Source of the DNA: Vicingaceae bacterium
Lineage (GTDB): Bacteria; Bacteroidota; Bacteroidia; Flavobacteriales_E; Vicingaceae
Assembly (NCBI GenBank): GCA_018402765.1
Contig: JAGYIE010000005.1
Span: 17,082-81,081 of the forward strand
DNA length: 64,000 nucleotides
Direction: 5' to 3'
Shown: piece by piece, positions 1-64,000 of the stretch
Position numbering within the stretch: the first letter of the stretch is position 1
Layout: every line of letters starts with the position of its first letter
The notes under the pieces: model-generated
Databases searched by the model: none
Told to the model about the DNA's origin: nothing
What the model saw: the letters and a program-made list of their open reading frames with translations, nothing else
Translations under genes and position numbers: made by a program

Positions 1-1309
1 TAAAATAGGTACTAGTATCCTTTTTATTAATAGAATATAGTTCTCTAATGTGTGCGAGCTGGCTTAAGTGGCTAGCCATTAATTGTTCGAAAAGTAACAG
101 ATAAGCTTTTAATTGTTTTGCTTGTGCAAATCTTTTCTTTGTGCTATTATTTGGTAATTCTTTATCTCTTAATCCATATACAGCAGGAAACTCTTTTTGT
201 ATTGAAAAATATTCCCTTACTTCATTAAGCGAAAATCTACCGTCAGGTATTGATTTTAGATATTTCCTATGGTCTTCATAAGATTTTCTATCATTAATTG
301 TAATAGAATCTAAAAGCTGGTGAAAGATATCTGTATCTATCTCATATTTCATGTTATTTCTATATACAGATAGCTGATAAGAAGACACATTATCTTTTGT
401 AATTAATTTTTCGAGTATCGGGTAAGTATCTTTTTCAAACGTTACTATAGAATCAAAGCACTTAATACCATTTTTGTAAACTACTAAATCTTCAATCGAG
501 ATAACCCCAGGAACACCTTCTATTATACTCTTAATTTCTGAAATGTAGATTTCATTCGTTTTATTTTTTAGACGAATACTTTTTAGTGAATAATTAGTTA
601 AAATTGGGCCCGTGTATAGCTCGGTAAAGGCTATCTTAGAATTATCAAATGCTGCTGTTTCGTTATTATCATTGCTCAAGTAATTTTCTGTTTGCTGATA
701 TATTTCTGCTAAAATATCTTCTCCTACTGCAAACGAATCAATAAACAGCTTACCTGAAAAACTAATTTCCGCCTTTTTAAGTAATGAAATTCTTTCTATA
801 TCGGTGCTAAGAAATCTATTTTCAATAAATAGATTTTTTGCATCAGCTAAGGTCTCTTTCTCCTGAAACTCCAATACATCTTCCCTTAGTTGTATCTGTA
901 ACTCGTATAGGCCGCTTATACCCATTGGATGATCATCGATCTGGTTTAACCAGATATTTTTTATCGTAGGAAGCGCATCTAAAAATAACTTTCTGTAATC
1001 CGCTCTATTTACAGCTGACGTTGGAAATATTTTATCAGGTCCTAGAAGTAAATTATTCTTAGCTAAATCGAATTTATCTTTGTTGGAAAGCAAAATATCT
1101 GCTATAGGAAAATGAGTGCGATAACCTAAATCCGTGATAGCATAACAGAGCTGCTCCATAATAGTAATTCCCGGGTCATGATAGTTATAATCAGTCCATT
1201 GATTACCTGAGTATTGCTCTATATATAAAATTGCTTTTTCTCTAAGCGCTTCGTAATTTAGGCTAACAGCTTCAGCTTCTTCTTCTTTTATATATTTTGG
1301 TTCAATCAT
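1..1309 (-). CDS. eCIS baseplate protein, Afp12-like (partial, runs off left edge; absent from ORF track)
   Basis: ATG at 1309 gives MIEPKYIKEE...NYEALREKA...GNQWTDYNYHDPGITIMEQLCYAITDLGYR, the typical eCIS baseplate N-terminal motif; frame open to base 1 (...ELYSINKKDTSTYF). Confidence 0.85.
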   Translation of the reverse strand, partial: MIEPKYIKEEEAEAVSLNYEALREKAILYIEQYSGNQWTDYNYHDPGITIMEQLCYAITDLGYRTHFPIADILLSNKDKFDLAKNNLLLGPDKIFPTSAVNRADYRKLFLDALPTIKNIWLNQIDDHPMGISGLYELQIQLREDVLEFQEKETLADAKNLFIENRFLSTDIERISLLKKAEISFSGKLFIDSFAVGEDILAEIYQQTENYLSNDNNETAAFDNSKIAFTELYTGPILTNYSLKSIRLKNKTNEIYISEIKSIIEGVPGVISIEDLVVYKNGIKCFDSIVTFEKDTYPILEKLITKDNVSSYQLSVYRNNMKYEIDTDIFHQLLDSITINDRKSYEDHRKYLKSIPDGRFSLNEVREYFSIQKEFPAVYGLRDKELPNNSTKKRFAQAKQLKAYLLLFEQLMASHLSQLAHIRELYSINKKDTSTYF

Positions 1310-1314
1310 CTTTA

Positions 1315-2052
1315 TTAATCAAAAGATAAATCAATTAGGTTAAACTTTATTAAGTAAGCTTCACCTGTTTGCTCATCTATTCCATAGTGGCGTCTGGTTC
1401 TTATTTGAAGCGTATAATTATGCATATCACCCACCCATCTTAGCTGAATTTTATTTCTAAAACTTTCGTAATGTGCTTCTGAAATTTTAATTTTATTTTT
1501 TGAAAGCTTACCCCCAAAGGTAGATAATACTATAGCATGACAAACTGAATAGTACCCTTGGCCTATTTTGCCTTCGGCTTTTGCATTTAATTCAAAACTG
1601 CTTATTCCATCCAAATTACTAACTACATCGTGCCAATTTCCATCAGCAAATGCAACGCTTTTTACAAATGTTCCTAATTGCTTTTTTATAGCAATTGTTC
1701 CATTGACATCTAATTCAACGCTTGGGTTTATCTTGTTAATTCCAATATGTCCATTTTTTGATAATGTTATAATCGAATCACTTTCTGCGGAAGAGATAGT
1801 GAGCTTATCAGAATTATTCTTGTTAATATCAATTTGATAGTCTGGACTCTGTTGATTACTTTTTTTAAAAAACGACAGTATTCTGCTGCGTTTATTAGTG
1901 GCAGATAATTTTAAACCATCCTGTTCATCTACATTTATTGCATCGTCTACTGCATTAATTGAAGAGTCGATTAAATCTTCGAAATGCTTCTCTGTAGCAA
2001 AGCCACCTTTCTTAAAATAGTTTTTTAATGTTTGTCTATTTATTAAAGCCAT
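1315..2052 (-). CDS. eCIS tail fibre/adhesin-like protein (Afp13-like position)
   Basis: N-terminal NRQTLKNYFKKG..TEKHFEDLIDS motif; one fibre-type repeat GHIGINKINPSVELDVNG; sits between baseplate genes. Confidence 0.7.
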   Translation of the reverse strand: MALINRQTLKNYFKKGGFATEKHFEDLIDSSINAVDDAINVDEQDGLKLSATNKRSRILSFFKKSNQQSPDYQIDINKNNSDKLTISSAESDSIITLSKNGHIGINKINPSVELDVNGTIAIKKQLGTFVKSVAFADGNWHDVVSNLDGISSFELNAKAEGKIGQGYYSVCHAIVLSTFGGKLSKNKIKISEAHYESFRNKIQLRWVGDMHNYTLQIRTRRHYGIDEQTGEAYLIKFNLIDLSFD

Positions 2053-2057
2053 AGTGT

Positions 2058-5000
2058 CTATATTTTTAAACGAAAAGAAATTGCCTCATTATCTTCTTCC
2101 TCTTCATGCTTAACTGTGCTTGTAGGGTCCTGATTTTTATTAATTAAAAATGTGGTGTTAATACCTAATTCTTTAAAGTCTATTGCCTCCGGCGACTGGA
2201 ACTCATTTGTGGTTGTTATCGTTATTTTATGATTACCCTTGGGAACAATTAGCGACCACGGGGACCCCGTTCTAATTAGTTCGTTTTCAAAATTATTTTT
2301 GGCTGAATCATACGCCTCGAGCAAACCATCTGCATTTTTCTTTAAATGAATAATAGATATACCTGTAATAAAGTTAATGTAAGGCCTGGTTTTTACAAAA
2401 TTGATAATATCTAGTAGTTTGATCTGTTCTCCTAATGTGTAAGGGACCTCAGTATTTCGCAACCAAGGACATAGAAAATTAAATACATCTAAACTTAGCT
2501 GCTCAATCCCATTTCCATTAGAGATATCCTTAAAAGATACACTACATTTTAGCCATAAATCCTCGAATGTAGGATTTATCACGGTTACTTTAGCAAATGG
2601 TGAAGCTACTTGTGCAATAAATCCCTCTATTTCTTCCATTTCAGCAGAACTCAATCTGATTTCATCGATATTCTGAAAAGCATCTATCTTTTTAATGCAT
2701 AGCAATTTAACTCCATCCTTCTTATTGTCTGATGAGAAACATTTTGTGTGTGATAGCCAAGGAAAATTAGCTAATACGTACTTTTCAAAATCCCACTTGG
2801 TAATTGGTCTATTTTTATGTCTAATTAATTCACTAACACGATTGTAGAAGTCTATTTTTGTTTCTTTGTTTCTTCCCGGTATTGTCTGCAGAGGTTGGTT
2901 GATTGAGGTTATTCCTTTTACACTTTCTAATAATCCTTGTACAGATTTTGGTGGGAGAATTGTTATTCTGTTTTGCGATAGTTTACTAATTATCTCTTTT
3001 GCAGAAATGGCATTTATCCGTACCGATTTAATTAAACTAAACTGGTCTGACTTATTTTTTGAGCATGCCTTAATAAAGTGCTTTTTTGAATTAAATAAGT
3101 AATGTGTATCTGTCGAATCTGCAGGTATACGAACTGAAAAAATACCTGTTCGCATTAAGTTCTGTGTCTGATCATACATTATATGCTCTGGACTTAATAG
3201 TTTCCAGCCTTCAGATGAATAGTAAAACCATTCTAATTTTCTGCTAAATTCATAATTGGTGCTCTCGCTTTTTATAATCTCAAAGAGTAGATTTATAGAT
3301 TTGTTTGGTTTACATCCGTCAAAACCGATAACTAATTCTCCTTCGTATTTAAGATTATAAACAATCCTATCGTCAGTTACTAGCCTATTTTTGAAAGTGT
3401 CTTCTACACCATAAGGTGATAATAAGTGAAATGAATTTCTTTCATTAAAGTTATTTCTGTTAAAGTCACGCTGATTGAATATAATAGAAGTTTCTGCTGT
3501 ATAGCCAAGCATTAGTTCATGAATTTCAGGGGCGTAAGGCTCGTTTGGTAATTCTATTTCTGTGGTATCTCCCTTTTTCGATTTCTTTAGTGCATTTTTA
3601 GTAATGGCATCTGAATATACTTTTTGATAATTGCCAAATCCGAATCCTGTCTTTGGGGCTACTAACTCTACTTTGAAGAAACCTGTTTCTAAATCATTCG
3701 AATAATTTGAAATATCATCGGCAGAGAGATCATAATTTGGCTTTATATTTAACTGATTCGTGTCTAGATTTTTAACTTCAAAACTCGAAGTCAGTTCACC
3801 TTTCTCATCTTCATTAAAGAGATTCAATTTAATCGATTCGGGTTGTGCGTCACGGTATTCAAAATCTGTTAAAGCACTAATTTTTAGTTGAAAACTTGAA
3901 TTCTTAATCTCTTGAGGGTAATTCTTGTAATAATCTGAGAAACTGTTTTCTTCAACCGGTAAGTTATCATATTCCCAGGCTATATTTAACGATGATATCT
4001 GCTTGTTAAACAATTCTTCGCTCCCTATAAGGCTATATGAGCCAACTTTTGGTGTAGGGCCAAATAATAGAAAGCTACTGTTAGGGTCAACTAAATCACC
4101 ATTAGTAAATACACGTAATCTTTTTAATCCGTTAACTTTTGTGTGAATATCTACCGCGTCTAGCTTCATTCCATTTAGGAATGAATAAGCGTTATAAAAA
4201 TTATGCTGGTTTATGGTAAACTTGAGTACCGGATATTCTGCATGAATTTCATTTCCATGTAGTTTTGGTTCTATAGCCGAAAAGGCTTCAAATTGTTTAT
4301 TTAACTCAAATTGAATCGATATTACACCGGTCGTCCAATCCAATGGAGATAAGACATCAAAATCCCGAATAGGAACCCAACCTGTTGCTCCAGAGTAGAC
4401 TAGCTCAAAGGCATTGGAAAATATTTCGGAAAAAATTATCTCTTCATCTTCTTCTCTTCGTTCTGAAATATCTATTATTAAATCTGTCAGATAGCTAATT
4501 GAGTTCGCTTCAAATTTTAGATCTAACTTTACTTTTCGGTTACTTATTCCCATTTGAAAAATAGGGGAAGAGATTATAAAACCAACATCTGCAGCTGACA
4601 TATTCATTTCTTGATTTGTTCTCAATTTTTGCTCCTCGCCTAAACTAGAAAACAGCAAGCTACTTTTGTTAAACTCGTCCACATCCGCAATAGAGGACGC
4701 ATGAGTTTTGGTATAAATTCCTGAAATAAGATTAAATCGTGAATTATATTCAAATGTCTTTGTTCTACTCAAAAAAGTAGTAGATAAATGACTTATTTTA
4801 GAATTATTAAGTCGGTTGTTTTCCGTGGTTTCAAAAAGAATATCACTCCCATCTTTGTATTGTCCTGCTTTGATTTTGGTTCCTTTAGATAAATTTAATT
4901 CATCAATTGATTTTGAAATCTCAACTGTAGAAAATAGCAAGCTTGGACTGACATCTAATGGTGATTGCTGCAATAAGTCGCGGTAAAATAAGTCTAAGTG

Positions 5001-5774
5001 TTTTTCTGATATTGCGTTAATGTCTAGTTGTAAATGCTTAAATAGTTTGATGAAGGTAAAGATTAGCCCTGTGTGAGCTTTGTGATTTTCATTATTTTCA
5101 AGTGATTCGTTAAATAAATTTGCTGAATTTTTGACTAATCCTGAAATGGCCTGATATGTTTTATTAAACAATAAAATCAACCGTTTCATTGCATAATTTA
5201 CTGTTCCTTTCTCAATTGTAGTGACTGTTTTTGTTTTTACCTTCATTTTCCAACTAGTGGATAAATCTCCCAGAATTTTATCTAAATCTGCACCTGTGTT
5301 CTTTTTTTGGTAAAAGGCTTCAAACTGTTCTCGTAGTTCTATTAAATATGAAGATGCAGTAGAGTTTATAAAATAGTCTAATTCATATTCTATTGGAGAG
5401 CTTTTTAAAGAAAGGTTATTTTTTCTTGATTTTTCGTACCAGTTATTTAATAAACTAAAGAGTTCGATTAATAAATCAAATAAATTACTGTAGGCTATCC
5501 ACTTATCTTTCGCCGATGTGGTTTGATCAAACTCTCTTATAATTGAGAGTCTCGTATTTCCAAATTTAATAATAGGGTATGAATGTATTTCAGCTAATAG
5601 AAAGGTGGGATCATATTGCAGTAATTCATTCCAGCTTTCGTCAATTTTATTCTCAGTATTAAAAAAATGCAGTTTTTTTGACAATTCTTTAATAAACAGA
5701 ACTAATTCAGCAGGAGATCTATCATCTATCTTTAGATTTCTAGGATCAATACGGTATGTGTGACTTTTTTTCAA
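2058..5774 (-). CDS. eCIS baseplate J-like protein (Afp11-like)
   Basis: 1238 aa; N-terminal IDDRSPAELVLF, C-terminal FYNRVSELIRHKNRPITKWDFEKYVLANFP baseplate-J region; follows gp25. Confidence 0.88.
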   Translation of the reverse strand: MKKSHTYRIDPRNLKIDDRSPAELVLFIKELSKKLHFFNTENKIDESWNELLQYDPTFLLAEIHSYPIIKFGNTRLSIIREFDQTTSAKDKWIAYSNLFDLLIELFSLLNNWYEKSRKNNLSLKSSPIEYELDYFINSTASSYLIELREQFEAFYQKKNTGADLDKILGDLSTSWKMKVKTKTVTTIEKGTVNYAMKRLILLFNKTYQAISGLVKNSANLFNESLENNENHKAHTGLIFTFIKLFKHLQLDINAISEKHLDLFYRDLLQQSPLDVSPSLLFSTVEISKSIDELNLSKGTKIKAGQYKDGSDILFETTENNRLNNSKISHLSTTFLSRTKTFEYNSRFNLISGIYTKTHASSIADVDEFNKSSLLFSSLGEEQKLRTNQEMNMSAADVGFIISSPIFQMGISNRKVKLDLKFEANSISYLTDLIIDISERREEDEEIIFSEIFSNAFELVYSGATGWVPIRDFDVLSPLDWTTGVISIQFELNKQFEAFSAIEPKLHGNEIHAEYPVLKFTINQHNFYNAYSFLNGMKLDAVDIHTKVNGLKRLRVFTNGDLVDPNSSFLLFGPTPKVGSYSLIGSEELFNKQISSLNIAWEYDNLPVEENSFSDYYKNYPQEIKNSSFQLKISALTDFEYRDAQPESIKLNLFNEDEKGELTSSFEVKNLDTNQLNIKPNYDLSADDISNYSNDLETGFFKVELVAPKTGFGFGNYQKVYSDAITKNALKKSKKGDTTEIELPNEPYAPEIHELMLGYTAETSIIFNQRDFNRNNFNERNSFHLLSPYGVEDTFKNRLVTDDRIVYNLKYEGELVIGFDGCKPNKSINLLFEIIKSESTNYEFSRKLEWFYYSSEGWKLLSPEHIMYDQTQNLMRTGIFSVRIPADSTDTHYLFNSKKHFIKACSKNKSDQFSLIKSVRINAISAKEIISKLSQNRITILPPKSVQGLLESVKGITSINQPLQTIPGRNKETKIDFYNRVSELIRHKNRPITKWDFEKYVLANFPWLSHTKCFSSDNKKDGVKLLCIKKIDAFQNIDEIRLSSAEMEEIEGFIAQVASPFAKVTVINPTFEDLWLKCSVSFKDISNGNGIEQLSLDVFNFLCPWLRNTEVPYTLGEQIKLLDIINFVKTRPYINFITGISIIHLKKNADGLLEAYDSAKNNFENELIRTGSPWSLIVPKGNHKITITTTNEFQSPEAIDFKELGINTTFLINKNQDPTSTVKHEEEEDNEAISFRLKI

Positions 5775-5776
5775 AT

Positions 5777-6187
5777 TTAACGTATTTCAGTTCCTTCGTT
5801 GATATAAAAAGGAAACACAATATTGTCCCTTACATTATTGGAGTGTATTTCATAATCAATATGCACACTAATCACACCATCAAGAATATTAGATTTAACT
5901 GTACTAACATCATGCACTATAATACGAGGCTCAAATGCTCGTAATCCTTGTTTTATTTCAAAAGAAAGCCTGCCAAGCAAACCATTATTGGTTTTATCAA
6001 ACTGATAATCATGAATGATACATCCAAAATCAGATCGCATGATACGCTCTCCTATATGCGTTTGGAAAAATAAGGATAAACTTTGTCTAATATCCTCATC
6101 TTTACTTACCATAATTATTTCTGCATTCTCTTTATCAAAGGTTGGAGGGAAGCCCCACCCTTTGCCTAAAAATGATTTTTCATCCAT
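5777..6187 (-). CDS. GPW/gp25 family baseplate wedge protein (Afp9-like)
   Basis: FLGKGWGFPPTF...GERIMRSDFGC...FEPRI...NIVFPFY. Confidence 0.93.
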   Translation of the reverse strand: MDEKSFLGKGWGFPPTFDKENAEIIMVSKDEDIRQSLSLFFQTHIGERIMRSDFGCIIHDYQFDKTNNGLLGRLSFEIKQGLRAFEPRIIVHDVSTVKSNILDGVISVHIDYEIHSNNVRDNIVFPFYINEGTEIR

Positions 6188-7999
6188 TTAGTTAATGTTT
6201 ACAGCCGATCCTTTTACGTTTACTTGTCCTGAAGCATTGATATCAACACCACTTCCACCTTTCGCTGATAACTTCGTTTTAGCTTCCATTGTTATGTTAT
6301 TTCCGCTTAGCTTTATACCATCACCACCGCTACCACTTGCAATTACTCCCTTATTCGCGGTCAAGTTTATGGCTCCACTCGCTGTAAGTGTTATATCTTT
6401 AGGACTAGTAATGGTGATTCCGTCTGCGGATGTTTTTATTTCATTCTCATTCTGATCAGTAATAGTTATACCTTCAGCAGATTCATCAATAACAATACTA
6501 TTGCTTTTAGGCGTGCTAATCGTTATTTTTTTATTTTCATCATCAAACTCTAAAGTTAGTTTACTTTTAGATATAAAGGCTTTGAAATTATTTTGATTAT
6601 CTACAGTTTTGTAGGGCTTATTGGTGGTAGTGTATAAACCTCCAATAACTACTGGTTGTCGTGGATCTTCTCCTATAAATGCAACAACTACTTGAGATTC
6701 TACTTCCGGTATAAAAAATGATCCTGCTTCTGATGAAGTGTAAAAGTGGGTTAGTCTTGCCCACATTCCTTCACCAGAGTTTTTTAGTGCAGGTATTAAT
6801 ACTTGAATTCTATTTTGATCTAATGGGTCAGCATCCACTTTTTTTACAGTACCGATGTATAATCCGGAAACTTTTTTAAAACCAGTATTAAAATCACTTA
6901 TTTTTTTATCAAAAAAGTTTTGGGAAACTCCAAACCCTATTTCAGTGGTGTAGTTACCACTTTCTATTTCATGAGTTAACTTGGTAATTAATACCAATCC
7001 ATCAAAGTTTTTACCAAATCCACTTAATTCGGCCACTGAGCCTAAATCTAGTGTATTAACGCCCTTAAACTTCGCTTTTCCAGTAATTCTATTCAGTCTA
7101 GAATATTGTAAAAATGCATTGGAAATTTCTTTTACTTCTGTTTGCTCTAGTACTTGTGGTAAATTAAATTCGATACCGTTAGCACTAGTAAGCGATGAAA
7201 TTTCAGAGGCCTTAAGCGTATCGTTCTCAGTTAAGCTGGGCTCTTCTGCTACGCTAGTAACGGTTTCATTTTTAAATATATCCCAAGAGTTAACCGTCAT
7301 GTCGGCTAATTGATTGGCGGCATTTATCTGGGCATCAAAACTAATGGTAGATTCCCCATTGGTGATGGTCACCAAGCTATCGTCAGTAACTGTTATTAAT
7401 TTTTTAGTGGTTAGTTTATTATCAGAGTTAAAAACCACTTGACTGTTCAGTTTTGTTCGCTCCAATATAAATTCCCAATCATTTATGTTGTATTTTGGTA
7501 AAAAAGGGTGAGTAGTATTCGTGTCTTCTATTTCTGTCGTTAGTCCGCTTACATTTTGAGTTAGTATGGTAAATAGGTCACTATCTAATTTATCTTCATA
7601 TACATCAGTAGTATAAGAATTAGTTAATTTAATTGCTTTGTCTACTGCTTCTATAATGAGTAAACTTTTCCACGGTTTAGTTACAAAACCTTCTTGGAGG
7701 CTGATGCGCAGCTTTTCTATAATACCTTTAAAAATTACTTTATTCTCCTGGCTATATCCTGCCTCGATTTCAATTTCGTTTCCGGGCTTAAAATCATCGT
7801 TTTCGCTTTCATCGAATGTATTTAAATATGGATCACCACCCGAAATAGAAAGCTGCGCTCTACTTATTTTATTCACTTCTTTTTCAACCTTTAGTTTTAT
7901 AACCATAAAAGAAGAGTTTATTTCATTTCCATTTACCGTTATAGTAAAAGAAAGTGGTTTAAATAAGGAGTCATCAGGTGAATTACCATTCTCAGCCAT
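6188..7999 (-). CDS. VgrG/gp27-gp5 type spike protein (Afp8-like)
   Basis: KEVNKISRAQL N-terminus; gp5 OB-fold WARLTHFY...GSFFIPEVESQVVVAFIGEDPRQPVVIGGLY; C-terminal beta-helix repeats. Confidence 0.92.
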   Translation of the reverse strand: MAENGNSPDDSLFKPLSFTITVNGNEINSSFMVIKLKVEKEVNKISRAQLSISGGDPYLNTFDESENDDFKPGNEIEIEAGYSQENKVIFKGIIEKLRISLQEGFVTKPWKSLLIIEAVDKAIKLTNSYTTDVYEDKLDSDLFTILTQNVSGLTTEIEDTNTTHPFLPKYNINDWEFILERTKLNSQVVFNSDNKLTTKKLITVTDDSLVTITNGESTISFDAQINAANQLADMTVNSWDIFKNETVTSVAEEPSLTENDTLKASEISSLTSANGIEFNLPQVLEQTEVKEISNAFLQYSRLNRITGKAKFKGVNTLDLGSVAELSGFGKNFDGLVLITKLTHEIESGNYTTEIGFGVSQNFFDKKISDFNTGFKKVSGLYIGTVKKVDADPLDQNRIQVLIPALKNSGEGMWARLTHFYTSSEAGSFFIPEVESQVVVAFIGEDPRQPVVIGGLYTTTNKPYKTVDNQNNFKAFISKSKLTLEFDDENKKITISTPKSNSIVIDESAEGITITDQNENEIKTSADGITITSPKDITLTASGAINLTANKGVIASGSGGDGIKLSGNNITMEAKTKLSAKGGSGVDINASGQVNVKGSAVNIN

Positions 8000-8694
8000 T
8001 AGTATTTCTTTTTAATTGGAGGGACTTCTAAACTGCTTCCTTTTTTTAATCGTCTGAAAGAACTTAGATTATTTACTTCAGCCAGTTTAAGATAGTATTT
8101 TTTGTTATGGTAATACTTTTCGCTAAGGCTAACTATAGAATCACCTTCTTTTACAATTGGCAATTTGGTTATATCAGGACTTTGAAAAAGTTTTTGTCCA
8201 TCAAATTCTAGTTCTACTACCGTAATAGAAACTTCTGCGCGTAGCGGAACTCCATCCGAATTAAAAAAAGTATAAGTGTAATTAAAGCCTTCCACACTCC
8301 CAAAAACATTAAGTGTCCCCATTCCCCAATTTATCATTACAAAAGGAGGTCTGTGAGTAGAATCTACGGGTATTACAGTTAATTTTTCTAGCTTGGAAAT
8401 AGAAGACGATACAGAACCCATATCAGCTGCAGATACACCATCTGGTTCAAATGGTATAGCACCTGTATTATCTATAGTAAATTTAAATTGAACCCTTCTT
8501 CTAACAAAGGTAATAGCTCTACTAGTAATGGATGAGCCTTCTGCATTTACCTCCTCTTCAGCTTCTTGCTCAGTTCTTCCTACTTCAAAAGAAATATCAG
8601 AAGGATTTAATTGCAAAGTGTAGCTACCCAACTCTCCCATTGATCCGCCGCTGTCTGATTCATATCCTGTAATTTCTAAGCTATTTATATTCAT
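7999..8694 (-). CDS. CIS tube-initiator/hub protein with C-terminal LysM-like domain (Afp7-like)
   Basis: LQLNPSDI; HRPPFVMINWG; FFNSDGVPLRAEV; C-terminal VKEGDSIVSLSEKYY...LAEVNNL. Confidence 0.88.
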   Translation of the reverse strand: MNINSLEITGYESDSGGSMGELGSYTLQLNPSDISFEVGRTEQEAEEEVNAEGSSITSRAITFVRRRVQFKFTIDNTGAIPFEPDGVSAADMGSVSSSISKLEKLTVIPVDSTHRPPFVMINWGMGTLNVFGSVEGFNYTYTFFNSDGVPLRAEVSITVVELEFDGQKLFQSPDITKLPIVKEGDSIVSLSEKYYHNKKYYLKLAEVNNLSSFRRLKKGSSLEVPPIKKKY

Positions 8695-8696
8695 AA

Positions 8697-8903
8697 TTAG
8701 TAGCTTAGTTTATCGTTTAATCTGGATAATACTTCGTTCACACATTCAGTAATAAGTGCTCTTTTTTCAGATTCACTTAAGCCTACTTTGGATTTATTTA
8801 CTTTGGAATTTGCTTCAATTAATTTAATAATATCTTCTTCACTTGCGCTACTATTACCATTTACTTTTCCTTTAATCACCAATTCTTTTATTACTACAGC
8901 CAT
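8697..8903 (-). CDS. DUF5908-like small eCIS protein (Afp6-like)
   Basis: MAVVIKELVIKGKV...LITECVNEVLSRL; size and position between tube 2 and LysM protein. Confidence 0.8.
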   Translation of the reverse strand: MAVVIKELVIKGKVNGNSSASEEDIIKLIEANSKVNKSKVGLSESEKRALITECVNEVLSRLNDKLSY

Positions 8904-8917
8904 AATCTAAAAGATGT

Positions 8918-9436
8918 CTAATTATTAAAATATTGATTAAAATGGGTGTAAGTAAGTTTCAAACGTTCCACTGCAATTTCAGACTTATCAGCATTAAATG
9001 CACCTATTTCTAATCCTTTTGGGTAGCAATTAAAAAACGACCAAGCCATTATTATTTGTTCTTGGTTATTTTCATTATTCTCCATTAAAAACACGTTTAC
9101 AGTTTTTAATGTTACTTGATAGCTAAATGAGTCGTTGGTTAATAAGTCATTAACCCATGTTGCCATGGGTGATTCTCTTTTTATTAACCCTCTAGAAAGC
9201 ACTAAGTCTGAATAGGTTGTAGTTCCTGGTAAGTGATATTGTCTGTTATTGCTGCCAGCATCTGTTATAGCGCTCGTATTTAGGTCTGCACTTATCCCTG
9301 AAATAGATTGGAAAAATGATTCATCAGGATCAAAGAAGATACTAGATAGTGGCCCATCTAAACCTACTAGTTGGTTAGTCGATGTTACCTTAAACTTAAA
9401 ACCCAATGCTGGGTAATCATTTTTATCGATATTCAT
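8918..9436 (-). CDS. Phage tail tube gp19-like protein 2 (Afp5-like)
   Basis: YPALGFKFKV...FQSISGIS...YSDLVLSRGL...AWSFFNCYPK...AVERLKLTY; ATG at 9436 preferred over track TTG at 9445. Confidence 0.9.
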   Translation of the reverse strand: MNIDKNDYPALGFKFKVTSTNQLVGLDGPLSSIFFDPDESFFQSISGISADLNTSAITDAGSNNRQYHLPGTTTYSDLVLSRGLIKRESPMATWVNDLLTNDSFSYQVTLKTVNVFLMENNENNQEQIIMAWSFFNCYPKGLEIGAFNADKSEIAVERLKLTYTHFNQYFNN

Positions 9437-9489
9437 AGATAGCAATAATTTTCAACTACTATAGAAGTGTTGAGAATAATAGTAGTAGT

Positions 9490-9539
9490 AAAAAAACAAT
9501 TATCCACTGTATCATTGTAAATGCTACAGCGAATAATTG
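9490..9539 (-). terminator. Intrinsic terminator after the major tube gene
   Basis: mRNA CAAUUAUUCGCUGUAgCAUU-uac-AAUGaUACAGUGGAUAAUUG-UUUUUUU: 19 bp (2 G.U, 1 mismatch), triloop, U7 tail. Confidence 0.75.
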
Positions 9540-9560
9540 CTATCTTAATGAGTGTTTAAT

Positions 9561-10031
9561 TTATGCTACTTCTGAGGTCATTCCTTCATGAGCTAGGACC
9601 ATTGTTTCGATTCCTGCTTCTGATGATTGAGAATTCATATCAGTTGGTGTAACTTTTTGTGGAAAAGCATTTGTTAGGGTCCACGTCATTCTTGGAGTAG
9701 CTGTTTCGTCTAATAAACGAATAACTACTGTCAAACGCTCATAAGTGTTTAATGAAATTTTTGAAATCCAATCAAAGAATTGGTTATCATCAGCAAATAC
9801 CCCTTTTTTAAGAGTTACATCCCCGTATTTCATTAATCCGGGCATCTTAATGGGTGTATGATTAGGACTATTTCCGTGTCTGTATTCGATTACTTCAGTT
9901 TCTACATCTAATCCACTAACTTCCTGAAAAGGTAAGTCTGTAAAATCGCCAATATCTACTGAAAAATAAAACTTTGGTAAAGGCCAAAACTGATCTTGTT
10001 CTGCACCTGTTCCTGCTGTTGGTAATGCCAT
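9561..10031 (-). CDS. Major tail tube protein, gp19 family (Afp1-like)
   Basis: WPLPKFYFSV...FQEVSGLDVETEVIEYRHG...KMPGLMKYGDVTLKKG. Confidence 0.95.
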   Translation of the reverse strand: MALPTAGTGAEQDQFWPLPKFYFSVDIGDFTDLPFQEVSGLDVETEVIEYRHGNSPNHTPIKMPGLMKYGDVTLKKGVFADDNQFFDWISKISLNTYERLTVVIRLLDETATPRMTWTLTNAFPQKVTPTDMNSQSSEAGIETMVLAHEGMTSEVA

Positions 10032-10065
10032 TTTTATCTAGTTTTTTTGATTTATATAGGAGAAG

Positions 10066-11568
10066 TTATGATTTTTGTTGCTGTTGTTCAAACGTAATTA
10101 CGATGAATTCAGCAGGTCTTGTAATCGCTACTTTAACTGTCATTTTTAAAACGCCATCTAATATATCGTTTGCTGTCATAGTAGAACCAAGTCCAATTTG
10201 AATTTCATAAGCATCATCAGGAGAGTTTCCTGCTAATAAACCTGATTGCCATTGGTTACTTAAGAAATTAGCCACTGTAGCTCTTAGTGTGGACCAAGTA
10301 GTAGAGTTATTAGGAGCAAAAACAAATGCCTCTGCAGCAAATTTGATACTTTGCTCAAGGAATGTCATTGTTCTTCTTACGCTAATGTATCGATAATCTT
10401 GAGAATTTCCGTCTAGTGTTCTTGCACCCCATACCAAAACTCCTTTACCTGCGAAGCCTCTAATAGCATTAATTGCTTTACCATTTAATGGTAAGTTAAG
10501 TTCCTCTTGGTTGTCGTTATTGATATCTACTGAAGGCGATACAACTGCTCCTAAGCTGATGTTAGCCGGAGATTTCGCTACACTTACAGAGTTGTCGCAC
10601 ATGGTATAGGCACCTGCCAATGCAGCACTCGGAGGCATTAAATTAATCATGCTCCCCATATCCTCTATAATTGCATTTATCGCAGGGCTCACTACCTTAA
10701 GAGTAGATTGAAGAGATTTAATTGCATCTGCATCAGTTATGTCTGCTATCTTGGCAATTTCTTTTTTAATTCCTTCAGCTCTTGCTTCAGTAATTACACC
10801 ATTAGCCAGGTTCTTGTCTACTTCTGTATTTAAAACCTCAATCAATACCTCTTTATTATCGATTCGTGTAAAATCTAAATCAGCAGATTTTACAATGTTA
10901 GTCTGTATGTATGGGTAATAAGCAGCTCCCCACATTAGAAAGTTAGAACCTACGCCTTCTCTAAATTTATCAACGATATCATCTTCATCAAAGGTACGCT
11001 CTTTATCACCATCATAAACATCTAGTATAGCAAAACGATTCTTCATTTTATAACCACAATGACTTAACATTTGTGCCTGAACAGCGAAGCAATCGTCAGC
11101 TGAAAGTAAAACTGCATCAGGAACTACCAAAAGCGTAGGCTCTAGTGATTTCTCTAAGGCTGCTATACCACCATTGTTTTTACTGGTTAATTGATCCCCA
11201 TTAATTTCCTCTCCGTATAAGCCTACAGAAACGATATAGCAATCGGCTCCACCATTTGCGTAAAATAAACGAATCGAATTAAAGAGCATGTATCTGCTAG
11301 CATCCAAGAAACTCAGTTGAAATCCTTGAGCACTTGCTTCGTTTGCTTCGATAATAAATTTTGTATCCGGGGCACCACCGAATAATTCTACAAATTGACC
11401 AAAGGAAGTAACTTTTGTAGGTTTGTTGATTAATGATTTTGACCCTCTCGCAGCTTTGGCCGTATAACCTACAAATGCAGGCAAGGCTGTTTGCACGGGT
11501 ACCACTGTTGAACCGAAGGAACTTTTTTCTTCGATATACACACCGGGAGTCGCTAATGAAGTAGACAT
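10066..11568 (-). CDS. Contractile tail sheath protein (Afp2/3/4-like)
   Basis: TPGVYIEE...TALPAFVGYT; VWGARTLDGNSQDYRYISVRRT; RPAEFIVITF. Confidence 0.96.
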   Translation of the reverse strand: MSTSLATPGVYIEEKSSFGSTVVPVQTALPAFVGYTAKAARGSKSLINKPTKVTSFGQFVELFGGAPDTKFIIEANEASAQGFQLSFLDASRYMLFNSIRLFYANGGADCYIVSVGLYGEEINGDQLTSKNNGGIAALEKSLEPTLLVVPDAVLLSADDCFAVQAQMLSHCGYKMKNRFAILDVYDGDKERTFDEDDIVDKFREGVGSNFLMWGAAYYPYIQTNIVKSADLDFTRIDNKEVLIEVLNTEVDKNLANGVITEARAEGIKKEIAKIADITDADAIKSLQSTLKVVSPAINAIIEDMGSMINLMPPSAALAGAYTMCDNSVSVAKSPANISLGAVVSPSVDINNDNQEELNLPLNGKAINAIRGFAGKGVLVWGARTLDGNSQDYRYISVRRTMTFLEQSIKFAAEAFVFAPNNSTTWSTLRATVANFLSNQWQSGLLAGNSPDDAYEIQIGLGSTMTANDILDGVLKMTVKVAITRPAEFIVITFEQQQQKS

Positions 11569-11710
11569 ATGATTAAAATTAGTAATTTACTTAAAAAAGA
11601 TTGACTAAGCCAAATTAAGGAATAATGATCTTTATTACCTATTTTTTTTATTAACAACTGATTGATTAATTGTTAATTAAAAAGTTTATTTTGTATTTTG
11701 TACTTGATTT

Positions 11711-12544
11711 TTAAATATTTATATAAATATCCGTTATGAATGTATCGTGAATATTGCTGAAACTTAAATTATTAATTGATGGCTGAGGAATATATTTTTT
11801 ATAATTATGAAAGGTTTGATCTTTCTTTTTTAGGTAGTATTTGAAGTCTTGCTGTTCTTTTACCATTATTGTGTTGGGTGAAATAGCAGCATAGACGTTT
11901 TTACCATTTGACAATATCCTTTTTTGAAAAGAAACCTCTATCGCCTTTTTCCCTTCTTCTTCTATTACGTAATCAGCGATTTCTTTTTCGTCTTGAATAT
12001 TGGTAAGATTATAACGAACTATTGATTGCCTTGCTTTGAACCTAATGGAATAGTTTACGGATTCCTTGAGCCTTTTGTCAATTAACTCTCCAAAAAACTC
12101 GTTATTCTTGTTTAGGTTCAATGTTATCTTGCCTATTATACCTTTCCCAAAATACGCATCTGTTTCACAATCTTTATCGGTATAATCTTTAGAGTGAAGA
12201 TTGGTGTTTGAAAAATCGTTTGTAAATAACAATCTTTTATCTGTACTGTAAGTTATATCTGTGTAATTTAAGAAATAGATATCGTCTACAAATAGGTAGA
12301 AATCTAGCTGCACTTCATTGTTAAAGCTAGCACTATTACAGCGCTCTATATTGTCACCTAATAAAACAATACCTGCAGGAATAGCTTTAATTTTTAGTTG
12401 ATAATCTTTTAGTAGTTCCGCAGTTTCCATTGATGGTATTATTCGTATTTTTTCTATAATCCCACTTGTGAAGTAATTGTGATATACAGTAACGGATATT
12501 AACTGGCGGTGATTACTACTATATTTAAAACTATTTTGAAGCAT
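11711..12544 (-). CDS. Hypothetical eCIS-associated protein next to the cap gene (possible cap adaptor)
   Basis: 277 aa; LISVTVYHNYF start; between DUF4255 and sheath; function inferred from position only. Confidence 0.6.
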   Translation of the reverse strand: MLQNSFKYSSNHRQLISVTVYHNYFTSGIIEKIRIIPSMETAELLKDYQLKIKAIPAGIVLLGDNIERCNSASFNNEVQLDFYLFVDDIYFLNYTDITYSTDKRLLFTNDFSNTNLHSKDYTDKDCETDAYFGKGIIGKITLNLNKNNEFFGELIDKRLKESVNYSIRFKARQSIVRYNLTNIQDEKEIADYVIEEEGKKAIEVSFQKRILSNGKNVYAAISPNTIMVKEQQDFKYYLKKKDQTFHNYKKYIPQPSINNLSFSNIHDTFITDIYINI

Positions 12545-12555
12545 AATTTTATCTA

Positions 12556-13092
12556 TTAACCTATTACCAATGCTATATCTTCACTAAAGGTAGTCGAATT
12601 GAAATAAATTTGTTTGAATTTATAAGCTACTGAAGGTATATAGTTTGCTCCAATATTCCCCCATAGTTTACTAATTTCTTCAATAGAAATATTTAACATT
12701 TCTGCATTTATCTTATTCACTCCTGAAGGCATGCCTGGTGTATTTGAACTCGTAAATGTATTGTTCGCCTGAAAAAATTCGATTACAATAGAGATGTATT
12801 TCAATGCCTCTAAATAATTGAAGTTTGGGAAATGGGCGGAAAACATTAAGTGCAGGTTTACTTTAACTGTTGGGTTTAATCCTGCATTCGCATTAAAATT
12901 TGCATTCTTTGAAACCTTTTCTTCTTCAATGTTTAATAAGAATATTGTAATTTTGTTTTCAATTTCTTGATTTAAATTACCTTTTAAATCTACTAAGCTG
13001 CTAACAATTACTGCATCTTCATTTAGTGAAAGCTTGTTTTTTATGTGCTCGTTTAGTTTATTACCGATTGATGTAATTACGTTATGAATCAT
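12556..13092 (-). CDS. DUF4255 cap/tail-terminator protein (Afp16/Pvc16-like)
   Basis: VIVSSLVD...ITIFLLNIEEE...LHLMFSAHF...YLEALKYIS.VIEFFQ...ISKLWGNIGANYIPSVAYK. Confidence 0.88.
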   Translation of the reverse strand: MIHNVITSIGNKLNEHIKNKLSLNEDAVIVSSLVDLKGNLNQEIENKITIFLLNIEEEKVSKNANFNANAGLNPTVKVNLHLMFSAHFPNFNYLEALKYISIVIEFFQANNTFTSSNTPGMPSGVNKINAEMLNISIEEISKLWGNIGANYIPSVAYKFKQIYFNSTTFSEDIALVIG

Positions 13093-13103
13093 TGGTGATT
13101 ATT

Positions 13104-13337
13104 TTAATTCATTAATTTGAATATGCCTTTCACTATTATTCTTACTATGTAAATAGATATAAGTGAAATTAACCAACTTATAGTATAAAGTTGAATTGTT
13201 AATATTTTTTCTATTTCATTCGGCCGGTTAGTCGCAGATGTTAAGTTAATCATCCATAAAACCACGAATGCAATAACTAATGAAAGTAGAACACTAATTA
13301 CAAACCAAAAAAGCTCTCTGATAATTATCTTTTTCAT
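13104..13337 (-). CDS. Small two-TM membrane protein
   Basis: 77 aa with two hydrophobic stretches; 10-11 nt gaps to neighbours in the same operon. Confidence 0.7.
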   Translation of the reverse strand: MKKIIIRELFWFVISVLLSLVIAFVVLWMINLTSATNRPNEIEKILTIQLYTISWLISLISIYIVRIIVKGIFKLMN

Positions 13338-13347
13338 AAGTAGTTTT

Positions 13348-15120
13348 TCAAGGTCTATCGATTGATTTTAATTTTATTTTTTGGATCAAAAATAGAACGA
13401 GCATTCCAATTGTAAATGCGATATAAATTTGCCACTCTGGTTTTATAAATAGGTGTATATATGGCAATATATTATTAAGCCCAATATATGCAAATCCTGT
13501 TAGTGGTAGAATAAAAATAATAGATACTAATAAAAAGATCCATTGATAAAGTTGTTTTTTTAGTATTGAATCTCTAATTTTCCAGTCAGTTAGTAAGTAT
13601 GTAAATCCAATGACTACAGCAATTAAAAAACATACGGTAGCTGCCATAAATAGGTTTAAATATTTGAGTAAAAATTTGCTCCATTGTAAAGGATATCCTT
13701 CAGCTTCTGCAAGAGGGTTTTTATAGATTTTAATATTGGTGGAGAACTTATTTTCGATCACATCCCATAAGTCAGTAGAGCCATTATCATAACCCAAGGC
13801 CCATATTCCAATTCCTTTTAGCTTGTTACTTATAGCATAATCATACTTTTTGTCTAAAGTGTATGCATCGTCAAACCATATTTCTTTGGTAGAGTTATCG
13901 GTGTAGGTTAGGTTATAGTAGTTAGTCATGCTATATTCATCTAAAATCGGCACGGTATTATATTCTTTGTTATCAAGTAGTAATTTTTTTACTTCGCTGT
14001 AGGTAATTCTGCGTTCTAGCTTTGACGCATTGTAGGCAGACATTCCATCTTCAGTTAATTCTCCATCCCACATAGAGCCATAGTAGGGCAGAGCTAATAC
14101 TGTTTTGTCTAGATTAATTCCTCTATCTATATAAAAGTTTAGCGTGGTTGATAGGCTAATATCTGATTCTTTAGATCGTAATGGAGCTACAGGGCCCTGT
14201 ACTTGATTTCCAGTATTGTAATCGTATCCCATTATAACCAATAAGTCGGCAGATTTTTCAAGTTCATTGATGTCAAAAATATCTCTGCTATTTACAGCCG
14301 GTAGTGTAAGTGACAAAAAGAATGACTTACCTTCTTTTTCATAAACAGCGGACAGCTGTTGATTGATGAAAGCTACAAATTGATTAAACTTTTCTCTTTT
14401 AAAATAGGAGATTGATTCAAAGTTAAGATCTATACCGTTCGCCTCTCTATTGATCAATAACGGAGTAAGTATTTCTGCTAGGGTGCTCCATCTCTCTGGG
14501 TTATCTAAAAAAATAGAGGTATTTTCTGAACCATGACAAGCTACAGTTAGCAATACTTTAGTATTGTGTGCTTTAGCTGAGTCTATCATTTCAGTGGTCT
14601 TCCATTCTTCTATCTGTTTTGGGTTTGTAAATGAGCCAGTTTTTGGGTCTATTTTATAAGAAAAGTAGGCAACTGTTGTTAATAAATTAAAAGGATACTT
14701 CCTCCATGAATCGCCCATCCAATAGGGGTGCCATCCAAACACTTCGGTTCCTTTTTGTATTGCTTTATAGGTTTTATCCTGCACTCGGTAAGCTGATTCA
14801 CTAGAGTCAAAGCTGAAATTTGTGCTTGAAATTGGTGCATCTCCTGTATTTAATGCATCATAAATATATCCGTATTTGTTTAACATACTTTTTTGAGATC
14901 TTGGAGCATATATAGAGGAGTCTACATTTGCTGTATCTTTAAGTGTGTTAAGTTTATCCAACCCAAATCCTTTCTCAATTTTACTTATAGTACTTTTAAA
15001 TAGTCTGGTTTCCGTCTCTGTTTTTCTGATACTACTTTTAAGTTTTACTGCCTCCCTGCACGATATAAGCAGCAATACAATAGATAGCATGAAAATTAGA
15101 AAGTGAACTTTTTTACTCAT
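13348..15120 (-). CDS. GH18 family glycoside hydrolase with lipoprotein-like N-terminus and C-terminal TM helices
   Basis: VFGWHPYW; ANGIDLNFE; VIMGYDY; VLALPYYG; KYDYA.SNKLKGIGIWALGYD; lipobox LLISC; about three hydrophobic helices at the C-terminus. Confidence 0.88.
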   Translation of the reverse strand: MSKKVHFLIFMLSIVLLLISCREAVKLKSSIRKTETETRLFKSTISKIEKGFGLDKLNTLKDTANVDSSIYAPRSQKSMLNKYGYIYDALNTGDAPISSTNFSFDSSESAYRVQDKTYKAIQKGTEVFGWHPYWMGDSWRKYPFNLLTTVAYFSYKIDPKTGSFTNPKQIEEWKTTEMIDSAKAHNTKVLLTVACHGSENTSIFLDNPERWSTLAEILTPLLINREANGIDLNFESISYFKREKFNQFVAFINQQLSAVYEKEGKSFFLSLTLPAVNSRDIFDINELEKSADLLVIMGYDYNTGNQVQGPVAPLRSKESDISLSTTLNFYIDRGINLDKTVLALPYYGSMWDGELTEDGMSAYNASKLERRITYSEVKKLLLDNKEYNTVPILDEYSMTNYYNLTYTDNSTKEIWFDDAYTLDKKYDYAISNKLKGIGIWALGYDNGSTDLWDVIENKFSTNIKIYKNPLAEAEGYPLQWSKFLLKYLNLFMAATVCFLIAVVIGFTYLLTDWKIRDSILKKQLYQWIFLLVSIIFILPLTGFAYIGLNNILPYIHLFIKPEWQIYIAFTIGMLVLFLIQKIKLKSIDRP

Positions 15121-16402
15121 TTTTTTTTAATTGAATTTTTATCGACTTATTGATAATTGGCACTAATTTTTCCACCATTTTATTTGTTTCAACAGTGCTA
15201 ACTGTTACTAGTCTATAGTGAATGGGAAAATCATAAATGGTCGATTTATTTATCAGCCTTACTTCCGCTTTTTTACTCGGTCTTGCTATTAATTCGTCCG
15301 ATTTGTAAAAAGCAAAGTTTCTATTGAAATGCGCCGTTCTAGCATCTAAACTTTGGTTAAGAATGGAAATGGATAAATCATTACCAATATAGGTTGGCAG
15401 AGTGAAGCTTGGTTTAGTTTCAAAGAGCTCTTCTTTGGCATACGTAATTAACGCTTCTCCATCATCATTTGCATAGCTATCATACATTTCTTTTTCGGTA
15501 CTAGAAGTTCCAAACCAGTATCCCCAACCTAATAAACGATCTGTAGATGAGATAACTATTGGAAAAGTGAACGAACTATTTTGTGTAATATTTAGAATAG
15601 GTTCTAGTCTAAAAGCTTTAGTGTCTTCTATTTTGTAAATGGTATCCGTTATTACTTCATTCACCATTTTTTTTACAAAAGTGGTGTCATTTATAAATTC
15701 AGTAGATGTTCCTTTATGGGTTATAGGTTTTTTAATAATTAGTGTAAAATTAGAAGCAAAAACACCTTTGTTTCTTAACAATCCTGAATTAGAAATATTC
15801 AAGATTAGCTTATTGTCAGTCATTACCCTAAAAGCGCCATCTACTTTCTTCTTGCGTTTAATCTTCATTAGGCGTATTCTTACGGTTTCTCCCTCAATAA
15901 ATTCAATTGTTTTGATCTTATGCTTACCATTTTGCATATTAAAAATAATTTCATCACCTGCTATTACGTCATATGTAAAAGTGGTAACACTGCCATCAGT
16001 TGGTGTCTTTATATTTAAGTAAGAAATGACTACCGTATCAATTGTTTTATTTTGCACTAAATAATCAAGTAGAAAAGTTTCGGATTCATCTATTTTAACT
16101 TCTTTTTCTGTTTTTAAAATATTCCTGAGGCTATCTATGTAAGTTACCGAGTAAAGAGTCTCAATACTTGATTCATTATTAAGGGATTTCTTTTTTACTA
16201 AAAGTTGTTTAGTCTCTTTGTTTAGGTTATTTATGGAGTTTGATACATCTTTTGCGACCAGTTCTTTGTTTAGATTATTAATAGTTGTTTTATTAGAATT
16301 TACCAGCTTTGTAAGATCTGTTACTACTTTAGATGATTTACAACCAAATAGAAATATCAAAAGGAACAAAAATACAGTACTATTTACTTTTTTGGTTATC
16401 AT
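15113..16402 (-). CDS. Hypothetical lipoprotein
   Basis: 429 aa; lipobox FIFLFGC; N-terminal coiled-coil-like stretch; no family recognised. Confidence 0.7.
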   Translation of the reverse strand: MITKKVNSTVFLFLLIFLFGCKSSKVVTDLTKLVNSNKTTINNLNKELVAKDVSNSINNLNKETKQLLVKKKSLNNESSIETLYSVTYIDSLRNILKTEKEVKIDESETFLLDYLVQNKTIDTVVISYLNIKTPTDGSVTTFTYDVIAGDEIIFNMQNGKHKIKTIEFIEGETVRIRLMKIKRKKKVDGAFRVMTDNKLILNISNSGLLRNKGVFASNFTLIIKKPITHKGTSTEFINDTTFVKKMVNEVITDTIYKIEDTKAFRLEPILNITQNSSFTFPIVISSTDRLLGWGYWFGTSSTEKEMYDSYANDDGEALITYAKEELFETKPSFTLPTYIGNDLSISILNQSLDARTAHFNRNFAFYKSDELIARPSKKAEVRLINKSTIYDFPIHYRLVTVSTVETNKMVEKLVPIINKSIKIQLKKNE

Positions 16403-17512
16403 TTAATGTGTTGATTTAGCGTTTACTTCCTTTTGCATTCTTTCATATCTGGCATAAGCTTCTTTTTTAAGTGTCTGTTTGATTTCTGAAGTTTTACTTT
16501 CTAGTTCCATTTCCAAAGAAGCTTCTTTTAGCTTACTATTTTTGATTCGTTCATAATCGAAGTTATCTTTTGCTTTTTGCAAATTCATTTCATAAATTAA
16601 TTCGCTTTCTTCCAGTAGGCTTTCATAGGGACCTTTTGAAGAAAGTAATTTGGTAAGAATAGGAGCTATTTCAATCATTATAAAAATAGAAAGAATAAGT
16701 AAAGAGGCTAGTTTATCAATTTGATTAAGTGCTTTAATTCGATCAAAAAAACCTGACTTAAATTCTTGTGACATCGTTAGTAATTCGGCGTTCATAAGCG
16801 CCTCAGTATTAATTTGCTCATTGCTTAGTGCGTTAAGTAAGGAGTCTGTTTGCACTTTTTGTGTTTGAACCTCTGCTGCATACGTCTCGTATTTCTCTTG
16901 CCTGCTCTCACATTCCGACCCTCTGCCTTTCCTTCCTGTTCCGCAAGTTCCATCACATTCACACTTGAAGTCACTGTAATACGCATCTCGAATAACTATT
17001 TTATCTTCTAACTTTTTTATTAATAAATCTTTACGATTTGTTAGGTCATCAATTTTATAGGAGTATTTTATTTTTACATCGTCTACTAATGTTATTCGTT
17101 CCTTTTCTAAGTATGTATTAATTTCATTTTTGAATAGTTTTATTTCTATTGGTTTAGAAATTACTAATGCAATTAATACTGCAATTATCAATCGAGGAAT
17201 CGCCTTTAAAAATTCTCCCTTTTTACTATTGACTGACCGCAGAGTAGAAACAATATAACGATCTAAGTTAAAAATCATACCGGCCCAAATTAATGATGCT
17301 CCTATTACGATAATTAATGAATCAAATATTAGTGAAAAGGCGAAAAATGCTGATAGAGAGGATAATAGTGTAGTGAAAACGATGGTAAGACCGATACTAC
17401 TATATTTATTAAGCTCGTATTGCGGACATTTAAGAATCATTTTGACACTTACGCCCGAGCAGAATAATAAAAATCGAGTAATTTTAGATAAATTATTTAC
17501 TTCTTCAATCAT
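16403..17512 (-). CDS. DUF4407 family membrane protein
   Basis: FLLFCSG...KCPQYELNKYSSIG.TIVFT; LDRYIVS; PRLIIAVLIALVISKPIEIKLF; Cys cluster CECDGTCGTGRKG.GSEC. Confidence 0.8.
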   Translation of the reverse strand: MIEEVNNLSKITRFLLFCSGVSVKMILKCPQYELNKYSSIGLTIVFTTLLSSLSAFFAFSLIFDSLIIVIGASLIWAGMIFNLDRYIVSTLRSVNSKKGEFLKAIPRLIIAVLIALVISKPIEIKLFKNEINTYLEKERITLVDDVKIKYSYKIDDLTNRKDLLIKKLEDKIVIRDAYYSDFKCECDGTCGTGRKGRGSECESRQEKYETYAAEVQTQKVQTDSLLNALSNEQINTEALMNAELLTMSQEFKSGFFDRIKALNQIDKLASLLILSIFIMIEIAPILTKLLSSKGPYESLLEESELIYEMNLQKAKDNFDYERIKNSKLKEASLEMELESKTSEIKQTLKKEAYARYERMQKEVNAKSTH

Positions 17513-18569
17513 TCTTATAAATTGTATTGGTTACACTTCTATAAAAATTTTTAAAAAGAGTACGCACATTGTTAGCCCTTTCTGAAGCAGATTTTAGTTC
17601 TTCTTTTTTTCTAATTTCCGCTATGTTTTCGAAAGTGAAAAGAGTTATTGCATGAGCAGTTTTTGCAACTAGTGTAGTAAATTCAAAGGAAAATTCAGTG
17701 TCTTCGGTAGCTATAAAATCGTGCTTACCCCTCGATGGGAGTGTGCCTAATGTCTGTTCGACTAACTTTCCTGCAGATTCAGACTCCCATTTGATACGCA
17801 CTTGTTGGTTTAAGTAAACTCCAAATTTCAGGTTTTGCTCATTTACAGACGATAGCTCAATATAATCTTCTAAAATTGGATCATAAACTTCTACTAAAAA
17901 GAGAATGGTGTTTTCAGAAAATACTTTTATAAATAATGAGCGTCTGACCTCTGCGTTGCTGTTTTTAGCTATTATTAGATAATGCTGGCTTTTGTTAAGC
18001 GCAACAATTTTGCTGCCTGAAATATCCACTTCGCCTAACTCAGGAGAAATACTCACTGAATGGGCATTGGCAGCTTTCCAATTAATTTTCACTTTTTCGC
18101 CTCTGTTTATAAATGGTTTATCAACAGTGAAATCAAGATTTATTTCGCCTGAGAAGAGACTTATCTTTTCAGATTTCTTTAAAAGTCGATTAAACAAATC
18201 AACTTTAGAGCGTATTCGTGTCTCTTTTGATTCCGCCTTATTTTCTGTTTCAGCGCTAATTAAATATCCATTGTCTAGTACACAAAATGATTGCTCGACT
18301 TCATTATTGTTAGACTGATTGAGCCAATAAATAACCACACCACTATCAATTAATCGTTTGATAAGATTTGCTATTTTTATTGATTTTTTATCTGAATTTG
18401 AGCATATTATAATTTCTATTTGACAGTCTTTATTGGCTAGAGCTAACAATTTTGTCGCCAAAAAAAGCAAGTCGGTTTCTTCTGTACAAAGCTTTAAGGA
18501 ATATGCTACACGTCCTATTTCTTTCTCTATTTCGGTTGCTATATGTTGTGTATAATAGGTTCTTAACAT
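17505..18569 (-). CDS. Degenerate PLD-like domain plus two Ig-like repeats
   Basis: N-terminus resembles PLDc_2 with VEQSFCVLD where MHNKFCVID is expected; repeats GEKVKINWKAANAHSVSISPELGEVDISGS and NQQVRIKWESESAGKLVEQTLGTLPSRGK. Confidence 0.55.
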   Translation of the reverse strand: MLRTYYTQHIATEIEKEIGRVAYSLKLCTEETDLLFLATKLLALANKDCQIEIIICSNSDKKSIKIANLIKRLIDSGVVIYWLNQSNNNEVEQSFCVLDNGYLISAETENKAESKETRIRSKVDLFNRLLKKSEKISLFSGEINLDFTVDKPFINRGEKVKINWKAANAHSVSISPELGEVDISGSKIVALNKSQHYLIIAKNSNAEVRRSLFIKVFSENTILFLVEVYDPILEDYIELSSVNEQNLKFGVYLNQQVRIKWESESAGKLVEQTLGTLPSRGKHDFIATEDTEFSFEFTTLVAKTAHAITLFTFENIAEIRKKEELKSASERANNVRTLFKNFYRSVTNTIYKND

Positions 18570-18593
18570 AAAGGTTTTGAATAGTAGTTGTTT

Positions 18594-18749
18594 ATGTTAC
18601 TAAAATAGTATGAATTCAGCCTCAAGCCTACAGGACTTTCAAAATGTTATAAACATCAATTGTTTATAAAGCTGTTTCGCTTTATTTACAAAATAGTTCA
18701 ATTTTAGTTATTCCATTTTAAATACGCCTCTAGTAATGTTGAAAACATC
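18594..18749. promoter_or_regulatory. Three copies of a palindromic ATGTT-N3-AACAT motif in the divergent intergenic region
   Basis: 18594 ATGTTactAAAAT, 18644 ATGTTataAACAT, 18736 ATGTTgaaAACAT. Confidence 0.45.
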
Positions 18750-18785
18750 TTGTAACCACATATAAAATTGCACACTATAATTTTA

Positions 18786-18793
18786 TAAATTTG
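18786..18793 (+). promoter_or_regulatory. Bacteroidota -7 promoter element for the nSTAND-PAAR unit
   Basis: TAAATTTG matches TAnnTTTG, 37 nt before the TTG start; no clear -33. Confidence 0.5.
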
Positions 18794-18830
18794 AGGATTA
18801 ACATCCTGTGCTTTTAAAGCTGTCATTAAT

Positions 18831-21695
18831 TTGTATAAATTGAGTAATAACCATAAATCAAATATTCCTTTTGTTGGGCTTCAGCCTTTTAGTTTAGAAG
18901 ACCATCAGTATTTTTATGGGCGAGAGAGAGAAGTAGAATCGATACTCTCTATTCTACAATCCAATAAATTTGTATGCATAACAGGTCCTGAGGGCTCAGG
19001 TAAAAGTTCATTAATTAATGCTGGTTTATTGCACCGTTTGCAAACAGGCTTTAATGGTATAGAAGGCAATAAGTGGTCCGTTTGTAAATTTAGACCTAGT
19101 ATTTCTCCACTTGAAAATTTTACACAGGCACTAACATTTGATGGGGTATTATCAGTTGAAAATAAGCCTAATACCACAGATTACTTAACCTATTTTGAAA
19201 TTATAAAAGAGGTCGGTGCTGATGCTTTGATGACGATATATAATGATTCCGAAATAGTTAAGAAGCACAATTTATTGGTAGTTATTGATCAGATAGAAGA
19301 TATTTTTTACATGAATGATTACTTTAGTTCTTTTAGTTCTAAAGATGATGATATTCTATTTGATATCGTAAACAAAACTGCTCGGATAAAGAACATCCCC
19401 ATTTACTTCATACTATCTATTCGCACTAACTATTTAAGTAGTCTTTCTCAGTACAATGGATTACAGGAACTTATAAGCAGGTCGCAATACGCTATTCAAA
19501 ACATAAGTTTAGTAAGTGTCAACCAAATGATTGTTGAGGGTTTTAATTCAGTGAATGTCCAGTTTAGTAATTTGTTAGTAGAATCTCTTTATGAAGAGCT
19601 TCTAGAAGATACCTCTCTATTGTCAAACCTTCAGTTTCTTTTGTATTCTTTGTATATGCATCACTTAGCCTTAAAAAGCAGTCAGCAGGTTATAATCCAT
19701 GATTTTGATAATTATACATCCTTAAAAGAGGTGGTGAGTTTTTCATTTTTTGATTTCTTTGAATCTTTAGAAGATTCCGAGAAAGAGAAGTTAGAGTTGC
19801 TAATTCGAGCATTTTTCAACTCTAAAAATCAATTAAATACCAATTATAGAATATCGATTAATGATTTAGTAAAAATATCTGGTTTAGATATTATTTACAT
19901 AAAACAAATTTATTCTACTTTACGATTAGATTTTCAATCATTATTTAATGCTATCCCTGCTATTTCTACTCAGATTGATACTAATGGTAATGATTTTAAA
20001 TGGAAAGGTTCAGATTTGTTACAAATTAGCTATGTTTCTTATTTTTCTCACCCAACCTTTCAAAATTGGGTGCGGAATGAAGCTACTTACTATTGGCGTT
20101 TTAAGGAATATGCCAATTCGTTAAAAAAATATAAAAATGGAGAAATTGGTTTACTCACTTCGCCTCAGTTAGATATTGCAGTAGAGTGGAAGAACAACAA
20201 GTATATTTCTTCTGGTTGGTCTTCGAAATATAATTTACCCTTTTCTGATGTGGTTGACTTTATACTTGAAAGTAAGGCTAAACAGGAGAAAGACGCAGCT
20301 CATGCAGCTGCAAGGCAAGCAAGAGAGCGCATCAAAGAAAAAATTCAACGGCGACTTTATATTAGCTTTACCATTATAGCTTTCTCTCTAATGCTTTTTG
20401 CTGGCTATAAATGGATCGATGCCGACAGATCTAAAGAAGAGGCCAATATGGATAAATTAATTGCACAAGATCTCATGAGAGAGAATCAGATTATTAGTCA
20501 ATTAATAAAGATTAAAGCACAAGCTCCTTCTATGTTAGTGCAATTAAAAAATACTGGCAACGATACAAGTCAATTAAAAATCAATAGGCAAATACAAGAA
20601 GTAGTTAGAACGGAGTTATTGTTTGATAGTCTAAATTCTGTTTATAAAACTTCTTATGTTACAGATGATTGGATGCACGACTTGAATCAAACTGCACTGT
20701 CTCTTCTAGAAGGCAAAAAAGATTACACAGAAACGTCTATGCTTATAGGTGATCTAAAAACGTATCCTATTTTGGATTTTAGTTTATTTAATAATCAGCT
20801 AATCGCATTTATTGGAGAAGATAATAAATTGTTTATAAAAGATTTAAAAAGGAATAAACAAGCACAACTAATTAATCACTCTACTTTATTTAAAGGCCAA
20901 ATAAAACGATTAATTTTTATGGATATAGAGCATGTTTTAATCCTAACAGATCGTCATGAACTATTGATTTTATCGCTTATCACGCAGAATATACAAAGTG
21001 TTTATACCACTACGAAGGCTTCTCCTATAATTGATCTTATATACAATAAAGTAGAAGATGTTATTGTTATTGTAGAAGAAGATAAAATTAAGCTTTATGA
21101 TAGTTACAGTAATCTGCAAGTTATTGATGAATTAGGAGAACATTATACCGCTAGTTATCTTAATCAAAAATTATATGTTGCTACTAATAAGGGAATTTTC
21201 CAAGTAAATACTCAAGAAGGCATTAAGAAGGTGAATTTTGAAAAAGAGAAAAATTACAATTTTGATGGATTAACTAAACTACACTTAAAAGGAGATTATG
21301 CTTTTATTGGGTTTGATAACGGACGAGTAGAAATGTATAAGTTTAACCACGAGCAACTGGTATTAAAACATATATTCTTTTTTAATGAGCACTTTGACGC
21401 TATTACGAGTATATATTATGACGAAGTAAAAGAAGTGATGTATTCTTCAGGGATCGATAATAAAATTTTTAGATATGATTTAAGGATTAATGATGAAGAC
21501 GTAGATGAGAATTTTTCAGAGCTTAAGGGCCATAAAGGTACCGTTTGGAAAATTGATGGTTTTCAAAATACCAGAGGTCAACGAATTTTGGTTACTGCAG
21601 ATCAAACAGGCCACTTATTAACATGGTATATTGACGACATAGATATGGTAAAAGATCTTAAGGAATTAGTAGATAAACAACTTGAAAATAAATAG
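18831..21695 (+). CDS. nSTAND1-type NTPase + TM helix + WD40-like beta-propeller (Hat/HatR-like architecture)
   Basis: PFVGLQPF, FYGRERE, Walker A GPEGSGKSS, Walker B LLVVIDQIEDIF, LLTSPQLDIAVEW; TM LYISFTIIAFSLMLFAGY; WD-like EHFDAITSIYY and KGHKGTVWKID. Confidence 0.85.
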   Translation: MYKLSNNHKSNIPFVGLQPFSLEDHQYFYGREREVESILSILQSNKFVCITGPEGSGKSSLINAGLLHRLQTGFNGIEGNKWSVCKFRPSISPLENFTQALTFDGVLSVENKPNTTDYLTYFEIIKEVGADALMTIYNDSEIVKKHNLLVVIDQIEDIFYMNDYFSSFSSKDDDILFDIVNKTARIKNIPIYFILSIRTNYLSSLSQYNGLQELISRSQYAIQNISLVSVNQMIVEGFNSVNVQFSNLLVESLYEELLEDTSLLSNLQFLLYSLYMHHLALKSSQQVIIHDFDNYTSLKEVVSFSFFDFFESLEDSEKEKLELLIRAFFNSKNQLNTNYRISINDLVKISGLDIIYIKQIYSTLRLDFQSLFNAIPAISTQIDTNGNDFKWKGSDLLQISYVSYFSHPTFQNWVRNEATYYWRFKEYANSLKKYKNGEIGLLTSPQLDIAVEWKNNKYISSGWSSKYNLPFSDVVDFILESKAKQEKDAAHAAARQARERIKEKIQRRLYISFTIIAFSLMLFAGYKWIDADRSKEEANMDKLIAQDLMRENQIISQLIKIKAQAPSMLVQLKNTGNDTSQLKINRQIQEVVRTELLFDSLNSVYKTSYVTDDWMHDLNQTALSLLEGKKDYTETSMLIGDLKTYPILDFSLFNNQLIAFIGEDNKLFIKDLKRNKQAQLINHSTLFKGQIKRLIFMDIEHVLILTDRHELLILSLITQNIQSVYTTTKASPIIDLIYNKVEDVIVIVEEDKIKLYDSYSNLQVIDELGEHYTASYLNQKLYVATNKGIFQVNTQEGIKKVNFEKEKNYNFDGLTKLHLKGDYAFIGFDNGRVEMYKFNHEQLVLKHIFFFNEHFDAITSIYYDEVKEVMYSSGIDNKIFRYDLRINDEDVDENFSELKGHKGTVWKIDGFQNTRGQRILVTADQTGHLLTWYIDDIDMVKDLKELVDKQLENK

Positions 21696-21700
21696 CAGTT

Positions 21701-22093
21701 ATGGCAAATTGTGTTTGTAATGGAGCAAAGATATCCTGCAACTTTGGAGATGGTCCTCAAAGTATGGTGGTGCTTCCACTTGGGATGACGACTACTGCTA
21801 ATATAAAGGCATTAGCTGTTAATACAGATATTATCCCCTTTTTAAATATACCTAGTTTTGGTCAATGTAAATCACTAGCTAATCCAATGGTAGCATCTGC
21901 TACCGCCGCTGCACTAGGAGCGCTTACTCCTCAACCTTGTATTCCAGTTGTGATAGCTCCATGGAATCCTGCTGCACAAAAATTAAAAATTGGAAAAATA
22001 CCTGCAATTTTAGACAACAGCCAAACAATGTGTGCTTGGGCAGGTCAGATAAAGATAGATGATCCCGGACAATCTTCTATCACTGCAGTTTAA
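21701..22093 (+). CDS. DUF4280 PAAR-like spike-tip protein
   Basis: VCNGAKISCNFG...NIPSFGQCKSLANP.VASATAAALG.LTPQPCIP...CAWAGQIKI.DPGQ. Confidence 0.92.
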   Translation: MANCVCNGAKISCNFGDGPQSMVVLPLGMTTTANIKALAVNTDIIPFLNIPSFGQCKSLANPMVASATAAALGALTPQPCIPVVIAPWNPAAQKLKIGKIPAILDNSQTMCAWAGQIKIDDPGQSSITAV

Positions 22094-22095
22094 TT

Positions 22096-23232
22096 CTAAA
22101 TAGTTCTCCACCATTCGCTATCACTTACTTTTAGATGTTCTAACCAAATGGATTCTCCAATTTTAGGAACAATAACGTGAAGATTTAATTTCTTTGAGGT
22201 GGCTAAAACTCGATTTACAGGATCAGTCCAATCGTGCAATGCTAAACTAAAAGCTCCCCAATGAATCGGCATCATTTTTTTCGCCTTTACGTCTAATCCT
22301 GCTTGAGCAGTTTCTTCAGGCATCATATGTATTTGTGCCCATTTTTCATTGTATTGCCCACATTCCATCATCGCAAAATCAAACGGACCATACTTTTCAC
22401 CAATACGTTTAAAATGGTCTCCGTATCCGCTATCTCCACTAAAGTATAAGGTATCTTCTTGACCAATAATAACCCAACTTCCCCACAACGTAGAATTTTT
22501 GTTGGTAACCCCTCTGCCCGAAAAATGACGGCTTGGAGTGAAAGCCAAATGTATTTTGCCCATTTTAGTATCTTCCCACCAATTCATTTCATGAATTAGC
22601 TCAGGTGCCACTCCCCATGCTTCAAAATGGGCGCCAACACCAAGAGGAACATAATATGCCTTTGTCTTCGATTTCAATTTTTCTATGGATCCATAATCTA
22701 AGTGATCATAATGATCATGAGAAATGATAATAGCATCAATAACGGGTAATTTTTCAATTTCTATTGGTAATTCTTTGGAATATCGCTTACCACCAAGCAT
22801 TGGATGAGGCGCTGGAACATTGCCCAACATCGGGTCGAGTAAAATATTTTTTCCTTCTAATTGAAGAAAGAATGCGGAGTGTCCAAACCAAATTAGTCGC
22901 GTTTTAGAGCTATTTTCAATTACTTGTAAAGAATCAATTTTAATGAGTGGAAGCTCTTTGGTTGGTCGTCCATTTGGATTACCTTTGATAAAATCAATCA
23001 TTGTTCCAACCATTGATTTGAAATCCATATCCATAGTTGTTTCAACTAAATTCTCAAATTTTCTATCCTTCGGATTGAAGTTTTGCTCCTTTGCATATTC
23101 ATCGATCTTTTCTTGTGAAGGAGAACCACCAAATTCTTTGCTAAAATTAACGAAGATAACCCCCAATGTGAGCAGCACGAGCATTAAAAGACCTATCGCT
23201 ATTCCCACGAGTTTAAACGTTTTTTTTATCAT
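22096..23232 (-). CDS. MBL-fold metallo-hydrolase (RomA/NAPE-PLD-like)
   Basis: WFGHS; ISHDHYDHLD; TPSRHFSGRG; YFSGDSGY; PIHWG. Confidence 0.92.
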   Translation of the reverse strand: MIKKTFKLVGIAIGLLMLVLLTLGVIFVNFSKEFGGSPSQEKIDEYAKEQNFNPKDRKFENLVETTMDMDFKSMVGTMIDFIKGNPNGRPTKELPLIKIDSLQVIENSSKTRLIWFGHSAFFLQLEGKNILLDPMLGNVPAPHPMLGGKRYSKELPIEIEKLPVIDAIIISHDHYDHLDYGSIEKLKSKTKAYYVPLGVGAHFEAWGVAPELIHEMNWWEDTKMGKIHLAFTPSRHFSGRGVTNKNSTLWGSWVIIGQEDTLYFSGDSGYGDHFKRIGEKYGPFDFAMMECGQYNEKWAQIHMMPEETAQAGLDVKAKKMMPIHWGAFSLALHDWTDPVNRVLATSKKLNLHVIVPKIGESIWLEHLKVSDSEWWRTI

Positions 23233-23264
23233 TTATTCTACTAAAAGAAACTAACAAGATTAAA

Positions 23265-24083
23265 TTATTTTACTTGACTCATTATTATTTTATCAAAAAG
23301 TCGATCGCCCAAGTAAGTTCTCAACCAAATCATTGGTTTTGCCATTTTTCCTGCTACATATCTAGTTTTCGGTTTTGACATTGCTATTGCTTTACTAATT
23401 ACATTGGCTATAACTAACGGCTCCGAACCACCTCCTTTTTTATAAGACGCTTGGCTAGCTTTTGCCATAGCGCCAGCAATCTTAGCATATGGTCCATTAC
23501 CTGATCTCTTAACCATTGGACGTATCATTACATCACCAAATTCAGTGGTTATTATTCCAGGTTCAATTAACACCACGTCTATATTAAATTCGTTCAATTC
23601 AATTCTCAGGCAGTCACTCCAGCCTTCAAGTGCATGTTTAGTAGCGTGATACCATGCGCCAAGAGGCGTATACATTTTGCCACCCATAGAGGAGATGTTA
23701 ATTATTTTACCACTTTTTTGCTTTCTCATTTGTGGCAAAACCAATTGTGTTAGTCTACCTAGTCCAAATATATTGACTTCAAATTGTCTGCGCGCATCTT
23801 CAATTGTAGTTTCTTCTACAGATCCATAAATTGCATATCCGGCATTGTTGATTAATACATCTATTTTTCCTTCTTTTTCGATTACATGATTTACCAAATG
23901 CCGAATGTCTTCATCTTTAGTAATATCTAACTGAATTGGATGGCCTCCTAATACCTTTAGATCATCCATTAAGTTTACTCTTCTTGCAGCTGTATAAACT
24001 GAATGTCCTTCTTTTATTAATTTCTCGGCGGTAACTTTTCCTATGCCCGACGATGCACCTGTAATGATGATTACTTTTTTCAT
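23265..24083 (-). CDS. SDR family oxidoreductase
   Basis: TGASSGIG; NNAG; YHATK; ATG at 24083 preferred over track start 24113. Confidence 0.93.
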   Translation of the reverse strand: MKKVIIITGASSGIGKVTAEKLIKEGHSVYTAARRVNLMDDLKVLGGHPIQLDITKDEDIRHLVNHVIEKEGKIDVLINNAGYAIYGSVEETTIEDARRQFEVNIFGLGRLTQLVLPQMRKQKSGKIINISSMGGKMYTPLGAWYHATKHALEGWSDCLRIELNEFNIDVVLIEPGIITTEFGDVMIRPMVKRSGNGPYAKIAGAMAKASQASYKKGGGSEPLVIANVISKAIAMSKPKTRYVAGKMAKPMIWLRTYLGDRLFDKIIMSQVK

Positions 24084-24127
24084 GATTTGGTTTTCTAGCA
24101 AAGATGATGACATTAAGCGTATAAATA

Positions 24128-24147
24128 CTTGACTAAAAATGTCAAAT
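24128..24147. promoter_or_regulatory. Candidate AraC box upstream of the SDR gene
   Basis: CTTGACTAAAAATGTCAAAT (TTGAC-N7-GTCAA); 17/20 identical to 25031-25050. Confidence 0.55.
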
Positions 24148-24164
24148 GTACTTGTTTATTTAGT

Positions 24165-24998
24165 TCAACTAACTTGCTTAAAAAAGTCTGAAGGAGTTTG
24201 CTTAAATTGTTGCTTAAAAGAGCGAGAAAAATGGGCTAAATCTTCAAACCCTGATGCTTGATAAACCTCAGAAGGGCGCATGTTTTTGGTCACCATAAGC
24301 GCCTTAGCATGAGATAATCGTTTCTTTTTAATCCACTTATGTGGTGTTTCGTTAAAAATGGTTCTAAAGTCTCTATTGAATGTAGATAAACTTCTTCCAG
24401 AGCTTTTTGCTAAATCTTCTAAGGGTATGTTGTATAGAAAATTATGATTCATGAGTTTTTCCATGTCTGCCCTTTCAGTCAATGAATATTCTTTGAAAGC
24501 ACCTGCTATAGAAATATCAGCTGAAATTAATGCATGTAGCGCTTCTAATGTTTTAAGTTCTACAAGGTGAGGGTCTAAATCTTCGCCATGGTCTACATAG
24601 GAAATAATGGAATCCATTAGTATTTCTAAGTTTTTTGTAGTTGGAATAGCAATAAAACGGCTGTTGACAGCTGCAATTTCTTTAGAAAATTCGATTTGGG
24701 GAAAAGCTTTTCGAATAAATTCATTTGTTAGGGCAAAGGCATATGTTTTTGCATAACCTTCTTGTTCGCTCCATGTTTTAAATAGACTAGCATCTGTAAA
24801 TTTTCGAATTACAGCGAAAGAGTTTTTAGGAATGGTAAACAGTTCTTGATCGATAGTTGCATTTATTTGACCTACTTGTGTGTAAAATAATACAGAATGA
24901 GGATAGTACATCTCCTTCATCTCCTTCGAAGAGGTTTCGCAGGAGGCAGCTATTTGTACTTCTCCACACTGAATAAACTTAACAGTATGTTGTTCCAT
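24165..24998 (-). CDS. AraC family transcriptional regulator
   Basis: C-terminal LEDLAKSSGRSLSTFNRDF...GFEDLAHFSRSFKQQF double HTH. Confidence 0.95.
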   Translation of the reverse strand: MEQHTVKFIQCGEVQIAASCETSSKEMKEMYYPHSVLFYTQVGQINATIDQELFTIPKNSFAVIRKFTDASLFKTWSEQEGYAKTYAFALTNEFIRKAFPQIEFSKEIAAVNSRFIAIPTTKNLEILMDSIISYVDHGEDLDPHLVELKTLEALHALISADISIAGAFKEYSLTERADMEKLMNHNFLYNIPLEDLAKSSGRSLSTFNRDFRTIFNETPHKWIKKKRLSHAKALMVTKNMRPSEVYQASGFEDLAHFSRSFKQQFKQTPSDFFKQVS

Positions 24999-25030
24999 TC
25001 CACAAAAGTAGTCCTAAAAGGTTAGCTAAA

Positions 25031-25050
25031 CTTGCCTGAAAATGTCATAT
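25031..25050. promoter_or_regulatory. Candidate AraC box upstream of araC
   Basis: CTTGCCTGAAAATGTCATAT; 20 nt upstream of a minus-strand -7 element (TACTTTTG, 25010-25003). Confidence 0.5.
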
Positions 25051-25844
25051 TATTTTTTTACTGCCTTTATCGAATACACTATGGGTACTTTATTTCCCCA
25101 ATGCTTAATTTGAAATTTTCCAGGTTCGAATTCAACTGTATGTGAAAAACAATTATAGGGTGTGTAATCAAATTCGTGTAATGATTTTATCGTTAATCCT
25201 TCATTAATTAAACTATTTACAACTTCTCCTAATCCATGGTTCCACGAAATATAGTCTTGTTCTAATTCAGCTTCAGGATTGGTGTAAGTTCCCTCTTCTG
25301 TTTCTTTAATAGGCACATCATTAAAATAGCGGTAGTGAATTTTACTAAAATCATTGTCATACATCCATACCACAGGATGAAATTCGGCAATTATAAACAC
25401 TCCTTTTGGTTTTAGATACTTCGCGACTAATCCCGCCCATTTATTAATATCGGGTAACCACCCAATCGTACCGTAACTAGTGAAAACAGTATCAAAAGCT
25501 TCATTCAGATGGTTAGGAAGATCATAAATGTCACAGCAGATAAATGTTACATCTGTTTTGGTTTGCTCATTTAGTTTTTTGCCATAGTCTATAGCTGCAT
25601 CAGAAAGATCGACAGCGGTAACTTTAGCTCCTAATCGAGCCAGAGAAATTGAATCTTGTCCAAAATGACATTGTAAGTGTAAAACCTTTTTACCTGAAAT
25701 ATCACCTAGTAGGTCTAATTCTATTGAGTTTAAAGAATTATTCCCTTTTAAAAAGCCAGGTACATCATAAAATTCAGACTCTATATGTACGGCAGTTCTT
25801 TTATTCCATGATGCCTTATTGATTTCAATATAATTTGCAGCCAT
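25050..25844 (-). CDS. Class I SAM-dependent methyltransferase
   Basis: KKVLHLQCHFGQDS; VDLS; FDTVFTSYG. Confidence 0.92.
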   Translation of the reverse strand: MAANYIEINKASWNKRTAVHIESEFYDVPGFLKGNNSLNSIELDLLGDISGKKVLHLQCHFGQDSISLARLGAKVTAVDLSDAAIDYGKKLNEQTKTDVTFICCDIYDLPNHLNEAFDTVFTSYGTIGWLPDINKWAGLVAKYLKPKGVFIIAEFHPVVWMYDNDFSKIHYRYFNDVPIKETEEGTYTNPEAELEQDYISWNHGLGEVVNSLINEGLTIKSLHEFDYTPYNCFSHTVEFEPGKFQIKHWGNKVPIVYSIKAVKK

Positions 25845-25959
25845 AATCTAATTGATTGTTCAAACAAATCTATACTTTTTCTTTTTTTCAGTTCAATTTC
25901 AATGATTACTAAGTAGTTTGATTACAATTTAAAGGTTATTTAATCTTTATATTCCAATG

Positions 25960-25988
25960 GTTGCATGCGCAACTAATTATTACTTTTG
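25960..25988 (+). promoter_or_regulatory. Candidate MarR operator and -7 promoter element
   Basis: GTTGC-ATGC-GCAAC palindrome at 25960-25973; TACTTTTG at 25981-25988, 4 nt before the GTG start. Confidence 0.6.
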
Positions 25989-25992
25989 ACTT

Positions 25993-26460
25993 GTGGAAAA
26001 ATTGCCTTCATTCATTGGAAACCTAATCATTCCTTCTATCGGAAAAACAACAAAATTTACCAATGGCATGTTGTTACATGCGTTGAATGAGGCAAAAATT
26101 TCACTAACTAAAGAACAATTTATTGTCTTGTGTCATATAGAACAGGAGGCTAAGCCACAAACTTCTTTGGTTATGATTACTGAAAGAAATAAAGGGTCAT
26201 TAACTAGATTATTACAAACTCTAGAAAGAAAAAAGTATGTAATCAAAAAAAACTGTGAGGATGACAATAGAGTTAACTATATAGAAATTACCCCTGCAGG
26301 CAGAAAGGTATTGGAGAAAACAAAACCAATTTTCAAAGAAGTATTTGAAAATGCACAAAGGAATATTAGCGAAAATGAACTAGCCATAGCGATGCGCGTT
26401 TTAGAGCAAATTCGTTTAAATGTTATTGAATTTAACGAGAAATACGAAATCAACTTGTAA
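25993..26460 (+). CDS. MarR family transcriptional regulator
   Basis: LTKEQFIVL...KGSLTRLLQTLERKKYV...DDNRVNYIEITPAG. Confidence 0.92.
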   Translation: MEKLPSFIGNLIIPSIGKTTKFTNGMLLHALNEAKISLTKEQFIVLCHIEQEAKPQTSLVMITERNKGSLTRLLQTLERKKYVIKKNCEDDNRVNYIEITPAGRKVLEKTKPIFKEVFENAQRNISENELAIAMRVLEQIRLNVIEFNEKYEINL

Positions 26461-27582
26461 ATGAAAAAAAGACAATTAGTCATAATCGGTTCGTCGATAT
26501 TGATAGTAGTTATTGGGAAATTGGGAATGAATTTGCTGGCTCAGCCTGCAGAGAAAAAGCCTAGAAGTAAAGTTGCTAACGTAGCAACTGTTTTTACGGA
26601 AACTGTAAAGAATGATTCGGTTTCGATATATGTAACTTCTACAGGAGTATTAGAGGCAATGAAGCGACTAGAACTGTATAGTGAAGTCCAAGGAGTAATG
26701 GAGACTGATAACGGCCGGTTTAAAGCAGGTAACGCTTTCAAAAAAGGAGAATTGCTTATTGGTATTCGTTCAAACGATCAGATGGCTCAACTTTATGCCC
26801 AACGAAGTATTTTTGAAAGTACCATTACGAGTATAATGCCTGATTTGAAAGCTGATTTTTCAGTTCACTTTCAACAATGGGATACCTATTTAAAGGGCTT
26901 GTCTAATCAAAAACCTATTGCAGAGCTTCCTGTGGTAACTGACGAAAAGTTAAAATCTTTTTTGGTTGGGAGAGGAATATACAGTAGCTTCCATTCGCTC
27001 AAAAACTTAGAAATTGTAAATGGGAAATATTATATAACTGCTCCTTATGATGGTGTTCTTACCGAAACAAATGTTAATCCTGGCACTGTTATAAGACCGG
27101 GCCAATCTCTAGGAGTATTTATTCAGCCATTTGAATATGAACTGGAAACATCAACCGATGCCCATACTGCTGAACGGTTGTCTTTAGGTCAAAGAGTAGA
27201 GCTAAGTATGGATGGATTAGCCGATAAAAAATGGATAGGGTCTATAAACCGAATCGTAAAGGCGATCGATCAAAATAGTCAAATGAATACTTTTTTCGTA
27301 AAAGTAGAAGGGAAAGACCTAAAAGAAGGAATGTTCTTACAAGCAAAAGTTAGAGCAAAAGAGATTCCAAATTCATTTCAACTATCACGTTCAGCTTTAG
27401 TGAATCAGGATAAAGTGTATGTGGTAACAGATAGTACCCTCAAATTGAAGGAAATTAACAACTTGTTTTATGATCAAGATAATGTAATTATATCTGGATT
27501 AAAAGATGGAGAAGAAGTTTTAACAAAAGTACCTCCTGCAGCATTTGAAGGAATGAAAGTATCGGTTTATCAAGAGAAATAA
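26461..27582 (+). CDS. RND efflux periplasmic adaptor (MFP)
   Basis: ITAPYDGV...VNPGTVIRPGQSLG; SGLKDGEEV; between MarR and AcrB-like genes. Confidence 0.9.
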   Translation: MKKRQLVIIGSSILIVVIGKLGMNLLAQPAEKKPRSKVANVATVFTETVKNDSVSIYVTSTGVLEAMKRLELYSEVQGVMETDNGRFKAGNAFKKGELLIGIRSNDQMAQLYAQRSIFESTITSIMPDLKADFSVHFQQWDTYLKGLSNQKPIAELPVVTDEKLKSFLVGRGIYSSFHSLKNLEIVNGKYYITAPYDGVLTETNVNPGTVIRPGQSLGVFIQPFEYELETSTDAHTAERLSLGQRVELSMDGLADKKWIGSINRIVKAIDQNSQMNTFFVKVEGKDLKEGMFLQAKVRAKEIPNSFQLSRSALVNQDKVYVVTDSTLKLKEINNLFYDQDNVIISGLKDGEEVLTKVPPAAFEGMKVSVYQEK

Positions 27583-27585
27583 GAC

Positions 27586-30500
27586 ATGCGAAAATTAATT
27601 ACTCATTTTATCAAATATCCTGTAGCAGGTAATATTATCATTTTAGCCTTTGCAATTTTGGGTTATATGGGAATGAAAAGCATGAAGTCAAGCTTTTTCC
27701 CATTGCAAGATGCTAAATTGATAAATATTTCTGTAGTATATCCTGGGGCTTCACCACAAGAAATTGAGGAAGGTGTTGTTTTGAAAATTGAAAATAACCT
27801 AAGAGGATTACTCGGAATAGATCGCTTTACGTCATCATCATCTGAAAATGCAGGATCCATTATTGTGGAGGCTGAAAAAGGCTACGATATAGATGTCCTT
27901 TTGGCTGATGTAAAAAATGCTGTAGATAAAGTGCCTTCCTTTCCTGCGGAGATGGAACCACCTGTGGTAGCTAAACAAGAGACACTTAGTAAAGCGATAA
28001 CAATGGTAATCACAGGAAACTCCATTGATTTACTAACGTTAAAAACGATGGCTCGACAAGTAGAGTCAGAATTAAGAGCGATAGATGGGATTTCTCAAGT
28101 AGAAATTAGTGGATTCCCTGATGAAGAAATCGTAATTGCTATTGATGAAACAATACTTCGCCAATACAATTTAACTTTTCAAGAAGTATCTCAAGCTGTT
28201 GCACAGACCAATTTGTTAATTACGGGAGGCTCAGTTAAAACAAAAGAAGAAGAGTACCTCATTCGTTTAAGAAATAGAGCTTATTATGCTAAGGAATTAG
28301 AAAACATTGTCATAAAAGCCTTTCCAAATGGTTCACAAATAAAATTAACAGACGTAGCAAAAGTATCCGATACCTGGTCAGAAACGCCGAATAGATCTTA
28401 TTTTAATGGAAATCCTTCCATAACAATTGATGTAAGCACTACAAATACGGAAGATTTTATAGATGCAGCGAATAAAACATTGGTTTATGTAGAAGCGTTT
28501 AATGAGCGAAATCAAAATGCGAGTATTGAGGTTACCAGTAACCGAACAATTACCGTAATTCAACGAACTGAATTGCTAGTTACCAATGGAATACAGGGAG
28601 TAATATTAGTATTATTTTTTCTTTCCTTATTTCTTCGCCCTAGATTGGCTGCTTGGGTGGCATTTGGATTACCGATTTCTTTCTTAGGAATGTTCATGGT
28701 TGTTAATTATCTGGATGTAACAATCAACGTTCTTTCGCTATTCGGTATGATCATCGTTATCGGAATTTTGGTGGATGATGGAATTGTTATCGCCGAAAAC
28801 ATATATCAGCATTTTGAAAAAGGAAAAACACGGATACAAGCTGCTATCGATGGCACATTGGAAGTTGTTCCAGCAATTACCTCTGCTATCCTAACAACCA
28901 TGATTGCTTTCAGTACTTTCTTTTATTTAGATGGTCGTATTGGAGAGTTTTTCATGGAGGTGACCATAGTAGTATTGTTAACCTTGGGTTTTTCTCTGCT
29001 CGAAGCATTTATAATTTTGCCTGCGCATATAGCACACTCGAAAGTATTGACGGTTAGTCAGAAAACATATCGATTTAATGTTTGGGGCGATAAAATGATG
29101 GCGTTTATGCGCGATAAAATTTATACCCCTCTATTACTTTGGTCATTAAAATATAAACCTATCGCATTTTCTATTTTAGTTGCATTACTTATGATAACTA
29201 TAGGAGCGATGAAGGGTGGAGTGATAAAAGGAACTTTTTTCCCAGCGATAGCGAGTGATCAGGTGACGGTAAATCTAACAATGCCACAAGGAGTAAACCC
29301 CGCAGAAACTGACTCGCTAATTTCAATTGTAGAAGCCGCCGTTTGGGAAGTAAACAAGGAGCTTTCTGAAAAGCAGGGTGACGGAAAGCAAGTAGTGGAG
29401 AATGTAATTAAAAAGTTAGGACCTGGGACAGCCTCTGCATCACTTACTTTAAACTTATTGCCTGGCGAGTTTAGAAAAGTTGCATCTACGGATGCTGCAG
29501 GAGCAATCTTTGAAAAAGTAGGGAGCTTTCCATCTGCCGAAAGTTTAGTGATTGATGGTGGGTCAAATTTTGGCGGTAAGCCTGTGTCTGTATCTTTACT
29601 AGGATACAATATTGAAGAGTTAAAGGCTGCAAAAGTGGAATTAAAACAGCGTTTAAATGAAAATCCGCTACTGAGAGATATTTTAGATAATGATCCGCAA
29701 GGAATCAAGGAGATATCGCTAGAAATGAAAGATGTTGGTTATAGCCTTGGAATGACATTGAATAGCCTCATGGCTCAGGTTAGAAGTGGATTTAATGGAT
29801 TGCAAGTACAACGATTTCAGCGTGGAGAAGATGAGGTGATTGTATGGGTACGGTATGATATTGAAGGCAGATCCTCTATTCAAGACTTAGAAGAGATGAG
29901 AATAGTTACCCCTCAAGGTAACCGAGTTCCATTAAAGGAATTGGCCAACTACACCATTGAAAGAGGAGAAATTTCAATTAATCACTTGGACGGAAAACGA
30001 GAAATTAAAGTAGAGGCTGATTTAAAAAATCCAAAAGAAAGTGCTGCAGCGATAGTTGAACAGATTAGAACAGAGATTATGCCTGAGCTAATTAATAAGT
30101 ATCCAAGTATTTCTGCTTTGTATGAGGGCCAAAATCGAGAGGCAGGAAAAGTTCAAGGGTCCGCAATGAATATTTTTCCAATTATTCTCTTGCTGATTTA
30201 TATTGTTATTGCTTTCACTTTCCGCTCTTATAGTCAACCCCTTTTGCTATTGATTATGATTCCTTTTGCCTTCATTGGCGTGGGTTGGGGGCATTATATT
30301 CATGATTTTCCGGTAAATATTTTATCATTATTGGGGATAATAGCTTTGATTGGTATAGTCGTTAATGATGGACTAGTGTTTATCGCTAAGTTTAATGGTT
30401 TTCTCAAAGAAGGTTTGAACTATGATGAGGCATTAATTGCTGCCGGAACTTCACGCTTTAGAGCAATATTCTTGACCTCTATTACAACTATTGCAGGATT

Positions 30501-30744
30501 ATCACCATTAATTTTTGAAACGAGTCGGCAAGCTCAATTTTTAATTCCGATGGCCATATCCATAGCTTACGGAATAGCTATAGCAACAGTTTTAACCCTT
30601 GTTATGCTCCCCATGCTATTGTCTTTAAGCAATGGAGCTAAAGTATATCTTCTATGGCTGTGGGAAGGAGAGAAGCCTGAAAAAGAGTCTGTAGAGCGCG
30701 CAATAAAAGAAATAGAATCTCAAAGCGAAGCAAATGAATTATAA
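27586..30744 (+). CDS. RND efflux permease (AcrB/AcrD/AcrF family)
   Basis: 1052 aa; GILVDDGIVIAENIY; GIVVNDGLV; RFRAIFLTSITT. Confidence 0.95.
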   Translation: MRKLITHFIKYPVAGNIIILAFAILGYMGMKSMKSSFFPLQDAKLINISVVYPGASPQEIEEGVVLKIENNLRGLLGIDRFTSSSSENAGSIIVEAEKGYDIDVLLADVKNAVDKVPSFPAEMEPPVVAKQETLSKAITMVITGNSIDLLTLKTMARQVESELRAIDGISQVEISGFPDEEIVIAIDETILRQYNLTFQEVSQAVAQTNLLITGGSVKTKEEEYLIRLRNRAYYAKELENIVIKAFPNGSQIKLTDVAKVSDTWSETPNRSYFNGNPSITIDVSTTNTEDFIDAANKTLVYVEAFNERNQNASIEVTSNRTITVIQRTELLVTNGIQGVILVLFFLSLFLRPRLAAWVAFGLPISFLGMFMVVNYLDVTINVLSLFGMIIVIGILVDDGIVIAENIYQHFEKGKTRIQAAIDGTLEVVPAITSAILTTMIAFSTFFYLDGRIGEFFMEVTIVVLLTLGFSLLEAFIILPAHIAHSKVLTVSQKTYRFNVWGDKMMAFMRDKIYTPLLLWSLKYKPIAFSILVALLMITIGAMKGGVIKGTFFPAIASDQVTVNLTMPQGVNPAETDSLISIVEAAVWEVNKELSEKQGDGKQVVENVIKKLGPGTASASLTLNLLPGEFRKVASTDAAGAIFEKVGSFPSAESLVIDGGSNFGGKPVSVSLLGYNIEELKAAKVELKQRLNENPLLRDILDNDPQGIKEISLEMKDVGYSLGMTLNSLMAQVRSGFNGLQVQRFQRGEDEVIVWVRYDIEGRSSIQDLEEMRIVTPQGNRVPLKELANYTIERGEISINHLDGKREIKVEADLKNPKESAAAIVEQIRTEIMPELINKYPSISALYEGQNREAGKVQGSAMNIFPIILLLIYIVIAFTFRSYSQPLLLLIMIPFAFIGVGWGHYIHDFPVNILSLLGIIALIGIVVNDGLVFIAKFNGFLKEGLNYDEALIAAGTSRFRAIFLTSITTIAGLSPLIFETSRQAQFLIPMAISIAYGIAIATVLTLVMLPMLLSLSNGAKVYLLWLWEGEKPEKESVERAIKEIESQSEANEL

Positions 30745-32035
30745 GATTACAATAGCTATTTTATTCATTTTATTAGGAATGAATACTGGGGCGCAAAGCG
30801 TATTAAGTTTTGAAAAAGCATTAGAATTAACATTGGCAAATAATTATGCTATTTCAATGGCGAAAGTAAATCAAGAGATAGCGGTCAACAATGCAAGTAA
30901 AGCAAACAATGACTTTTTACCTACAGTTTCTGCTTCAGGGGCATATAATTGGACTTACTTTGATGGGGAAAACAGGCTTATAACTGAAACTCGACAATTT
31001 GATGCCAACAATTCGTATAACTACAACGCGACAGCTAGCGTTAGTTATACATTATTTAATGGTTTTAGTAGAAGGTATACATATTTGCAAAATCAAGAAA
31101 CAGCTATTTTATCGCAGTTACAACTGCAATTAGTTGTTCAGAACACAGTAGTAGAATTAGCCACTATATTTCATGAAGTTGCTCGTTTAGAAGAGAATAT
31201 TGATTTTTTAACTACATCAGTAACCATTTCAAAAGATCGATTAGATCGAGCCGAGTATCAATATGAATATGGCCAAGCCAAAAAACTGGATGTGTTAAAT
31301 GCTAAAGTAGACCTAAATACTGATAGTATTAACTTAATTAATGGATTGCTGCAATTCGAGAATGCTAAAAGAGACCTTAATTTTATTATGGGTCAGGATG
31401 TTACCGCAGACATACGTGTTGATAATGCAATTTCAATTCGAAATGATCTGACTCGCAATGAAGTAGTGTTATCTGCCGAAAGTCAGAACCTTGAATTGAG
31501 AATAAATTCAAATAACTTAAAGATTAATCAATATGCAATTGTAGCCTCAAAATCAATATGGATGCCAAGTGTAAATGCAAATGCCGGCTATCAATATAGA
31601 GGAACAGATGACCCAAATGGGGCATTTTTGATTGGTTCTAACAATTATGGTCCTCAAGCGGGCGTCTCTCTAAACTGGTCTTTATTCAATGGATCAAATC
31701 AAACCCAAATTAAGAATGCAAAACTCAATTTAATTAACCAGCAAATTGAAAAGAAATCGTTGACTCAGCAAATTAAGTCTTTAGCATTGAACAGTTTTAC
31801 TACGTATAAAAATCAATTGTACATATTGAATTCTCAAGCTGATAATGTCGCAACTGCTAAGGATAACTTCAATAGAAGTAAAGACGCGTTTGCTCTTGGC
31901 CTCATCAATTCTATTGAGTTTAGACAAGCACAGTTGAATTTGTTAAATGCCGAACAGGCTTTAAGCAGTGCGAAGTATGATGCTAAAAATGCAGAGTTTC
32001 AAGTTTTGGCTGTTATGGGAAAATTAGTAGAGTAG
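30734..32035 (+). CDS. TolC family outer membrane channel
   Basis: signal peptide; LSFEKALELTLANN; FLPTVS; operon position. Confidence 0.92.
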   Translation: MNYKITIAILFILLGMNTGAQSVLSFEKALELTLANNYAISMAKVNQEIAVNNASKANNDFLPTVSASGAYNWTYFDGENRLITETRQFDANNSYNYNATASVSYTLFNGFSRRYTYLQNQETAILSQLQLQLVVQNTVVELATIFHEVARLEENIDFLTTSVTISKDRLDRAEYQYEYGQAKKLDVLNAKVDLNTDSINLINGLLQFENAKRDLNFIMGQDVTADIRVDNAISIRNDLTRNEVVLSAESQNLELRINSNNLKINQYAIVASKSIWMPSVNANAGYQYRGTDDPNGAFLIGSNNYGPQAGVSLNWSLFNGSNQTQIKNAKLNLINQQIEKKSLTQQIKSLALNSFTTYKNQLYILNSQADNVATAKDNFNRSKDAFALGLINSIEFRQAQLNLLNAEQALSSAKYDAKNAEFQVLAVMGKLVE

Positions 32036-32412
32036 GGTTAAAAAGCAATTAGCAGAAGAGTTTTCACAGCCTTGAAATTTTAGTTCATTTCGGACCCTGC
32101 CCGTCCCCGTTCAAAAGGAGTGAAGCCAAAAGAATATATTGAAAAAAATCATTTTTGTAATAATTGATTGTTATTTTATTTTCTGTTGATAATTAGGTAG
32201 TTAAAAGAATAAATCTACCTGAGGCAAGTAGGTGTCTTCATTTTGTTTCCTTTGTCTCTCCCTATTTAAAATTCTGTAAAACAAAAGAATAGATTGCACA
32301 ATATCTTTTGGATAGAACTATATGCTATTTAATATATTGTTATGAATAAGGTTATGTCTTCGGCAATATAAAAAGCAGGAATTCCTTACCTTCGAGCTTC
32401 AAATTTCACTTT

Positions 32413-34839
32413 ATGAAAACAATACAATTTCTTTTTACTTTACTTTTATTTTGTTTATTTTCTATATCCTCTCCTGCTCAGAAAAGAAAGAGGAAGGATA
32501 AAGAGAAGATTGAGAAAGTTGCTCCTGCTAGTAAAACTGATATAAGTAAGTATGCTGAGGTCATTACCAAAAAAGCACAAAGTGATAGTGGCCTTTTTGT
32601 AGTTCATCAAATAGATGAAAACTATTATTTTGAAATTCCTTTTAGCTTACTAGAGCGCGACTTATTGTTGGTTTCAAGGATTGCAAAAATACCTGCAGAT
32701 CTTGGAGGTGGCTATTTAAACGCTGGCTCCAAAACGAATGAACAAGTAATCAGATGGTCTAAGGTTAATAATTCCATTCATCTAAAATCGGTTTCTTTTA
32801 ATAGTGTTGCCGATAAGGAATTGCCCATCTTTCAGTCTGTTTCTGATAATAACCATTCACCTGTTTTAGCAGCTTTTAAAATACTTACTTTCAATGCAGA
32901 TTCTACGGCTGCTGTAATTAAAGTAAATGATCTATTTCTTACCGATATCAATGCCCTGAGCGGACTTTCTCCCTCCATGCGGAAACAGTATCAGGTTAAA
33001 AGTTTAGATGCTTCTAGAAGTTTTATTAATCAAATCAAGAGTTTTCCTGAAAATATAGAAGTACGGCATGACATGACGTATTCTGCAGCTCAGCCTCCAT
33101 CTGACTTTCGGAGTGGCACCATTTCTATGCAAATGAGCCAATCGATGTATTTATTGCCTGAAATTCCAATGCAGCCACGCTTGTATGATAAAAGAGTAGG
33201 GTGGTTTACCATCAGTCAAATAGATTATGGCTCAGAGGCATTAAAAGCAGACCAGAAAACGTACATCAGAAGATGGCGACTAGAACCTAAAGATAAAGAG
33301 GCATACGAAAGAGGAGAACTAGTAGAACCTATTAAACCTATTGTTTACTATTTAGATCCTGCAACCCCTGACCGATGGCGTCCTTATTTTCGCCAAGGTA
33401 TAGAAGATTGGCAAGTAGCCTTTGAGGCAGCAGGTTTTAAAAACGCTATCATCGCAAAAGATGCACCTACCACAGAAGAAGATCCTGATTGGAGTCCAGA
33501 AGATGCTAGATATTCTACAGTAAGATACGTGGCGACTACTACAAGAAACGCTATGGGACCAAGCGTAAGCGACCCTCGTTCTGGAGAAATAATAGAAAGT
33601 GATATTGTTTGGTATCACAATCATTTGAGGTCATATAGGAACCGATATTTATTAGAAACTGGTGCAGCTAATGAGCCTGCAAGAACGCTAAATACCGCTG
33701 AAGAGGAAATTGGAGAAATGATGCGAATGGTGATTTCTCATGAAATTGGTCACGCATTAGGATTACCACACAATATGAAAGCCAGTTATGCTTATCCTAC
33801 AGACTCATTACGGTCACCAAGCTTTACTAAAAAGTGGGGATTGGCCTCTACTTTAATGGATTACACGCGATATAACTATGTAGCTCAGCCTGGTGATGGC
33901 GATGTAAGATGGGTAAGAATGTTAGGGCCATACGATAGTTATGCCATTAATTGGGGCTACCGATTTATTCAAGCAGCGACTTCAGCAGAGGAAGAAAAGC
34001 CAACCTTAAATCAGTGGATACTAGAAAAGGCCGGAGATCCTGTGTATTTATTTGGAGGATATAATAATTTTGATCCAAGTTCTCAGACAGAGTCAGTAGG
34101 TGACGACCCCGTAAAAGCAAGTACTTATGGATTAAGTAACTTAAAAATAGTTGCGAAGAATTTAAATAAGTGGACAGCTACACCAAATGAAGGCTATGAA
34201 GATTTGGAAGAATTGTACGGAGAGTTAATTGGTGTTTGGTCGAGGTATGTAGGTCATGTGGTTACTGTAATTGGTGGAGTGTACGAAGAGTTTCTAACGA
34301 CTAATCAAAATGGCCAAGTATATACTCACCTAGAAAAAAAGCAGCAAAAAGAAGCCATGAACTTTTTAATCGATCATGTATTTGTATCATCTGAATGGCT
34401 GACACCAAAAGATATTGTTCAAAATATTGGTCCATCTGGGAGTTTTGAAAAGTTACAGAACATGCAAAAAAGACAGCTGAAAAAGTTGCTGAATGCAGAC
34501 CGAATGTTTCGAATGATTGAAAACGAAGAGCTCAATGGATCAAATGCATATGAACTGTCCGAAATGTTTGCTGATTTAAGAAAAGGACTTTGGTCTGAGT
34601 TGCCTATTTTGAAAAAGATAGATGCAAACCGAAGAAGTATTCAGCGAAGTGAGGTGTTGATTTTAGGAGAGTTAGTAGATGAAAAATCCGGTACCGATGT
34701 GCAAGCGATAGCTCGAGCAGAATTGATGAAAATTCAAGCATTAGCAAAAAGCAAAGCAAACAGCTATTCGGACGGATTAGAGCGCTATCATTTGCAGGAT
34801 ATCGTAGCTTTGGTAGATGAGCTATTGGATTTGAAGTAG
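32413..34839 (+). CDS. Zinc-dependent metalloprotease (DUF5117/DUF5118/EcxA-type)
   Basis: signal peptide; HEIGHALGLPHN zinc motif; IKPIVYYLDPATP; DPRSGEIIESD. Confidence 0.9.
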   Translation: MKTIQFLFTLLLFCLFSISSPAQKRKRKDKEKIEKVAPASKTDISKYAEVITKKAQSDSGLFVVHQIDENYYFEIPFSLLERDLLLVSRIAKIPADLGGGYLNAGSKTNEQVIRWSKVNNSIHLKSVSFNSVADKELPIFQSVSDNNHSPVLAAFKILTFNADSTAAVIKVNDLFLTDINALSGLSPSMRKQYQVKSLDASRSFINQIKSFPENIEVRHDMTYSAAQPPSDFRSGTISMQMSQSMYLLPEIPMQPRLYDKRVGWFTISQIDYGSEALKADQKTYIRRWRLEPKDKEAYERGELVEPIKPIVYYLDPATPDRWRPYFRQGIEDWQVAFEAAGFKNAIIAKDAPTTEEDPDWSPEDARYSTVRYVATTTRNAMGPSVSDPRSGEIIESDIVWYHNHLRSYRNRYLLETGAANEPARTLNTAEEEIGEMMRMVISHEIGHALGLPHNMKASYAYPTDSLRSPSFTKKWGLASTLMDYTRYNYVAQPGDGDVRWVRMLGPYDSYAINWGYRFIQAATSAEEEKPTLNQWILEKAGDPVYLFGGYNNFDPSSQTESVGDDPVKASTYGLSNLKIVAKNLNKWTATPNEGYEDLEELYGELIGVWSRYVGHVVTVIGGVYEEFLTTNQNGQVYTHLEKKQQKEAMNFLIDHVFVSSEWLTPKDIVQNIGPSGSFEKLQNMQKRQLKKLLNADRMFRMIENEELNGSNAYELSEMFADLRKGLWSELPILKKIDANRRSIQRSEVLILGELVDEKSGTDVQAIARAELMKIQALAKSKANSYSDGLERYHLQDIVALVDELLDLK

Positions 34840-34968
34840 GTAATCCACATCGCACCACACAGTAAACTTTAACAACCAACTAGCAATTCATATACAAAAC
34901 TAATACAATACATCAATCTTTTAGTTGAATAAGTAATCGGTGATACAGAATAAACGCAGTACTTTCAC

Positions 34969-34976
34969 TAACTTTG
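34969..34976 (+). promoter_or_regulatory. -7 promoter element of ssrA
   Basis: TAACTTTG 11 nt before the mature tmRNA 5' end. Confidence 0.65.
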
Positions 34977-34987
34977 TCTATGCTTTT

Positions 34988-35382
34988 GGGGCCGACCGGT
35001 TTCGACAGCGAGAAGGATTTATAGGTAAGCATGTCGAGCTTTGAGTTTTTGGCTCGTTAAAACTAATGCTAAACTTTCGCTAAACGGCGAGAACAACTAC
35101 GCGCTTGCGGCTTAATACTCGATAGAGATTAATCCTAATTCTGCAACTAGGTTGTAGAACAAGCTAAGCCTCCAGAGATTTTGCTCGGTAATCTTTGGAA
35201 TAGGCTTATCAGACTATTGAGCTAGCGGACTAAGCGCTTCGATTGGTTTGCGAAACTAAAGAAGATAAGGTTTGAAGAGGTCGTTTTTAGCCATTTCACT
35301 CCCGACAATTAAGTAAAGACTACACATGTAGAAAGCTTATCGGTTCCTCGTTTGGACGAGGGTTCGACTCCCTCCGGCTCCA
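34988..35382 (+). ncRNA. ssrA: tmRNA, tag peptide (A)GENNYALAA at 35086-35115
   Basis: 5' GGGGCCGACCGGTTTCGACAG; 3' T-arm GAGGGTTCGACTCCCTCCGGCTCCA; tag ORF ggc gag aac aac tac gcg ctt gcg gct taa. Confidence 0.97.
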
Positions 35383-35394
35383 CAAAACAGTTTT

Positions 35395-35428
35395 AAGCCT
35401 TAGCGAAATTCGCTAGGGCTTTTTTTTT
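35395..35428 (+). terminator. ssrA intrinsic terminator
   Basis: AAGCCTTAGCGAA-A-TTCGCTAGGGCTT followed by a T run. Confidence 0.85.
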
Positions 35429-35572
35429 GGAGAAATTTTAATATATTTATCTTATAACTAGCTATTAATCAAAATTAAATAACGATTCCATCGCTACTCA
35501 GCCTAACTTTCTTGCTTTTTTCTTTTTCAGCAACCAATTCTTCATCTTTACTGGTTAAGCCTAATCGCTTTT

Positions 35573-35761
35573 TTACTTCAAATAAAGTAATCCAACCATA
35601 TATTTTAAAGATTTATCAGTATCTATAGCGCGTATAGGGGTTGTGCTAACTTTGCTCAGTACTGCTTTAATTTCAGTACTGTCTGATAACTGAGTTGTTT
35701 TTTGAGCTTTTGTGGTAAAGCTAAGGCCTATAAATAGTATAAAAAATATATAACGTATCAT
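35573..35761 (-). pseudogene. Short signal-peptide-bearing ORF, probable gene remnant
   Basis: MIRYIFFILFIGLSFTTKAQ looks like a Bacteroidota Sec signal, but only about 43 residues follow; track ORF starts at 35905. Confidence 0.35.
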
Positions 35762-35845
35762 CAATTCGGAAAAGCTGGTTATCTTGTTTAGGATAATGCA
35801 AAGTATTAAAATCTTGGAAAAGACAGCTACAAAAACAAAGGAAAA

Positions 35846-36082
35846 ATGAAAAACTGTTATTTTGAACTTAATGAGGAACATATATATTGCCCAAAATGTA
35901 GTCAAAAGGTTGCTTTGTCATATAAACTGCGAGAGCTTTTCTCTCATTTTTTAAACGACTATTTTACATTCGACTCTAAAATTGGTCGAAGTATAATGCC
36001 ATTACTAACAAAACCGGGTTACTTAACTGAACAATTTTTAGCAGGCAGACGGGAAAAGTATATACAGCCTTTAAGGCTCTAA
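35846..36082 (+). pseudogene. Truncated DUF3667-family gene
   Basis: YCPKCSQK...FLNDYFTFDSKIGRSIMPLLTKPGYLTEQFLAGRREKYIQPLRL then stop; the usual downstream TM part is missing. Confidence 0.65.
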
Positions 36083-36352
36083 ATAATTAGGTTAAAAGAT
36101 ATATAAACGAGATAACTAGCAAATAGCTATTCAATACATAGTAACCTATTTACGTAAAAGTTAAGCTTAATACTTCGTATAATATTCCTATAAAAAATTA
36201 GGCACTTCATTTTCATTCCACTATTATTAAAGATAATTGGAAAATGACTTTTTTAAAAGTTGGGATATTGGGCATTCTTTACTCATTACTTTTAATCTGT
36301 TCTACATTTATATTGTTCGCCTTGAGCATAAATGATTAAATTCGTAAACTAA

Positions 36353-37567
36353 ATGAAAAGCATGAAAATAGGTATTATCAGAGAAGGTAAAACTCCTCCT
36401 GACAAAAGAGTTCCGTTTACGCCTGAACAGTGTAAGCTCATAAAAGTGAGGTATCCACAATTGGATTTAGTTGTTCAAGAGAGTCCAAATAGGGCCTTTA
36501 AAGATCAGCAATATAGAGATGCAGGAATAAAAGTCGTTGCTGATATTTCAGATGCAGATGTTATTTTCGGAGTAAAAGAGGTGCCTATTCACATGCTTCA
36601 CCCTGATAAAACACATTTTTTCTTTTCTCATACCATCAAGGAGCAGCCGTACAATAGAGATTTACTGCTTGCCATGATGGATAGAAATATCAAAATGGTA
36701 GATTACGAATGCTTAACGAATAAGAAAGGAAAGCGTTTAGTAGGTTTCGGCAGATACGCAGGAATTGTAGGAACCTATAATGGTTTATTAGCTTATGGAA
36801 AAACAACTAAACGTTTTAATCTGAAGCCGGCCCACTTATGTGAGGATAGAGTTGAAATGGAAAGTGAGCTAAGCAACATTACATTACCTTCAAATTTTAA
36901 AATTGTTATTACGGGGACTGGAAGAGTAGGTAAGGGCGCCTTAGAGGTAATTGATAAATTAAACATTAAGGAAGTAGCTGTTTCAGACTTTTTAAATATC
37001 GAATATACAGAGCCTGTTTACACTGTTTTAGGTGTAAAGCATTACAATAAACGATTAGATGGATTGGAATTCAAAACAAGTGAGTTTTATGAATCTCCAG
37101 AACTTTTTGAAAGCAATTTTTATCGCTTTGCCCAAGTGGCCGATCTGTATATTCCTTGCCATTATTGGGATTCAGAAGCTCCATTTATCATCACAAAGGA
37201 GGATATGAAAAAGCCCGACTTTAAAATTAGAACAATTGCAGATATTAGTTGCGATATTGACGGACCTATAGCTTCAACTGTGCGTCCTTCAACAATTGCT
37301 GATCCGATCTATTACGTGAATAGATTAACAGGTGAAGAAACTACTGAACTAAAAGCAGACACAATTACCGTAATGGCTGTAGACAATCTACCATGCGAAT
37401 TACCAAAAGATGCCTCAGAAGATTTTGGAGAAGAGCTAATCAATAATATTTTACCCAATTTACTTGGAACAGATAATGATCGAATTATTTATAGAGCAAC
37501 AATTACAGAGCGAGGTGAGCTAAACAGTGAGTATGATTATTTAAAAGGTTATGCTGAAGGAAATTAA
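36353..37567 (+). CDS. AlaDh/PNT-fold NAD(P) oxidoreductase, saccharopine dehydrogenase/LKR-like
   Basis: IGIIREGKTPPDKRVPFTP; GVKEVP; FFFSHTIKEQPYN; ADISCDIDGPI; VMAVDNLPCELP. Confidence 0.82.
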   Translation: MKSMKIGIIREGKTPPDKRVPFTPEQCKLIKVRYPQLDLVVQESPNRAFKDQQYRDAGIKVVADISDADVIFGVKEVPIHMLHPDKTHFFFSHTIKEQPYNRDLLLAMMDRNIKMVDYECLTNKKGKRLVGFGRYAGIVGTYNGLLAYGKTTKRFNLKPAHLCEDRVEMESELSNITLPSNFKIVITGTGRVGKGALEVIDKLNIKEVAVSDFLNIEYTEPVYTVLGVKHYNKRLDGLEFKTSEFYESPELFESNFYRFAQVADLYIPCHYWDSEAPFIITKEDMKKPDFKIRTIADISCDIDGPIASTVRPSTIADPIYYVNRLTGEETTELKADTITVMAVDNLPCELPKDASEDFGEELINNILPNLLGTDNDRIIYRATITERGELNSEYDYLKGYAEGN

Positions 37568-37609
37568 TCAAAGCGTACACTTGATATAATAACGATATGA
37601 TTGTAAACT

Positions 37610-37644
37610 AAAAACGCCCCGAACAAATTTGTTTGGGGCGTTTT
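37610..37644 (+). terminator. Intrinsic terminator, potentially bidirectional
   Basis: AAAACGCCCCGAACAAATTTGTTTGGGGCGTTTT. Confidence 0.8.
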
Positions 37645-37954
37645 GATTTTGTATTATTTTACACTACTGTCCGATAAAAAATAAAAGTATATCGAATTAA
37701 AATAAATATTTAGAACATATCTAATTTTAAATCAATTCATTATTCATTAAAAATGAAGAATCTATTTAATAAACATTAGATTGGGGCTTTAATGTGGCTT
37801 TTCTTTCTTTTTAAGGTCACATTGAACTAACCTTTCCGGTTTCTCTAAAGATTCATTTTATTTTCCAAAAACAAATATTCAAGGGACATTATTAAAATTA
37901 GCACTTGTTTTCAATTCGAAATTTTAATCGGACAACAATGATTATTTTATCTAT

Positions 37955-38611
37955 TTAGAATTTTAAGTCTTTCAATCCTTTAATAGTTTTCTCAGGATTA
38001 TCAGAACCAAAAACATAACTGCCTGCTACTAAAACATCAGCACCACATTCTACTAATTTTGCAGCATTTTGATTACTTACGCCACCATCAATTTCTATGA
38101 GGGCTGAGCTATTCTTTTTGGTGATCAAGGCTTTTAAAGCTTTTACTTTATCGTAGGTGTTTTCTATAAATGATTGGCCTCCAAATCCAGGATTCACTGA
38201 CATTAGGCACACTAAATCAATATCTTGAATAATATCTTCTAATAAATGAATAGGGGTGTGAGGGTTTAAAGCTACACCCGCTTTCATTCCTTCAGCTTTG
38301 ATTGCTTGTATGGTTCTATGCAAGTGTGTACAGGCCTCATAGTGTACGGTTAATATATCTGCTCCTGCTGATTTAAAATCTTTAATGTATTTGTCTGGTT
38401 CTACAATCATCAAATGAACATCAAATGTCTTTTTAGCGTGCTTTTTGATTGCGCTAATTATAGGTAAGCCAAATGAAATGTTCGGTACAAATACACCATC
38501 CATTACGTCAATATGATAGTAATCCGCTTGACTATTGTTAATCAATTCACATGCGGGTAGAAGGTTGGCAAAATCTGCTGATAATATAGATGGAGCAATT
38601 AAGTGAGTCAT
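37955..38611 (-). CDS. rpe: Ribulose-phosphate 3-epimerase
   Basis: IAPSILSADF; HIDVMDGVFVPN; MSVNPGFGGQ; IEIDGG; ATG at 38611 follows a -7 element TACCTTTG (38630-38623). Confidence 0.96.
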   Translation of the reverse strand: MTHLIAPSILSADFANLLPACELINNSQADYYHIDVMDGVFVPNISFGLPIISAIKKHAKKTFDVHLMIVEPDKYIKDFKSAGADILTVHYEACTHLHRTIQAIKAEGMKAGVALNPHTPIHLLEDIIQDIDLVCLMSVNPGFGGQSFIENTYDKVKALKALITKKNSSALIEIDGGVSNQNAAKLVECGADVLVAGSYVFGSDNPEKTIKGLKDLKF

Positions 38612-38688
38612 AGTTTTTTTTGCAAAGGTACTATTACAAAAAGAAAAATCCCTTTTCAAGATAGATTTGAGAAGGGATTAATGATAAT

Positions 38689-39555
38689 TTATCCTAAGTA
38701 TACTTTTAGGTTCTTACATCGTGTATTTAGACGGAGCCGTCGAATTGCCTTTTCTTTTATTTGCCTAACTCGTTCGCGTGTTAATTCAAAATGATCTCCT
38801 ATTTCCTCTAATGATAGCGGATTATTACCTGCCAATCCAAAGTAGAGTCGGATGACATCTGCTTCTCGTGAAGTAAGCGTTGTTAAGGTTCTTTCTATCT
38901 CATTTTTTAATGATTCTCTTATAAGAATATCATCAGGACCCGGAGTAGTTTCATTGATCATTAGGTCACACATGCTGCTGCTATCGTCATCTGTTGATAT
39001 TGGGGCATCTATACTAATATGCCTGCCAGAGTGTCTAAAGTTTTCATGAACATCGTTGGTTGTTAAGTCCAATACATCTGCGATCTCATCATGTGAAGGC
39101 TCTCGTTCAAACTTTTGCTCTAATTCTGAAAAAGCTCGCTTTATTTTATTGATTGATCCAATTTTATTGAGTGGTAATCTAACTATTCTTGCTTGTTCTG
39201 CTAAGGCTTGTAATATAGATTGACGAATCCACCATACGGCATAGGATATAAATTTAAAACCTCTAGTTTCGTCAAAACGCTGTGCCGCTTTTATTAACCC
39301 AAGGTTTCCTTCATTAATTAAATCGGGTAAACTCAAACCTTGATTTTGGTATTGCTTAGAAACTGATACTACAAATCTTAAGTTTGCTTTGGTAAGTTTT
39401 TCTAATGCTAAACTATCACCTTGTTTGATTTTTCTTGCTAGTTCAACCTCTTCTTCTGCAGTAATTAGTTCTACTCTGCCTATCTCCTGTAAATACTTGT
39501 CAAGAGAAACCGTTTCTCTATTGGTGACCTTTTTAGTTATTTTTAATTGCCTCAT
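38689..39555 (-). CDS. rpoD: RNA polymerase sigma70, RpoD/SigA family (Bacteroidota short form)
   Basis: MRQLKIT; LDKYLQEIG; [20 protein letters not shown]; [13 protein letters not shown]. Confidence 0.9.
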
Positions 39556-39707
39556 GAAAGAAGTTAATTTTTAGTTAGTACTAATCGGTCTCGAAAACTA
39601 AATCCCATAAATTTAACGAAAATTAACGCTCAAAAATCATGCGTACGTATTTATTGCAAAAATAGTTTGGTATTGAATAAATATTTTGATTAGCTATTAG
39701 TTAGCAC

Positions 39708-39745
39708 AAAAAAAAAGGCTAACCATTGGTCAGCCTCTTTTTTTT
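39708..39745 (-). terminator. pnp terminator (A/T runs on both sides)
   Basis: A9-GGCTAACC-ATT-GGTCAGCCT-C-T8. Confidence 0.8.
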
Positions 39746-39759
39746 CTATAAAAATTGAA

Positions 39760-41904
39760 TTAACTTTTTGCATCTTCTTTTTCAGGTTTTGGCAAAAGTG
39801 CTTTTCTCGAAAGTTTCAATTTTTTGGTTTTAGGATCAATTGCGATTAATTTCACCTCGATAATTTGACCTTCTTTAAGTTCATCTTCTACTTTTTCTAC
39901 TTTTTTGTGAGCGATCTCAGAGATATGCAGTAAACCATCTTGTCCAGGTATTACCTCTACAAAAGCACCAAAAGCTACGATAGATTTTACTTTTCCTTTA
40001 TAAACTTCGCCTATTTCAGGAACAGCTGTAATTGCTTTAATTCTAGCTAAAGCATCTTGAGCGCCGCCTCCATCTGTAGAAACGATATCGATAACTCCCT
40101 TTCCATCAATTTCTTCTAGCACAATAGTAGTGCCTGTTTCTTCCTGAATTGACTGAATAATTTTTCCACCTGGTCCAATTACTGCTCCTATCATTTCTTT
40201 AGGGATTGTAATTTGAATAATACGTGGAGCATTTGCTTTATAGTCTTCTCGAGGAGCAGATAATGTCTTCATCATTTCTCCCAAGATGTGCATGCGGCCT
40301 TCTTTTGCTTGATTTAATGCTTGCTCTAAAATTTCATAAGACAACCCTTCAACTTTAATATCCATCTGACATGCAGTAATACCGTCTTTCGTTCCGGTTA
40401 CTTTAAAGTCCATGTCTCCTAGATGATCTTCGTCACCTAATATATCAGAAAGCACTGCAAATTTGCCATCTTTACCGCTAATTAAACCCATAGCAATACC
40501 ACTTACTGGCTTTTTAATTTTTACACCCGCATCCATTAATGCTAATGTTCCTGCACATACAGTCGCCATTGATGATGATCCATTCGACTCTAAAATGTCA
40601 GAAACCACACGAATAGTATAAGGATTTTCATTCCCTGTTGGAATCATTGGTTTCAAAGCTCTTAAAGCAAGGTTACCATGTCCAATTTCTCTTCTACCTG
40701 GTCCTCTGTTTGGACGAGATTCCCCAGTTGAGAATGAAGGGAAGTTATAATGTAAAATGAATTTATCTGAACCTTCAAAAAGTGCAGCATCTATTCGTTG
40801 CTCATCTAATTTAGTTCCTAGTGTAACTGATGTTAGTGATTGTGTTTCTCCTCTTGTAAATACTGCCGAACCATGAGAACCAGGCAAATAACTTACTTCC
40901 GACCAAATCGGACGAATTTCAGTGGTCTTACGACCATCTAAACGTATCTTCTCATTCAGTATAGCATCTCTAACCGCTTCCTTTTCTACATCATGAAAAT
41001 ATTTCCCAATTAAGAATTTATTTTCAGCAACAGTTTCTTCATCTAAAGTCGCAACAAAGTTTTCTTTTACTTCGCTGAATAAACGCGCTCTTTCATGCTT
41101 GTCTGCTAAACCTTGCTTAGCGATATTATAGCAGGGTTGGTAGCAAGCTGCTTCCATTTGCTTTAATAAGTCTTCGTTACTTTTTTCGTGACTGTATTCA
41201 CGTTTAATTTTTGCTTTTTCAACTTGTGCAGCAAGTGCATTAATGCCTGCTAGTTGAATTTTAATGGTGTCATGTGCAATTTTAATCGCTTCTAGCATTT
41301 CTGCTTCTGAAACCTCTAACATTTCTCCTTCTACCATTACAACGCTATCTTGCGTTGCTGCAACCATGATATCTATATCTGCGGTTTTAATTTGATCAAA
41401 AGTTGGATTAATTACCCAAGCACCTTCGATTCTTGCTACTCTAACTTCTGAAATAGGTCCATTAAATGGAACATCAGATACTGCTAAAGCTGCTGATGCG
41501 GCTAAACAAGCTAGTGCATCTGGAGTTGTATTTTGTCCTGCAGAAATCAAAGAGATTTGCACCTGCGTATCTGCGTGGTAATCACTTGGAAATAGTGGAC
41601 GCAGTGCTCGGTCTACTAATCTACAAACTAATATTTCATAATCTGATGGTCTTGACTCTCGCTTTAAAAATCCCCCAGGAAATTTTCCTGCTGCAGAGAA
41701 TTTTTCTCTATAATCAACCATTAATGGCATAAAGTCGACATCCTCACCTGCAGTTTTTGCAGATACTACTGTTGCCAATAGCATTGTGTCACCTTGTTTT
41801 ACTACTACCGAACCATCGGCTTGTTTGGCTAATTTGCCAGTTTCGATTGAAATGGTCGTTCCATTTCCTAAATCGATTATTTGTTCAATTCCTAATTTTG
41901 ACAT
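39760..41904 (-). CDS. pnp: Polyribonucleotide nucleotidyltransferase
   Basis: [12 protein letters not shown]; RREIGHG; [11 protein letters not shown]; KH and S1 domains. Confidence 0.98.
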
Positions 41905-41936
41905 ACTTATTGTTTTCTTTTTGTCAGTTGATAAAT

Positions 41937-41968
41937 AAAAAAGGGGAACATGTGTTTAACAGTCCCCC
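41937..41968 (-). terminator. Terminator between rpsO and pnp
   Basis: mRNA GGGGGACUGUUAAACACAUGUUCCCC-UUUUUU. Confidence 0.65.
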
Positions 41969-42013
41969 CAAATAGAATCTTATAGAATATATGTTAAAGA
42001 TTTTGTCAAGAAA

Positions 42014-42283
42014 TTACTTTCTAATTCCTAAATCTTTAATTAACTCTCTGTATTTGTTAATGTCTTTGTTCTTTAAGTAATCCAAAAGATTTCTTCTTTT
42101 ACCTACTAGTCTTACCAATGACCGCTCAGTGTTAAAGTCTTTATGATTTCTTTTTAAGTGCTCAGTAAGGTGACTAATGCGGTGAGTAAAAAGTGCTATT
42201 TGACCTTCAGTTGAACCTGTGTTGGTTTTGTTCTCTCCGTATTTTTCGAAAAATCCTTCTTTAATTTCTGTGGTAAGATACAT
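42014..42283 (-). CDS. rpsO: 30S ribosomal protein S15
   Basis: TGSTEGQIALFTHRISHLTEHLK...LVGKRRNLLDYL; -7 element TACATTTG at 42325-42318. Confidence 0.98.
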   Translation of the reverse strand: MYLTTEIKEGFFEKYGENKTNTGSTEGQIALFTHRISHLTEHLKRNHKDFNTERSLVRLVGKRRNLLDYLKNKDINKYRELIKDLGIRK

Positions 42284-42356
42284 ATCTAATCTTTTATTCT
42301 TGTAAATTTTAAGGGTGCAAATGTAATAAAATTATTTAATAAATTGCTTTTTTAGC

Positions 42357-43202
42357 TTAATTTTTAAATAAATTCAATACTTGATTTAATTTTGATTTTA
42401 ACTGTTTTCTATTAACTATAAAGTCAAGAAAGCCATGCTCTAGCAGGAATTCAGATGTTTGAAAATCTTTAGGCAAATCTTTACCTATCGTTTCTTTTAC
42501 AACTCTAGGGCCTGCAAATCCAATTAGCGCTCCAGGCTCTGCTATATTTATATCACCAAGCATAGCAAATGAAGCGGTAATTCCGCCTGTTGTAGGATCT
42601 GTTAATAAAGAAATATAAGGAATACCTGCTTTAGAAAGCTGTGAAAGCTTAGCCGATGTTTTCGCCATTTGCATTAGAGAAAAGGCCGCTTCCATCATTC
42701 TTGCTCCACCTGATTTTGAAATCATCAAGAATGGAATTTTATGCTCTAGTGAGTAATCTATTGCTCTTGCAATTTTTTCACCAACTACAGAGCCCATAGA
42801 ACCACCAATGAAAGCAAAATCCATTGCTGCTACTACCAATTGATTTTCATCTACTAGACCTACGGCAGTTCTTACGGCGTCTTTTAGTTTGGTTTTCTTT
42901 TGCGTCGCTTTAAGTCGATCAGTATATTTTTTTGTATCTATAAATTTTAATGGATCTCCTGACGTCATATCAGGATTTAATTCCAAATACTGACCCTCAT
43001 TAAATAGAATCTGAAAATACTCCTCTGAGCTTGCCCTTTCATGATACCCACATTCCTCGCAAACCTTTTGATTTTCTAGATGGTCGTTGTTGGGTACCAC
43101 GTGTTTACATTTTGGACAGCTATACCACAATCCTTCAGGTAATTCCTTTTTCTCCCTAGTAGGAGTAAGGATCCCTTCTTTTATTCTTTTGAACCAACTC
43201 AT
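42357..43202 (-). CDS. accD: Acetyl-CoA carboxylase carboxyltransferase beta subunit
   Basis: C4 zinc finger CPKC...CEEC; [11 protein letters not shown]; SGGARMME; ATG (MSWFKR) at 43202. Confidence 0.97.
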
Positions 43203-43225
43203 TTGCTCTTCTGCCTCCAAATTTT

Positions 43226-44284
43226 TTAGCTTATGGTAATATCATTAGATAAGTAAACATCTTGAATGGTATTCAATAATTGAATTCCTTCATTTATTGG
43301 TTTTTGGAATGCTTTTCTTCCTGAAATCAAACCGTGTCCACCTGCTCTTTTATTAATTACAGCTGTTGTTACAGCATCTGATAAATCTGAAGCTCCTGCA
43401 GATGCTCCTCCTGAATTGATAAGTCCATTTCTTCCCATGTAACAGTTTGCTACTTGGTATCGGCATAAATCAATTGGATGATCTGTAGTCAAATCAGAAT
43501 ATACTTTTTTATGTGTCTTGCCAAAGTTAATTACATTATAACCACCATTGTTAGTTGGTAATTTTTGCTTTATAATATCTGCTTGTATAGTTACACCAAG
43601 ATGATTTGCTTGCGCAGTAATGTCTGTAGCTGAATGGAAATCTACTCCATCTTTTTTAAAGCCAGGATTTCTTAGGTAGCACCACAATATAGTAGCCATA
43701 CCTAACTCATGGGCTCTTTCGAATGCTTGCGAAATCTCAACAATTTGACGATTACTGTCGTCAGAACCAAAATAAATTGTTGCTCCTACCGCTGTTGCTC
43801 CTAGATTCCATGCCTCATCAACAGATCCAAATGATATTTGAGAATAACTTTCTGGGTAACTTAAAAATTCATTATGATTTAACTTAACTATAAATGGAAT
43901 TTTGTGAGCATACTTTCTAGAACACGCAGCTAAAACGCCAAATGTAGAAGCTACTCCATTACATCCTCCTTCTATGGCTAATTTAACGATGTTTTCAGGA
44001 TCAAAGAAAATTGGATTCGGAGCAAATGATGCCCCTGCTGAATGCTCAATGCCTTGGTCAACAGGTAGGATGCTTACATATCCTGTATTGGCTAATCTTC
44101 CATGTCCATAAATTGCTTGTAAACTTCTTAAGACCTGTGGGTTTCTATTTGTATCCTTAAAAGAACGATCAATGAAATCTGCACCTGGAAGGTGAAGTAA
44201 ATCTTTGCTTATGGTCTTGCATTCATGGTTTAAAAGATGATCGGCATCTTTTCCTAGTAAGTCTACAATATTGCTATAGGACAT
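43226..44284 (-). CDS. fbaB: Class I fructose-bisphosphate aldolase (DhnA-type)
   Basis: [16 protein letters not shown]; ADIIKQKLP; [10 protein letters not shown]; ATG at 44284 downstream of a -7 element (44327-44320). Confidence 0.95.
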
Positions 44285-44392
44285 CTGGTTTTCTTTAAAG
44301 ATTGTTTTATACTGGAGCACAAAACTAATAAAATTATAAAAGATGCAACTTTTGTTCGTTGCTTAAATTGATTGAATTATTAACCAAGCGTT

Positions 44393-45412
44393 CTATTGCA
44401 TTTGAGGTAGTGCAATTTTTAAAAGCTCCAAGGTATTCTCTGGTAAATTTAAATGGGTGACAAATCTTATTTTAGATTGTCCCATTTTTACTGCTCTTAT
44501 ACCTAAGACGTTCAACTTATTTAGCAACTCTTCTGTTTGATAACTTTTTGAATGTTCAAAGATTATAATATTGGTTTCAATTTTACTTACTTTTTCTACA
44601 AAAGTCTGATCGTTTAATAGTTTACCTATTTTTTGCGCTAATAGATGATCTTCTTTTAATCTGGTTACATTATTTTGTAATGCGTATAACCCTGCTGCTG
44701 CTATATACCCTGTTTGTCGCATCCCACCACCTAAAATTTTTCTAATTCTTCGGGCTTTCTTAATAAAATCAGCGTTGCCAAGTAATAAGGACCCTATAGG
44801 AGCACCAAGCCCTTTTGACAAACAAATTGAAATAGAATCGAAACAATTACCATAGTCAATCTCACGCTCCTCTGTCTCAATGAGTGCATTGAACAACCTT
44901 GCACCATCCAAATGCAGTGGAATATTATGTTGATTACAAACAGCTTTAATCTTCTTTATTTCTGTAAAATCATAAAATACACCGCCTCCTTTATTTACTG
45001 TATTTTCTAAACTTACTAACTGAGTCGGAGGAGCATGTACATCATCAGGATTGATGTTTTGGAGTACCTGATCTGCCGTTATTTTTCCACTAATTCCCTC
45101 GATTAATCGAGTGGATAATCCTGAATTAAAGCCTATGCCACCACCCTCATAATGATATATGTGGGATAAATCTCCGCATATAACTTCTCCTGGGCTTTGG
45201 GTATGCACCTTTATTGCAATCTGATTGGTCATGGTACCTGAGGGACAAAAAAGGGCTGCTTCCATGCCAAATAATGATGCTGCATATTTTTCTAATTCAA
45301 TTGTAGTAGGATCATCACCTAAAACATCATCTCCAATTTTAGCGGACATCATTACTTTCAACATTTTTTTAGTCGGTTGTGTGACAGTGTCGCTGCGAAA
45401 ATCAATTATCAT
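44393..45412 (-). CDS. ltaE: Low-specificity L-threonine aldolase
   Basis: DFRSDTVTQPT; PSGTMTNQIA; HLDGARLFNA; CLSKGLGAP. Confidence 0.94.
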   Translation of the reverse strand: MIIDFRSDTVTQPTKKMLKVMMSAKIGDDVLGDDPTTIELEKYAASLFGMEAALFCPSGTMTNQIAIKVHTQSPGEVICGDLSHIYHYEGGGIGFNSGLSTRLIEGISGKITADQVLQNINPDDVHAPPTQLVSLENTVNKGGGVFYDFTEIKKIKAVCNQHNIPLHLDGARLFNALIETEEREIDYGNCFDSISICLSKGLGAPIGSLLLGNADFIKKARRIRKILGGGMRQTGYIAAAGLYALQNNVTRLKEDHLLAQKIGKLLNDQTFVEKVSKIETNIIIFEHSKSYQTEELLNKLNVLGIRAVKMGQSKIRFVTHLNLPENTLELLKIALPQMQ

Positions 45413-45450
45413 ATATTTGCTTTATATTTTATCAGCCAATTTACTAAGCT

Positions 45451-46161
45451 ATGCGCTTCATCACTTTAATTACATTTATTTTTTTTTCAACTTTATTGAT
45501 GTCGCAAGAAGAAAAAGTGGATGAATACAATAGAAATTTAGACGATTTAACTATACCAAAACGGGGTCCAAATAAATCTAAATATACGCATGCTTTTTTA
45601 GCCTATGGGTTTTTGGTAGGCCCATCAGAAGGAGATAGTTCATCTATAAAATATGGCAATTCTTCTACGTTTAGCGTAGGTTTTAGAAATAAGTATAGAC
45701 TAACTAAATTTTATGAGGTAGGATTTGATTTCTCTTACTTAAGAACACGATTTCTCCCTATTCAAGATTCTGCTAAAAATGTTCCTAATAGAGCGCTACA
45801 CGATAAAGAAATGATTGCTACAAACGCTCTAGAATTATTTGTGTTTAATCGGTTTAAGTTTAAAAATAAAGAGCATTCTGCAGGAATATTCTTAGACCTA
45901 GGCGCATATGGAAATTGGAACTATCGAACTGTACATTATACCAAAAATGAACGTGGGATTTCAGGAGCCAAAGAGCGAGTGATTAAAAATTACAATCTAG
46001 ACTATTTGAATAACTATGCCTATGGAGTGGCAGCAAGAATGGGGTTTAACCGTTTTGCATTAGATATACGATACAAATTGTCGAACGTATTCTCCACTAA
46101 TTCTAAGTATGGAGAGTTTCCAAACCTTTCCATAGGTTTGCAGTTGGGACTGCATCAATAA
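45451..46161 (+). CDS. Outer-membrane beta-barrel (porin-like) protein
   Basis: signal peptide; alternating beta-strand pattern; C-terminal LSIGLQLGLH. Confidence 0.65.
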   Translation: MRFITLITFIFFSTLLMSQEEKVDEYNRNLDDLTIPKRGPNKSKYTHAFLAYGFLVGPSEGDSSSIKYGNSSTFSVGFRNKYRLTKFYEVGFDFSYLRTRFLPIQDSAKNVPNRALHDKEMIATNALELFVFNRFKFKNKEHSAGIFLDLGAYGNWNYRTVHYTKNERGISGAKERVIKNYNLDYLNNYAYGVAARMGFNRFALDIRYKLSNVFSTNSKYGEFPNLSIGLQLGLHQ

Positions 46162-46163
46162 CT

Positions 46164-46469
46164 TTATAACCCCATTCCCGGTAAAAATCCTTTGGCAGCT
46201 CCTGCCATTTCGGCATTGGCTACATTTTCTGCCTTTTCAAGTGCTTTATTTAGCGCAATCATCACTAAATCTTCTATCTGTTCTTTATCTCTTTCATTCA
46301 TTAACTCTTCGCTGATGGAAATAGAGGTTACTTTTTTATTCGCGGTTATGATTACTCTCACCTTCCCATTTTCGGCTTCACCATCTACGCTTATTGTATC
46401 TAACCTTTTTTTAATTTCTTCTGTTTGTTGCTTCATTTCTTGCAACTTACTCATCATGTCTCCAAACAT
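46164..46469 (-). CDS. ybaB: YbaB/EbfC nucleoid-associated protein
   Basis: GEAENGKVRV...IEDLVMIALNKALEKA. Confidence 0.9.
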   Translation of the reverse strand: MFGDMMSKLQEMKQQTEEIKKRLDTISVDGEAENGKVRVIITANKKVTSISISEELMNERDKEQIEDLVMIALNKALEKAENVANAEMAGAAKGFLPGMGL

Positions 46470-46472
46470 AGC

Positions 46473-46652
46473 TTAATCGTTTTTTTCAAAGTTTTTACGT
46501 ATAAAATAAGTAGCAAGTAGCCAAATTACAAACGCGCCTAATGCGATGTATTTTGTTAGAGGACTTTCGTCTCCGAAAACAAAAAAACTAACTCCTATAA
46601 TTCCAAATAGAATAATGGCTACTATGCCTTTAACTTGGTCTTTTCTATACAT
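46473..46652 (-). CDS. 59-aa two-TM membrane protein (below ORF-track cutoff)
   Basis: MYRKDQVKGIVAIILFGIIGVSFFVFGDESPLTKYIALGAFVIWLLATYFIRKNFEKND; stop 3 nt before ybaB; -7 element TAAATTTG (46665-46658) 5 nt before the ATG. Confidence 0.7.
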   Translation of the reverse strand: MYRKDQVKGIVAIILFGIIGVSFFVFGDESPLTKYIALGAFVIWLLATYFIRKNFEKND

Positions 46653-46728
46653 GATTGCAAATTTAGTAAACTAAGACTGGATTAAAGCCTGCTCATTTTA
46701 ATTACTTTTGGTTAACAAAAATAGAAAT

Positions 46729-47925
46729 ATGAATATTATCCTCTTTGATGATCACTATAGGGTTGAATTACTTCCTTTTACATTCACTAGAACTGCTGCA
46801 CAGCTAAGAATAGGCATCGATACTATAGAGGAGAAATGGGGCCGATTATTAACAAATGAAATCGAAACGGGAGAGTCTGAGATTTCTTACTTGACAGAAG
46901 ATTTTCTTTCTAGTAAATATGGAGTTTGTTACAGTAGCCAAAATGTTTACATCAATGCGCGGGTAGTTCCCACTCATCAACTTTTAGAGGTAATTCGTGA
47001 ATTACAAGAAAAAGAGGTATTGTTTACAAACGATGAAATTATTGCGTTTAAGTCATCAGAAGAATTATCTTATATAGAACTTCAAAAACTTGAAGGTACC
47101 AAGTTACTTGACTTCGAGCTTATGTTAATTCGGCATTGGAGTGACTTATTTTTGAATAATGGGGCTGTATTAATGTCAGATTTTGATCAGATTACCGATG
47201 GAAGAAAATCCCATTTGTTAGATTCAACGAACACTGTTTTAGGCGACATAAATCAAATTTTTATTGAAGAAGGAGTTGAAATAGAAGCGACAATTTTAAA
47301 TACTAGAAAGGGGCCAATTTACATTGGATCCAATGCTCAAGTTATGGAAGGATCAATTATTAGAGGTCCGTTTGCTATGGGAGAATTTTCGGTAGTAAAA
47401 TGTGGAAGTAAAATATATGGACCTACTACCCTTGGGCCATATTGTAAAGTAGGGGGAGAAATTAATAATTCCATTATAATGGGATACTCGAATAAGGGTC
47501 ATGAAGGATTTCTAGGTAACTCAATAATAGGAGAGTGGTGTAATCTAGGCGCGGACACCAACAATTCAAATTTGAAGAATAATTACTCATCCGTTAGCTG
47601 CTACAATTATACTTCAGAAAAATTAGAAGATACAGGATTGCAATTTTGTGGTTTAGCGATGGGCGATCATTCTAAAAGTGGCATTAATACAATGTTTAAT
47701 ACAGGAACAGTGGTTGGAGTATGTGCAAATGTTTTTGGGGGAGGATTTCCATTAAAGCACATACCTAGTTTTAGTTGGGGAGGAAGTGAAGGTATTGAGA
47801 AGTTTAGATTAGAAAAGGCCTTTGAAGTTGCTCAGCGGATGATGGAGAGAAGGTCTATTGAACTTTCTAAAGATGAAAAGGAAATTTTAAAATTCATTTT
47901 TGAAAACACTACAATTAACCAATAG
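46729..47925 (+). CDS. GlmU-like sugar nucleotidyltransferase / hexapeptide protein
   Basis: LLPFTFTRTAAQLRIGI; NKGHEGFLGNSIIGEWCNLGADTNNSNLKNNY; -7 element TACTTTTG at 46703-46710. Confidence 0.88.
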   Translation: MNIILFDDHYRVELLPFTFTRTAAQLRIGIDTIEEKWGRLLTNEIETGESEISYLTEDFLSSKYGVCYSSQNVYINARVVPTHQLLEVIRELQEKEVLFTNDEIIAFKSSEELSYIELQKLEGTKLLDFELMLIRHWSDLFLNNGAVLMSDFDQITDGRKSHLLDSTNTVLGDINQIFIEEGVEIEATILNTRKGPIYIGSNAQVMEGSIIRGPFAMGEFSVVKCGSKIYGPTTLGPYCKVGGEINNSIIMGYSNKGHEGFLGNSIIGEWCNLGADTNNSNLKNNYSSVSCYNYTSEKLEDTGLQFCGLAMGDHSKSGINTMFNTGTVVGVCANVFGGGFPLKHIPSFSWGGSEGIEKFRLEKAFEVAQRMMERRSIELSKDEKEILKFIFENTTINQ

Positions 47926-48044
47926 TTGCCAAATTTTCCGATTCTAAAAGTTGGCATAACCCTTGGATTGCTTAAAAAGAAGATTAGAATAGGGCAGAAA
48001 TATCAATTGGACTGCCATTATGACTATAAAGATAAAGGATATAC

Positions 48045-50489
48045 ATGAAAAAGAGCTTTAATTTCGATCACTTAAATTTTTCAGAAGTGGTAGATGAAGA
48101 AACAGAATTTATACCATTGATGACTACGGAAGATGAGGAGAATATGAACTCCGAAGAGATTCCTGAAACGTTATCAATTTTACCACTTAAAAATACCGTA
48201 TTATTCCCGGGTGTTGTAATTCCAATTACTGTGGGACGCGATAAATCAATTAAATTAATTCAAGATGCTAACAAAGGTGATAAAACCATCGGTGTAGTGG
48301 CACAACTGGATGATAAAATTGAAGACCCTACCATTGATGAAATGAATAAAGTGGGTACAATTGCAAGAATTCTGAAAATGTTTAGAATGCCTGATGGAAA
48401 TACTACGGTAATCATCCAAGGAAAAAAAAGGTTTGAGTTAATAGAATTTACAGAAACAGAACCGTATCATAAAGCCTCTATTAAGGCTTATGAAGTGGGG
48501 GATGTTCCATCAGATGACGCCTTTTCTGCATTGATAGAATCTCTTAAGGATATGTCTTTACGGATTATTGAAAATTCGCCTAATTTGCCATCAGAGGCTT
48601 CGTTTGCCATTAAGAATATTGATAGTAATTCATTTCTAATCAATTTTATTGCTTCTAATATGAATGCTACTGTAGAACAAAAGCAGAAAATATTAATGGA
48701 GCAAGATATCAAGGAGAGAGCTTTAATGTTATTGACCCATCTATCGAAAGATTTACAGCTGCTAGAGCTAAAGAATGATATTCAGAGTAAAGTTAAAACG
48801 GATATTGACAAGCAACAAAAAGAGTATTTCTTGCATCAGCAAATGAAAATGATTCAAGAGGAGTTGGGCGGAAATCCTCAAGAACAGGAAGTTGAAGAAT
48901 ACAAGAAAAAGGCATTAAAAAAGAAGTGGCCTAAATCAGTAAAAGAACGATTTGATAAAGAGTTAGGGAAGTTGCAACGAATGAATTCAGCTTCTGCTGA
49001 ATACTCCGTTCAAGTTAACTATGTAGAAACGTTAATTGACTTACCTTGGAATGAGTACACTAAAGATAAATTTGATCTTAAGAAAGCTCAAAAAGTATTG
49101 GATCGTGATCATTTTGGATTGAAAGAGGTTAAAAAACGAATAATTGAACATTTAGCAGTTTTAAAGCTAAAAGGAGATATGAAATCTCCAATTTTGTGTT
49201 TATATGGACCTCCAGGCGTCGGTAAAACATCTTTAGGGAAATCAATTGCGGAAGCATTAGGTCGTAAGTATGTTCGGATGTCATTAGGTGGCTTAAGAGA
49301 TGAAGCCGAGTTGAGAGGGCACCGTAAAACATATATAGGAGCGATGCCTGGCAGAATATTACAAAGCCTAAAAAAGACGAAAACGTCTAACCCGGTGTTT
49401 GTGCTCGACGAAATAGATAAGCTGGGCTCAGATCATCATGGAGATCCATCATCAGCAATGCTTGAAGTATTAGACCCTGAGCAAAATGGAACATTTTACG
49501 ACAACTTTGTTGAAATGGATTATGATCTTTCAAAGATTTTATTCATCGCTACCGCAAATAATTTGAGTTCTATACAGCCAGCTTTGCGCGATAGGATGGA
49601 AATTATTGAGATCAATGGTTATACAGTAGAAGAAAAGATAGAAATTGCTAAAAAACATCTTTTGCCTAGCCTAATCGAGTCGCACGGAATTAAGAAAAGT
49701 GATATCACTGTTTCTAAAGAAGTGATAGAAAAAGTTTGTGAAGAGTATACAAGAGAATCTGGTGTTCGTGGGTTAGAGAAGAAATTAGCAAGCATAGTGC
49801 GATATGTTGCAAAATCTATTGCTTTAGAAGAGGAATATAATTCAGCTATATCGGTTGATGATTTACAGCAAATTTTAGGACCTGGACACTCTAAGGATAA
49901 GTACCAAGGAAATGATGTGGCAGGAGTAGTTACAGGCCTAGCCTGGACATCTGTCGGTGGAGATATTTTATTTATAGAAACAAGCTTAAGTAAAGGAAAA
50001 GGAAAATTTACCTTAACTGGTAACCTTGGTAATGTGATGAAGGAATCTGCAACTTTGGCTTTAGAGTATTTAAAAGCTCATGCAGACTCCCTGAACTTAA
50101 CCACGGAAGTTTTTGACAATTGGAATGTGCATATTCATGTCCCTGAGGGAGCAACTCCTAAGGACGGTCCTTCTGCAGGTATAGCAATGCTAACAGCCTT
50201 AGCATCTGCATTTACCCAACGTAAAGTGAAACGTAATTTAGCAATGACAGGAGAGATAACGTTAAGGGGTCGCGTTTTACCTGTTGGTGGAATTAAAGAA
50301 AAAATATTAGCTGCAAAACGTGCTGATATTAAAGAGATTATTCTTTCAGCTGATAATGAAAAGGACATTAAAGAGATTGATGCTTCTTACTTAAAAGGCT
50401 TAAAATTTCATTACGTAACAGAGATGATCGACGTTATTGACTTAGCATTGCTAAAAACCAAGGTTGATAACCCAATTACGATAAGTTAA
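48045..50489 (+). CDS. lon: ATP-dependent protease La
   Basis: GPPGVGKTS; DEIDK; PKDGPSAG; LPVGGIKEK. Confidence 0.98.
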
Positions 50490-50504
50490 AATTGAAGTAA
50501 ACAC

Positions 50505-50545
50505 AAAAAAAGCCTCATTCTTATTTTAAGAATGAGGCTTTTTTT
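50505..50545. terminator. Bidirectional intrinsic terminator
   Basis: A7-GCCTCATTCTT-ATTTT-AAGAATGAGGC-T7 between convergent genes. Confidence 0.9.
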
Positions 50546-50558
50546 ATATTTCAAAGTA

Positions 50559-51053
50559 TTACTTTTTTGTAAAAGTAATATCAGTTTTAACAGTTAAATT
50601 AGTTGTGCTATCTAATTCAGAAGCGGTTAGCTTTAGCTGAGTGCCTGTATTGGATAAGATAGTAAATGTTTCTCCATCTCCACCACCATCATCAATCGTA
50701 AGCGTTTTGTTTCCTGAACTTAATTCTCTTAATTCATAATTAAAGCTTTCTCTTTGTGGATCTGTTGGGTCACATTTAGTTGCTCCTTCATCATAATACC
50801 CACTATTGTCATTTCTGAAATGTATAAGATCATCTTTATCACATTCATCAAAATCTGCAAAAGTATAAAAAGGTATTCCGCCAATTGATACAGTAAATTC
50901 GGTTATCCCGAAATCTTTATCTACTAGTTTTTGCTTTTCAGTTTGGGTTGGGGCTGTTACAGTGTCATCATCATCATCTTTGTCACATGAAGATAAAAGA
51001 CTCACAGATAAAATTGCTGCAAGTATAGCAGACTTAAATGCTATTTTTTTCAT
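50559..51053 (-). CDS. Lipocalin-like lipoprotein
   Basis: MKKIAFK...LLSSC-DKDDDDD; ECDKDDLIHF; DEGATKCDPTDPQ; ATG at 51053 removes the overlap with kdsC. Confidence 0.78.
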   Translation of the reverse strand: MKKIAFKSAILAAILSVSLLSSCDKDDDDDTVTAPTQTEKQKLVDKDFGITEFTVSIGGIPFYTFADFDECDKDDLIHFRNDNSGYYDEGATKCDPTDPQRESFNYELRELSSGNKTLTIDDGGGDGETFTILSNTGTQLKLTASELDSTTNLTVKTDITFTKK

Positions 51054-51096
51054 TTTTTTAAGATTAATTTTTCCAAATATATATAATAAATTCTTT

Positions 51097-51654
51097 CTAC
51101 CAACCAAATTGATGTCCAATTCCTTTAGCAGTTTCTGCATCAAATTGATTTGCATCAAACCATTTTCCTTGAATCTTCATCGTCTGCTCTAATATATCTC
51201 GAATACATCCCTTACCTCCTTTTTTAGGAGATACATAATGAGAGATGCTTTTTATTTCTTCAGCAGCATCAGAAGGGCTACATGCTAAACCAACAGCCTT
51301 CATTACTTCATAATCAGGAATATCATCTCCAACATACAAAATATTTTCTGGAGATAAATTACTTTTTTCAATACACTTATTGAAGACAGCCATCTTGTCT
51401 TTACACGCTAAATTTACGTGCTCTATACCCAAGCCATTCAAACGATTTCTTACTGATTCTGATGTGCCGCCTGATATTATTTCAATATGATAGCCAAGTT
51501 TAACAGCTAACTGCAGGGCATAACCATCTTTAATATTAAATTGCCTTACTTGCTCACCATCAGGTAACACAAGTACAGTTCCATCCGTAAGCACTCCATC
51601 TACATCTAAGATGAACGTATTGATCTTTTTTAATGCTGCTTTAAAGTTGGTCAT
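51097..51654 (-). CDS. kdsC: KDO 8-phosphate phosphatase (HAD IIIA)
   Basis: LDVDGVLTDG; FNIKDGYA; YVGDDIPD; KGGKGCIRD. Confidence 0.9.
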   Translation of the reverse strand: MTNFKAALKKINTFILDVDGVLTDGTVLVLPDGEQVRQFNIKDGYALQLAVKLGYHIEIISGGTSESVRNRLNGLGIEHVNLACKDKMAVFNKCIEKSNLSPENILYVGDDIPDYEVMKAVGLACSPSDAAEEIKSISHYVSPKKGGKGCIRDILEQTMKIQGKWFDANQFDAETAKGIGHQFGW

Positions 51655-51655
51655 A

Positions 51656-52450
51656 CTATTTTCTGCTTTTTGTAAGACTTTCACTTAGTAGTGCGTACAC
51701 TTGCCGGAAATCTTTGTGGTCTTTTAGAAAATCAATATGATTGCTAATTATTTTTTGATCATTTCTAACAGCAGGTCCTGTCTGCGACTCAAATGGGGTA
51801 GAGCCTTCTAACTTTTCTACAGTTCGCTTGATTAAAGGCTTTATTAGTTCAAATGAAATATTTTCTTTTTCTAGGATCTGATGTGCTATGTGAAACATAT
51901 AATTGCTAAAATTATTTGCAAACACAGCTGCTACATGAAGCGATTTTCTTTTTTCCGAATCTAATAAAAAAACCTTTTTTGAAATGCTACTCGCTATTTC
52001 TAAAAGTTCATTTTCTACTTTTTTATTAGGTGCTTCTACACTAATTGGAATAGGCAAAAGGCTTTCTACATCGTGTTTAGAGAAAGTTTGCAATGGATAG
52101 AAAATTCCATATTGCTTGTATTTATTTTCTTCAAATACGCTTAGAGATGTTGTTCCTGAAGTGTGAACAATCAGTTTATCCTTAATTTTTAAATTACTTA
52201 AGATTTCTCCAATACTATCATCATGAACTGCTACAACAATTAAGTCAGTTTTATTATTCAAGTCTGATAATCTTGTTGTGAAATCACAATTCATCGTATG
52301 ACCAAGAATCATAGCATTTTGATGACTTCTACTGAATACTTGGTGTATTATGTGACCTTTAGCTTTTAACGCAGCTCCTAAATTTGTAGCCACATTACCT
52401 GCACCTATTAAGGTTATTCGCTTCTTTTTTACTGATGTTGCTTTAGTCAT
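51656..52450 (-). CDS. Rossmann-like + DUF2520 domain protein
   Basis: IGAGNVAT; VHTSG; FYPLQTFSK; LHVAAVFANNF; QTGPAVRND. Confidence 0.9.
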   Translation of the reverse strand: MTKATSVKKKRITLIGAGNVATNLGAALKAKGHIIHQVFSRSHQNAMILGHTMNCDFTTRLSDLNNKTDLIVVAVHDDSIGEILSNLKIKDKLIVHTSGTTSLSVFEENKYKQYGIFYPLQTFSKHDVESLLPIPISVEAPNKKVENELLEIASSISKKVFLLDSEKRKSLHVAAVFANNFSNYMFHIAHQILEKENISFELIKPLIKRTVEKLEGSTPFESQTGPAVRNDQKIISNHIDFLKDHKDFRQVYALLSESLTKSRK

Positions 52451-52456
52451 CTTTAA

Positions 52457-54880
52457 TTATGAGGTTAATTTAGGAAATCGAATTCGATTTATTACTGCAA
52501 TTATACTTCCTAATGTCATGATGATACAACCAATCCAAAGAATATTGATGTATGGAAATACAATTGCCTGCATGATAATAAAGTCAGAGGCATTTGAGGA
52601 TTTTTCTTGTTTTAAAATAGTAAATTCTCCTAGTTCAGGGTTAATTTTTTTAAAATTAAACTTTAATCCAAGTTCTTCAACTTCATCTGAAATACTAAAA
52701 AGTCTATTTTGTCTTATGACTAAGATAGGTGAGGCTTCGTATACTCTTCCTTTTACGTTCATCGCTTCTAGTTTTAATCCAACTGCAATATCATCAGGCT
52801 GCAGATTGTTGCCTTCTAAGTCGATGTCTTTTATTACTTCTCTAACTATGATAATGCTATTGGTTGCAAAAAGCGTATCTCCAATTTTCACTAAGTTGGT
52901 ATCTGCTTCTTCATAAGCCTCTGGGTCATCTAAAGCCGGATCGTCTAAATCGGCATAGGTAACATGTGTAAATATATCTTTGTTCCAAAAGTGCTCCGTT
53001 GCTGGTTCAGGCACATTGCCCATTTGCTCGTTCAGCTGCACAAATGGACGAAGTTGGAATTGTCGCTCATATTTTCCATTATCATCTATTTGAAAATAGT
53101 TGACTTTATAGTAAATGTTTTGCCCTTCTTTTTCTCTTCCTTCATAGCTGATAAAGTAATTTCCCATAAGAACTGTATCGCCCTTGATAAGCATTATGTT
53201 CTCTTTATTTGCGTTCTCGTTTTCATTCATCTTTATTTCGATTCCTGAATTATTACGAGAAATAATTTCTTTGTTTCCTGCAGAAATTAATGCACCTATT
53301 AATAAAAGTCCAAACCCAATGTGTGCTATAGCTGCCCCAGATTTTTTTATACTTCCTTTAAGAATTCTTAGCCAATAGTCTGCATTTGCAACTACTGCAT
53401 AGGTAGCAGCAAACATTAATAGACCATGATAGTAATGCTGGAATTTAAGACCTGTTGCTACTAATATCGTAATCACAAGTGATAGAATTGCTGATACAGC
53501 AGTATCTTTAAAAAATTTCTTAGAGTCTGTTTTCTTATACTTTAGATAATGTCCAATACCAATAAAAATAGCGACCAATGTTGCTAACGGTAATTGCCAC
53601 GAATTGTAATGCTCATTTGCATTAGTTGGTGGTGCCATTTCAGTTCCAAAAATTGCATTTATTACAGGAATACTTGTAGAAAAAGTAATTTGAAAACAAG
53701 AAATAAGTAAGACCAACGATCCTAAAAACATCCAAAACTCTCTTGACCATAATTCTTCCTCTTTTTGTTGTTTGGGCAATTCTTTGAATCGAATCAAGAG
53801 TAATGCAAGTGAACCTGCAACTAGTAACAGTAAGATAAAAATTAATTGACCCGGCAAACCATCAGCAAAAGAGTGAACGGATGTTTCTCCAAGTATTCCG
53901 CTTTTAGTTAAGTAAGAAGAATACATGATCAATAGGAATGACAAAATAGAGAATAAATATACGCTAAACAAAGAGTTAGCTTTAACCTTATTGATTAGCA
54001 TCAGGTGACCTGCTCCAACTAAGATTAACCATGGAACCAAGGAAGAGTTTTCTACAGGATCCCAAGCCCAAAAGCCTCCAAAGCTTAGTGCTTCATAGGC
54101 CCAAGCTCCTCCCATAAGTACTCCTAATCCAAGAATAGCAATTCCAAAGAAAGTCCAAGGTAATGCAGGCTTTAACCAAGATGTATAGTCTTTTGTGTAA
54201 AGGCTTGTTAATGCAAACGTGAATGGAATTAATGTCAAAGCAAAACCAAGGAACAATATTGGCGGATGTATGGTCATCCAATAGTTTTGTAGCAATGGAT
54301 TTAATCCCGTCCCTTCTACAAAATTTAGATATTCAGGGTTTTGTACAAAAGGTAAGTTAAGCATATCTGGATGCTCCCTTAAAAGTGTAAATGGGTTGCT
54401 ACCAATTTGTATATCAAAAACATAAACGCCTAAAAGCATACTTCCTAAAAGTAATTGTACGAGCGACAATATCGACATTGTCCCTGCTTCCCACTTTTTA
54501 GCAGTATTTAATAGAATCATTCCTAGTATGGCGTGCCATAGAGACCAAAGTATAAAACTCCCTTCTTGACCTTCCCAGAAGCAGGAAAATACATAGCGCA
54601 TCGCTAAATCTGTAGAAGAGTGTCTCCATACATAATAATATTCAAAATGGTGATTGAAAAGCAAATAGAACAGTACACTAACGATACCTAGGATACTTAT
54701 GAAGTGAACATAAAAGAAAGTTCTTGCCATCTTTTTCCAAGATGCAGCTTCTATTGCTGTAGAATTAATTGCTTTGAAATAACTAAATGCAGCTAAACCT
54801 GAACAAACAAATGAAAGGATGATGAATAAATTACCTAATTGACCCGATACGAGGTTTTCCCCAATATAGTTTATCTCCAT
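52457..54880 (-). CDS. ccmF: Cytochrome c heme lyase CcmF
   Basis: WEGQEGSF; LNPLLQNYWMTIHPP; WWD-like GGFWAWDPVENSSLVPWL; SVHSF. Confidence 0.92.
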   Translation of the reverse strand: MEINYIGENLVSGQLGNLFIILSFVCSGLAAFSYFKAINSTAIEAASWKKMARTFFYVHFISILGIVSVLFYLLFNHHFEYYYVWRHSSTDLAMRYVFSCFWEGQEGSFILWSLWHAILGMILLNTAKKWEAGTMSILSLVQLLLGSMLLGVYVFDIQIGSNPFTLLREHPDMLNLPFVQNPEYLNFVEGTGLNPLLQNYWMTIHPPILFLGFALTLIPFTFALTSLYTKDYTSWLKPALPWTFFGIAILGLGVLMGGAWAYEALSFGGFWAWDPVENSSLVPWLILVGAGHLMLINKVKANSLFSVYLFSILSFLLIMYSSYLTKSGILGETSVHSFADGLPGQLIFILLLLVAGSLALLLIRFKELPKQQKEEELWSREFWMFLGSLVLLISCFQITFSTSIPVINAIFGTEMAPPTNANEHYNSWQLPLATLVAIFIGIGHYLKYKKTDSKKFFKDTAVSAILSLVITILVATGLKFQHYYHGLLMFAATYAVVANADYWLRILKGSIKKSGAAIAHIGFGLLLIGALISAGNKEIISRNNSGIEIKMNENENANKENIMLIKGDTVLMGNYFISYEGREKEGQNIYYKVNYFQIDDNGKYERQFQLRPFVQLNEQMGNVPEPATEHFWNKDIFTHVTYADLDDPALDDPEAYEEADTNLVKIGDTLFATNSIIIVREVIKDIDLEGNNLQPDDIAVGLKLEAMNVKGRVYEASPILVIRQNRLFSISDEVEELGLKFNFKKINPELGEFTILKQEKSSNASDFIIMQAIVFPYINILWIGCIIMTLGSIIAVINRIRFPKLTS

Positions 54881-54889
54881 TTTTTGTCC

Positions 54890-55297
54890 TTAAGAGTTTG
54901 CTTCTATTTCTGTAAATCCTTCTGTATTTCCATTATTGTATTTTGATGGACATTTCATCAAAATTTTATCTGCATGAAATTCACCTTCTTCCATTTTGCC
55001 TGTAACTACTACCTGCTCAGATCTCTCAAAATCTTGAGGTTTTGCTCCATGAAAATATACTTTCTTTTCAACTCCATTATTATCGACCATGTTGAAGGTA
55101 AACATGTCAACATTTACTTTTGGGTTATAGATAATATCGCTATTCTCTGCAAGCTTACCAACCACTTGAAATTCTTTACCTGGATTGCTTTCTACTACAG
55201 AGAATTGAGCATAGGTAGCGGCATCGGCCAACGTACTCATTATTACGCCAATTGAAACAGCAACAATAATAATCCCAATGATATGTATCTTTTTCAT
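54890..55297 (-). CDS. ccmE: Cytochrome c maturation protein CcmE (CxxxY type)
   Basis: KPQDFERSEQVVVTG...ADKILMKCPSKY. Confidence 0.93.
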   Translation of the reverse strand: MKKIHIIGIIIVAVSIGVIMSTLADAATYAQFSVVESNPGKEFQVVGKLAENSDIIYNPKVNVDMFTFNMVDNNGVEKKVYFHGAKPQDFERSEQVVVTGKMEEGEFHADKILMKCPSKYNNGNTEGFTEIEANS

Positions 55298-55299
55298 AA

Positions 55300-55500
55300 T
55301 CAGTTGTTTTTTTCTAGTTTACTTACCTTTCTATCAATAGTAAATAGGTACACGAAAAGACCTGTTAAAATGATAGAAATTACAGCCACCACCACATAAA
55401 TCTTTCCATCAGCTCTCATTGCATCTGCCATTTCTACAGTTTCTTGAGCAATGGATAATTGATTTATACCTAATAAGAATAGTACTAATAAATATTTCAT
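55300..55500 (-). CDS. ccmD: CcmD family protein
   Basis: MRADGKIYVVVAVISIILTGLFVYLFTIDRKVSKLEK; position in the operon. Confidence 0.8.
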   Translation of the reverse strand: MKYLLVLFLLGINQLSIAQETVEMADAMRADGKIYVVVAVISIILTGLFVYLFTIDRKVSKLEKNN

Positions 55501-56150
55501 TCTTCTTTTTCTTTCAATTTGTTAATCCGGATATTCAAATTCGCAATCCAAATAGATAATAAAATCCATCCAATTACAGCAGGATAAAACACTATGCGCA
55601 TATTGCTATCTAAATCATAGGAATTAAATGCTGGATTTCCACCATTTCCTGGATGCAATGAATCATACATTCGTGGAAGAACTCCTATAAATACAATTAA
55701 CATCACAAACGCAAAAATGTTATAGACAGCCGCAATTCGTCCTTTTTTTTGTTCTTCATCCATTGAACTTCTCAAAATCAAATAAGCAAAATAAACCAAC
55801 ATAGTTATTGCTGATCCATTTAGTTTTATATCATTTGTCCAATAGGTTCCCCATGTATACTTTGCCCAAATACTGCCGGTAATTAAACCTAGAATACCAA
55901 AAACTACTCCTGTGTTAACCATTTGTTTAGCAATTAGATCATGATTCATGTTGGACGATGATAAATGCTTTATACTGTAAATTACAGAAAGTAAAAACAA
56001 GAAAATCATTGTAAACCACATAGGGACATGGAAATACAAATTTCGAATTGTTTCGTAAAGGATAACTTGTCGAGGAACTTCAATTAATAAACCGCCAATC
56101 ACGGTAAAGAGAAGGAGAAGGAATGCGAGTATTTTCCACCAATTTTTCAT
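55497..56150 (-). CDS. ccmC: Heme exporter protein CcmC
   Basis: RNLYFHVPMW; TGSIWAKYTWGTYW..DIKL; LHPG; ATG at 56150. Confidence 0.92.
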   Translation of the reverse strand: MKNWWKILAFLLLLFTVIGGLLIEVPRQVILYETIRNLYFHVPMWFTMIFLFLLSVIYSIKHLSSSNMNHDLIAKQMVNTGVVFGILGLITGSIWAKYTWGTYWTNDIKLNGSAITMLVYFAYLILRSSMDEEQKKGRIAAVYNIFAFVMLIVFIGVLPRMYDSLHPGNGGNPAFNSYDLDSNMRIVFYPAVIGWILLSIWIANLNIRINKLKEKEE

Positions 56151-56190
56151 AGCTAATATTGGCTTTTTGAGCACTGAAATACGGCTAATT

Positions 56191-56844
56191 TTAAGCTCTC
56201 CAAAGGTACGGAAATAATATATATGCTAATGTGAAAATTACGACATTAATCAACCCCAAAACGAGTAAATAAATTCCACCTTCCTCAAAACCAAACCCTA
56301 CACCTGCTAAGGTGGAAACCTTAATAACTGTTAATAGTAAAGGCAGCATGATAGGAAAACTAAGTACTGCCATTAGGGTGGTATTGTTATTTGTCTTTGC
56401 AGCAATTGCAGCAACAAAAGTTAAAACTGAAGCAATACCCATACTTCCCAAAACGAGTCCTGAAATAAATAGTGCAATATCTTCAATTGGGTTACCAATT
56501 AATAAGCTAAAGAAAGTAAGATGGACAAGTCCAACGAATACAATTAATAACATATTATATAGTGTCTTTGAAATAATTAAAGACTGCGGAGAAGCTAGCA
56601 TATAAATATAAAGGAAACGGCTATTTGATTCGTGTTGAAAGCTTTTTGAAGTTGCATTGGTGGCTGAAAATAAAAGAATAATCCAAAAAAGGGCATTCCA
56701 AGTTTTGGTATCGTCCAATACATTAAAAATGAGGTAGGCCACAAATATACTAGAAACTACATAAAGAAGAATGCCATTGATCGCATATCGTTGACGATAT
56801 TCCATCAAAAAATCTTTTTGAATTAGGGATAGTATATGTTTCAA
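56191..56844 (-). CDS. ccmB: Heme exporter protein CcmB
   Basis: KDFLMEYRQRY; WNALFWIILLF; LMAVLSFPIMLPLL; TTG start; -7 element TAAATTTG at 56874-56867. Confidence 0.9.
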   Translation of the reverse strand: MKHILSLIQKDFLMEYRQRYAINGILLYVVSSIFVAYLIFNVLDDTKTWNALFWIILLFSATNATSKSFQHESNSRFLYIYMLASPQSLIISKTLYNMLLIVFVGLVHLTFFSLLIGNPIEDIALFISGLVLGSMGIASVLTFVAAIAAKTNNNTTLMAVLSFPIMLPLLLTVIKVSTLAGVGFGFEEGGIYLLVLGLINVVIFTLAYILFPYLWRA

Positions 56845-56885
56845 TTTCTTCTTATTGTCTGAGCTGCAAATTTATTCAATTGCTT

Positions 56886-56910
56886 TATCTTTGCCTAAAC
56901 CTTTTAGGCA
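56886..56910 (+). promoter_or_regulatory. gpx -7 element with an overlapping 8-bp inverted repeat
   Basis: TATCTTTG at 56886-56893; TGCCTAAA-CCT-TTTAGGCA at 56892-56910. Confidence 0.55.
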
Positions 56911-56941
56911 TATTTGTGTTCGTTTTAAAACAAATATATTG

Positions 56942-57490
56942 ATGAAAAAAATATCACTAATTATACTGCTGCTATTTGCATCAGTTCATTTTATTAAAGC
57001 TCAAAAGATGAATTTTTATGATTTTAAAGTGAATGATATCAGTGAACAACCGTTTGATTTATCTTCTTTAAAAGGGAAGAAACTAATCGTTGTAAATACT
57101 GCCTCAAAATGTGGTTTGACACCGCAATATGAAATATTAGAGGAACTCTATCAAAGATTCGGAGGGGATAATTTTGCCATTATTGGTTTTCCTGCTAACA
57201 ATTTTGGAGCTCAAGAGCCTGGTTCAAATAAAGAAATTAGCGCTTTCTGTACAAAAAATTATGGAGTTTCCTTTCAGATGATGTCTAAAATCTCAGTCAA
57301 AGGTGATGATATTCATCCATTGTATAAGTGGTTAACAACTAAGTCAGAGAATGGAGTAGAAGATGCTCCTGTAACATGGAATTTCCAGAAATTTATGATT
57401 GATGAGAATGGAAACTACGCGGGGATGGTAAGTCCTCAAGAAAGTCCAGCTTCAGAAACAATTATTAAATGGATAGAGGAGTCTAAATAG
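56942..57490 (+). CDS. Cys-type glutathione peroxidase family protein with signal peptide
   Basis: VNTASKCGLTPQY; GFPANNFGAQEPG; WNFQKF; ATG MKKISL at 56942. Confidence 0.93.
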   Translation: MKKISLIILLLFASVHFIKAQKMNFYDFKVNDISEQPFDLSSLKGKKLIVVNTASKCGLTPQYEILEELYQRFGGDNFAIIGFPANNFGAQEPGSNKEISAFCTKNYGVSFQMMSKISVKGDDIHPLYKWLTTKSENGVEDAPVTWNFQKFMIDENGNYAGMVSPQESPASETIIKWIEESK

Positions 57491-58207
57491 ATGAAATTAG
57501 ATATTCTAGCAATTGGAGTGCATCCCGATGATGTGGAATTAAGTGCAACAGGAACACTTATCAAAGCAATTCAACAAGGTAAAAAAGTTGGAATTTTAGA
57601 TTTAACAAAAGGAGAGCTTGGTACGAGGGGAAGCGCGGAATTAAGACTTATTGAAGCTCAAAAATCTGCAAAAATTCAAGGTGTTCACGTTCGTGAAAAT
57701 TTAGGAATGGCTGACGGTTTCTTCTTAAATGATGAAGCGCATCAGCGAAAGATTATAGAGGTTATTAGAAAATATCAACCAGAAATAGTGTTATCTAATG
57801 CTCCTTCAGATCGTCATCCTGATCATGGTAGAGCGTCCAAACTTATTTCTGATGCTTGCTTTTATTCCGGTTTAAGAAAAGTGGAAACCACTTTTGATGG
57901 TTTACCTCAAATTGCTTGGAGGCCAAAGTCGATTTACAATTATATTCAAGATAGATACATAGACCCTGATTTTGTTGTTGATATTACTCCATTTGTTGAG
58001 CAGAAGTTGGAAGCTATTATGGCTTTTTCTTCACAGTTCTACGATCCGAATTCTAAAGAACCGGAGTCTCCAATTTCTTCTCAAAATTTTATTCATCACA
58101 TAAAAGGCAGATGGTCTAATTTTGGTCGATTAATTAACGTTGATTATGCAGAAGGGTTTTTAGCAGAAAGACCTTTCGGAGTTGAAGATATTACACAACT
58201 TAGATAG
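57491..58207 (+). CDS. bshB1: Bacillithiol biosynthesis deacetylase
   Basis: DILAIGVHPDDVEL; DLTKGELGTRGS; DRHPDHGRAS; YAEGF. Confidence 0.92.
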   Translation: MKLDILAIGVHPDDVELSATGTLIKAIQQGKKVGILDLTKGELGTRGSAELRLIEAQKSAKIQGVHVRENLGMADGFFLNDEAHQRKIIEVIRKYQPEIVLSNAPSDRHPDHGRASKLISDACFYSGLRKVETTFDGLPQIAWRPKSIYNYIQDRYIDPDFVVDITPFVEQKLEAIMAFSSQFYDPNSKEPESPISSQNFIHHIKGRWSNFGRLINVDYAEGFLAERPFGVEDITQLR

Positions 58208-58311
58208 ATTTAAATTCTGAACACTTTTTTAAATTGAAAGGCCGTTAATTTCAAAGTTGAAACTAGGGCTCTTTATTAATTGGTTTTAAAAGAAAAAGAA
58301 GGGAGGAGTAG

Positions 58312-58887
58312 CTATACGCCTAATATTTTTGCATTGACATTAAAAACAGATCTCACATCTAACTTTAACGGGAATAAGGTAGCCCTATTGGTTCCGTATT
58401 GAAGACTTAATTTTATTTCATCTTGAAAAATGAATTGTTTATAATCGCCCGGAATTGGATCTAATTTTAGGAATGTTCCAATGTTTGTAGGAATTGTCAT
58501 CTTATTAGCGACTTCGATACGCTCTGTTTCATCATCAAAAATTCCATCACCATTTAAGTCAGCCATAATAAAAACTCTGATGTAATTCATAAAATCAAAG
58601 CTGCCAGAATCCGGAGCTATTATTGTTAAATCTAACTGCTTTACTTGAACATCTTGAACAAGCTCTTTTTCAGTGTTGTTTGTTTTAAAAGTTGTATCTG
58701 AGTTTGTGGATACAGGAGGTCCATCAAAACGAATAGAATCTGCAAATAAAGGTGCAGGAGGGTAAGTGAAATCTTCCGTAAATTCTAGTTCAAATTGGGT
58801 TAGTTTATCTAATTCATCTACTATATCTTCACAAGAATAAAATACTATGGAACTAAGAATTACTGCTAATGTGATTATTTTTTTCAT
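58312..58887 (-). CDS. Hypothetical lipoprotein
   Basis: MKKIITLAVILSSIVFYSC-EDIVDELD. Confidence 0.75.
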   Translation of the reverse strand: MKKIITLAVILSSIVFYSCEDIVDELDKLTQFELEFTEDFTYPPAPLFADSIRFDGPPVSTNSDTTFKTNNTEKELVQDVQVKQLDLTIIAPDSGSFDFMNYIRVFIMADLNGDGIFDDETERIEVANKMTIPTNIGTFLKLDPIPGDYKQFIFQDEIKLSLQYGTNRATLFPLKLDVRSVFNVNAKILGV

Positions 58888-58940
58888 ATCAATAATTTTA
58901 TAAAGGACGTTTTTAAACTCAATTGGTTGTCTGTTTTACT

Positions 58941-59870
58941 TTAAATTTTACCTAAAAATGGCTTTAGGAGTTTGTTACTTATTTTTTTTACTTCGAAAAA
59001 TGGAGTAGGATTGGCTCCAAAATTTGCAAAATATCGCTCGATAGATTTAATCATGCTTCCTTCAAAATTCATCGTCAATTTAAGTTCTTTCGCTTTCAAT
59101 ATAGCCTCCCACAATAACCAACTTAATGCTCCAGATGTTCGATATTTAGGGTGTAATGCACCACAGGTGTAATACAACTGGCTTTTATCCCAACAGGTTA
59201 ATAGTGATGCAACAATAACTCCGTCTAATTCGACTTCTTGTATTTGTGCATTTCCGATTTTTGTTAGTTCGGCAATTCTTTCTAAATATTCTTTTGAATA
59301 GCTTAATGGTTCTTTAAAGATTTTGCCATTTTGAATTTTTAGGTCATATAGTTTGGTGACATCCGTTGCAAATTGAATATTACCCCTAGTCCGAATTTTA
59401 TTAATTTCTTTTCTAAGGGTATCTTTTAAGTTTGAAAATAACTCATCTTCATTCTTAGTTGTATCTAGTAAGTAGGTGTATCGAACTCGCAGATCAAAGT
59501 TATCCCAACAGAATGGCAAAAGGTAACTTTCAGTATAGTCAAACTGTCTTAAAAAAAGACTGTTAACTGGTAGTTGATTTAGTAACTCTTCCTGAGATTT
59601 TCTGATAAAAGAAATTTGTTTGTCTAACTTTCCTTCATTTGATTGGCTATAAGATATGCTTTGGTAGGGTGTAAGCATTGGAGGAATAATTACTTTTATA
59701 CCTGCTTTTGTTTTGTAATGATAGGGCATACAAGCTAGTATTTGATCACCTTTTTTATGTAATAAAACCTCCCAGTCTTCTTTGACGACATTTTCCCACC
59801 ACCAATAAGAACCAAATAGGGTTATTTCATTGCGTTCACAAAAGCTTTTAAATTCGTCTTTGGCAGTCAT
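58941..59870 (-). CDS. GNAT/FemAB-like acyltransferase
   Basis: LFGSYWW; PPMLTPYQ; RYTYLLD; MNFEGSMIKSIERYFANFGA; -7 element TAGATTTG at 59906-59899. Confidence 0.8.
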   Translation of the reverse strand: MTAKDEFKSFCERNEITLFGSYWWWENVVKEDWEVLLHKKGDQILACMPYHYKTKAGIKVIIPPMLTPYQSISYSQSNEGKLDKQISFIRKSQEELLNQLPVNSLFLRQFDYTESYLLPFCWDNFDLRVRYTYLLDTTKNEDELFSNLKDTLRKEINKIRTRGNIQFATDVTKLYDLKIQNGKIFKEPLSYSKEYLERIAELTKIGNAQIQEVELDGVIVASLLTCWDKSQLYYTCGALHPKYRTSGALSWLLWEAILKAKELKLTMNFEGSMIKSIERYFANFGANPTPFFEVKKISNKLLKPFLGKI

Positions 59871-60006
59871 TGCTTTGCAGATTTCTCAGCGTTTACCGCA
59901 AATCTACTTTTTTATCTCATTTTAATTTGTCTGACCAGCAGTTAATAACTAAATATATTTTTATTCAATATTTCTTGGAGCAAACAAAATCGGTTATTTT
60001 TGTTAA

Positions 60007-60489
60007 ATGATACAACGAATACAAACACTGTTTTTATTGATTTCTATAGCCACCAATGCTGCTATATTTAGTTTTTCTTTGGCAACAATTAACTATAATG
60101 GTCTGTCGAATGACTTTACCATAATGGGTTTAATTGATCGAGGTACAGAAGAGTATATCTATTCAAATTGGTTAATACCGGGCCTAGCAATTTCTGTTAT
60201 TTTGGTTAGTCTGCTAGCTATCTTTTTGTATAAAAAGCGATCACTTCAAATTAAAACAGCACAATTGGCTTTATTTTTTCAAACGGCTTTTGTGGTAGTT
60301 ATATTCTATTTTGTAGATCAAGTTGGGCAGCAATTATCAGTCTCTGAGGCCTTAGGATTAGACGCTATAGAAATTACCTATTCATCAGGGAGCTGGCTAG
60401 CTTTGTTCCCTTTTATATTTCTATTCTTGGCGATTAGAAATATTCAAAAAGATGAAAAGTTAATCAAGGCTGCTGATCGTTTACGCTAA
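60007..60489 (+). CDS. DUF4293 family membrane protein
   Basis: MIQRIQTLFL...IFLYKKRSLQ...AIRNIQKDEKLIKAADRLR. Confidence 0.9.
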   Translation: MIQRIQTLFLLISIATNAAIFSFSLATINYNGLSNDFTIMGLIDRGTEEYIYSNWLIPGLAISVILVSLLAIFLYKKRSLQIKTAQLALFFQTAFVVVIFYFVDQVGQQLSVSEALGLDAIEITYSSGSWLALFPFIFLFLAIRNIQKDEKLIKAADRLR

Positions 60490-61118
60490 ACAAGTAGGTT
60501 CATTTGTTTTAGGTGACCTATACTTTCAGGTCCTAAATTGAAAATTACATCTAGTATACTCAGATTAGGAGTGTATGGAAATTTATCAACAAATACTTGA
60601 AGATAAGAATTTTCAGTGATTAATTTTGGTAACTCCCTGTTTTTTGGAGTTATTAATCTCAACTCTTTATAGTTTGGATTATTTTCTTCTATAAAGTCTT
60701 TAGTGTATTCTTTTACGAAGGAAACCTTTAAAATGCCTTCAACTATAGTTTCTGCTTCATAATTAAAATCAATTAAATAGGAGTGATTACAAGAGGTGTA
60801 TAGCTTACTTATTTTATTTTCGTAGTACTCAAAGAAAGGTGAGCGTTTATAGGCGTTTTCTATTGTTTTCCAGTGAAGTGTTTTCCAATCCTCAGCTTTT
60901 GAAAGCTTTATATCTTTCGTTAACGAATGATTTTTCCTGCCTGCGAGGGGTATAGATAACGCAAAGGGTCCGTTTGCAGTCATTATATTTGTTCTATTCC
61001 TATAGGTCTGTTTCGGAAAATGCTCATGAATTTCAATGGCAATCTTATCTGCTTTCAAATATTCACTATACTGAATAGCAGGAGCAAAGTAAGCGGTAGC
61101 AAATAAACTTTTGATCAT
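60486..61118 (-). CDS. WbqC family protein
   Basis: EHFPKQTYRNRTNI; HWKTIENAYKRSPFFEYY; NLSILDVIFNLGP. Confidence 0.9.
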   Translation of the reverse strand: MIKSLFATAYFAPAIQYSEYLKADKIAIEIHEHFPKQTYRNRTNIMTANGPFALSIPLAGRKNHSLTKDIKLSKAEDWKTLHWKTIENAYKRSPFFEYYENKISKLYTSCNHSYLIDFNYEAETIVEGILKVSFVKEYTKDFIEENNPNYKELRLITPKNRELPKLITENSYLQVFVDKFPYTPNLSILDVIFNLGPESIGHLKQMNLLV

Positions 61119-61495
61119 TACAGAACGGCTATTGCAGAAATTTCAACATTTACTTTTTTCGGAAGACATGAAACTTCGACAGTTTCTCTTGCAGGAAAAT
61201 TTTCTGTAAAATAATTCGCATACACTTCATTGATCGCATCGAAGTTATTCATATCAGAAACAAAGATGCTACATTTTACAATATTTGAATAATCGGCACC
61301 TACTTCATTTAGGATAGCACCTAAATTATCCATCACTTTTTTGGTTTCTGTTTTTATGTCGCTCATCTCTAACTCACCTGTGTTAGCATCTAGTGCGATT
61401 TGCCCTGAAACATATAACGTATTTTCTACTAAAATTGCTTGGTTATATGGTCCTATAGGTGCAGGTGCGTTTGCCGAATTGATAATTCTTTTCAT
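61118..61495 (-). CDS. RidA/YjgF family enamine deaminase
   Basis: APAPIGPYNQA; YVSGQI; PARETVEVSCLPK.VNVEIS. Confidence 0.93.
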   Translation of the reverse strand: MKRIINSANAPAPIGPYNQAILVENTLYVSGQIALDANTGELEMSDIKTETKKVMDNLGAILNEVGADYSNIVKCSIFVSDMNNFDAINEVYANYFTENFPARETVEVSCLPKKVNVEISAIAVL

Positions 61496-61497
61496 GT

Positions 61498-64000
61498 TTA
61501 GTTTATTAAGTCGTAATAGTTTCTTCTTCTATTTAATTTTAGGTCTTGTAGCACAGATGCTTTTACGTTTATGGTTACATTATAACTTTTTTGGAATCCT
61601 AAAGGGATCCAGTTAAAGCTTAATTCCCAACAATGTAAGTCTCTGTAAATATTTACATTGGTATAAGTAATGTCCTTTCGTTCAAAATCATACCCTGAGT
61701 TGAAGTCTACTTTCCATTTATCCGTCAGCTTTAATTCTCCATTGAAGTTTAATGTTTGGGTAATCGTCTCTTCTAATAAAGGCTTACTGTAATTTATTAC
61801 ATAAGATACTCCAAAAGCCCAGGGCACATTAAAGTCAATATATTGATCAAGATTTCTATTGATATGGTCTAAATCGTCTTCTGATACTTTATCACTTTTC
61901 TTCTTCTTTGATTTGTCTCCTCCCCTAAATTGCATTTGAAAAGCCACGTTTCCATTGGTAAATCTGGTCAACTTGCCATTCTTGTCTAAATTTAGTTTGT
62001 TAATCCTTGTTTTTGTCTCTTTATCTAAAGCATATGGATCGAATGTTCCTGAAAAAGTAACGTTTAAAAAGTCATTAATTCGAGTTCTTCCATTTAATCG
62101 TATTGCATCCCACTTTAAGGAGTCTCGTTCAAAATCAATTCCTGTATTAAGTCCAAAATTGTCTAAAAGAGTTACCTTTTTTACAGCCATTCCTGTATCA
62201 CTTTTTGCAAGGACTTTCATTTCAACAATATTTAGTAAGTTGAAATTTAGTCTATTACTTCTATTTGTGTTAGGTCTGCCAAATATACCTGATTCATAAA
62301 TAGAATACTCTACTTCTTTTCCTGAGGTGTCTGTATATGACCTTAAACCATCTCTTACTTCAGGTGTAAAACTGTAGGACACTTGAGGCGTCATTACATG
62401 TCGAATAGCTTTAACTTTTCCTTTTTTAAATTGTGCTAAACCGTAGATTTTGGTTCCCAAGTTAGCAGAGAATTGGATGTTTCTAGAACTACTAAATCCT
62501 TGATTTGTATCAGTATCTAGCGATTGAATTAAATTTCCGTTTTCATCAGTAACCCCATTAGAGGTATTAAATTCTTTATTAATTGTTTTGAAGTACCAAA
62601 ATTCGTTGTAATTAAGCGTAGGTTGTAGCGTAAAATATTTACCAATTTTTGCAGATGTACTGATTGGAATACCATGCTTTACACCATTCCTCATTTCATT
62701 TGAAATAATATTATCCAGCTGATTAATTGAAATATTTGAATCGGCAACATTTAATGTGTTTCTAAAGTTACCTGAATAGGATAGTCCTATATTGCGTCCA
62801 ACATTATTTTTGGTACTATTCCCTTTAAATGGAAATATACGCGACATGTTAACGCCTACATTTGGAGCGGAAACAGAAACCTGTCGTGTCTGCGTGTTTT
62901 GGCTATGACTAGCTCCCACATTCATAGAGAACGGTGAGTTTGGAAACAATTTACTGTAGGTGATAGAAGATTGAAAATTGTTTGATAGATAATTATTTGG
63001 AGCACTATTCAGGTTGTTGGTAAAGTTGGTACTTGTGCCTGCCTGAACACTTGCTGAAAAATTACTATACGGTCTTGCTTTTGGATCTTGGGTGTGTCTC
63101 CAATTTACCCAAAACTCATTACTTTCAGTAAAAGTTGGGAATTCTCGATAACCATCTTTAATTGAAGAATAGGATAAGGACAAGTTACCAGAATGCGAGT
63201 ATCTTTTTCTATAACTTGATTCTATTCTACCTGAATAACTCCCTTTTGAGTAAATGTCCCCCGTTATTTTCAAATCTGCTCTTTCTCCAATAGAAAAGTA
63301 GTAACCCCCATCTTTTAGGAAGAATCCTAGACGCGGAGAATCTCCATAAGCTGGTATCAATATACCCGAAGATCTACCTTTTTTATTTGGAAACAGTCCA
63401 AATGGTAATCCTAGCGGTGTAGGAACTCCACCAACCTTCAGAATTGTAGGACCCGTAACAATCTTGTTATTTGGAATTACCTTTAATTTTGAAGTGGCAA
63501 GAGAATAGTGCGGTTCACCTAAATTACACGTGGTATAATATCCATCTTTTATATACAGCACATCGGTAGCTGTTTTTTTTACTTTATCTCCTTTAACGTA
63601 ACCTTCTCCTTCTTGAGTAGTTACTTCAGAAATAGTGCCTTTCTTTGTTTTGAAATTATAGGTCATTTCTGATGCACTGTAGGAAGAACCATTTTCGGTA
63701 AACTCGGGTGTTCCGGCAGGATTTCCCAATGAATCTTTTCCGCCTTTCGCAAAAACTAAATCTTTATTCAAGTCTACAATTATGGTATCTGCCGTTAAAC
63801 TAATTACGCCATAATAAACCTCTGCTGACCCAAAAAGATAGATTTTTTGAGTTAACAAATCCACTCGCATAGAATCTTTTGCCTTGTATTGAGTTTTGGT
63901 CTCGACAGCATCTTTCGAAATTGTGGTATCAATTTTGACCACCTCAGTCGAGTCTTTTGAAGGAAAGTCAGTAAATAGAGCGGTACTAGCAAATAAACCA
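61498..64000 (-). CDS. Putative LPS-assembly protein, LptD-like (5' end outside the window)
   Basis: frame stays open from 63942 to the window end; OstA-like N-terminal part, YTTC, C-terminal RDLHCWELSFNWIP barrel end. Confidence 0.85.
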   Translation of the reverse strand, partial: GLFASTALFTDFPSKDSTEVVKIDTTISKDAVETKTQYKAKDSMRVDLLTQKIYLFGSAEVYYGVISLTADTIIVDLNKDLVFAKGGKDSLGNPAGTPEFTENGSSYSASEMTYNFKTKKGTISEVTTQEGEGYVKGDKVKKTATDVLYIKDGYYTTCNLGEPHYSLATSKLKVIPNNKIVTGPTILKVGGVPTPLGLPFGLFPNKKGRSSGILIPAYGDSPRLGFFLKDGGYYFSIGERADLKITGDIYSKGSYSGRIESSYRKRYSHSGNLSLSYSSIKDGYREFPTFTESNEFWVNWRHTQDPKARPYSNFSASVQAGTSTNFTNNLNSAPNNYLSNNFQSSITYSKLFPNSPFSMNVGASHSQNTQTRQVSVSAPNVGVNMSRIFPFKGNSTKNNVGRNIGLSYSGNFRNTLNVADSNISINQLDNIISNEMRNGVKHGIPISTSAKIGKYFTLQPTLNYNEFWYFKTINKEFNTSNGVTDENGNLIQSLDTDTNQGFSSSRNIQFSANLGTKIYGLAQFKKGKVKAIRHVMTPQVSYSFTPEVRDGLRSYTDTSGKEVEYSIYESGIFGRPNTNRSNRLNFNLLNIVEMKVLAKSDTGMAVKKVTLLDNFGLNTGIDFERDSLKWDAIRLNGRTRINDFLNVTFSGTFDPYALDKETKTRINKLNLDKNGKLTRFTNGNVAFQMQFRGGDKSKKKKSDKVSEDDLDHINRNLDQYIDFNVPWAFGVSYVINYSKPLLEETITQTLNFNGELKLTDKWKVDFNSGYDFERKDITYTNVNIYRDLHCWELSFNWIPLGFQKSYNVTINVKASVLQDLKLNRRRNYYDLIN

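What the first reader, a model, noticed from the sequence alone, without database searches (positions are those of the whole stretch)
18831..21695. Effector-less nSTAND1-TM-beta-propeller: an NLR-like membrane sensor linked to a CIS
Seen: intact Walker A/B, helical region, coiled coil, one TM helix, then WD40-like blades; the protein starts directly at the NTPase with no TIR, caspase or nuclease domain. Established: STAND NTPases oligomerise on ligand sensing and usually activate a fused effector. Inference: a periplasmic propeller senses envelope damage or contact and signals through the cytoplasmic NTPase to CIS assembly or firing, or to the membrane module. That would join NLR-like sensing to a contractile weapon.
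Basis: partly seen in the sequence, partly recalled or inferred. Interest (0 to 1): 0.8.

Follow-up and report, generated by a model that had tools for sequence, protein, structure and literature searches.

The report
Membrane-spanning NLR-like switch tied to nano-syringe
A 954-residue ATPase switch related to animal and plant immune receptors spans the inner membrane with its sensor propeller in the periplasm, and this branch of its family always sits beside one lineage of phage-tail-like injection machines, which makes it a testable candidate for how such machines are docked or triggered.

Summary
ORF 18831-21695 (+) encodes an nSTAND1 NTPase (Pfam E 2e-43) with intact Walker A and B motifs. 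It has one conserved TM helix, a periplasmic helical stalk and a 7-bladed propeller. There is no room for an N-terminal effector, and the genome holds no TIR or DUF4062 gene.

Five nt downstream lies the genome's only PAAR-like spike-tip gene (DUF4280). Upstream, transcribed divergently, lie a five-gene envelope module and a clade-Ib contractile injection system (CIS) whose sheath is closest to SalCIS.

The link to the CIS is real:
- All 31 reference-genome loci with a full-length relative carry genes of this locus.
- Three different gene arrangements occur, and two of them place the gene inside the structural operon.
- All CIS-linked proteins form one clade (support 100).
- In a 401-genome class sample, 5 of 5 CIS loci with an adjacent DUF4407 gene have the STAND gene nearby, against 0 of 54 other CIS-bearing genomes.

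Sister clades have the same architecture without a CIS. They pair it with a TIR/DUF4062 protein and outer-membrane barrels.

My reading is a trans-envelope NLR-like switch whose output is the CIS (docking, assembly or firing). What it senses and what it switches on are inferred, not shown. I found no published description.

The parts
18831..21695 (+). nSTAND1-TM-stalk-propeller gene (954 aa, TTG start)
   Evidence: It is the only nSTAND1 gene in the 3.1-Mb genome.
18867..20225 (+). Cytoplasmic nSTAND1 NTPase with helical/winged-helix region (residues 13-465). Walker A K58, Walker B D153/E156/D157.
   Evidence: Pfam PF20703 E 2e-43. Motifs are conserved in the clade. AF2 pLDDT is mostly 85-94.
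20352..20420 (+). Single transmembrane helix (residues ~508-530), preceded by the K/R-rich helix 471-507
   Evidence: Highest hydropathy in the protein. Conserved in position in 18/18 homologues with positive-inside bias.
20424..20708 (+). Periplasmic helical stalk (residues 532-626). It is 99 aa here and ~180-189 aa in most relatives.
   Evidence: AF2 helices 532-575, 581-604 and 613-626. Stalk length comparison.
20742..21629 (+). Periplasmic 7-bladed beta-propeller (residues 638-933), followed by a C-terminal helix (936-953)
   Evidence: 28 strands in the AF2 model. Foldseek matches to 7-bladed WD40 proteins with TMt 0.65-0.77. Sub-threshold Pfam propeller hits.
21701..22093 (+). DUF4280 (PAAR-like spike tip), 5 nt after the STAND stop. 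It is the only PAAR-like gene in the genome.
   Evidence: Pfam PF14107 E 4e-29. The genome has no PAAR_motif gene and only this DUF4280 gene. The same pairing occurs in L001, L003, L011, L020, L022, L023 and L026.
18570..18830 (.). Divergent intergenic region shared by the STAND-DUF4280 pair and the envelope-module/CIS operon
   Evidence: Gene layout. The sigma-70 consensus scan gave nothing above chance.
17505..18569 (-). p354: cytoplasmic protein with an N-terminal alpha/beta domain, two Ig-like domains and a C-terminal helix. First gene of the divergent operon.
   Evidence: Weak PLDc_2 hit. AF2 pLDDT 82 and tandem-Ig Foldseek hits. Conserved next to the STAND gene in arrangement A.
16403..17512 (-). 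DUF4407 inner-membrane protein (4 TM-like segments)
   Evidence: Pfam E 4e-64. TM scan. It marks the CIS lineage that carries the STAND gene.
15113..16402 (-). p429 lipoprotein (lipobox LFGC)
   Evidence: Conserved in synteny.
13348..15120 (-). GH18-type hydrolase with a lipobox and three C-terminal TM segments (SalCis20-like architecture)
   Evidence: Pfam GH18 E 2e-30. TM scan. SalCis20 description in PMC13266070.
13104..13337 (-). Small 2-TM ORF (~77 aa) between GH18 and the cap gene
   Evidence: Translation. 76-80-aa genes are called at the same place in L001, L003, L008, L009 and L112.
2..13092 (-). CIS structural operon. In order: Pvc16_N cap (12556-13092), p277, sheath (10066-11568), two gp19 tubes (9561-10031, 8918-9445), CIS_tube (7999-8694), VgrG (6188-7999), gp25 (5777-6187), 1238-aa baseplate protein (2058-5774), p245, and the start of a ~918-aa protein. 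It continues outside the window with a 2279-aa tape measure and an AAA+ ATPase.
   Evidence: Pfam. The sheath is closest to the SalCIS sheath 9R9H (E 1e-141), then AlgoCIS and tCIS.

Best explanation
The gene encodes a dedicated accessory of one lineage of clade-Ib contractile injection systems. It is an inner-membrane NLR-like (nSTAND1) switch.

Shown or directly supported:
- The ATP-binding oligomerisation module lies in the cytoplasm.
- A single TM helix and a helical stalk place a 7-bladed propeller in the periplasm.
- The protein has no effector domain.
- It is inherited together with the CIS and its five-gene envelope module.
- It is co-transcribed with the only spike-tip gene in the genome.

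Inferred mechanism:
1. The propeller binds a periplasmic or outer-membrane partner or cue. Sister clades encode an outer-membrane barrel and lipoprotein at this position. Here the candidates are the p429 lipoprotein, the GH18 hydrolase and DUF4407.
2. Binding releases the NTPase for nucleotide-dependent oligomerisation, as in Apaf-1 and other STAND proteins.
3. The resulting cytoplasmic platform at the inner membrane licenses or positions the CIS (baseplate docking, assembly or firing).

In this reading the CIS occupies the output position that a TIR/DUF4062 protein holds in sister clades.
For: Architecture and topology.

NTPase: motifs are intact across the clade.

Linkage to the CIS:
- Synteny is kept at 25-41% identity in 31/31 reference loci and in metagenome contigs.
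- Three arrangements occur: (A) divergent from the envelope module; (B) inserted between the two tube genes; (C) co-directional between baseplate genes and a Plug-domain outer-membrane protein and the tape measure.
- All CIS-linked sequences form one clade (SH-aLRT 100, branch 0.46), and all TIR/OMP-linked ones lie outside it.
- The tree correctly predicted the contexts of P0016 and P0017.
- In 401 sampled genomes of the class, 59 have gp19 tube genes. Five of these have DUF4407 within 10 kb of the tubes, and all five have the STAND gene within ~12 kb. None of the other 54 do. The hypergeometric chance is 1 in about 5 million.
- STAND and sheath distances co-vary (Mantel r 0.86, 0 of 5000 permutations reached it).

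Output logic:
- Sister clades carry a TIR_2+DUF4062 gene overlapping the STAND start, plus outer-membrane barrel genes.
- This genome has no TIR_2, DUF4062 or PAAR_motif gene, and has one CIS locus, one nSTAND1 gene and one DUF4280 gene, all in this locus.
Against: - All of the evidence is comparative or predicted.
- Gene linkage does not tell direction or kind of coupling.
- The propeller and stalk are the least conserved parts (17-27% identity where the sheath is 65-75%). That fits a fast-evolving sensor, but it equally fits weak constraint.
- No outer-membrane barrel partner is encoded in the window, unlike in sister clades and in arrangement C.
- The closest characterised CIS (SalCIS) is described without any STAND protein, so such a component is not generally required for clade Ib.
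- The Mantel correlation would also arise from shared vertical descent of any two neighbouring genes.
Confidence: 0.5

Rival explanations
1. Regulated structural anchor. The protein is part of the trans-envelope docking complex of a membrane-attached CIS, functionally like the T6SS membrane complex. The NTPase serves only to build a ring-shaped platform under the baseplate, and no external cue is sensed.
For: - TM helix plus a long periplasmic stalk and propeller.
- The gene is embedded in the structural operon in arrangements B and C.
- The sheath is closest to SalCIS, which is reported as membrane-associated with an unresolved anchoring mechanism.
- STAND proteins form rings (established knowledge, e.g. 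the Apaf-1 apoptosome; top fold hits).
Against: - Structural parts of this locus are well conserved (sheath 65-75%, tube 77-88%), whereas this protein is among the fastest evolving.
- Stalk length differs by ~85 aa between subclades, which is odd for a fixed structural spacer.
- In arrangements A and B the gene is on the opposite strand, which argues against fixed stoichiometric co-expression.
- The wider family is associated with signalling-type partners (cNMP-binding proteins, cyclases, PP2C, TIR).
Confidence: 0.2
2. Death or lysis trigger for particle release. As in classical NLR-like systems, activation kills the producer. Here it would act through the envelope module (the GH18 peptidoglycan-type hydrolase, a small 2-TM holin-like protein and DUF4407), releasing extracellular CIS particles.
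For: - STAND systems usually end in cell death (established knowledge). Sister clades carry TIR-family partners.
- The envelope module contains a membrane-anchored GH18 hydrolase and a ~77-aa 2-TM protein.
- GH18-TM paralogues also sit in TIR-linked STAND operons that have no CIS (L103, L104). This ties the hydrolase to the STAND protein rather than to the CIS.
- eCIS particles are thought to be released by lysis on an unknown trigger (PMC13266070).
Against: - SalCis20, which has the same architecture as this GH18, is proposed to remodel the wall for insertion, not to lyse the cell. No release of SalCIS was detected.
- No holin or endolysin family hit was found for the module.
- This model does not explain co-transcription with the spike tip.
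Confidence: 0.15
3. Independent immune gene. It is an anti-phage or anti-attack STAND sensor that merely resides in or near CIS loci, like defence cargo in hotspots of prophages, with an unrecognised effector.
For: - nSTAND1 is defined as a conflict-system NTPase (PMC8195603).
- Insertion on the opposite strand between tube genes (arrangement B) resembles moron-type insertions.
- A cytoplasmic ~300-aa partner gene of unknown function follows it in most relatives.
Against: - Hotspots carry varied cargo. Here the same orthologous clade stays with the same CIS lineage through three different insertion sites and down to ~25% identity.
- 5 of 5 against 0 of 54 co-occurrence.
- No PADLOC family hit beyond P-loop noise.
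- No effector domain, and no TIR or DUF4062 gene in the genome.
- The ~300-aa partner is absent from the window.
Confidence: 0.1

Closest known systems
nSTAND1 conflict-system NTPases (Pfam PF20703; Kaur, Iyer, Burroughs, Aravind, eLife 2021, PMC8195603)
   Same: Clear HMM membership, with Walker A/B and helical domains followed by a repeat sensor.
   Different: There is no fused effector or effector-associated domain. A TM helix splits the NTPase from the sensor, so the sensor is periplasmic. The genomic partner is a contractile injection system rather than TIR, caspase or nuclease domains. The paper does not mention contractile systems.
Apaf-1 / Dark apoptosome proteins
   Same: They are the best structural matches over the whole chain (3shf, 3sfz, 3j2t, 8y6p; E 1e-13 to 2e-17). 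The order of NOD, helical domains and WD40 propeller is the same.
   Different: Sequence identity is only 11-12%. There is no CARD. There is one 7-bladed propeller instead of two. A TM helix and stalk lie between the NOD and the propeller. This is a resemblance in fold and logic, not orthology.
Trans-envelope TIR/DUF4062 + nSTAND1-TM-WD40 + outer-membrane-barrel operons of Bacteroidota
   Same: Same protein architecture and length, and the same single TM position. They are the sister clades in the tree.
   Different: Those operons carry a TIR_2+DUF4062 protein, a HEAT/cNMP-binding membrane protein, outer-membrane barrels or TonB-dependent-receptor-like proteins, cyclases, and giant SprB-type surface proteins. 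They occur in genomes without any gp19 tube gene. The window's clade has lost the TIR partner and is tied to a CIS and the DUF4407/GH18 module.
SalCIS of Salmonella enterica subsp. salamae (Nat Commun 2026, PMC13266070; PDB 9R9H, 9R9A) and other clade-Ib CIS (AlgoCIS 7ADZ, tCIS 7B5H)
   Same: The sheath is full-length homologous (E 1e-141 to 9R9H). A membrane-anchored GH18-type hydrolase like SalCis20 is present, along with a Pvc16-type cap, a tape measure and an AAA+ ATPase.
   Different: No STAND, DUF4407, p354 or p429 component is described for SalCIS. The activation signal and anchoring of SalCIS are stated as unknown.
Threat-sensing control of the Pseudomonas aeruginosa H1-T6SS (TagQRST-PpkA-Fha1; from my own knowledge)
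   Same: Works alike in concept: outer-membrane and periplasmic components report an envelope event across the inner membrane to trigger assembly of a contractile weapon.
   Different: There is no homology. That pathway uses a kinase, an FHA protein and a phosphatase, not a STAND NTPase. This is an analogy only and was not tested here.

Membership tests
nSTAND1 (PF20703) | Profile match above the curated cut-off | tested here: met
   149.9 bits against a cut-off of 27.1, residues 13-346. 152 bits in the genome search.
nSTAND1 (PF20703) | Intact P-loop NTPase motifs (Walker A GxxGxGK[ST], Walker B hhhhD plus acidic residues) | tested here: met
   GPEGSGKS with K58, and LLVVIDQIED with D153/E156/D157. 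Conserved in 25 clade members.
STAND / NLR-like architecture | NOD, then helical/winged-helix domains, then a C-terminal repeat sensor | tested here: met
   AF2 model. Top Foldseek hits are Apaf-1, the apoptosome and Dark.
Classical conflict-system STAND (Avs, bNACHT, nSTAND1 systems) | Fused N-terminal effector or effector-associated domain | tested here: not met
   The NTPase starts at residue 13. An in-frame stop lies 13 codons upstream of the start.
Classical conflict-system STAND (Avs, bNACHT, nSTAND1 systems) | Match to a known defence-system model, or defence-island context | tested here: not met
   PADLOC gave only P-loop-level noise (E >= 1e-4). The neighbours are CIS and envelope genes.
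Classical conflict-system STAND (Avs, bNACHT, nSTAND1 systems) | Protects against phage | not testable with these tools
   Needs plaque assays in a laboratory host.
Trans-envelope nSTAND1-TM-propeller receptors of Bacteroidota (undescribed) | Single TM at ~residue 500 with N-in topology and a periplasmic propeller | tested here: met
   Strong matches running through the TM occur in ~27 of 401 class genomes.
Trans-envelope nSTAND1-TM-propeller receptors of Bacteroidota (undescribed) | TIR_2/DUF4062 partner gene immediately upstream | tested here: not met
   Absent from the locus and from the whole genome. Present in sister clades.
Trans-envelope nSTAND1-TM-propeller receptors of Bacteroidota (undescribed) | Outer-membrane beta-barrel partner gene downstream | tested here: not met
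   DUF4280 follows in the window. A Plug-domain outer-membrane protein follows only in arrangement C relatives.
Accessory component of a clade-Ib CIS lineage | Conserved linkage to CIS genes across divergent genomes and rearrangements | tested here: met
   31/31 reference loci; three arrangements; one clade; 5 of 5 against 0 of 54.
Accessory component of a clade-Ib CIS lineage | Physical or functional interaction with the CIS | not testable with these tools
T6SS membrane complex or TagQRST-PpkA type regulators | Homology to TssJ/L/M, PpkA, Fha or TagQRST | tested here: not met
   No such Pfam family was hit by this protein or its neighbours.

The most novel reading that the evidence does not exclude
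The contractile injection system is the effector arm of an outside-in NLR-like receptor. The periplasmic propeller, held at a set distance from the inner membrane by its stalk, would detect contact or attack at the outer membrane or cell wall. Nucleotide-driven oligomerisation of the cytoplasmic nSTAND1 domain would then nucleate or fire a CIS at that very spot. That would be a bacterial 'return fire' circuit built from immune-receptor parts, and the first case where a STAND protein's output is a macromolecular weapon rather than an enzyme or pore.
Probability: 0.3. Interest if true: 0.9.

Novelty: new variant of a known kind. Interest (0 to 1): 0.72.

Why it matters
Two open questions meet here.

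First, how clade-Ib contractile systems (T6SSiv, SalCIS and relatives) are held at the inner membrane, and what activates them, is unknown. The SalCIS paper says so explicitly (PMC13266070). This gene is a concrete, lineage-specific candidate that can be deleted, mutated in its Walker motifs and looked for in tomograms.

Second, all characterised bacterial STAND/NLR-like proteins sense cytoplasmic ligands and act through a fused or adjacent enzyme. A STAND protein whose sensor is periplasmic and whose conserved partner is a phage-tail-like machine would widen what this receptor class is known to do. The sister clades (TIR/DUF4062 plus outer-membrane barrel) provide a natural comparison set for working out the shared sensing step.

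Tried and rejected
- Sigma-70 promoter and terminator scan of 18400-22400: fewer promoter-like sites than in shuffles, so uninformative. Bacteroidota promoters are also not covered.
- PADLOC: no meaningful hit for the STAND protein, the envelope-module proteins, or the ~300-aa partner found in relatives.
- Sequence search of PDB with the STAND protein: only P-loop noise from UvrA.
- tblastn with the window's proteins is too insensitive for distant contexts. I first suspected, from contig numbers, that L060 (a Chitinophaga MAG) had a tube gene 2 kb away. ORF inspection showed no such gene in the locus, so that was a different contig. L060's context stays unknown although it falls in the CIS clade.
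- I considered that the CIS link might hold for the whole architecture. This is rejected: most strong family members in the class sample lie in genomes with no gp19 tube gene at all.
- I tried to decide whether p354 is a cryptic TIR-like or PLD-like trans-effector. The AF2 model is good, but Foldseek was dominated by the two Ig-like domains, so the N-terminal alpha/beta domain remains unassigned.
- Literature: no paper in the library joins 'contractile injection' with STAND, nSTAND1, NACHT, DUF4407 or WD40 in a relevant way. Subscription-only papers are not covered.
Full report
**Observation.** The ORF at 18831-21695 (+) is real and encodes 954 residues from a TTG start. An in-frame stop lies 13 codons upstream, so there is no room for a hidden N-terminal domain.
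- Pfam places residues 13-346 in nSTAND1 at 149.9 bits, against a cut-off of 27.1. AAA_16 and nSTAND3 give secondary hits.
- Walker A (G52..G55.G57 K58 S59) and Walker B (LLVVI D153 Q I E156 D157) are intact. They are conserved in 25 members of the clade.
- The most hydrophobic stretch is at about 508-530. In all 18 aligned homologues a hydrophobic 19-mer sits at residue ~495-510, although its sequence is not conserved.
- That stretch always has 5-9 Lys/Arg in the 15 residues before it and 1-4 after it. With an ATP-using domain at the N-terminus, this fixes an N-in/C-out topology.

The AF2 model (pLDDT 82) shows five parts: the NTPase and helical domains, a long helix running into the membrane, three periplasmic helices (532-626), 28 strands forming seven blades (638-933), and a terminal helix. 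Foldseek ranks Apaf-1, the apoptosome and Dark first over the whole chain, followed by 7-bladed WD40 proteins. Pfam propeller hits are all below threshold, so the propeller call rests on the model.

**Surroundings.** Five nucleotides after the stop begins a DUF4280 gene, which is PAAR-like (E 4e-29). The genome has no PAAR_motif gene and no other DUF4280 gene. No tip gene lies between vgrG and gp25. The only candidate spike tip is therefore transcribed with the STAND gene.

On the other strand, starting 261 bp upstream, the following genes run in order:
- p354, which is cytoplasmic;
- DUF4407, with four TM-like segments;
- the p429 lipoprotein;
- a GH18 hydrolase with a lipobox and three C-terminal TM segments;
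- a ~77-aa 2-TM ORF;
- the CIS proper: Pvc16-type cap, p277, sheath, two gp19 tubes, CIS_tube, VgrG, gp25 and large baseplate proteins.

The operon continues beyond the window with a 2279-aa tape measure and an AAA+ ATPase. The sheath matches the SalCIS sheath 9R9H over its full length (E 1e-141), then AlgoCIS and tCIS, which places it in eCIS clade Ib. The genome (3.1 Mb, 99.8% complete) has one nSTAND1 gene and one CIS locus, side by side.

**Is the link to the CIS more than adjacency?** Several lines of evidence say yes.
- Close and distant homologues from metagenomes (78% down to ~25% identity) keep the neighbourhood.
- A pattern scan of one genome per species returned 31 loci with a full-length relative. 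They come from Flavobacteriaceae (including Polaribacter and Arcticimaribacter MAGs), Saprospiraceae and other Bacteroidota.
- All 31 carry genes of this locus. 25 of them include sheath, tube or baseplate genes. The rest end at contig borders or show only the envelope module.

Three arrangements exist:
- (A) As in the window, divergent from the envelope module.
- (B) The STAND gene plus a ~300-aa gene inserted on the opposite strand between the two tube genes. These loci have a classical PAAR gene between vgrG and gp25.
- (C) Co-directional inside the structural operon. The order is baseplate genes, STAND, a Plug-domain outer-membrane protein, then the tape measure. It was seen in three genomes of two other families.

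In Saprospiraceae the STAND gene sits beside the envelope module. If contig C3 of G010 is L039's contig (inferred from the record name), the tube genes lie ~25 kb away on the same contig.

**The wider family.**
- A full HMMER scan found 1028 cluster representatives at E<1e-30. Many are ~1000-1050 aa and align through the TM region.
- In an even sample of 401 genomes of the class, about 27 have strong matches of this kind (E<1e-75, 940-1090 aa). Most of those genomes have no gp19 tube gene at all.

I fetched 28 such loci. The non-CIS members sit in a different conserved operon:
- a HEAT/cNMP-binding (TLC-like) membrane protein;
- a TIR_2+DUF4062 protein whose stop overlaps the STAND start;
- the STAND-TM-propeller gene;
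- an outer-membrane beta-barrel or TonB-dependent-receptor-like protein;
- an unknown ~430-aa protein;
- a giant SprB/CUB/PKD surface protein.

Variants of this operon carry GAF-adenylate cyclases or a HAMP-PP2C phosphatase. After I had seen this, the scan's earlier notes turned out to describe the same family repeatedly as an undescribed trans-envelope STAND receptor. Some of those notes report TIR-like partners with lost catalytic residues. I did not test the catalytic residues.

**Phylogeny and statistics.**
- I built a tree from the first 620 residues of 78 sequences. All CIS-linked proteins (A, B, C), the Saprospiraceae group, and two sequences of then-unknown context fall on one side of a branch with SH-aLRT 100 and length 0.46. 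Every TIR- or OMP-linked protein is on the other side.
- The tree predicted the contexts of P0016 (arrangement B) and P0017 (envelope module), and both look-ups agreed.
- In the class sample, 59 genomes have gp19 tubes. In five of them DUF4407 lies within 10 kb of the tubes (G000, G151, G187, G260, G279). All five have the STAND gene within ~12 kb of the tubes. None of the other 54 do. The chance of that split is 1 in C(59,5), about 2e-7.
- Sheath and STAND pairwise distances correlate (Mantel r 0.86; 0 of 5000 permutations reached it). This shows joint inheritance, but any two vertically inherited neighbours would show it too.
- The STAND protein evolves about twice as fast as the sheath (mean p-distance 0.64 against 0.28). 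The NTPase core is its best conserved part (42-51% identity in the Flavobacteriaceae relatives). The propeller and stalk are its worst (17-27%).
- The stalk is 99 aa in the window's subclade and 180-189 aa in most other relatives.

**How it most likely works.**

Shown:
- a membrane-spanning nSTAND1 protein with a cytoplasmic NTPase and a periplasmic propeller;
- no effector domain;
- clade-specific, rearrangement-proof linkage to one CIS lineage and its envelope module;
- co-transcription with the only tip gene.

Inferred from what STAND proteins do (ligand-released, nucleotide-dependent oligomerisation, as in Apaf-1) and from the sister operons:
- The propeller reads a periplasmic or outer-membrane partner or event.
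- The NTPase oligomerises at the inner membrane.
- The oligomer positions or licenses the CIS.

I give this 0.5. Rivals:
- A regulated structural anchor without sensing (0.2).
- A death or lysis trigger that releases particles through the GH18, small 2-TM and DUF4407 module (0.15). It is made more plausible by GH18-TM paralogues in TIR-linked STAND operons without a CIS.
- An unrelated immune gene hitch-hiking in the locus (0.1). It is disfavoured by the constancy of the same orthologue across three insertion sites.

**Comparison with what is known.**
- The protein is a member of nSTAND1 by every sequence criterion. It fails the usual conflict-system features: no fused effector, and no defence-model hit.
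- It resembles Apaf-1 in fold order only.
- The CIS resembles SalCIS, including a SalCis20-like hydrolase. The SalCIS paper describes no STAND component and states that anchoring and activation are unresolved.
- The conceptual parallel to threat-sensing control of the Pseudomonas H1-T6SS is from my own knowledge and involves no homology.
- I found no paper that connects STAND or nSTAND1 proteins with contractile injection systems. The library does not hold most subscription journals.

**Limits.**
- The tree is a quick search, and several branches are long (L093, L038, L060).
- The class sample is 401 genomes, and only five carry the lineage.
- The reference-genome scan depends on one peptide pattern, so its 31 loci are not a census.
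- Contig numbers in the genome search cannot be matched to record names, and this misled me once (L060).

Noticed in passing
L083-L100, L103-L109 (e.g. L083:8218-18177, L086:1-18051): Sister clades of the STAND protein lie in a conserved operon without any CIS. The operon holds a HEAT/cNMP-binding TLC-like membrane protein, a TIR_2+DUF4062 protein overlapping the STAND start, the STAND-TM-propeller gene, an outer-membrane barrel or TonB-dependent-receptor-like protein, an unknown ~430-aa protein, and a giant SprB/CUB/PKD surface protein. Variants carry GAF-adenylate cyclase or HAMP-PP2C genes.
   Followed up: partly
L003:13157-14059, L006:13256-14179, L008:13081-14058, L009:3255-4157, L112:13191-14156: A cytoplasmic ~300-325-aa gene with no Pfam or PADLOC hit follows the STAND gene directly in most Flavobacteriaceae relatives, in both arrangements A and B. 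Its N-terminus has a Rossmann-like look (my impression from the sequence, not tested). It is absent from the window and from its closest relative L001, which also have the short stalk.
   Followed up: partly
window 20424-20708 (residues 532-630): The periplasmic stalk is ~85 residues shorter in the window's subclade (99 aa) than in most other CIS-linked relatives (180-189 aa; 156-173 in L009, L039, L101 and L102). If helical, that is a difference of roughly 12 nm in reach.
   Followed up: partly
L103:14253-16175 and L104:4065-5984: GH18-type proteins of ~640 aa (27-29% identical to the window's GH18) lie close to the STAND gene in loci without a CIS, in the TIR-STAND operon in L103 (no TIR partner was detected in L104). 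The membrane hydrolase may therefore be a partner of the STAND family rather than of the CIS.
   Followed up: no
window 13104-13337 (-): A ~77-aa ORF with two hydrophobic segments lies between GH18 and the cap gene. It is conserved as a 76-80-aa gene at the same place in relatives. Its topology is holin-like, but it has no family hit.
   Followed up: no
window 17505-18569 (-): The AF2 model of p354 (pLDDT 82) shows an N-terminal alpha/beta domain (1-132), two Ig-like domains (144-313) and a 36-residue C-terminal helix. Foldseek matched only tandem-Ig proteins, so the fold class of the N-terminal domain (PLD-like or other) is unresolved.
   Followed up: partly
L082:8813-15652 (-), upstream of the window on the same contig: The tape-measure protein is 2279 aa, with only its last ~380 residues matching CIS_TMP. 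In arrangement C relatives the TMP is ~850 aa. If TMP length sets tube length (established for phage tails, not tested here), this CIS would be very long.
   Followed up: no
L082:1907-7459 (+): An 1850-aa ORF with no Pfam hit lies beyond the AAA+ ATPase gene. It is a candidate cargo or toxin of the CIS.
   Followed up: no
L039:9149-11821 and L060:13152-15926: In a Saprospiraceae MAG and a Chitinophaga MAG, a second, weakly similar ~900-aa STAND-like gene follows the first. L039 combines the CIS-type envelope module with the TonB-like and HEAT/cNMP-like genes typical of the sister clades.
   Followed up: no
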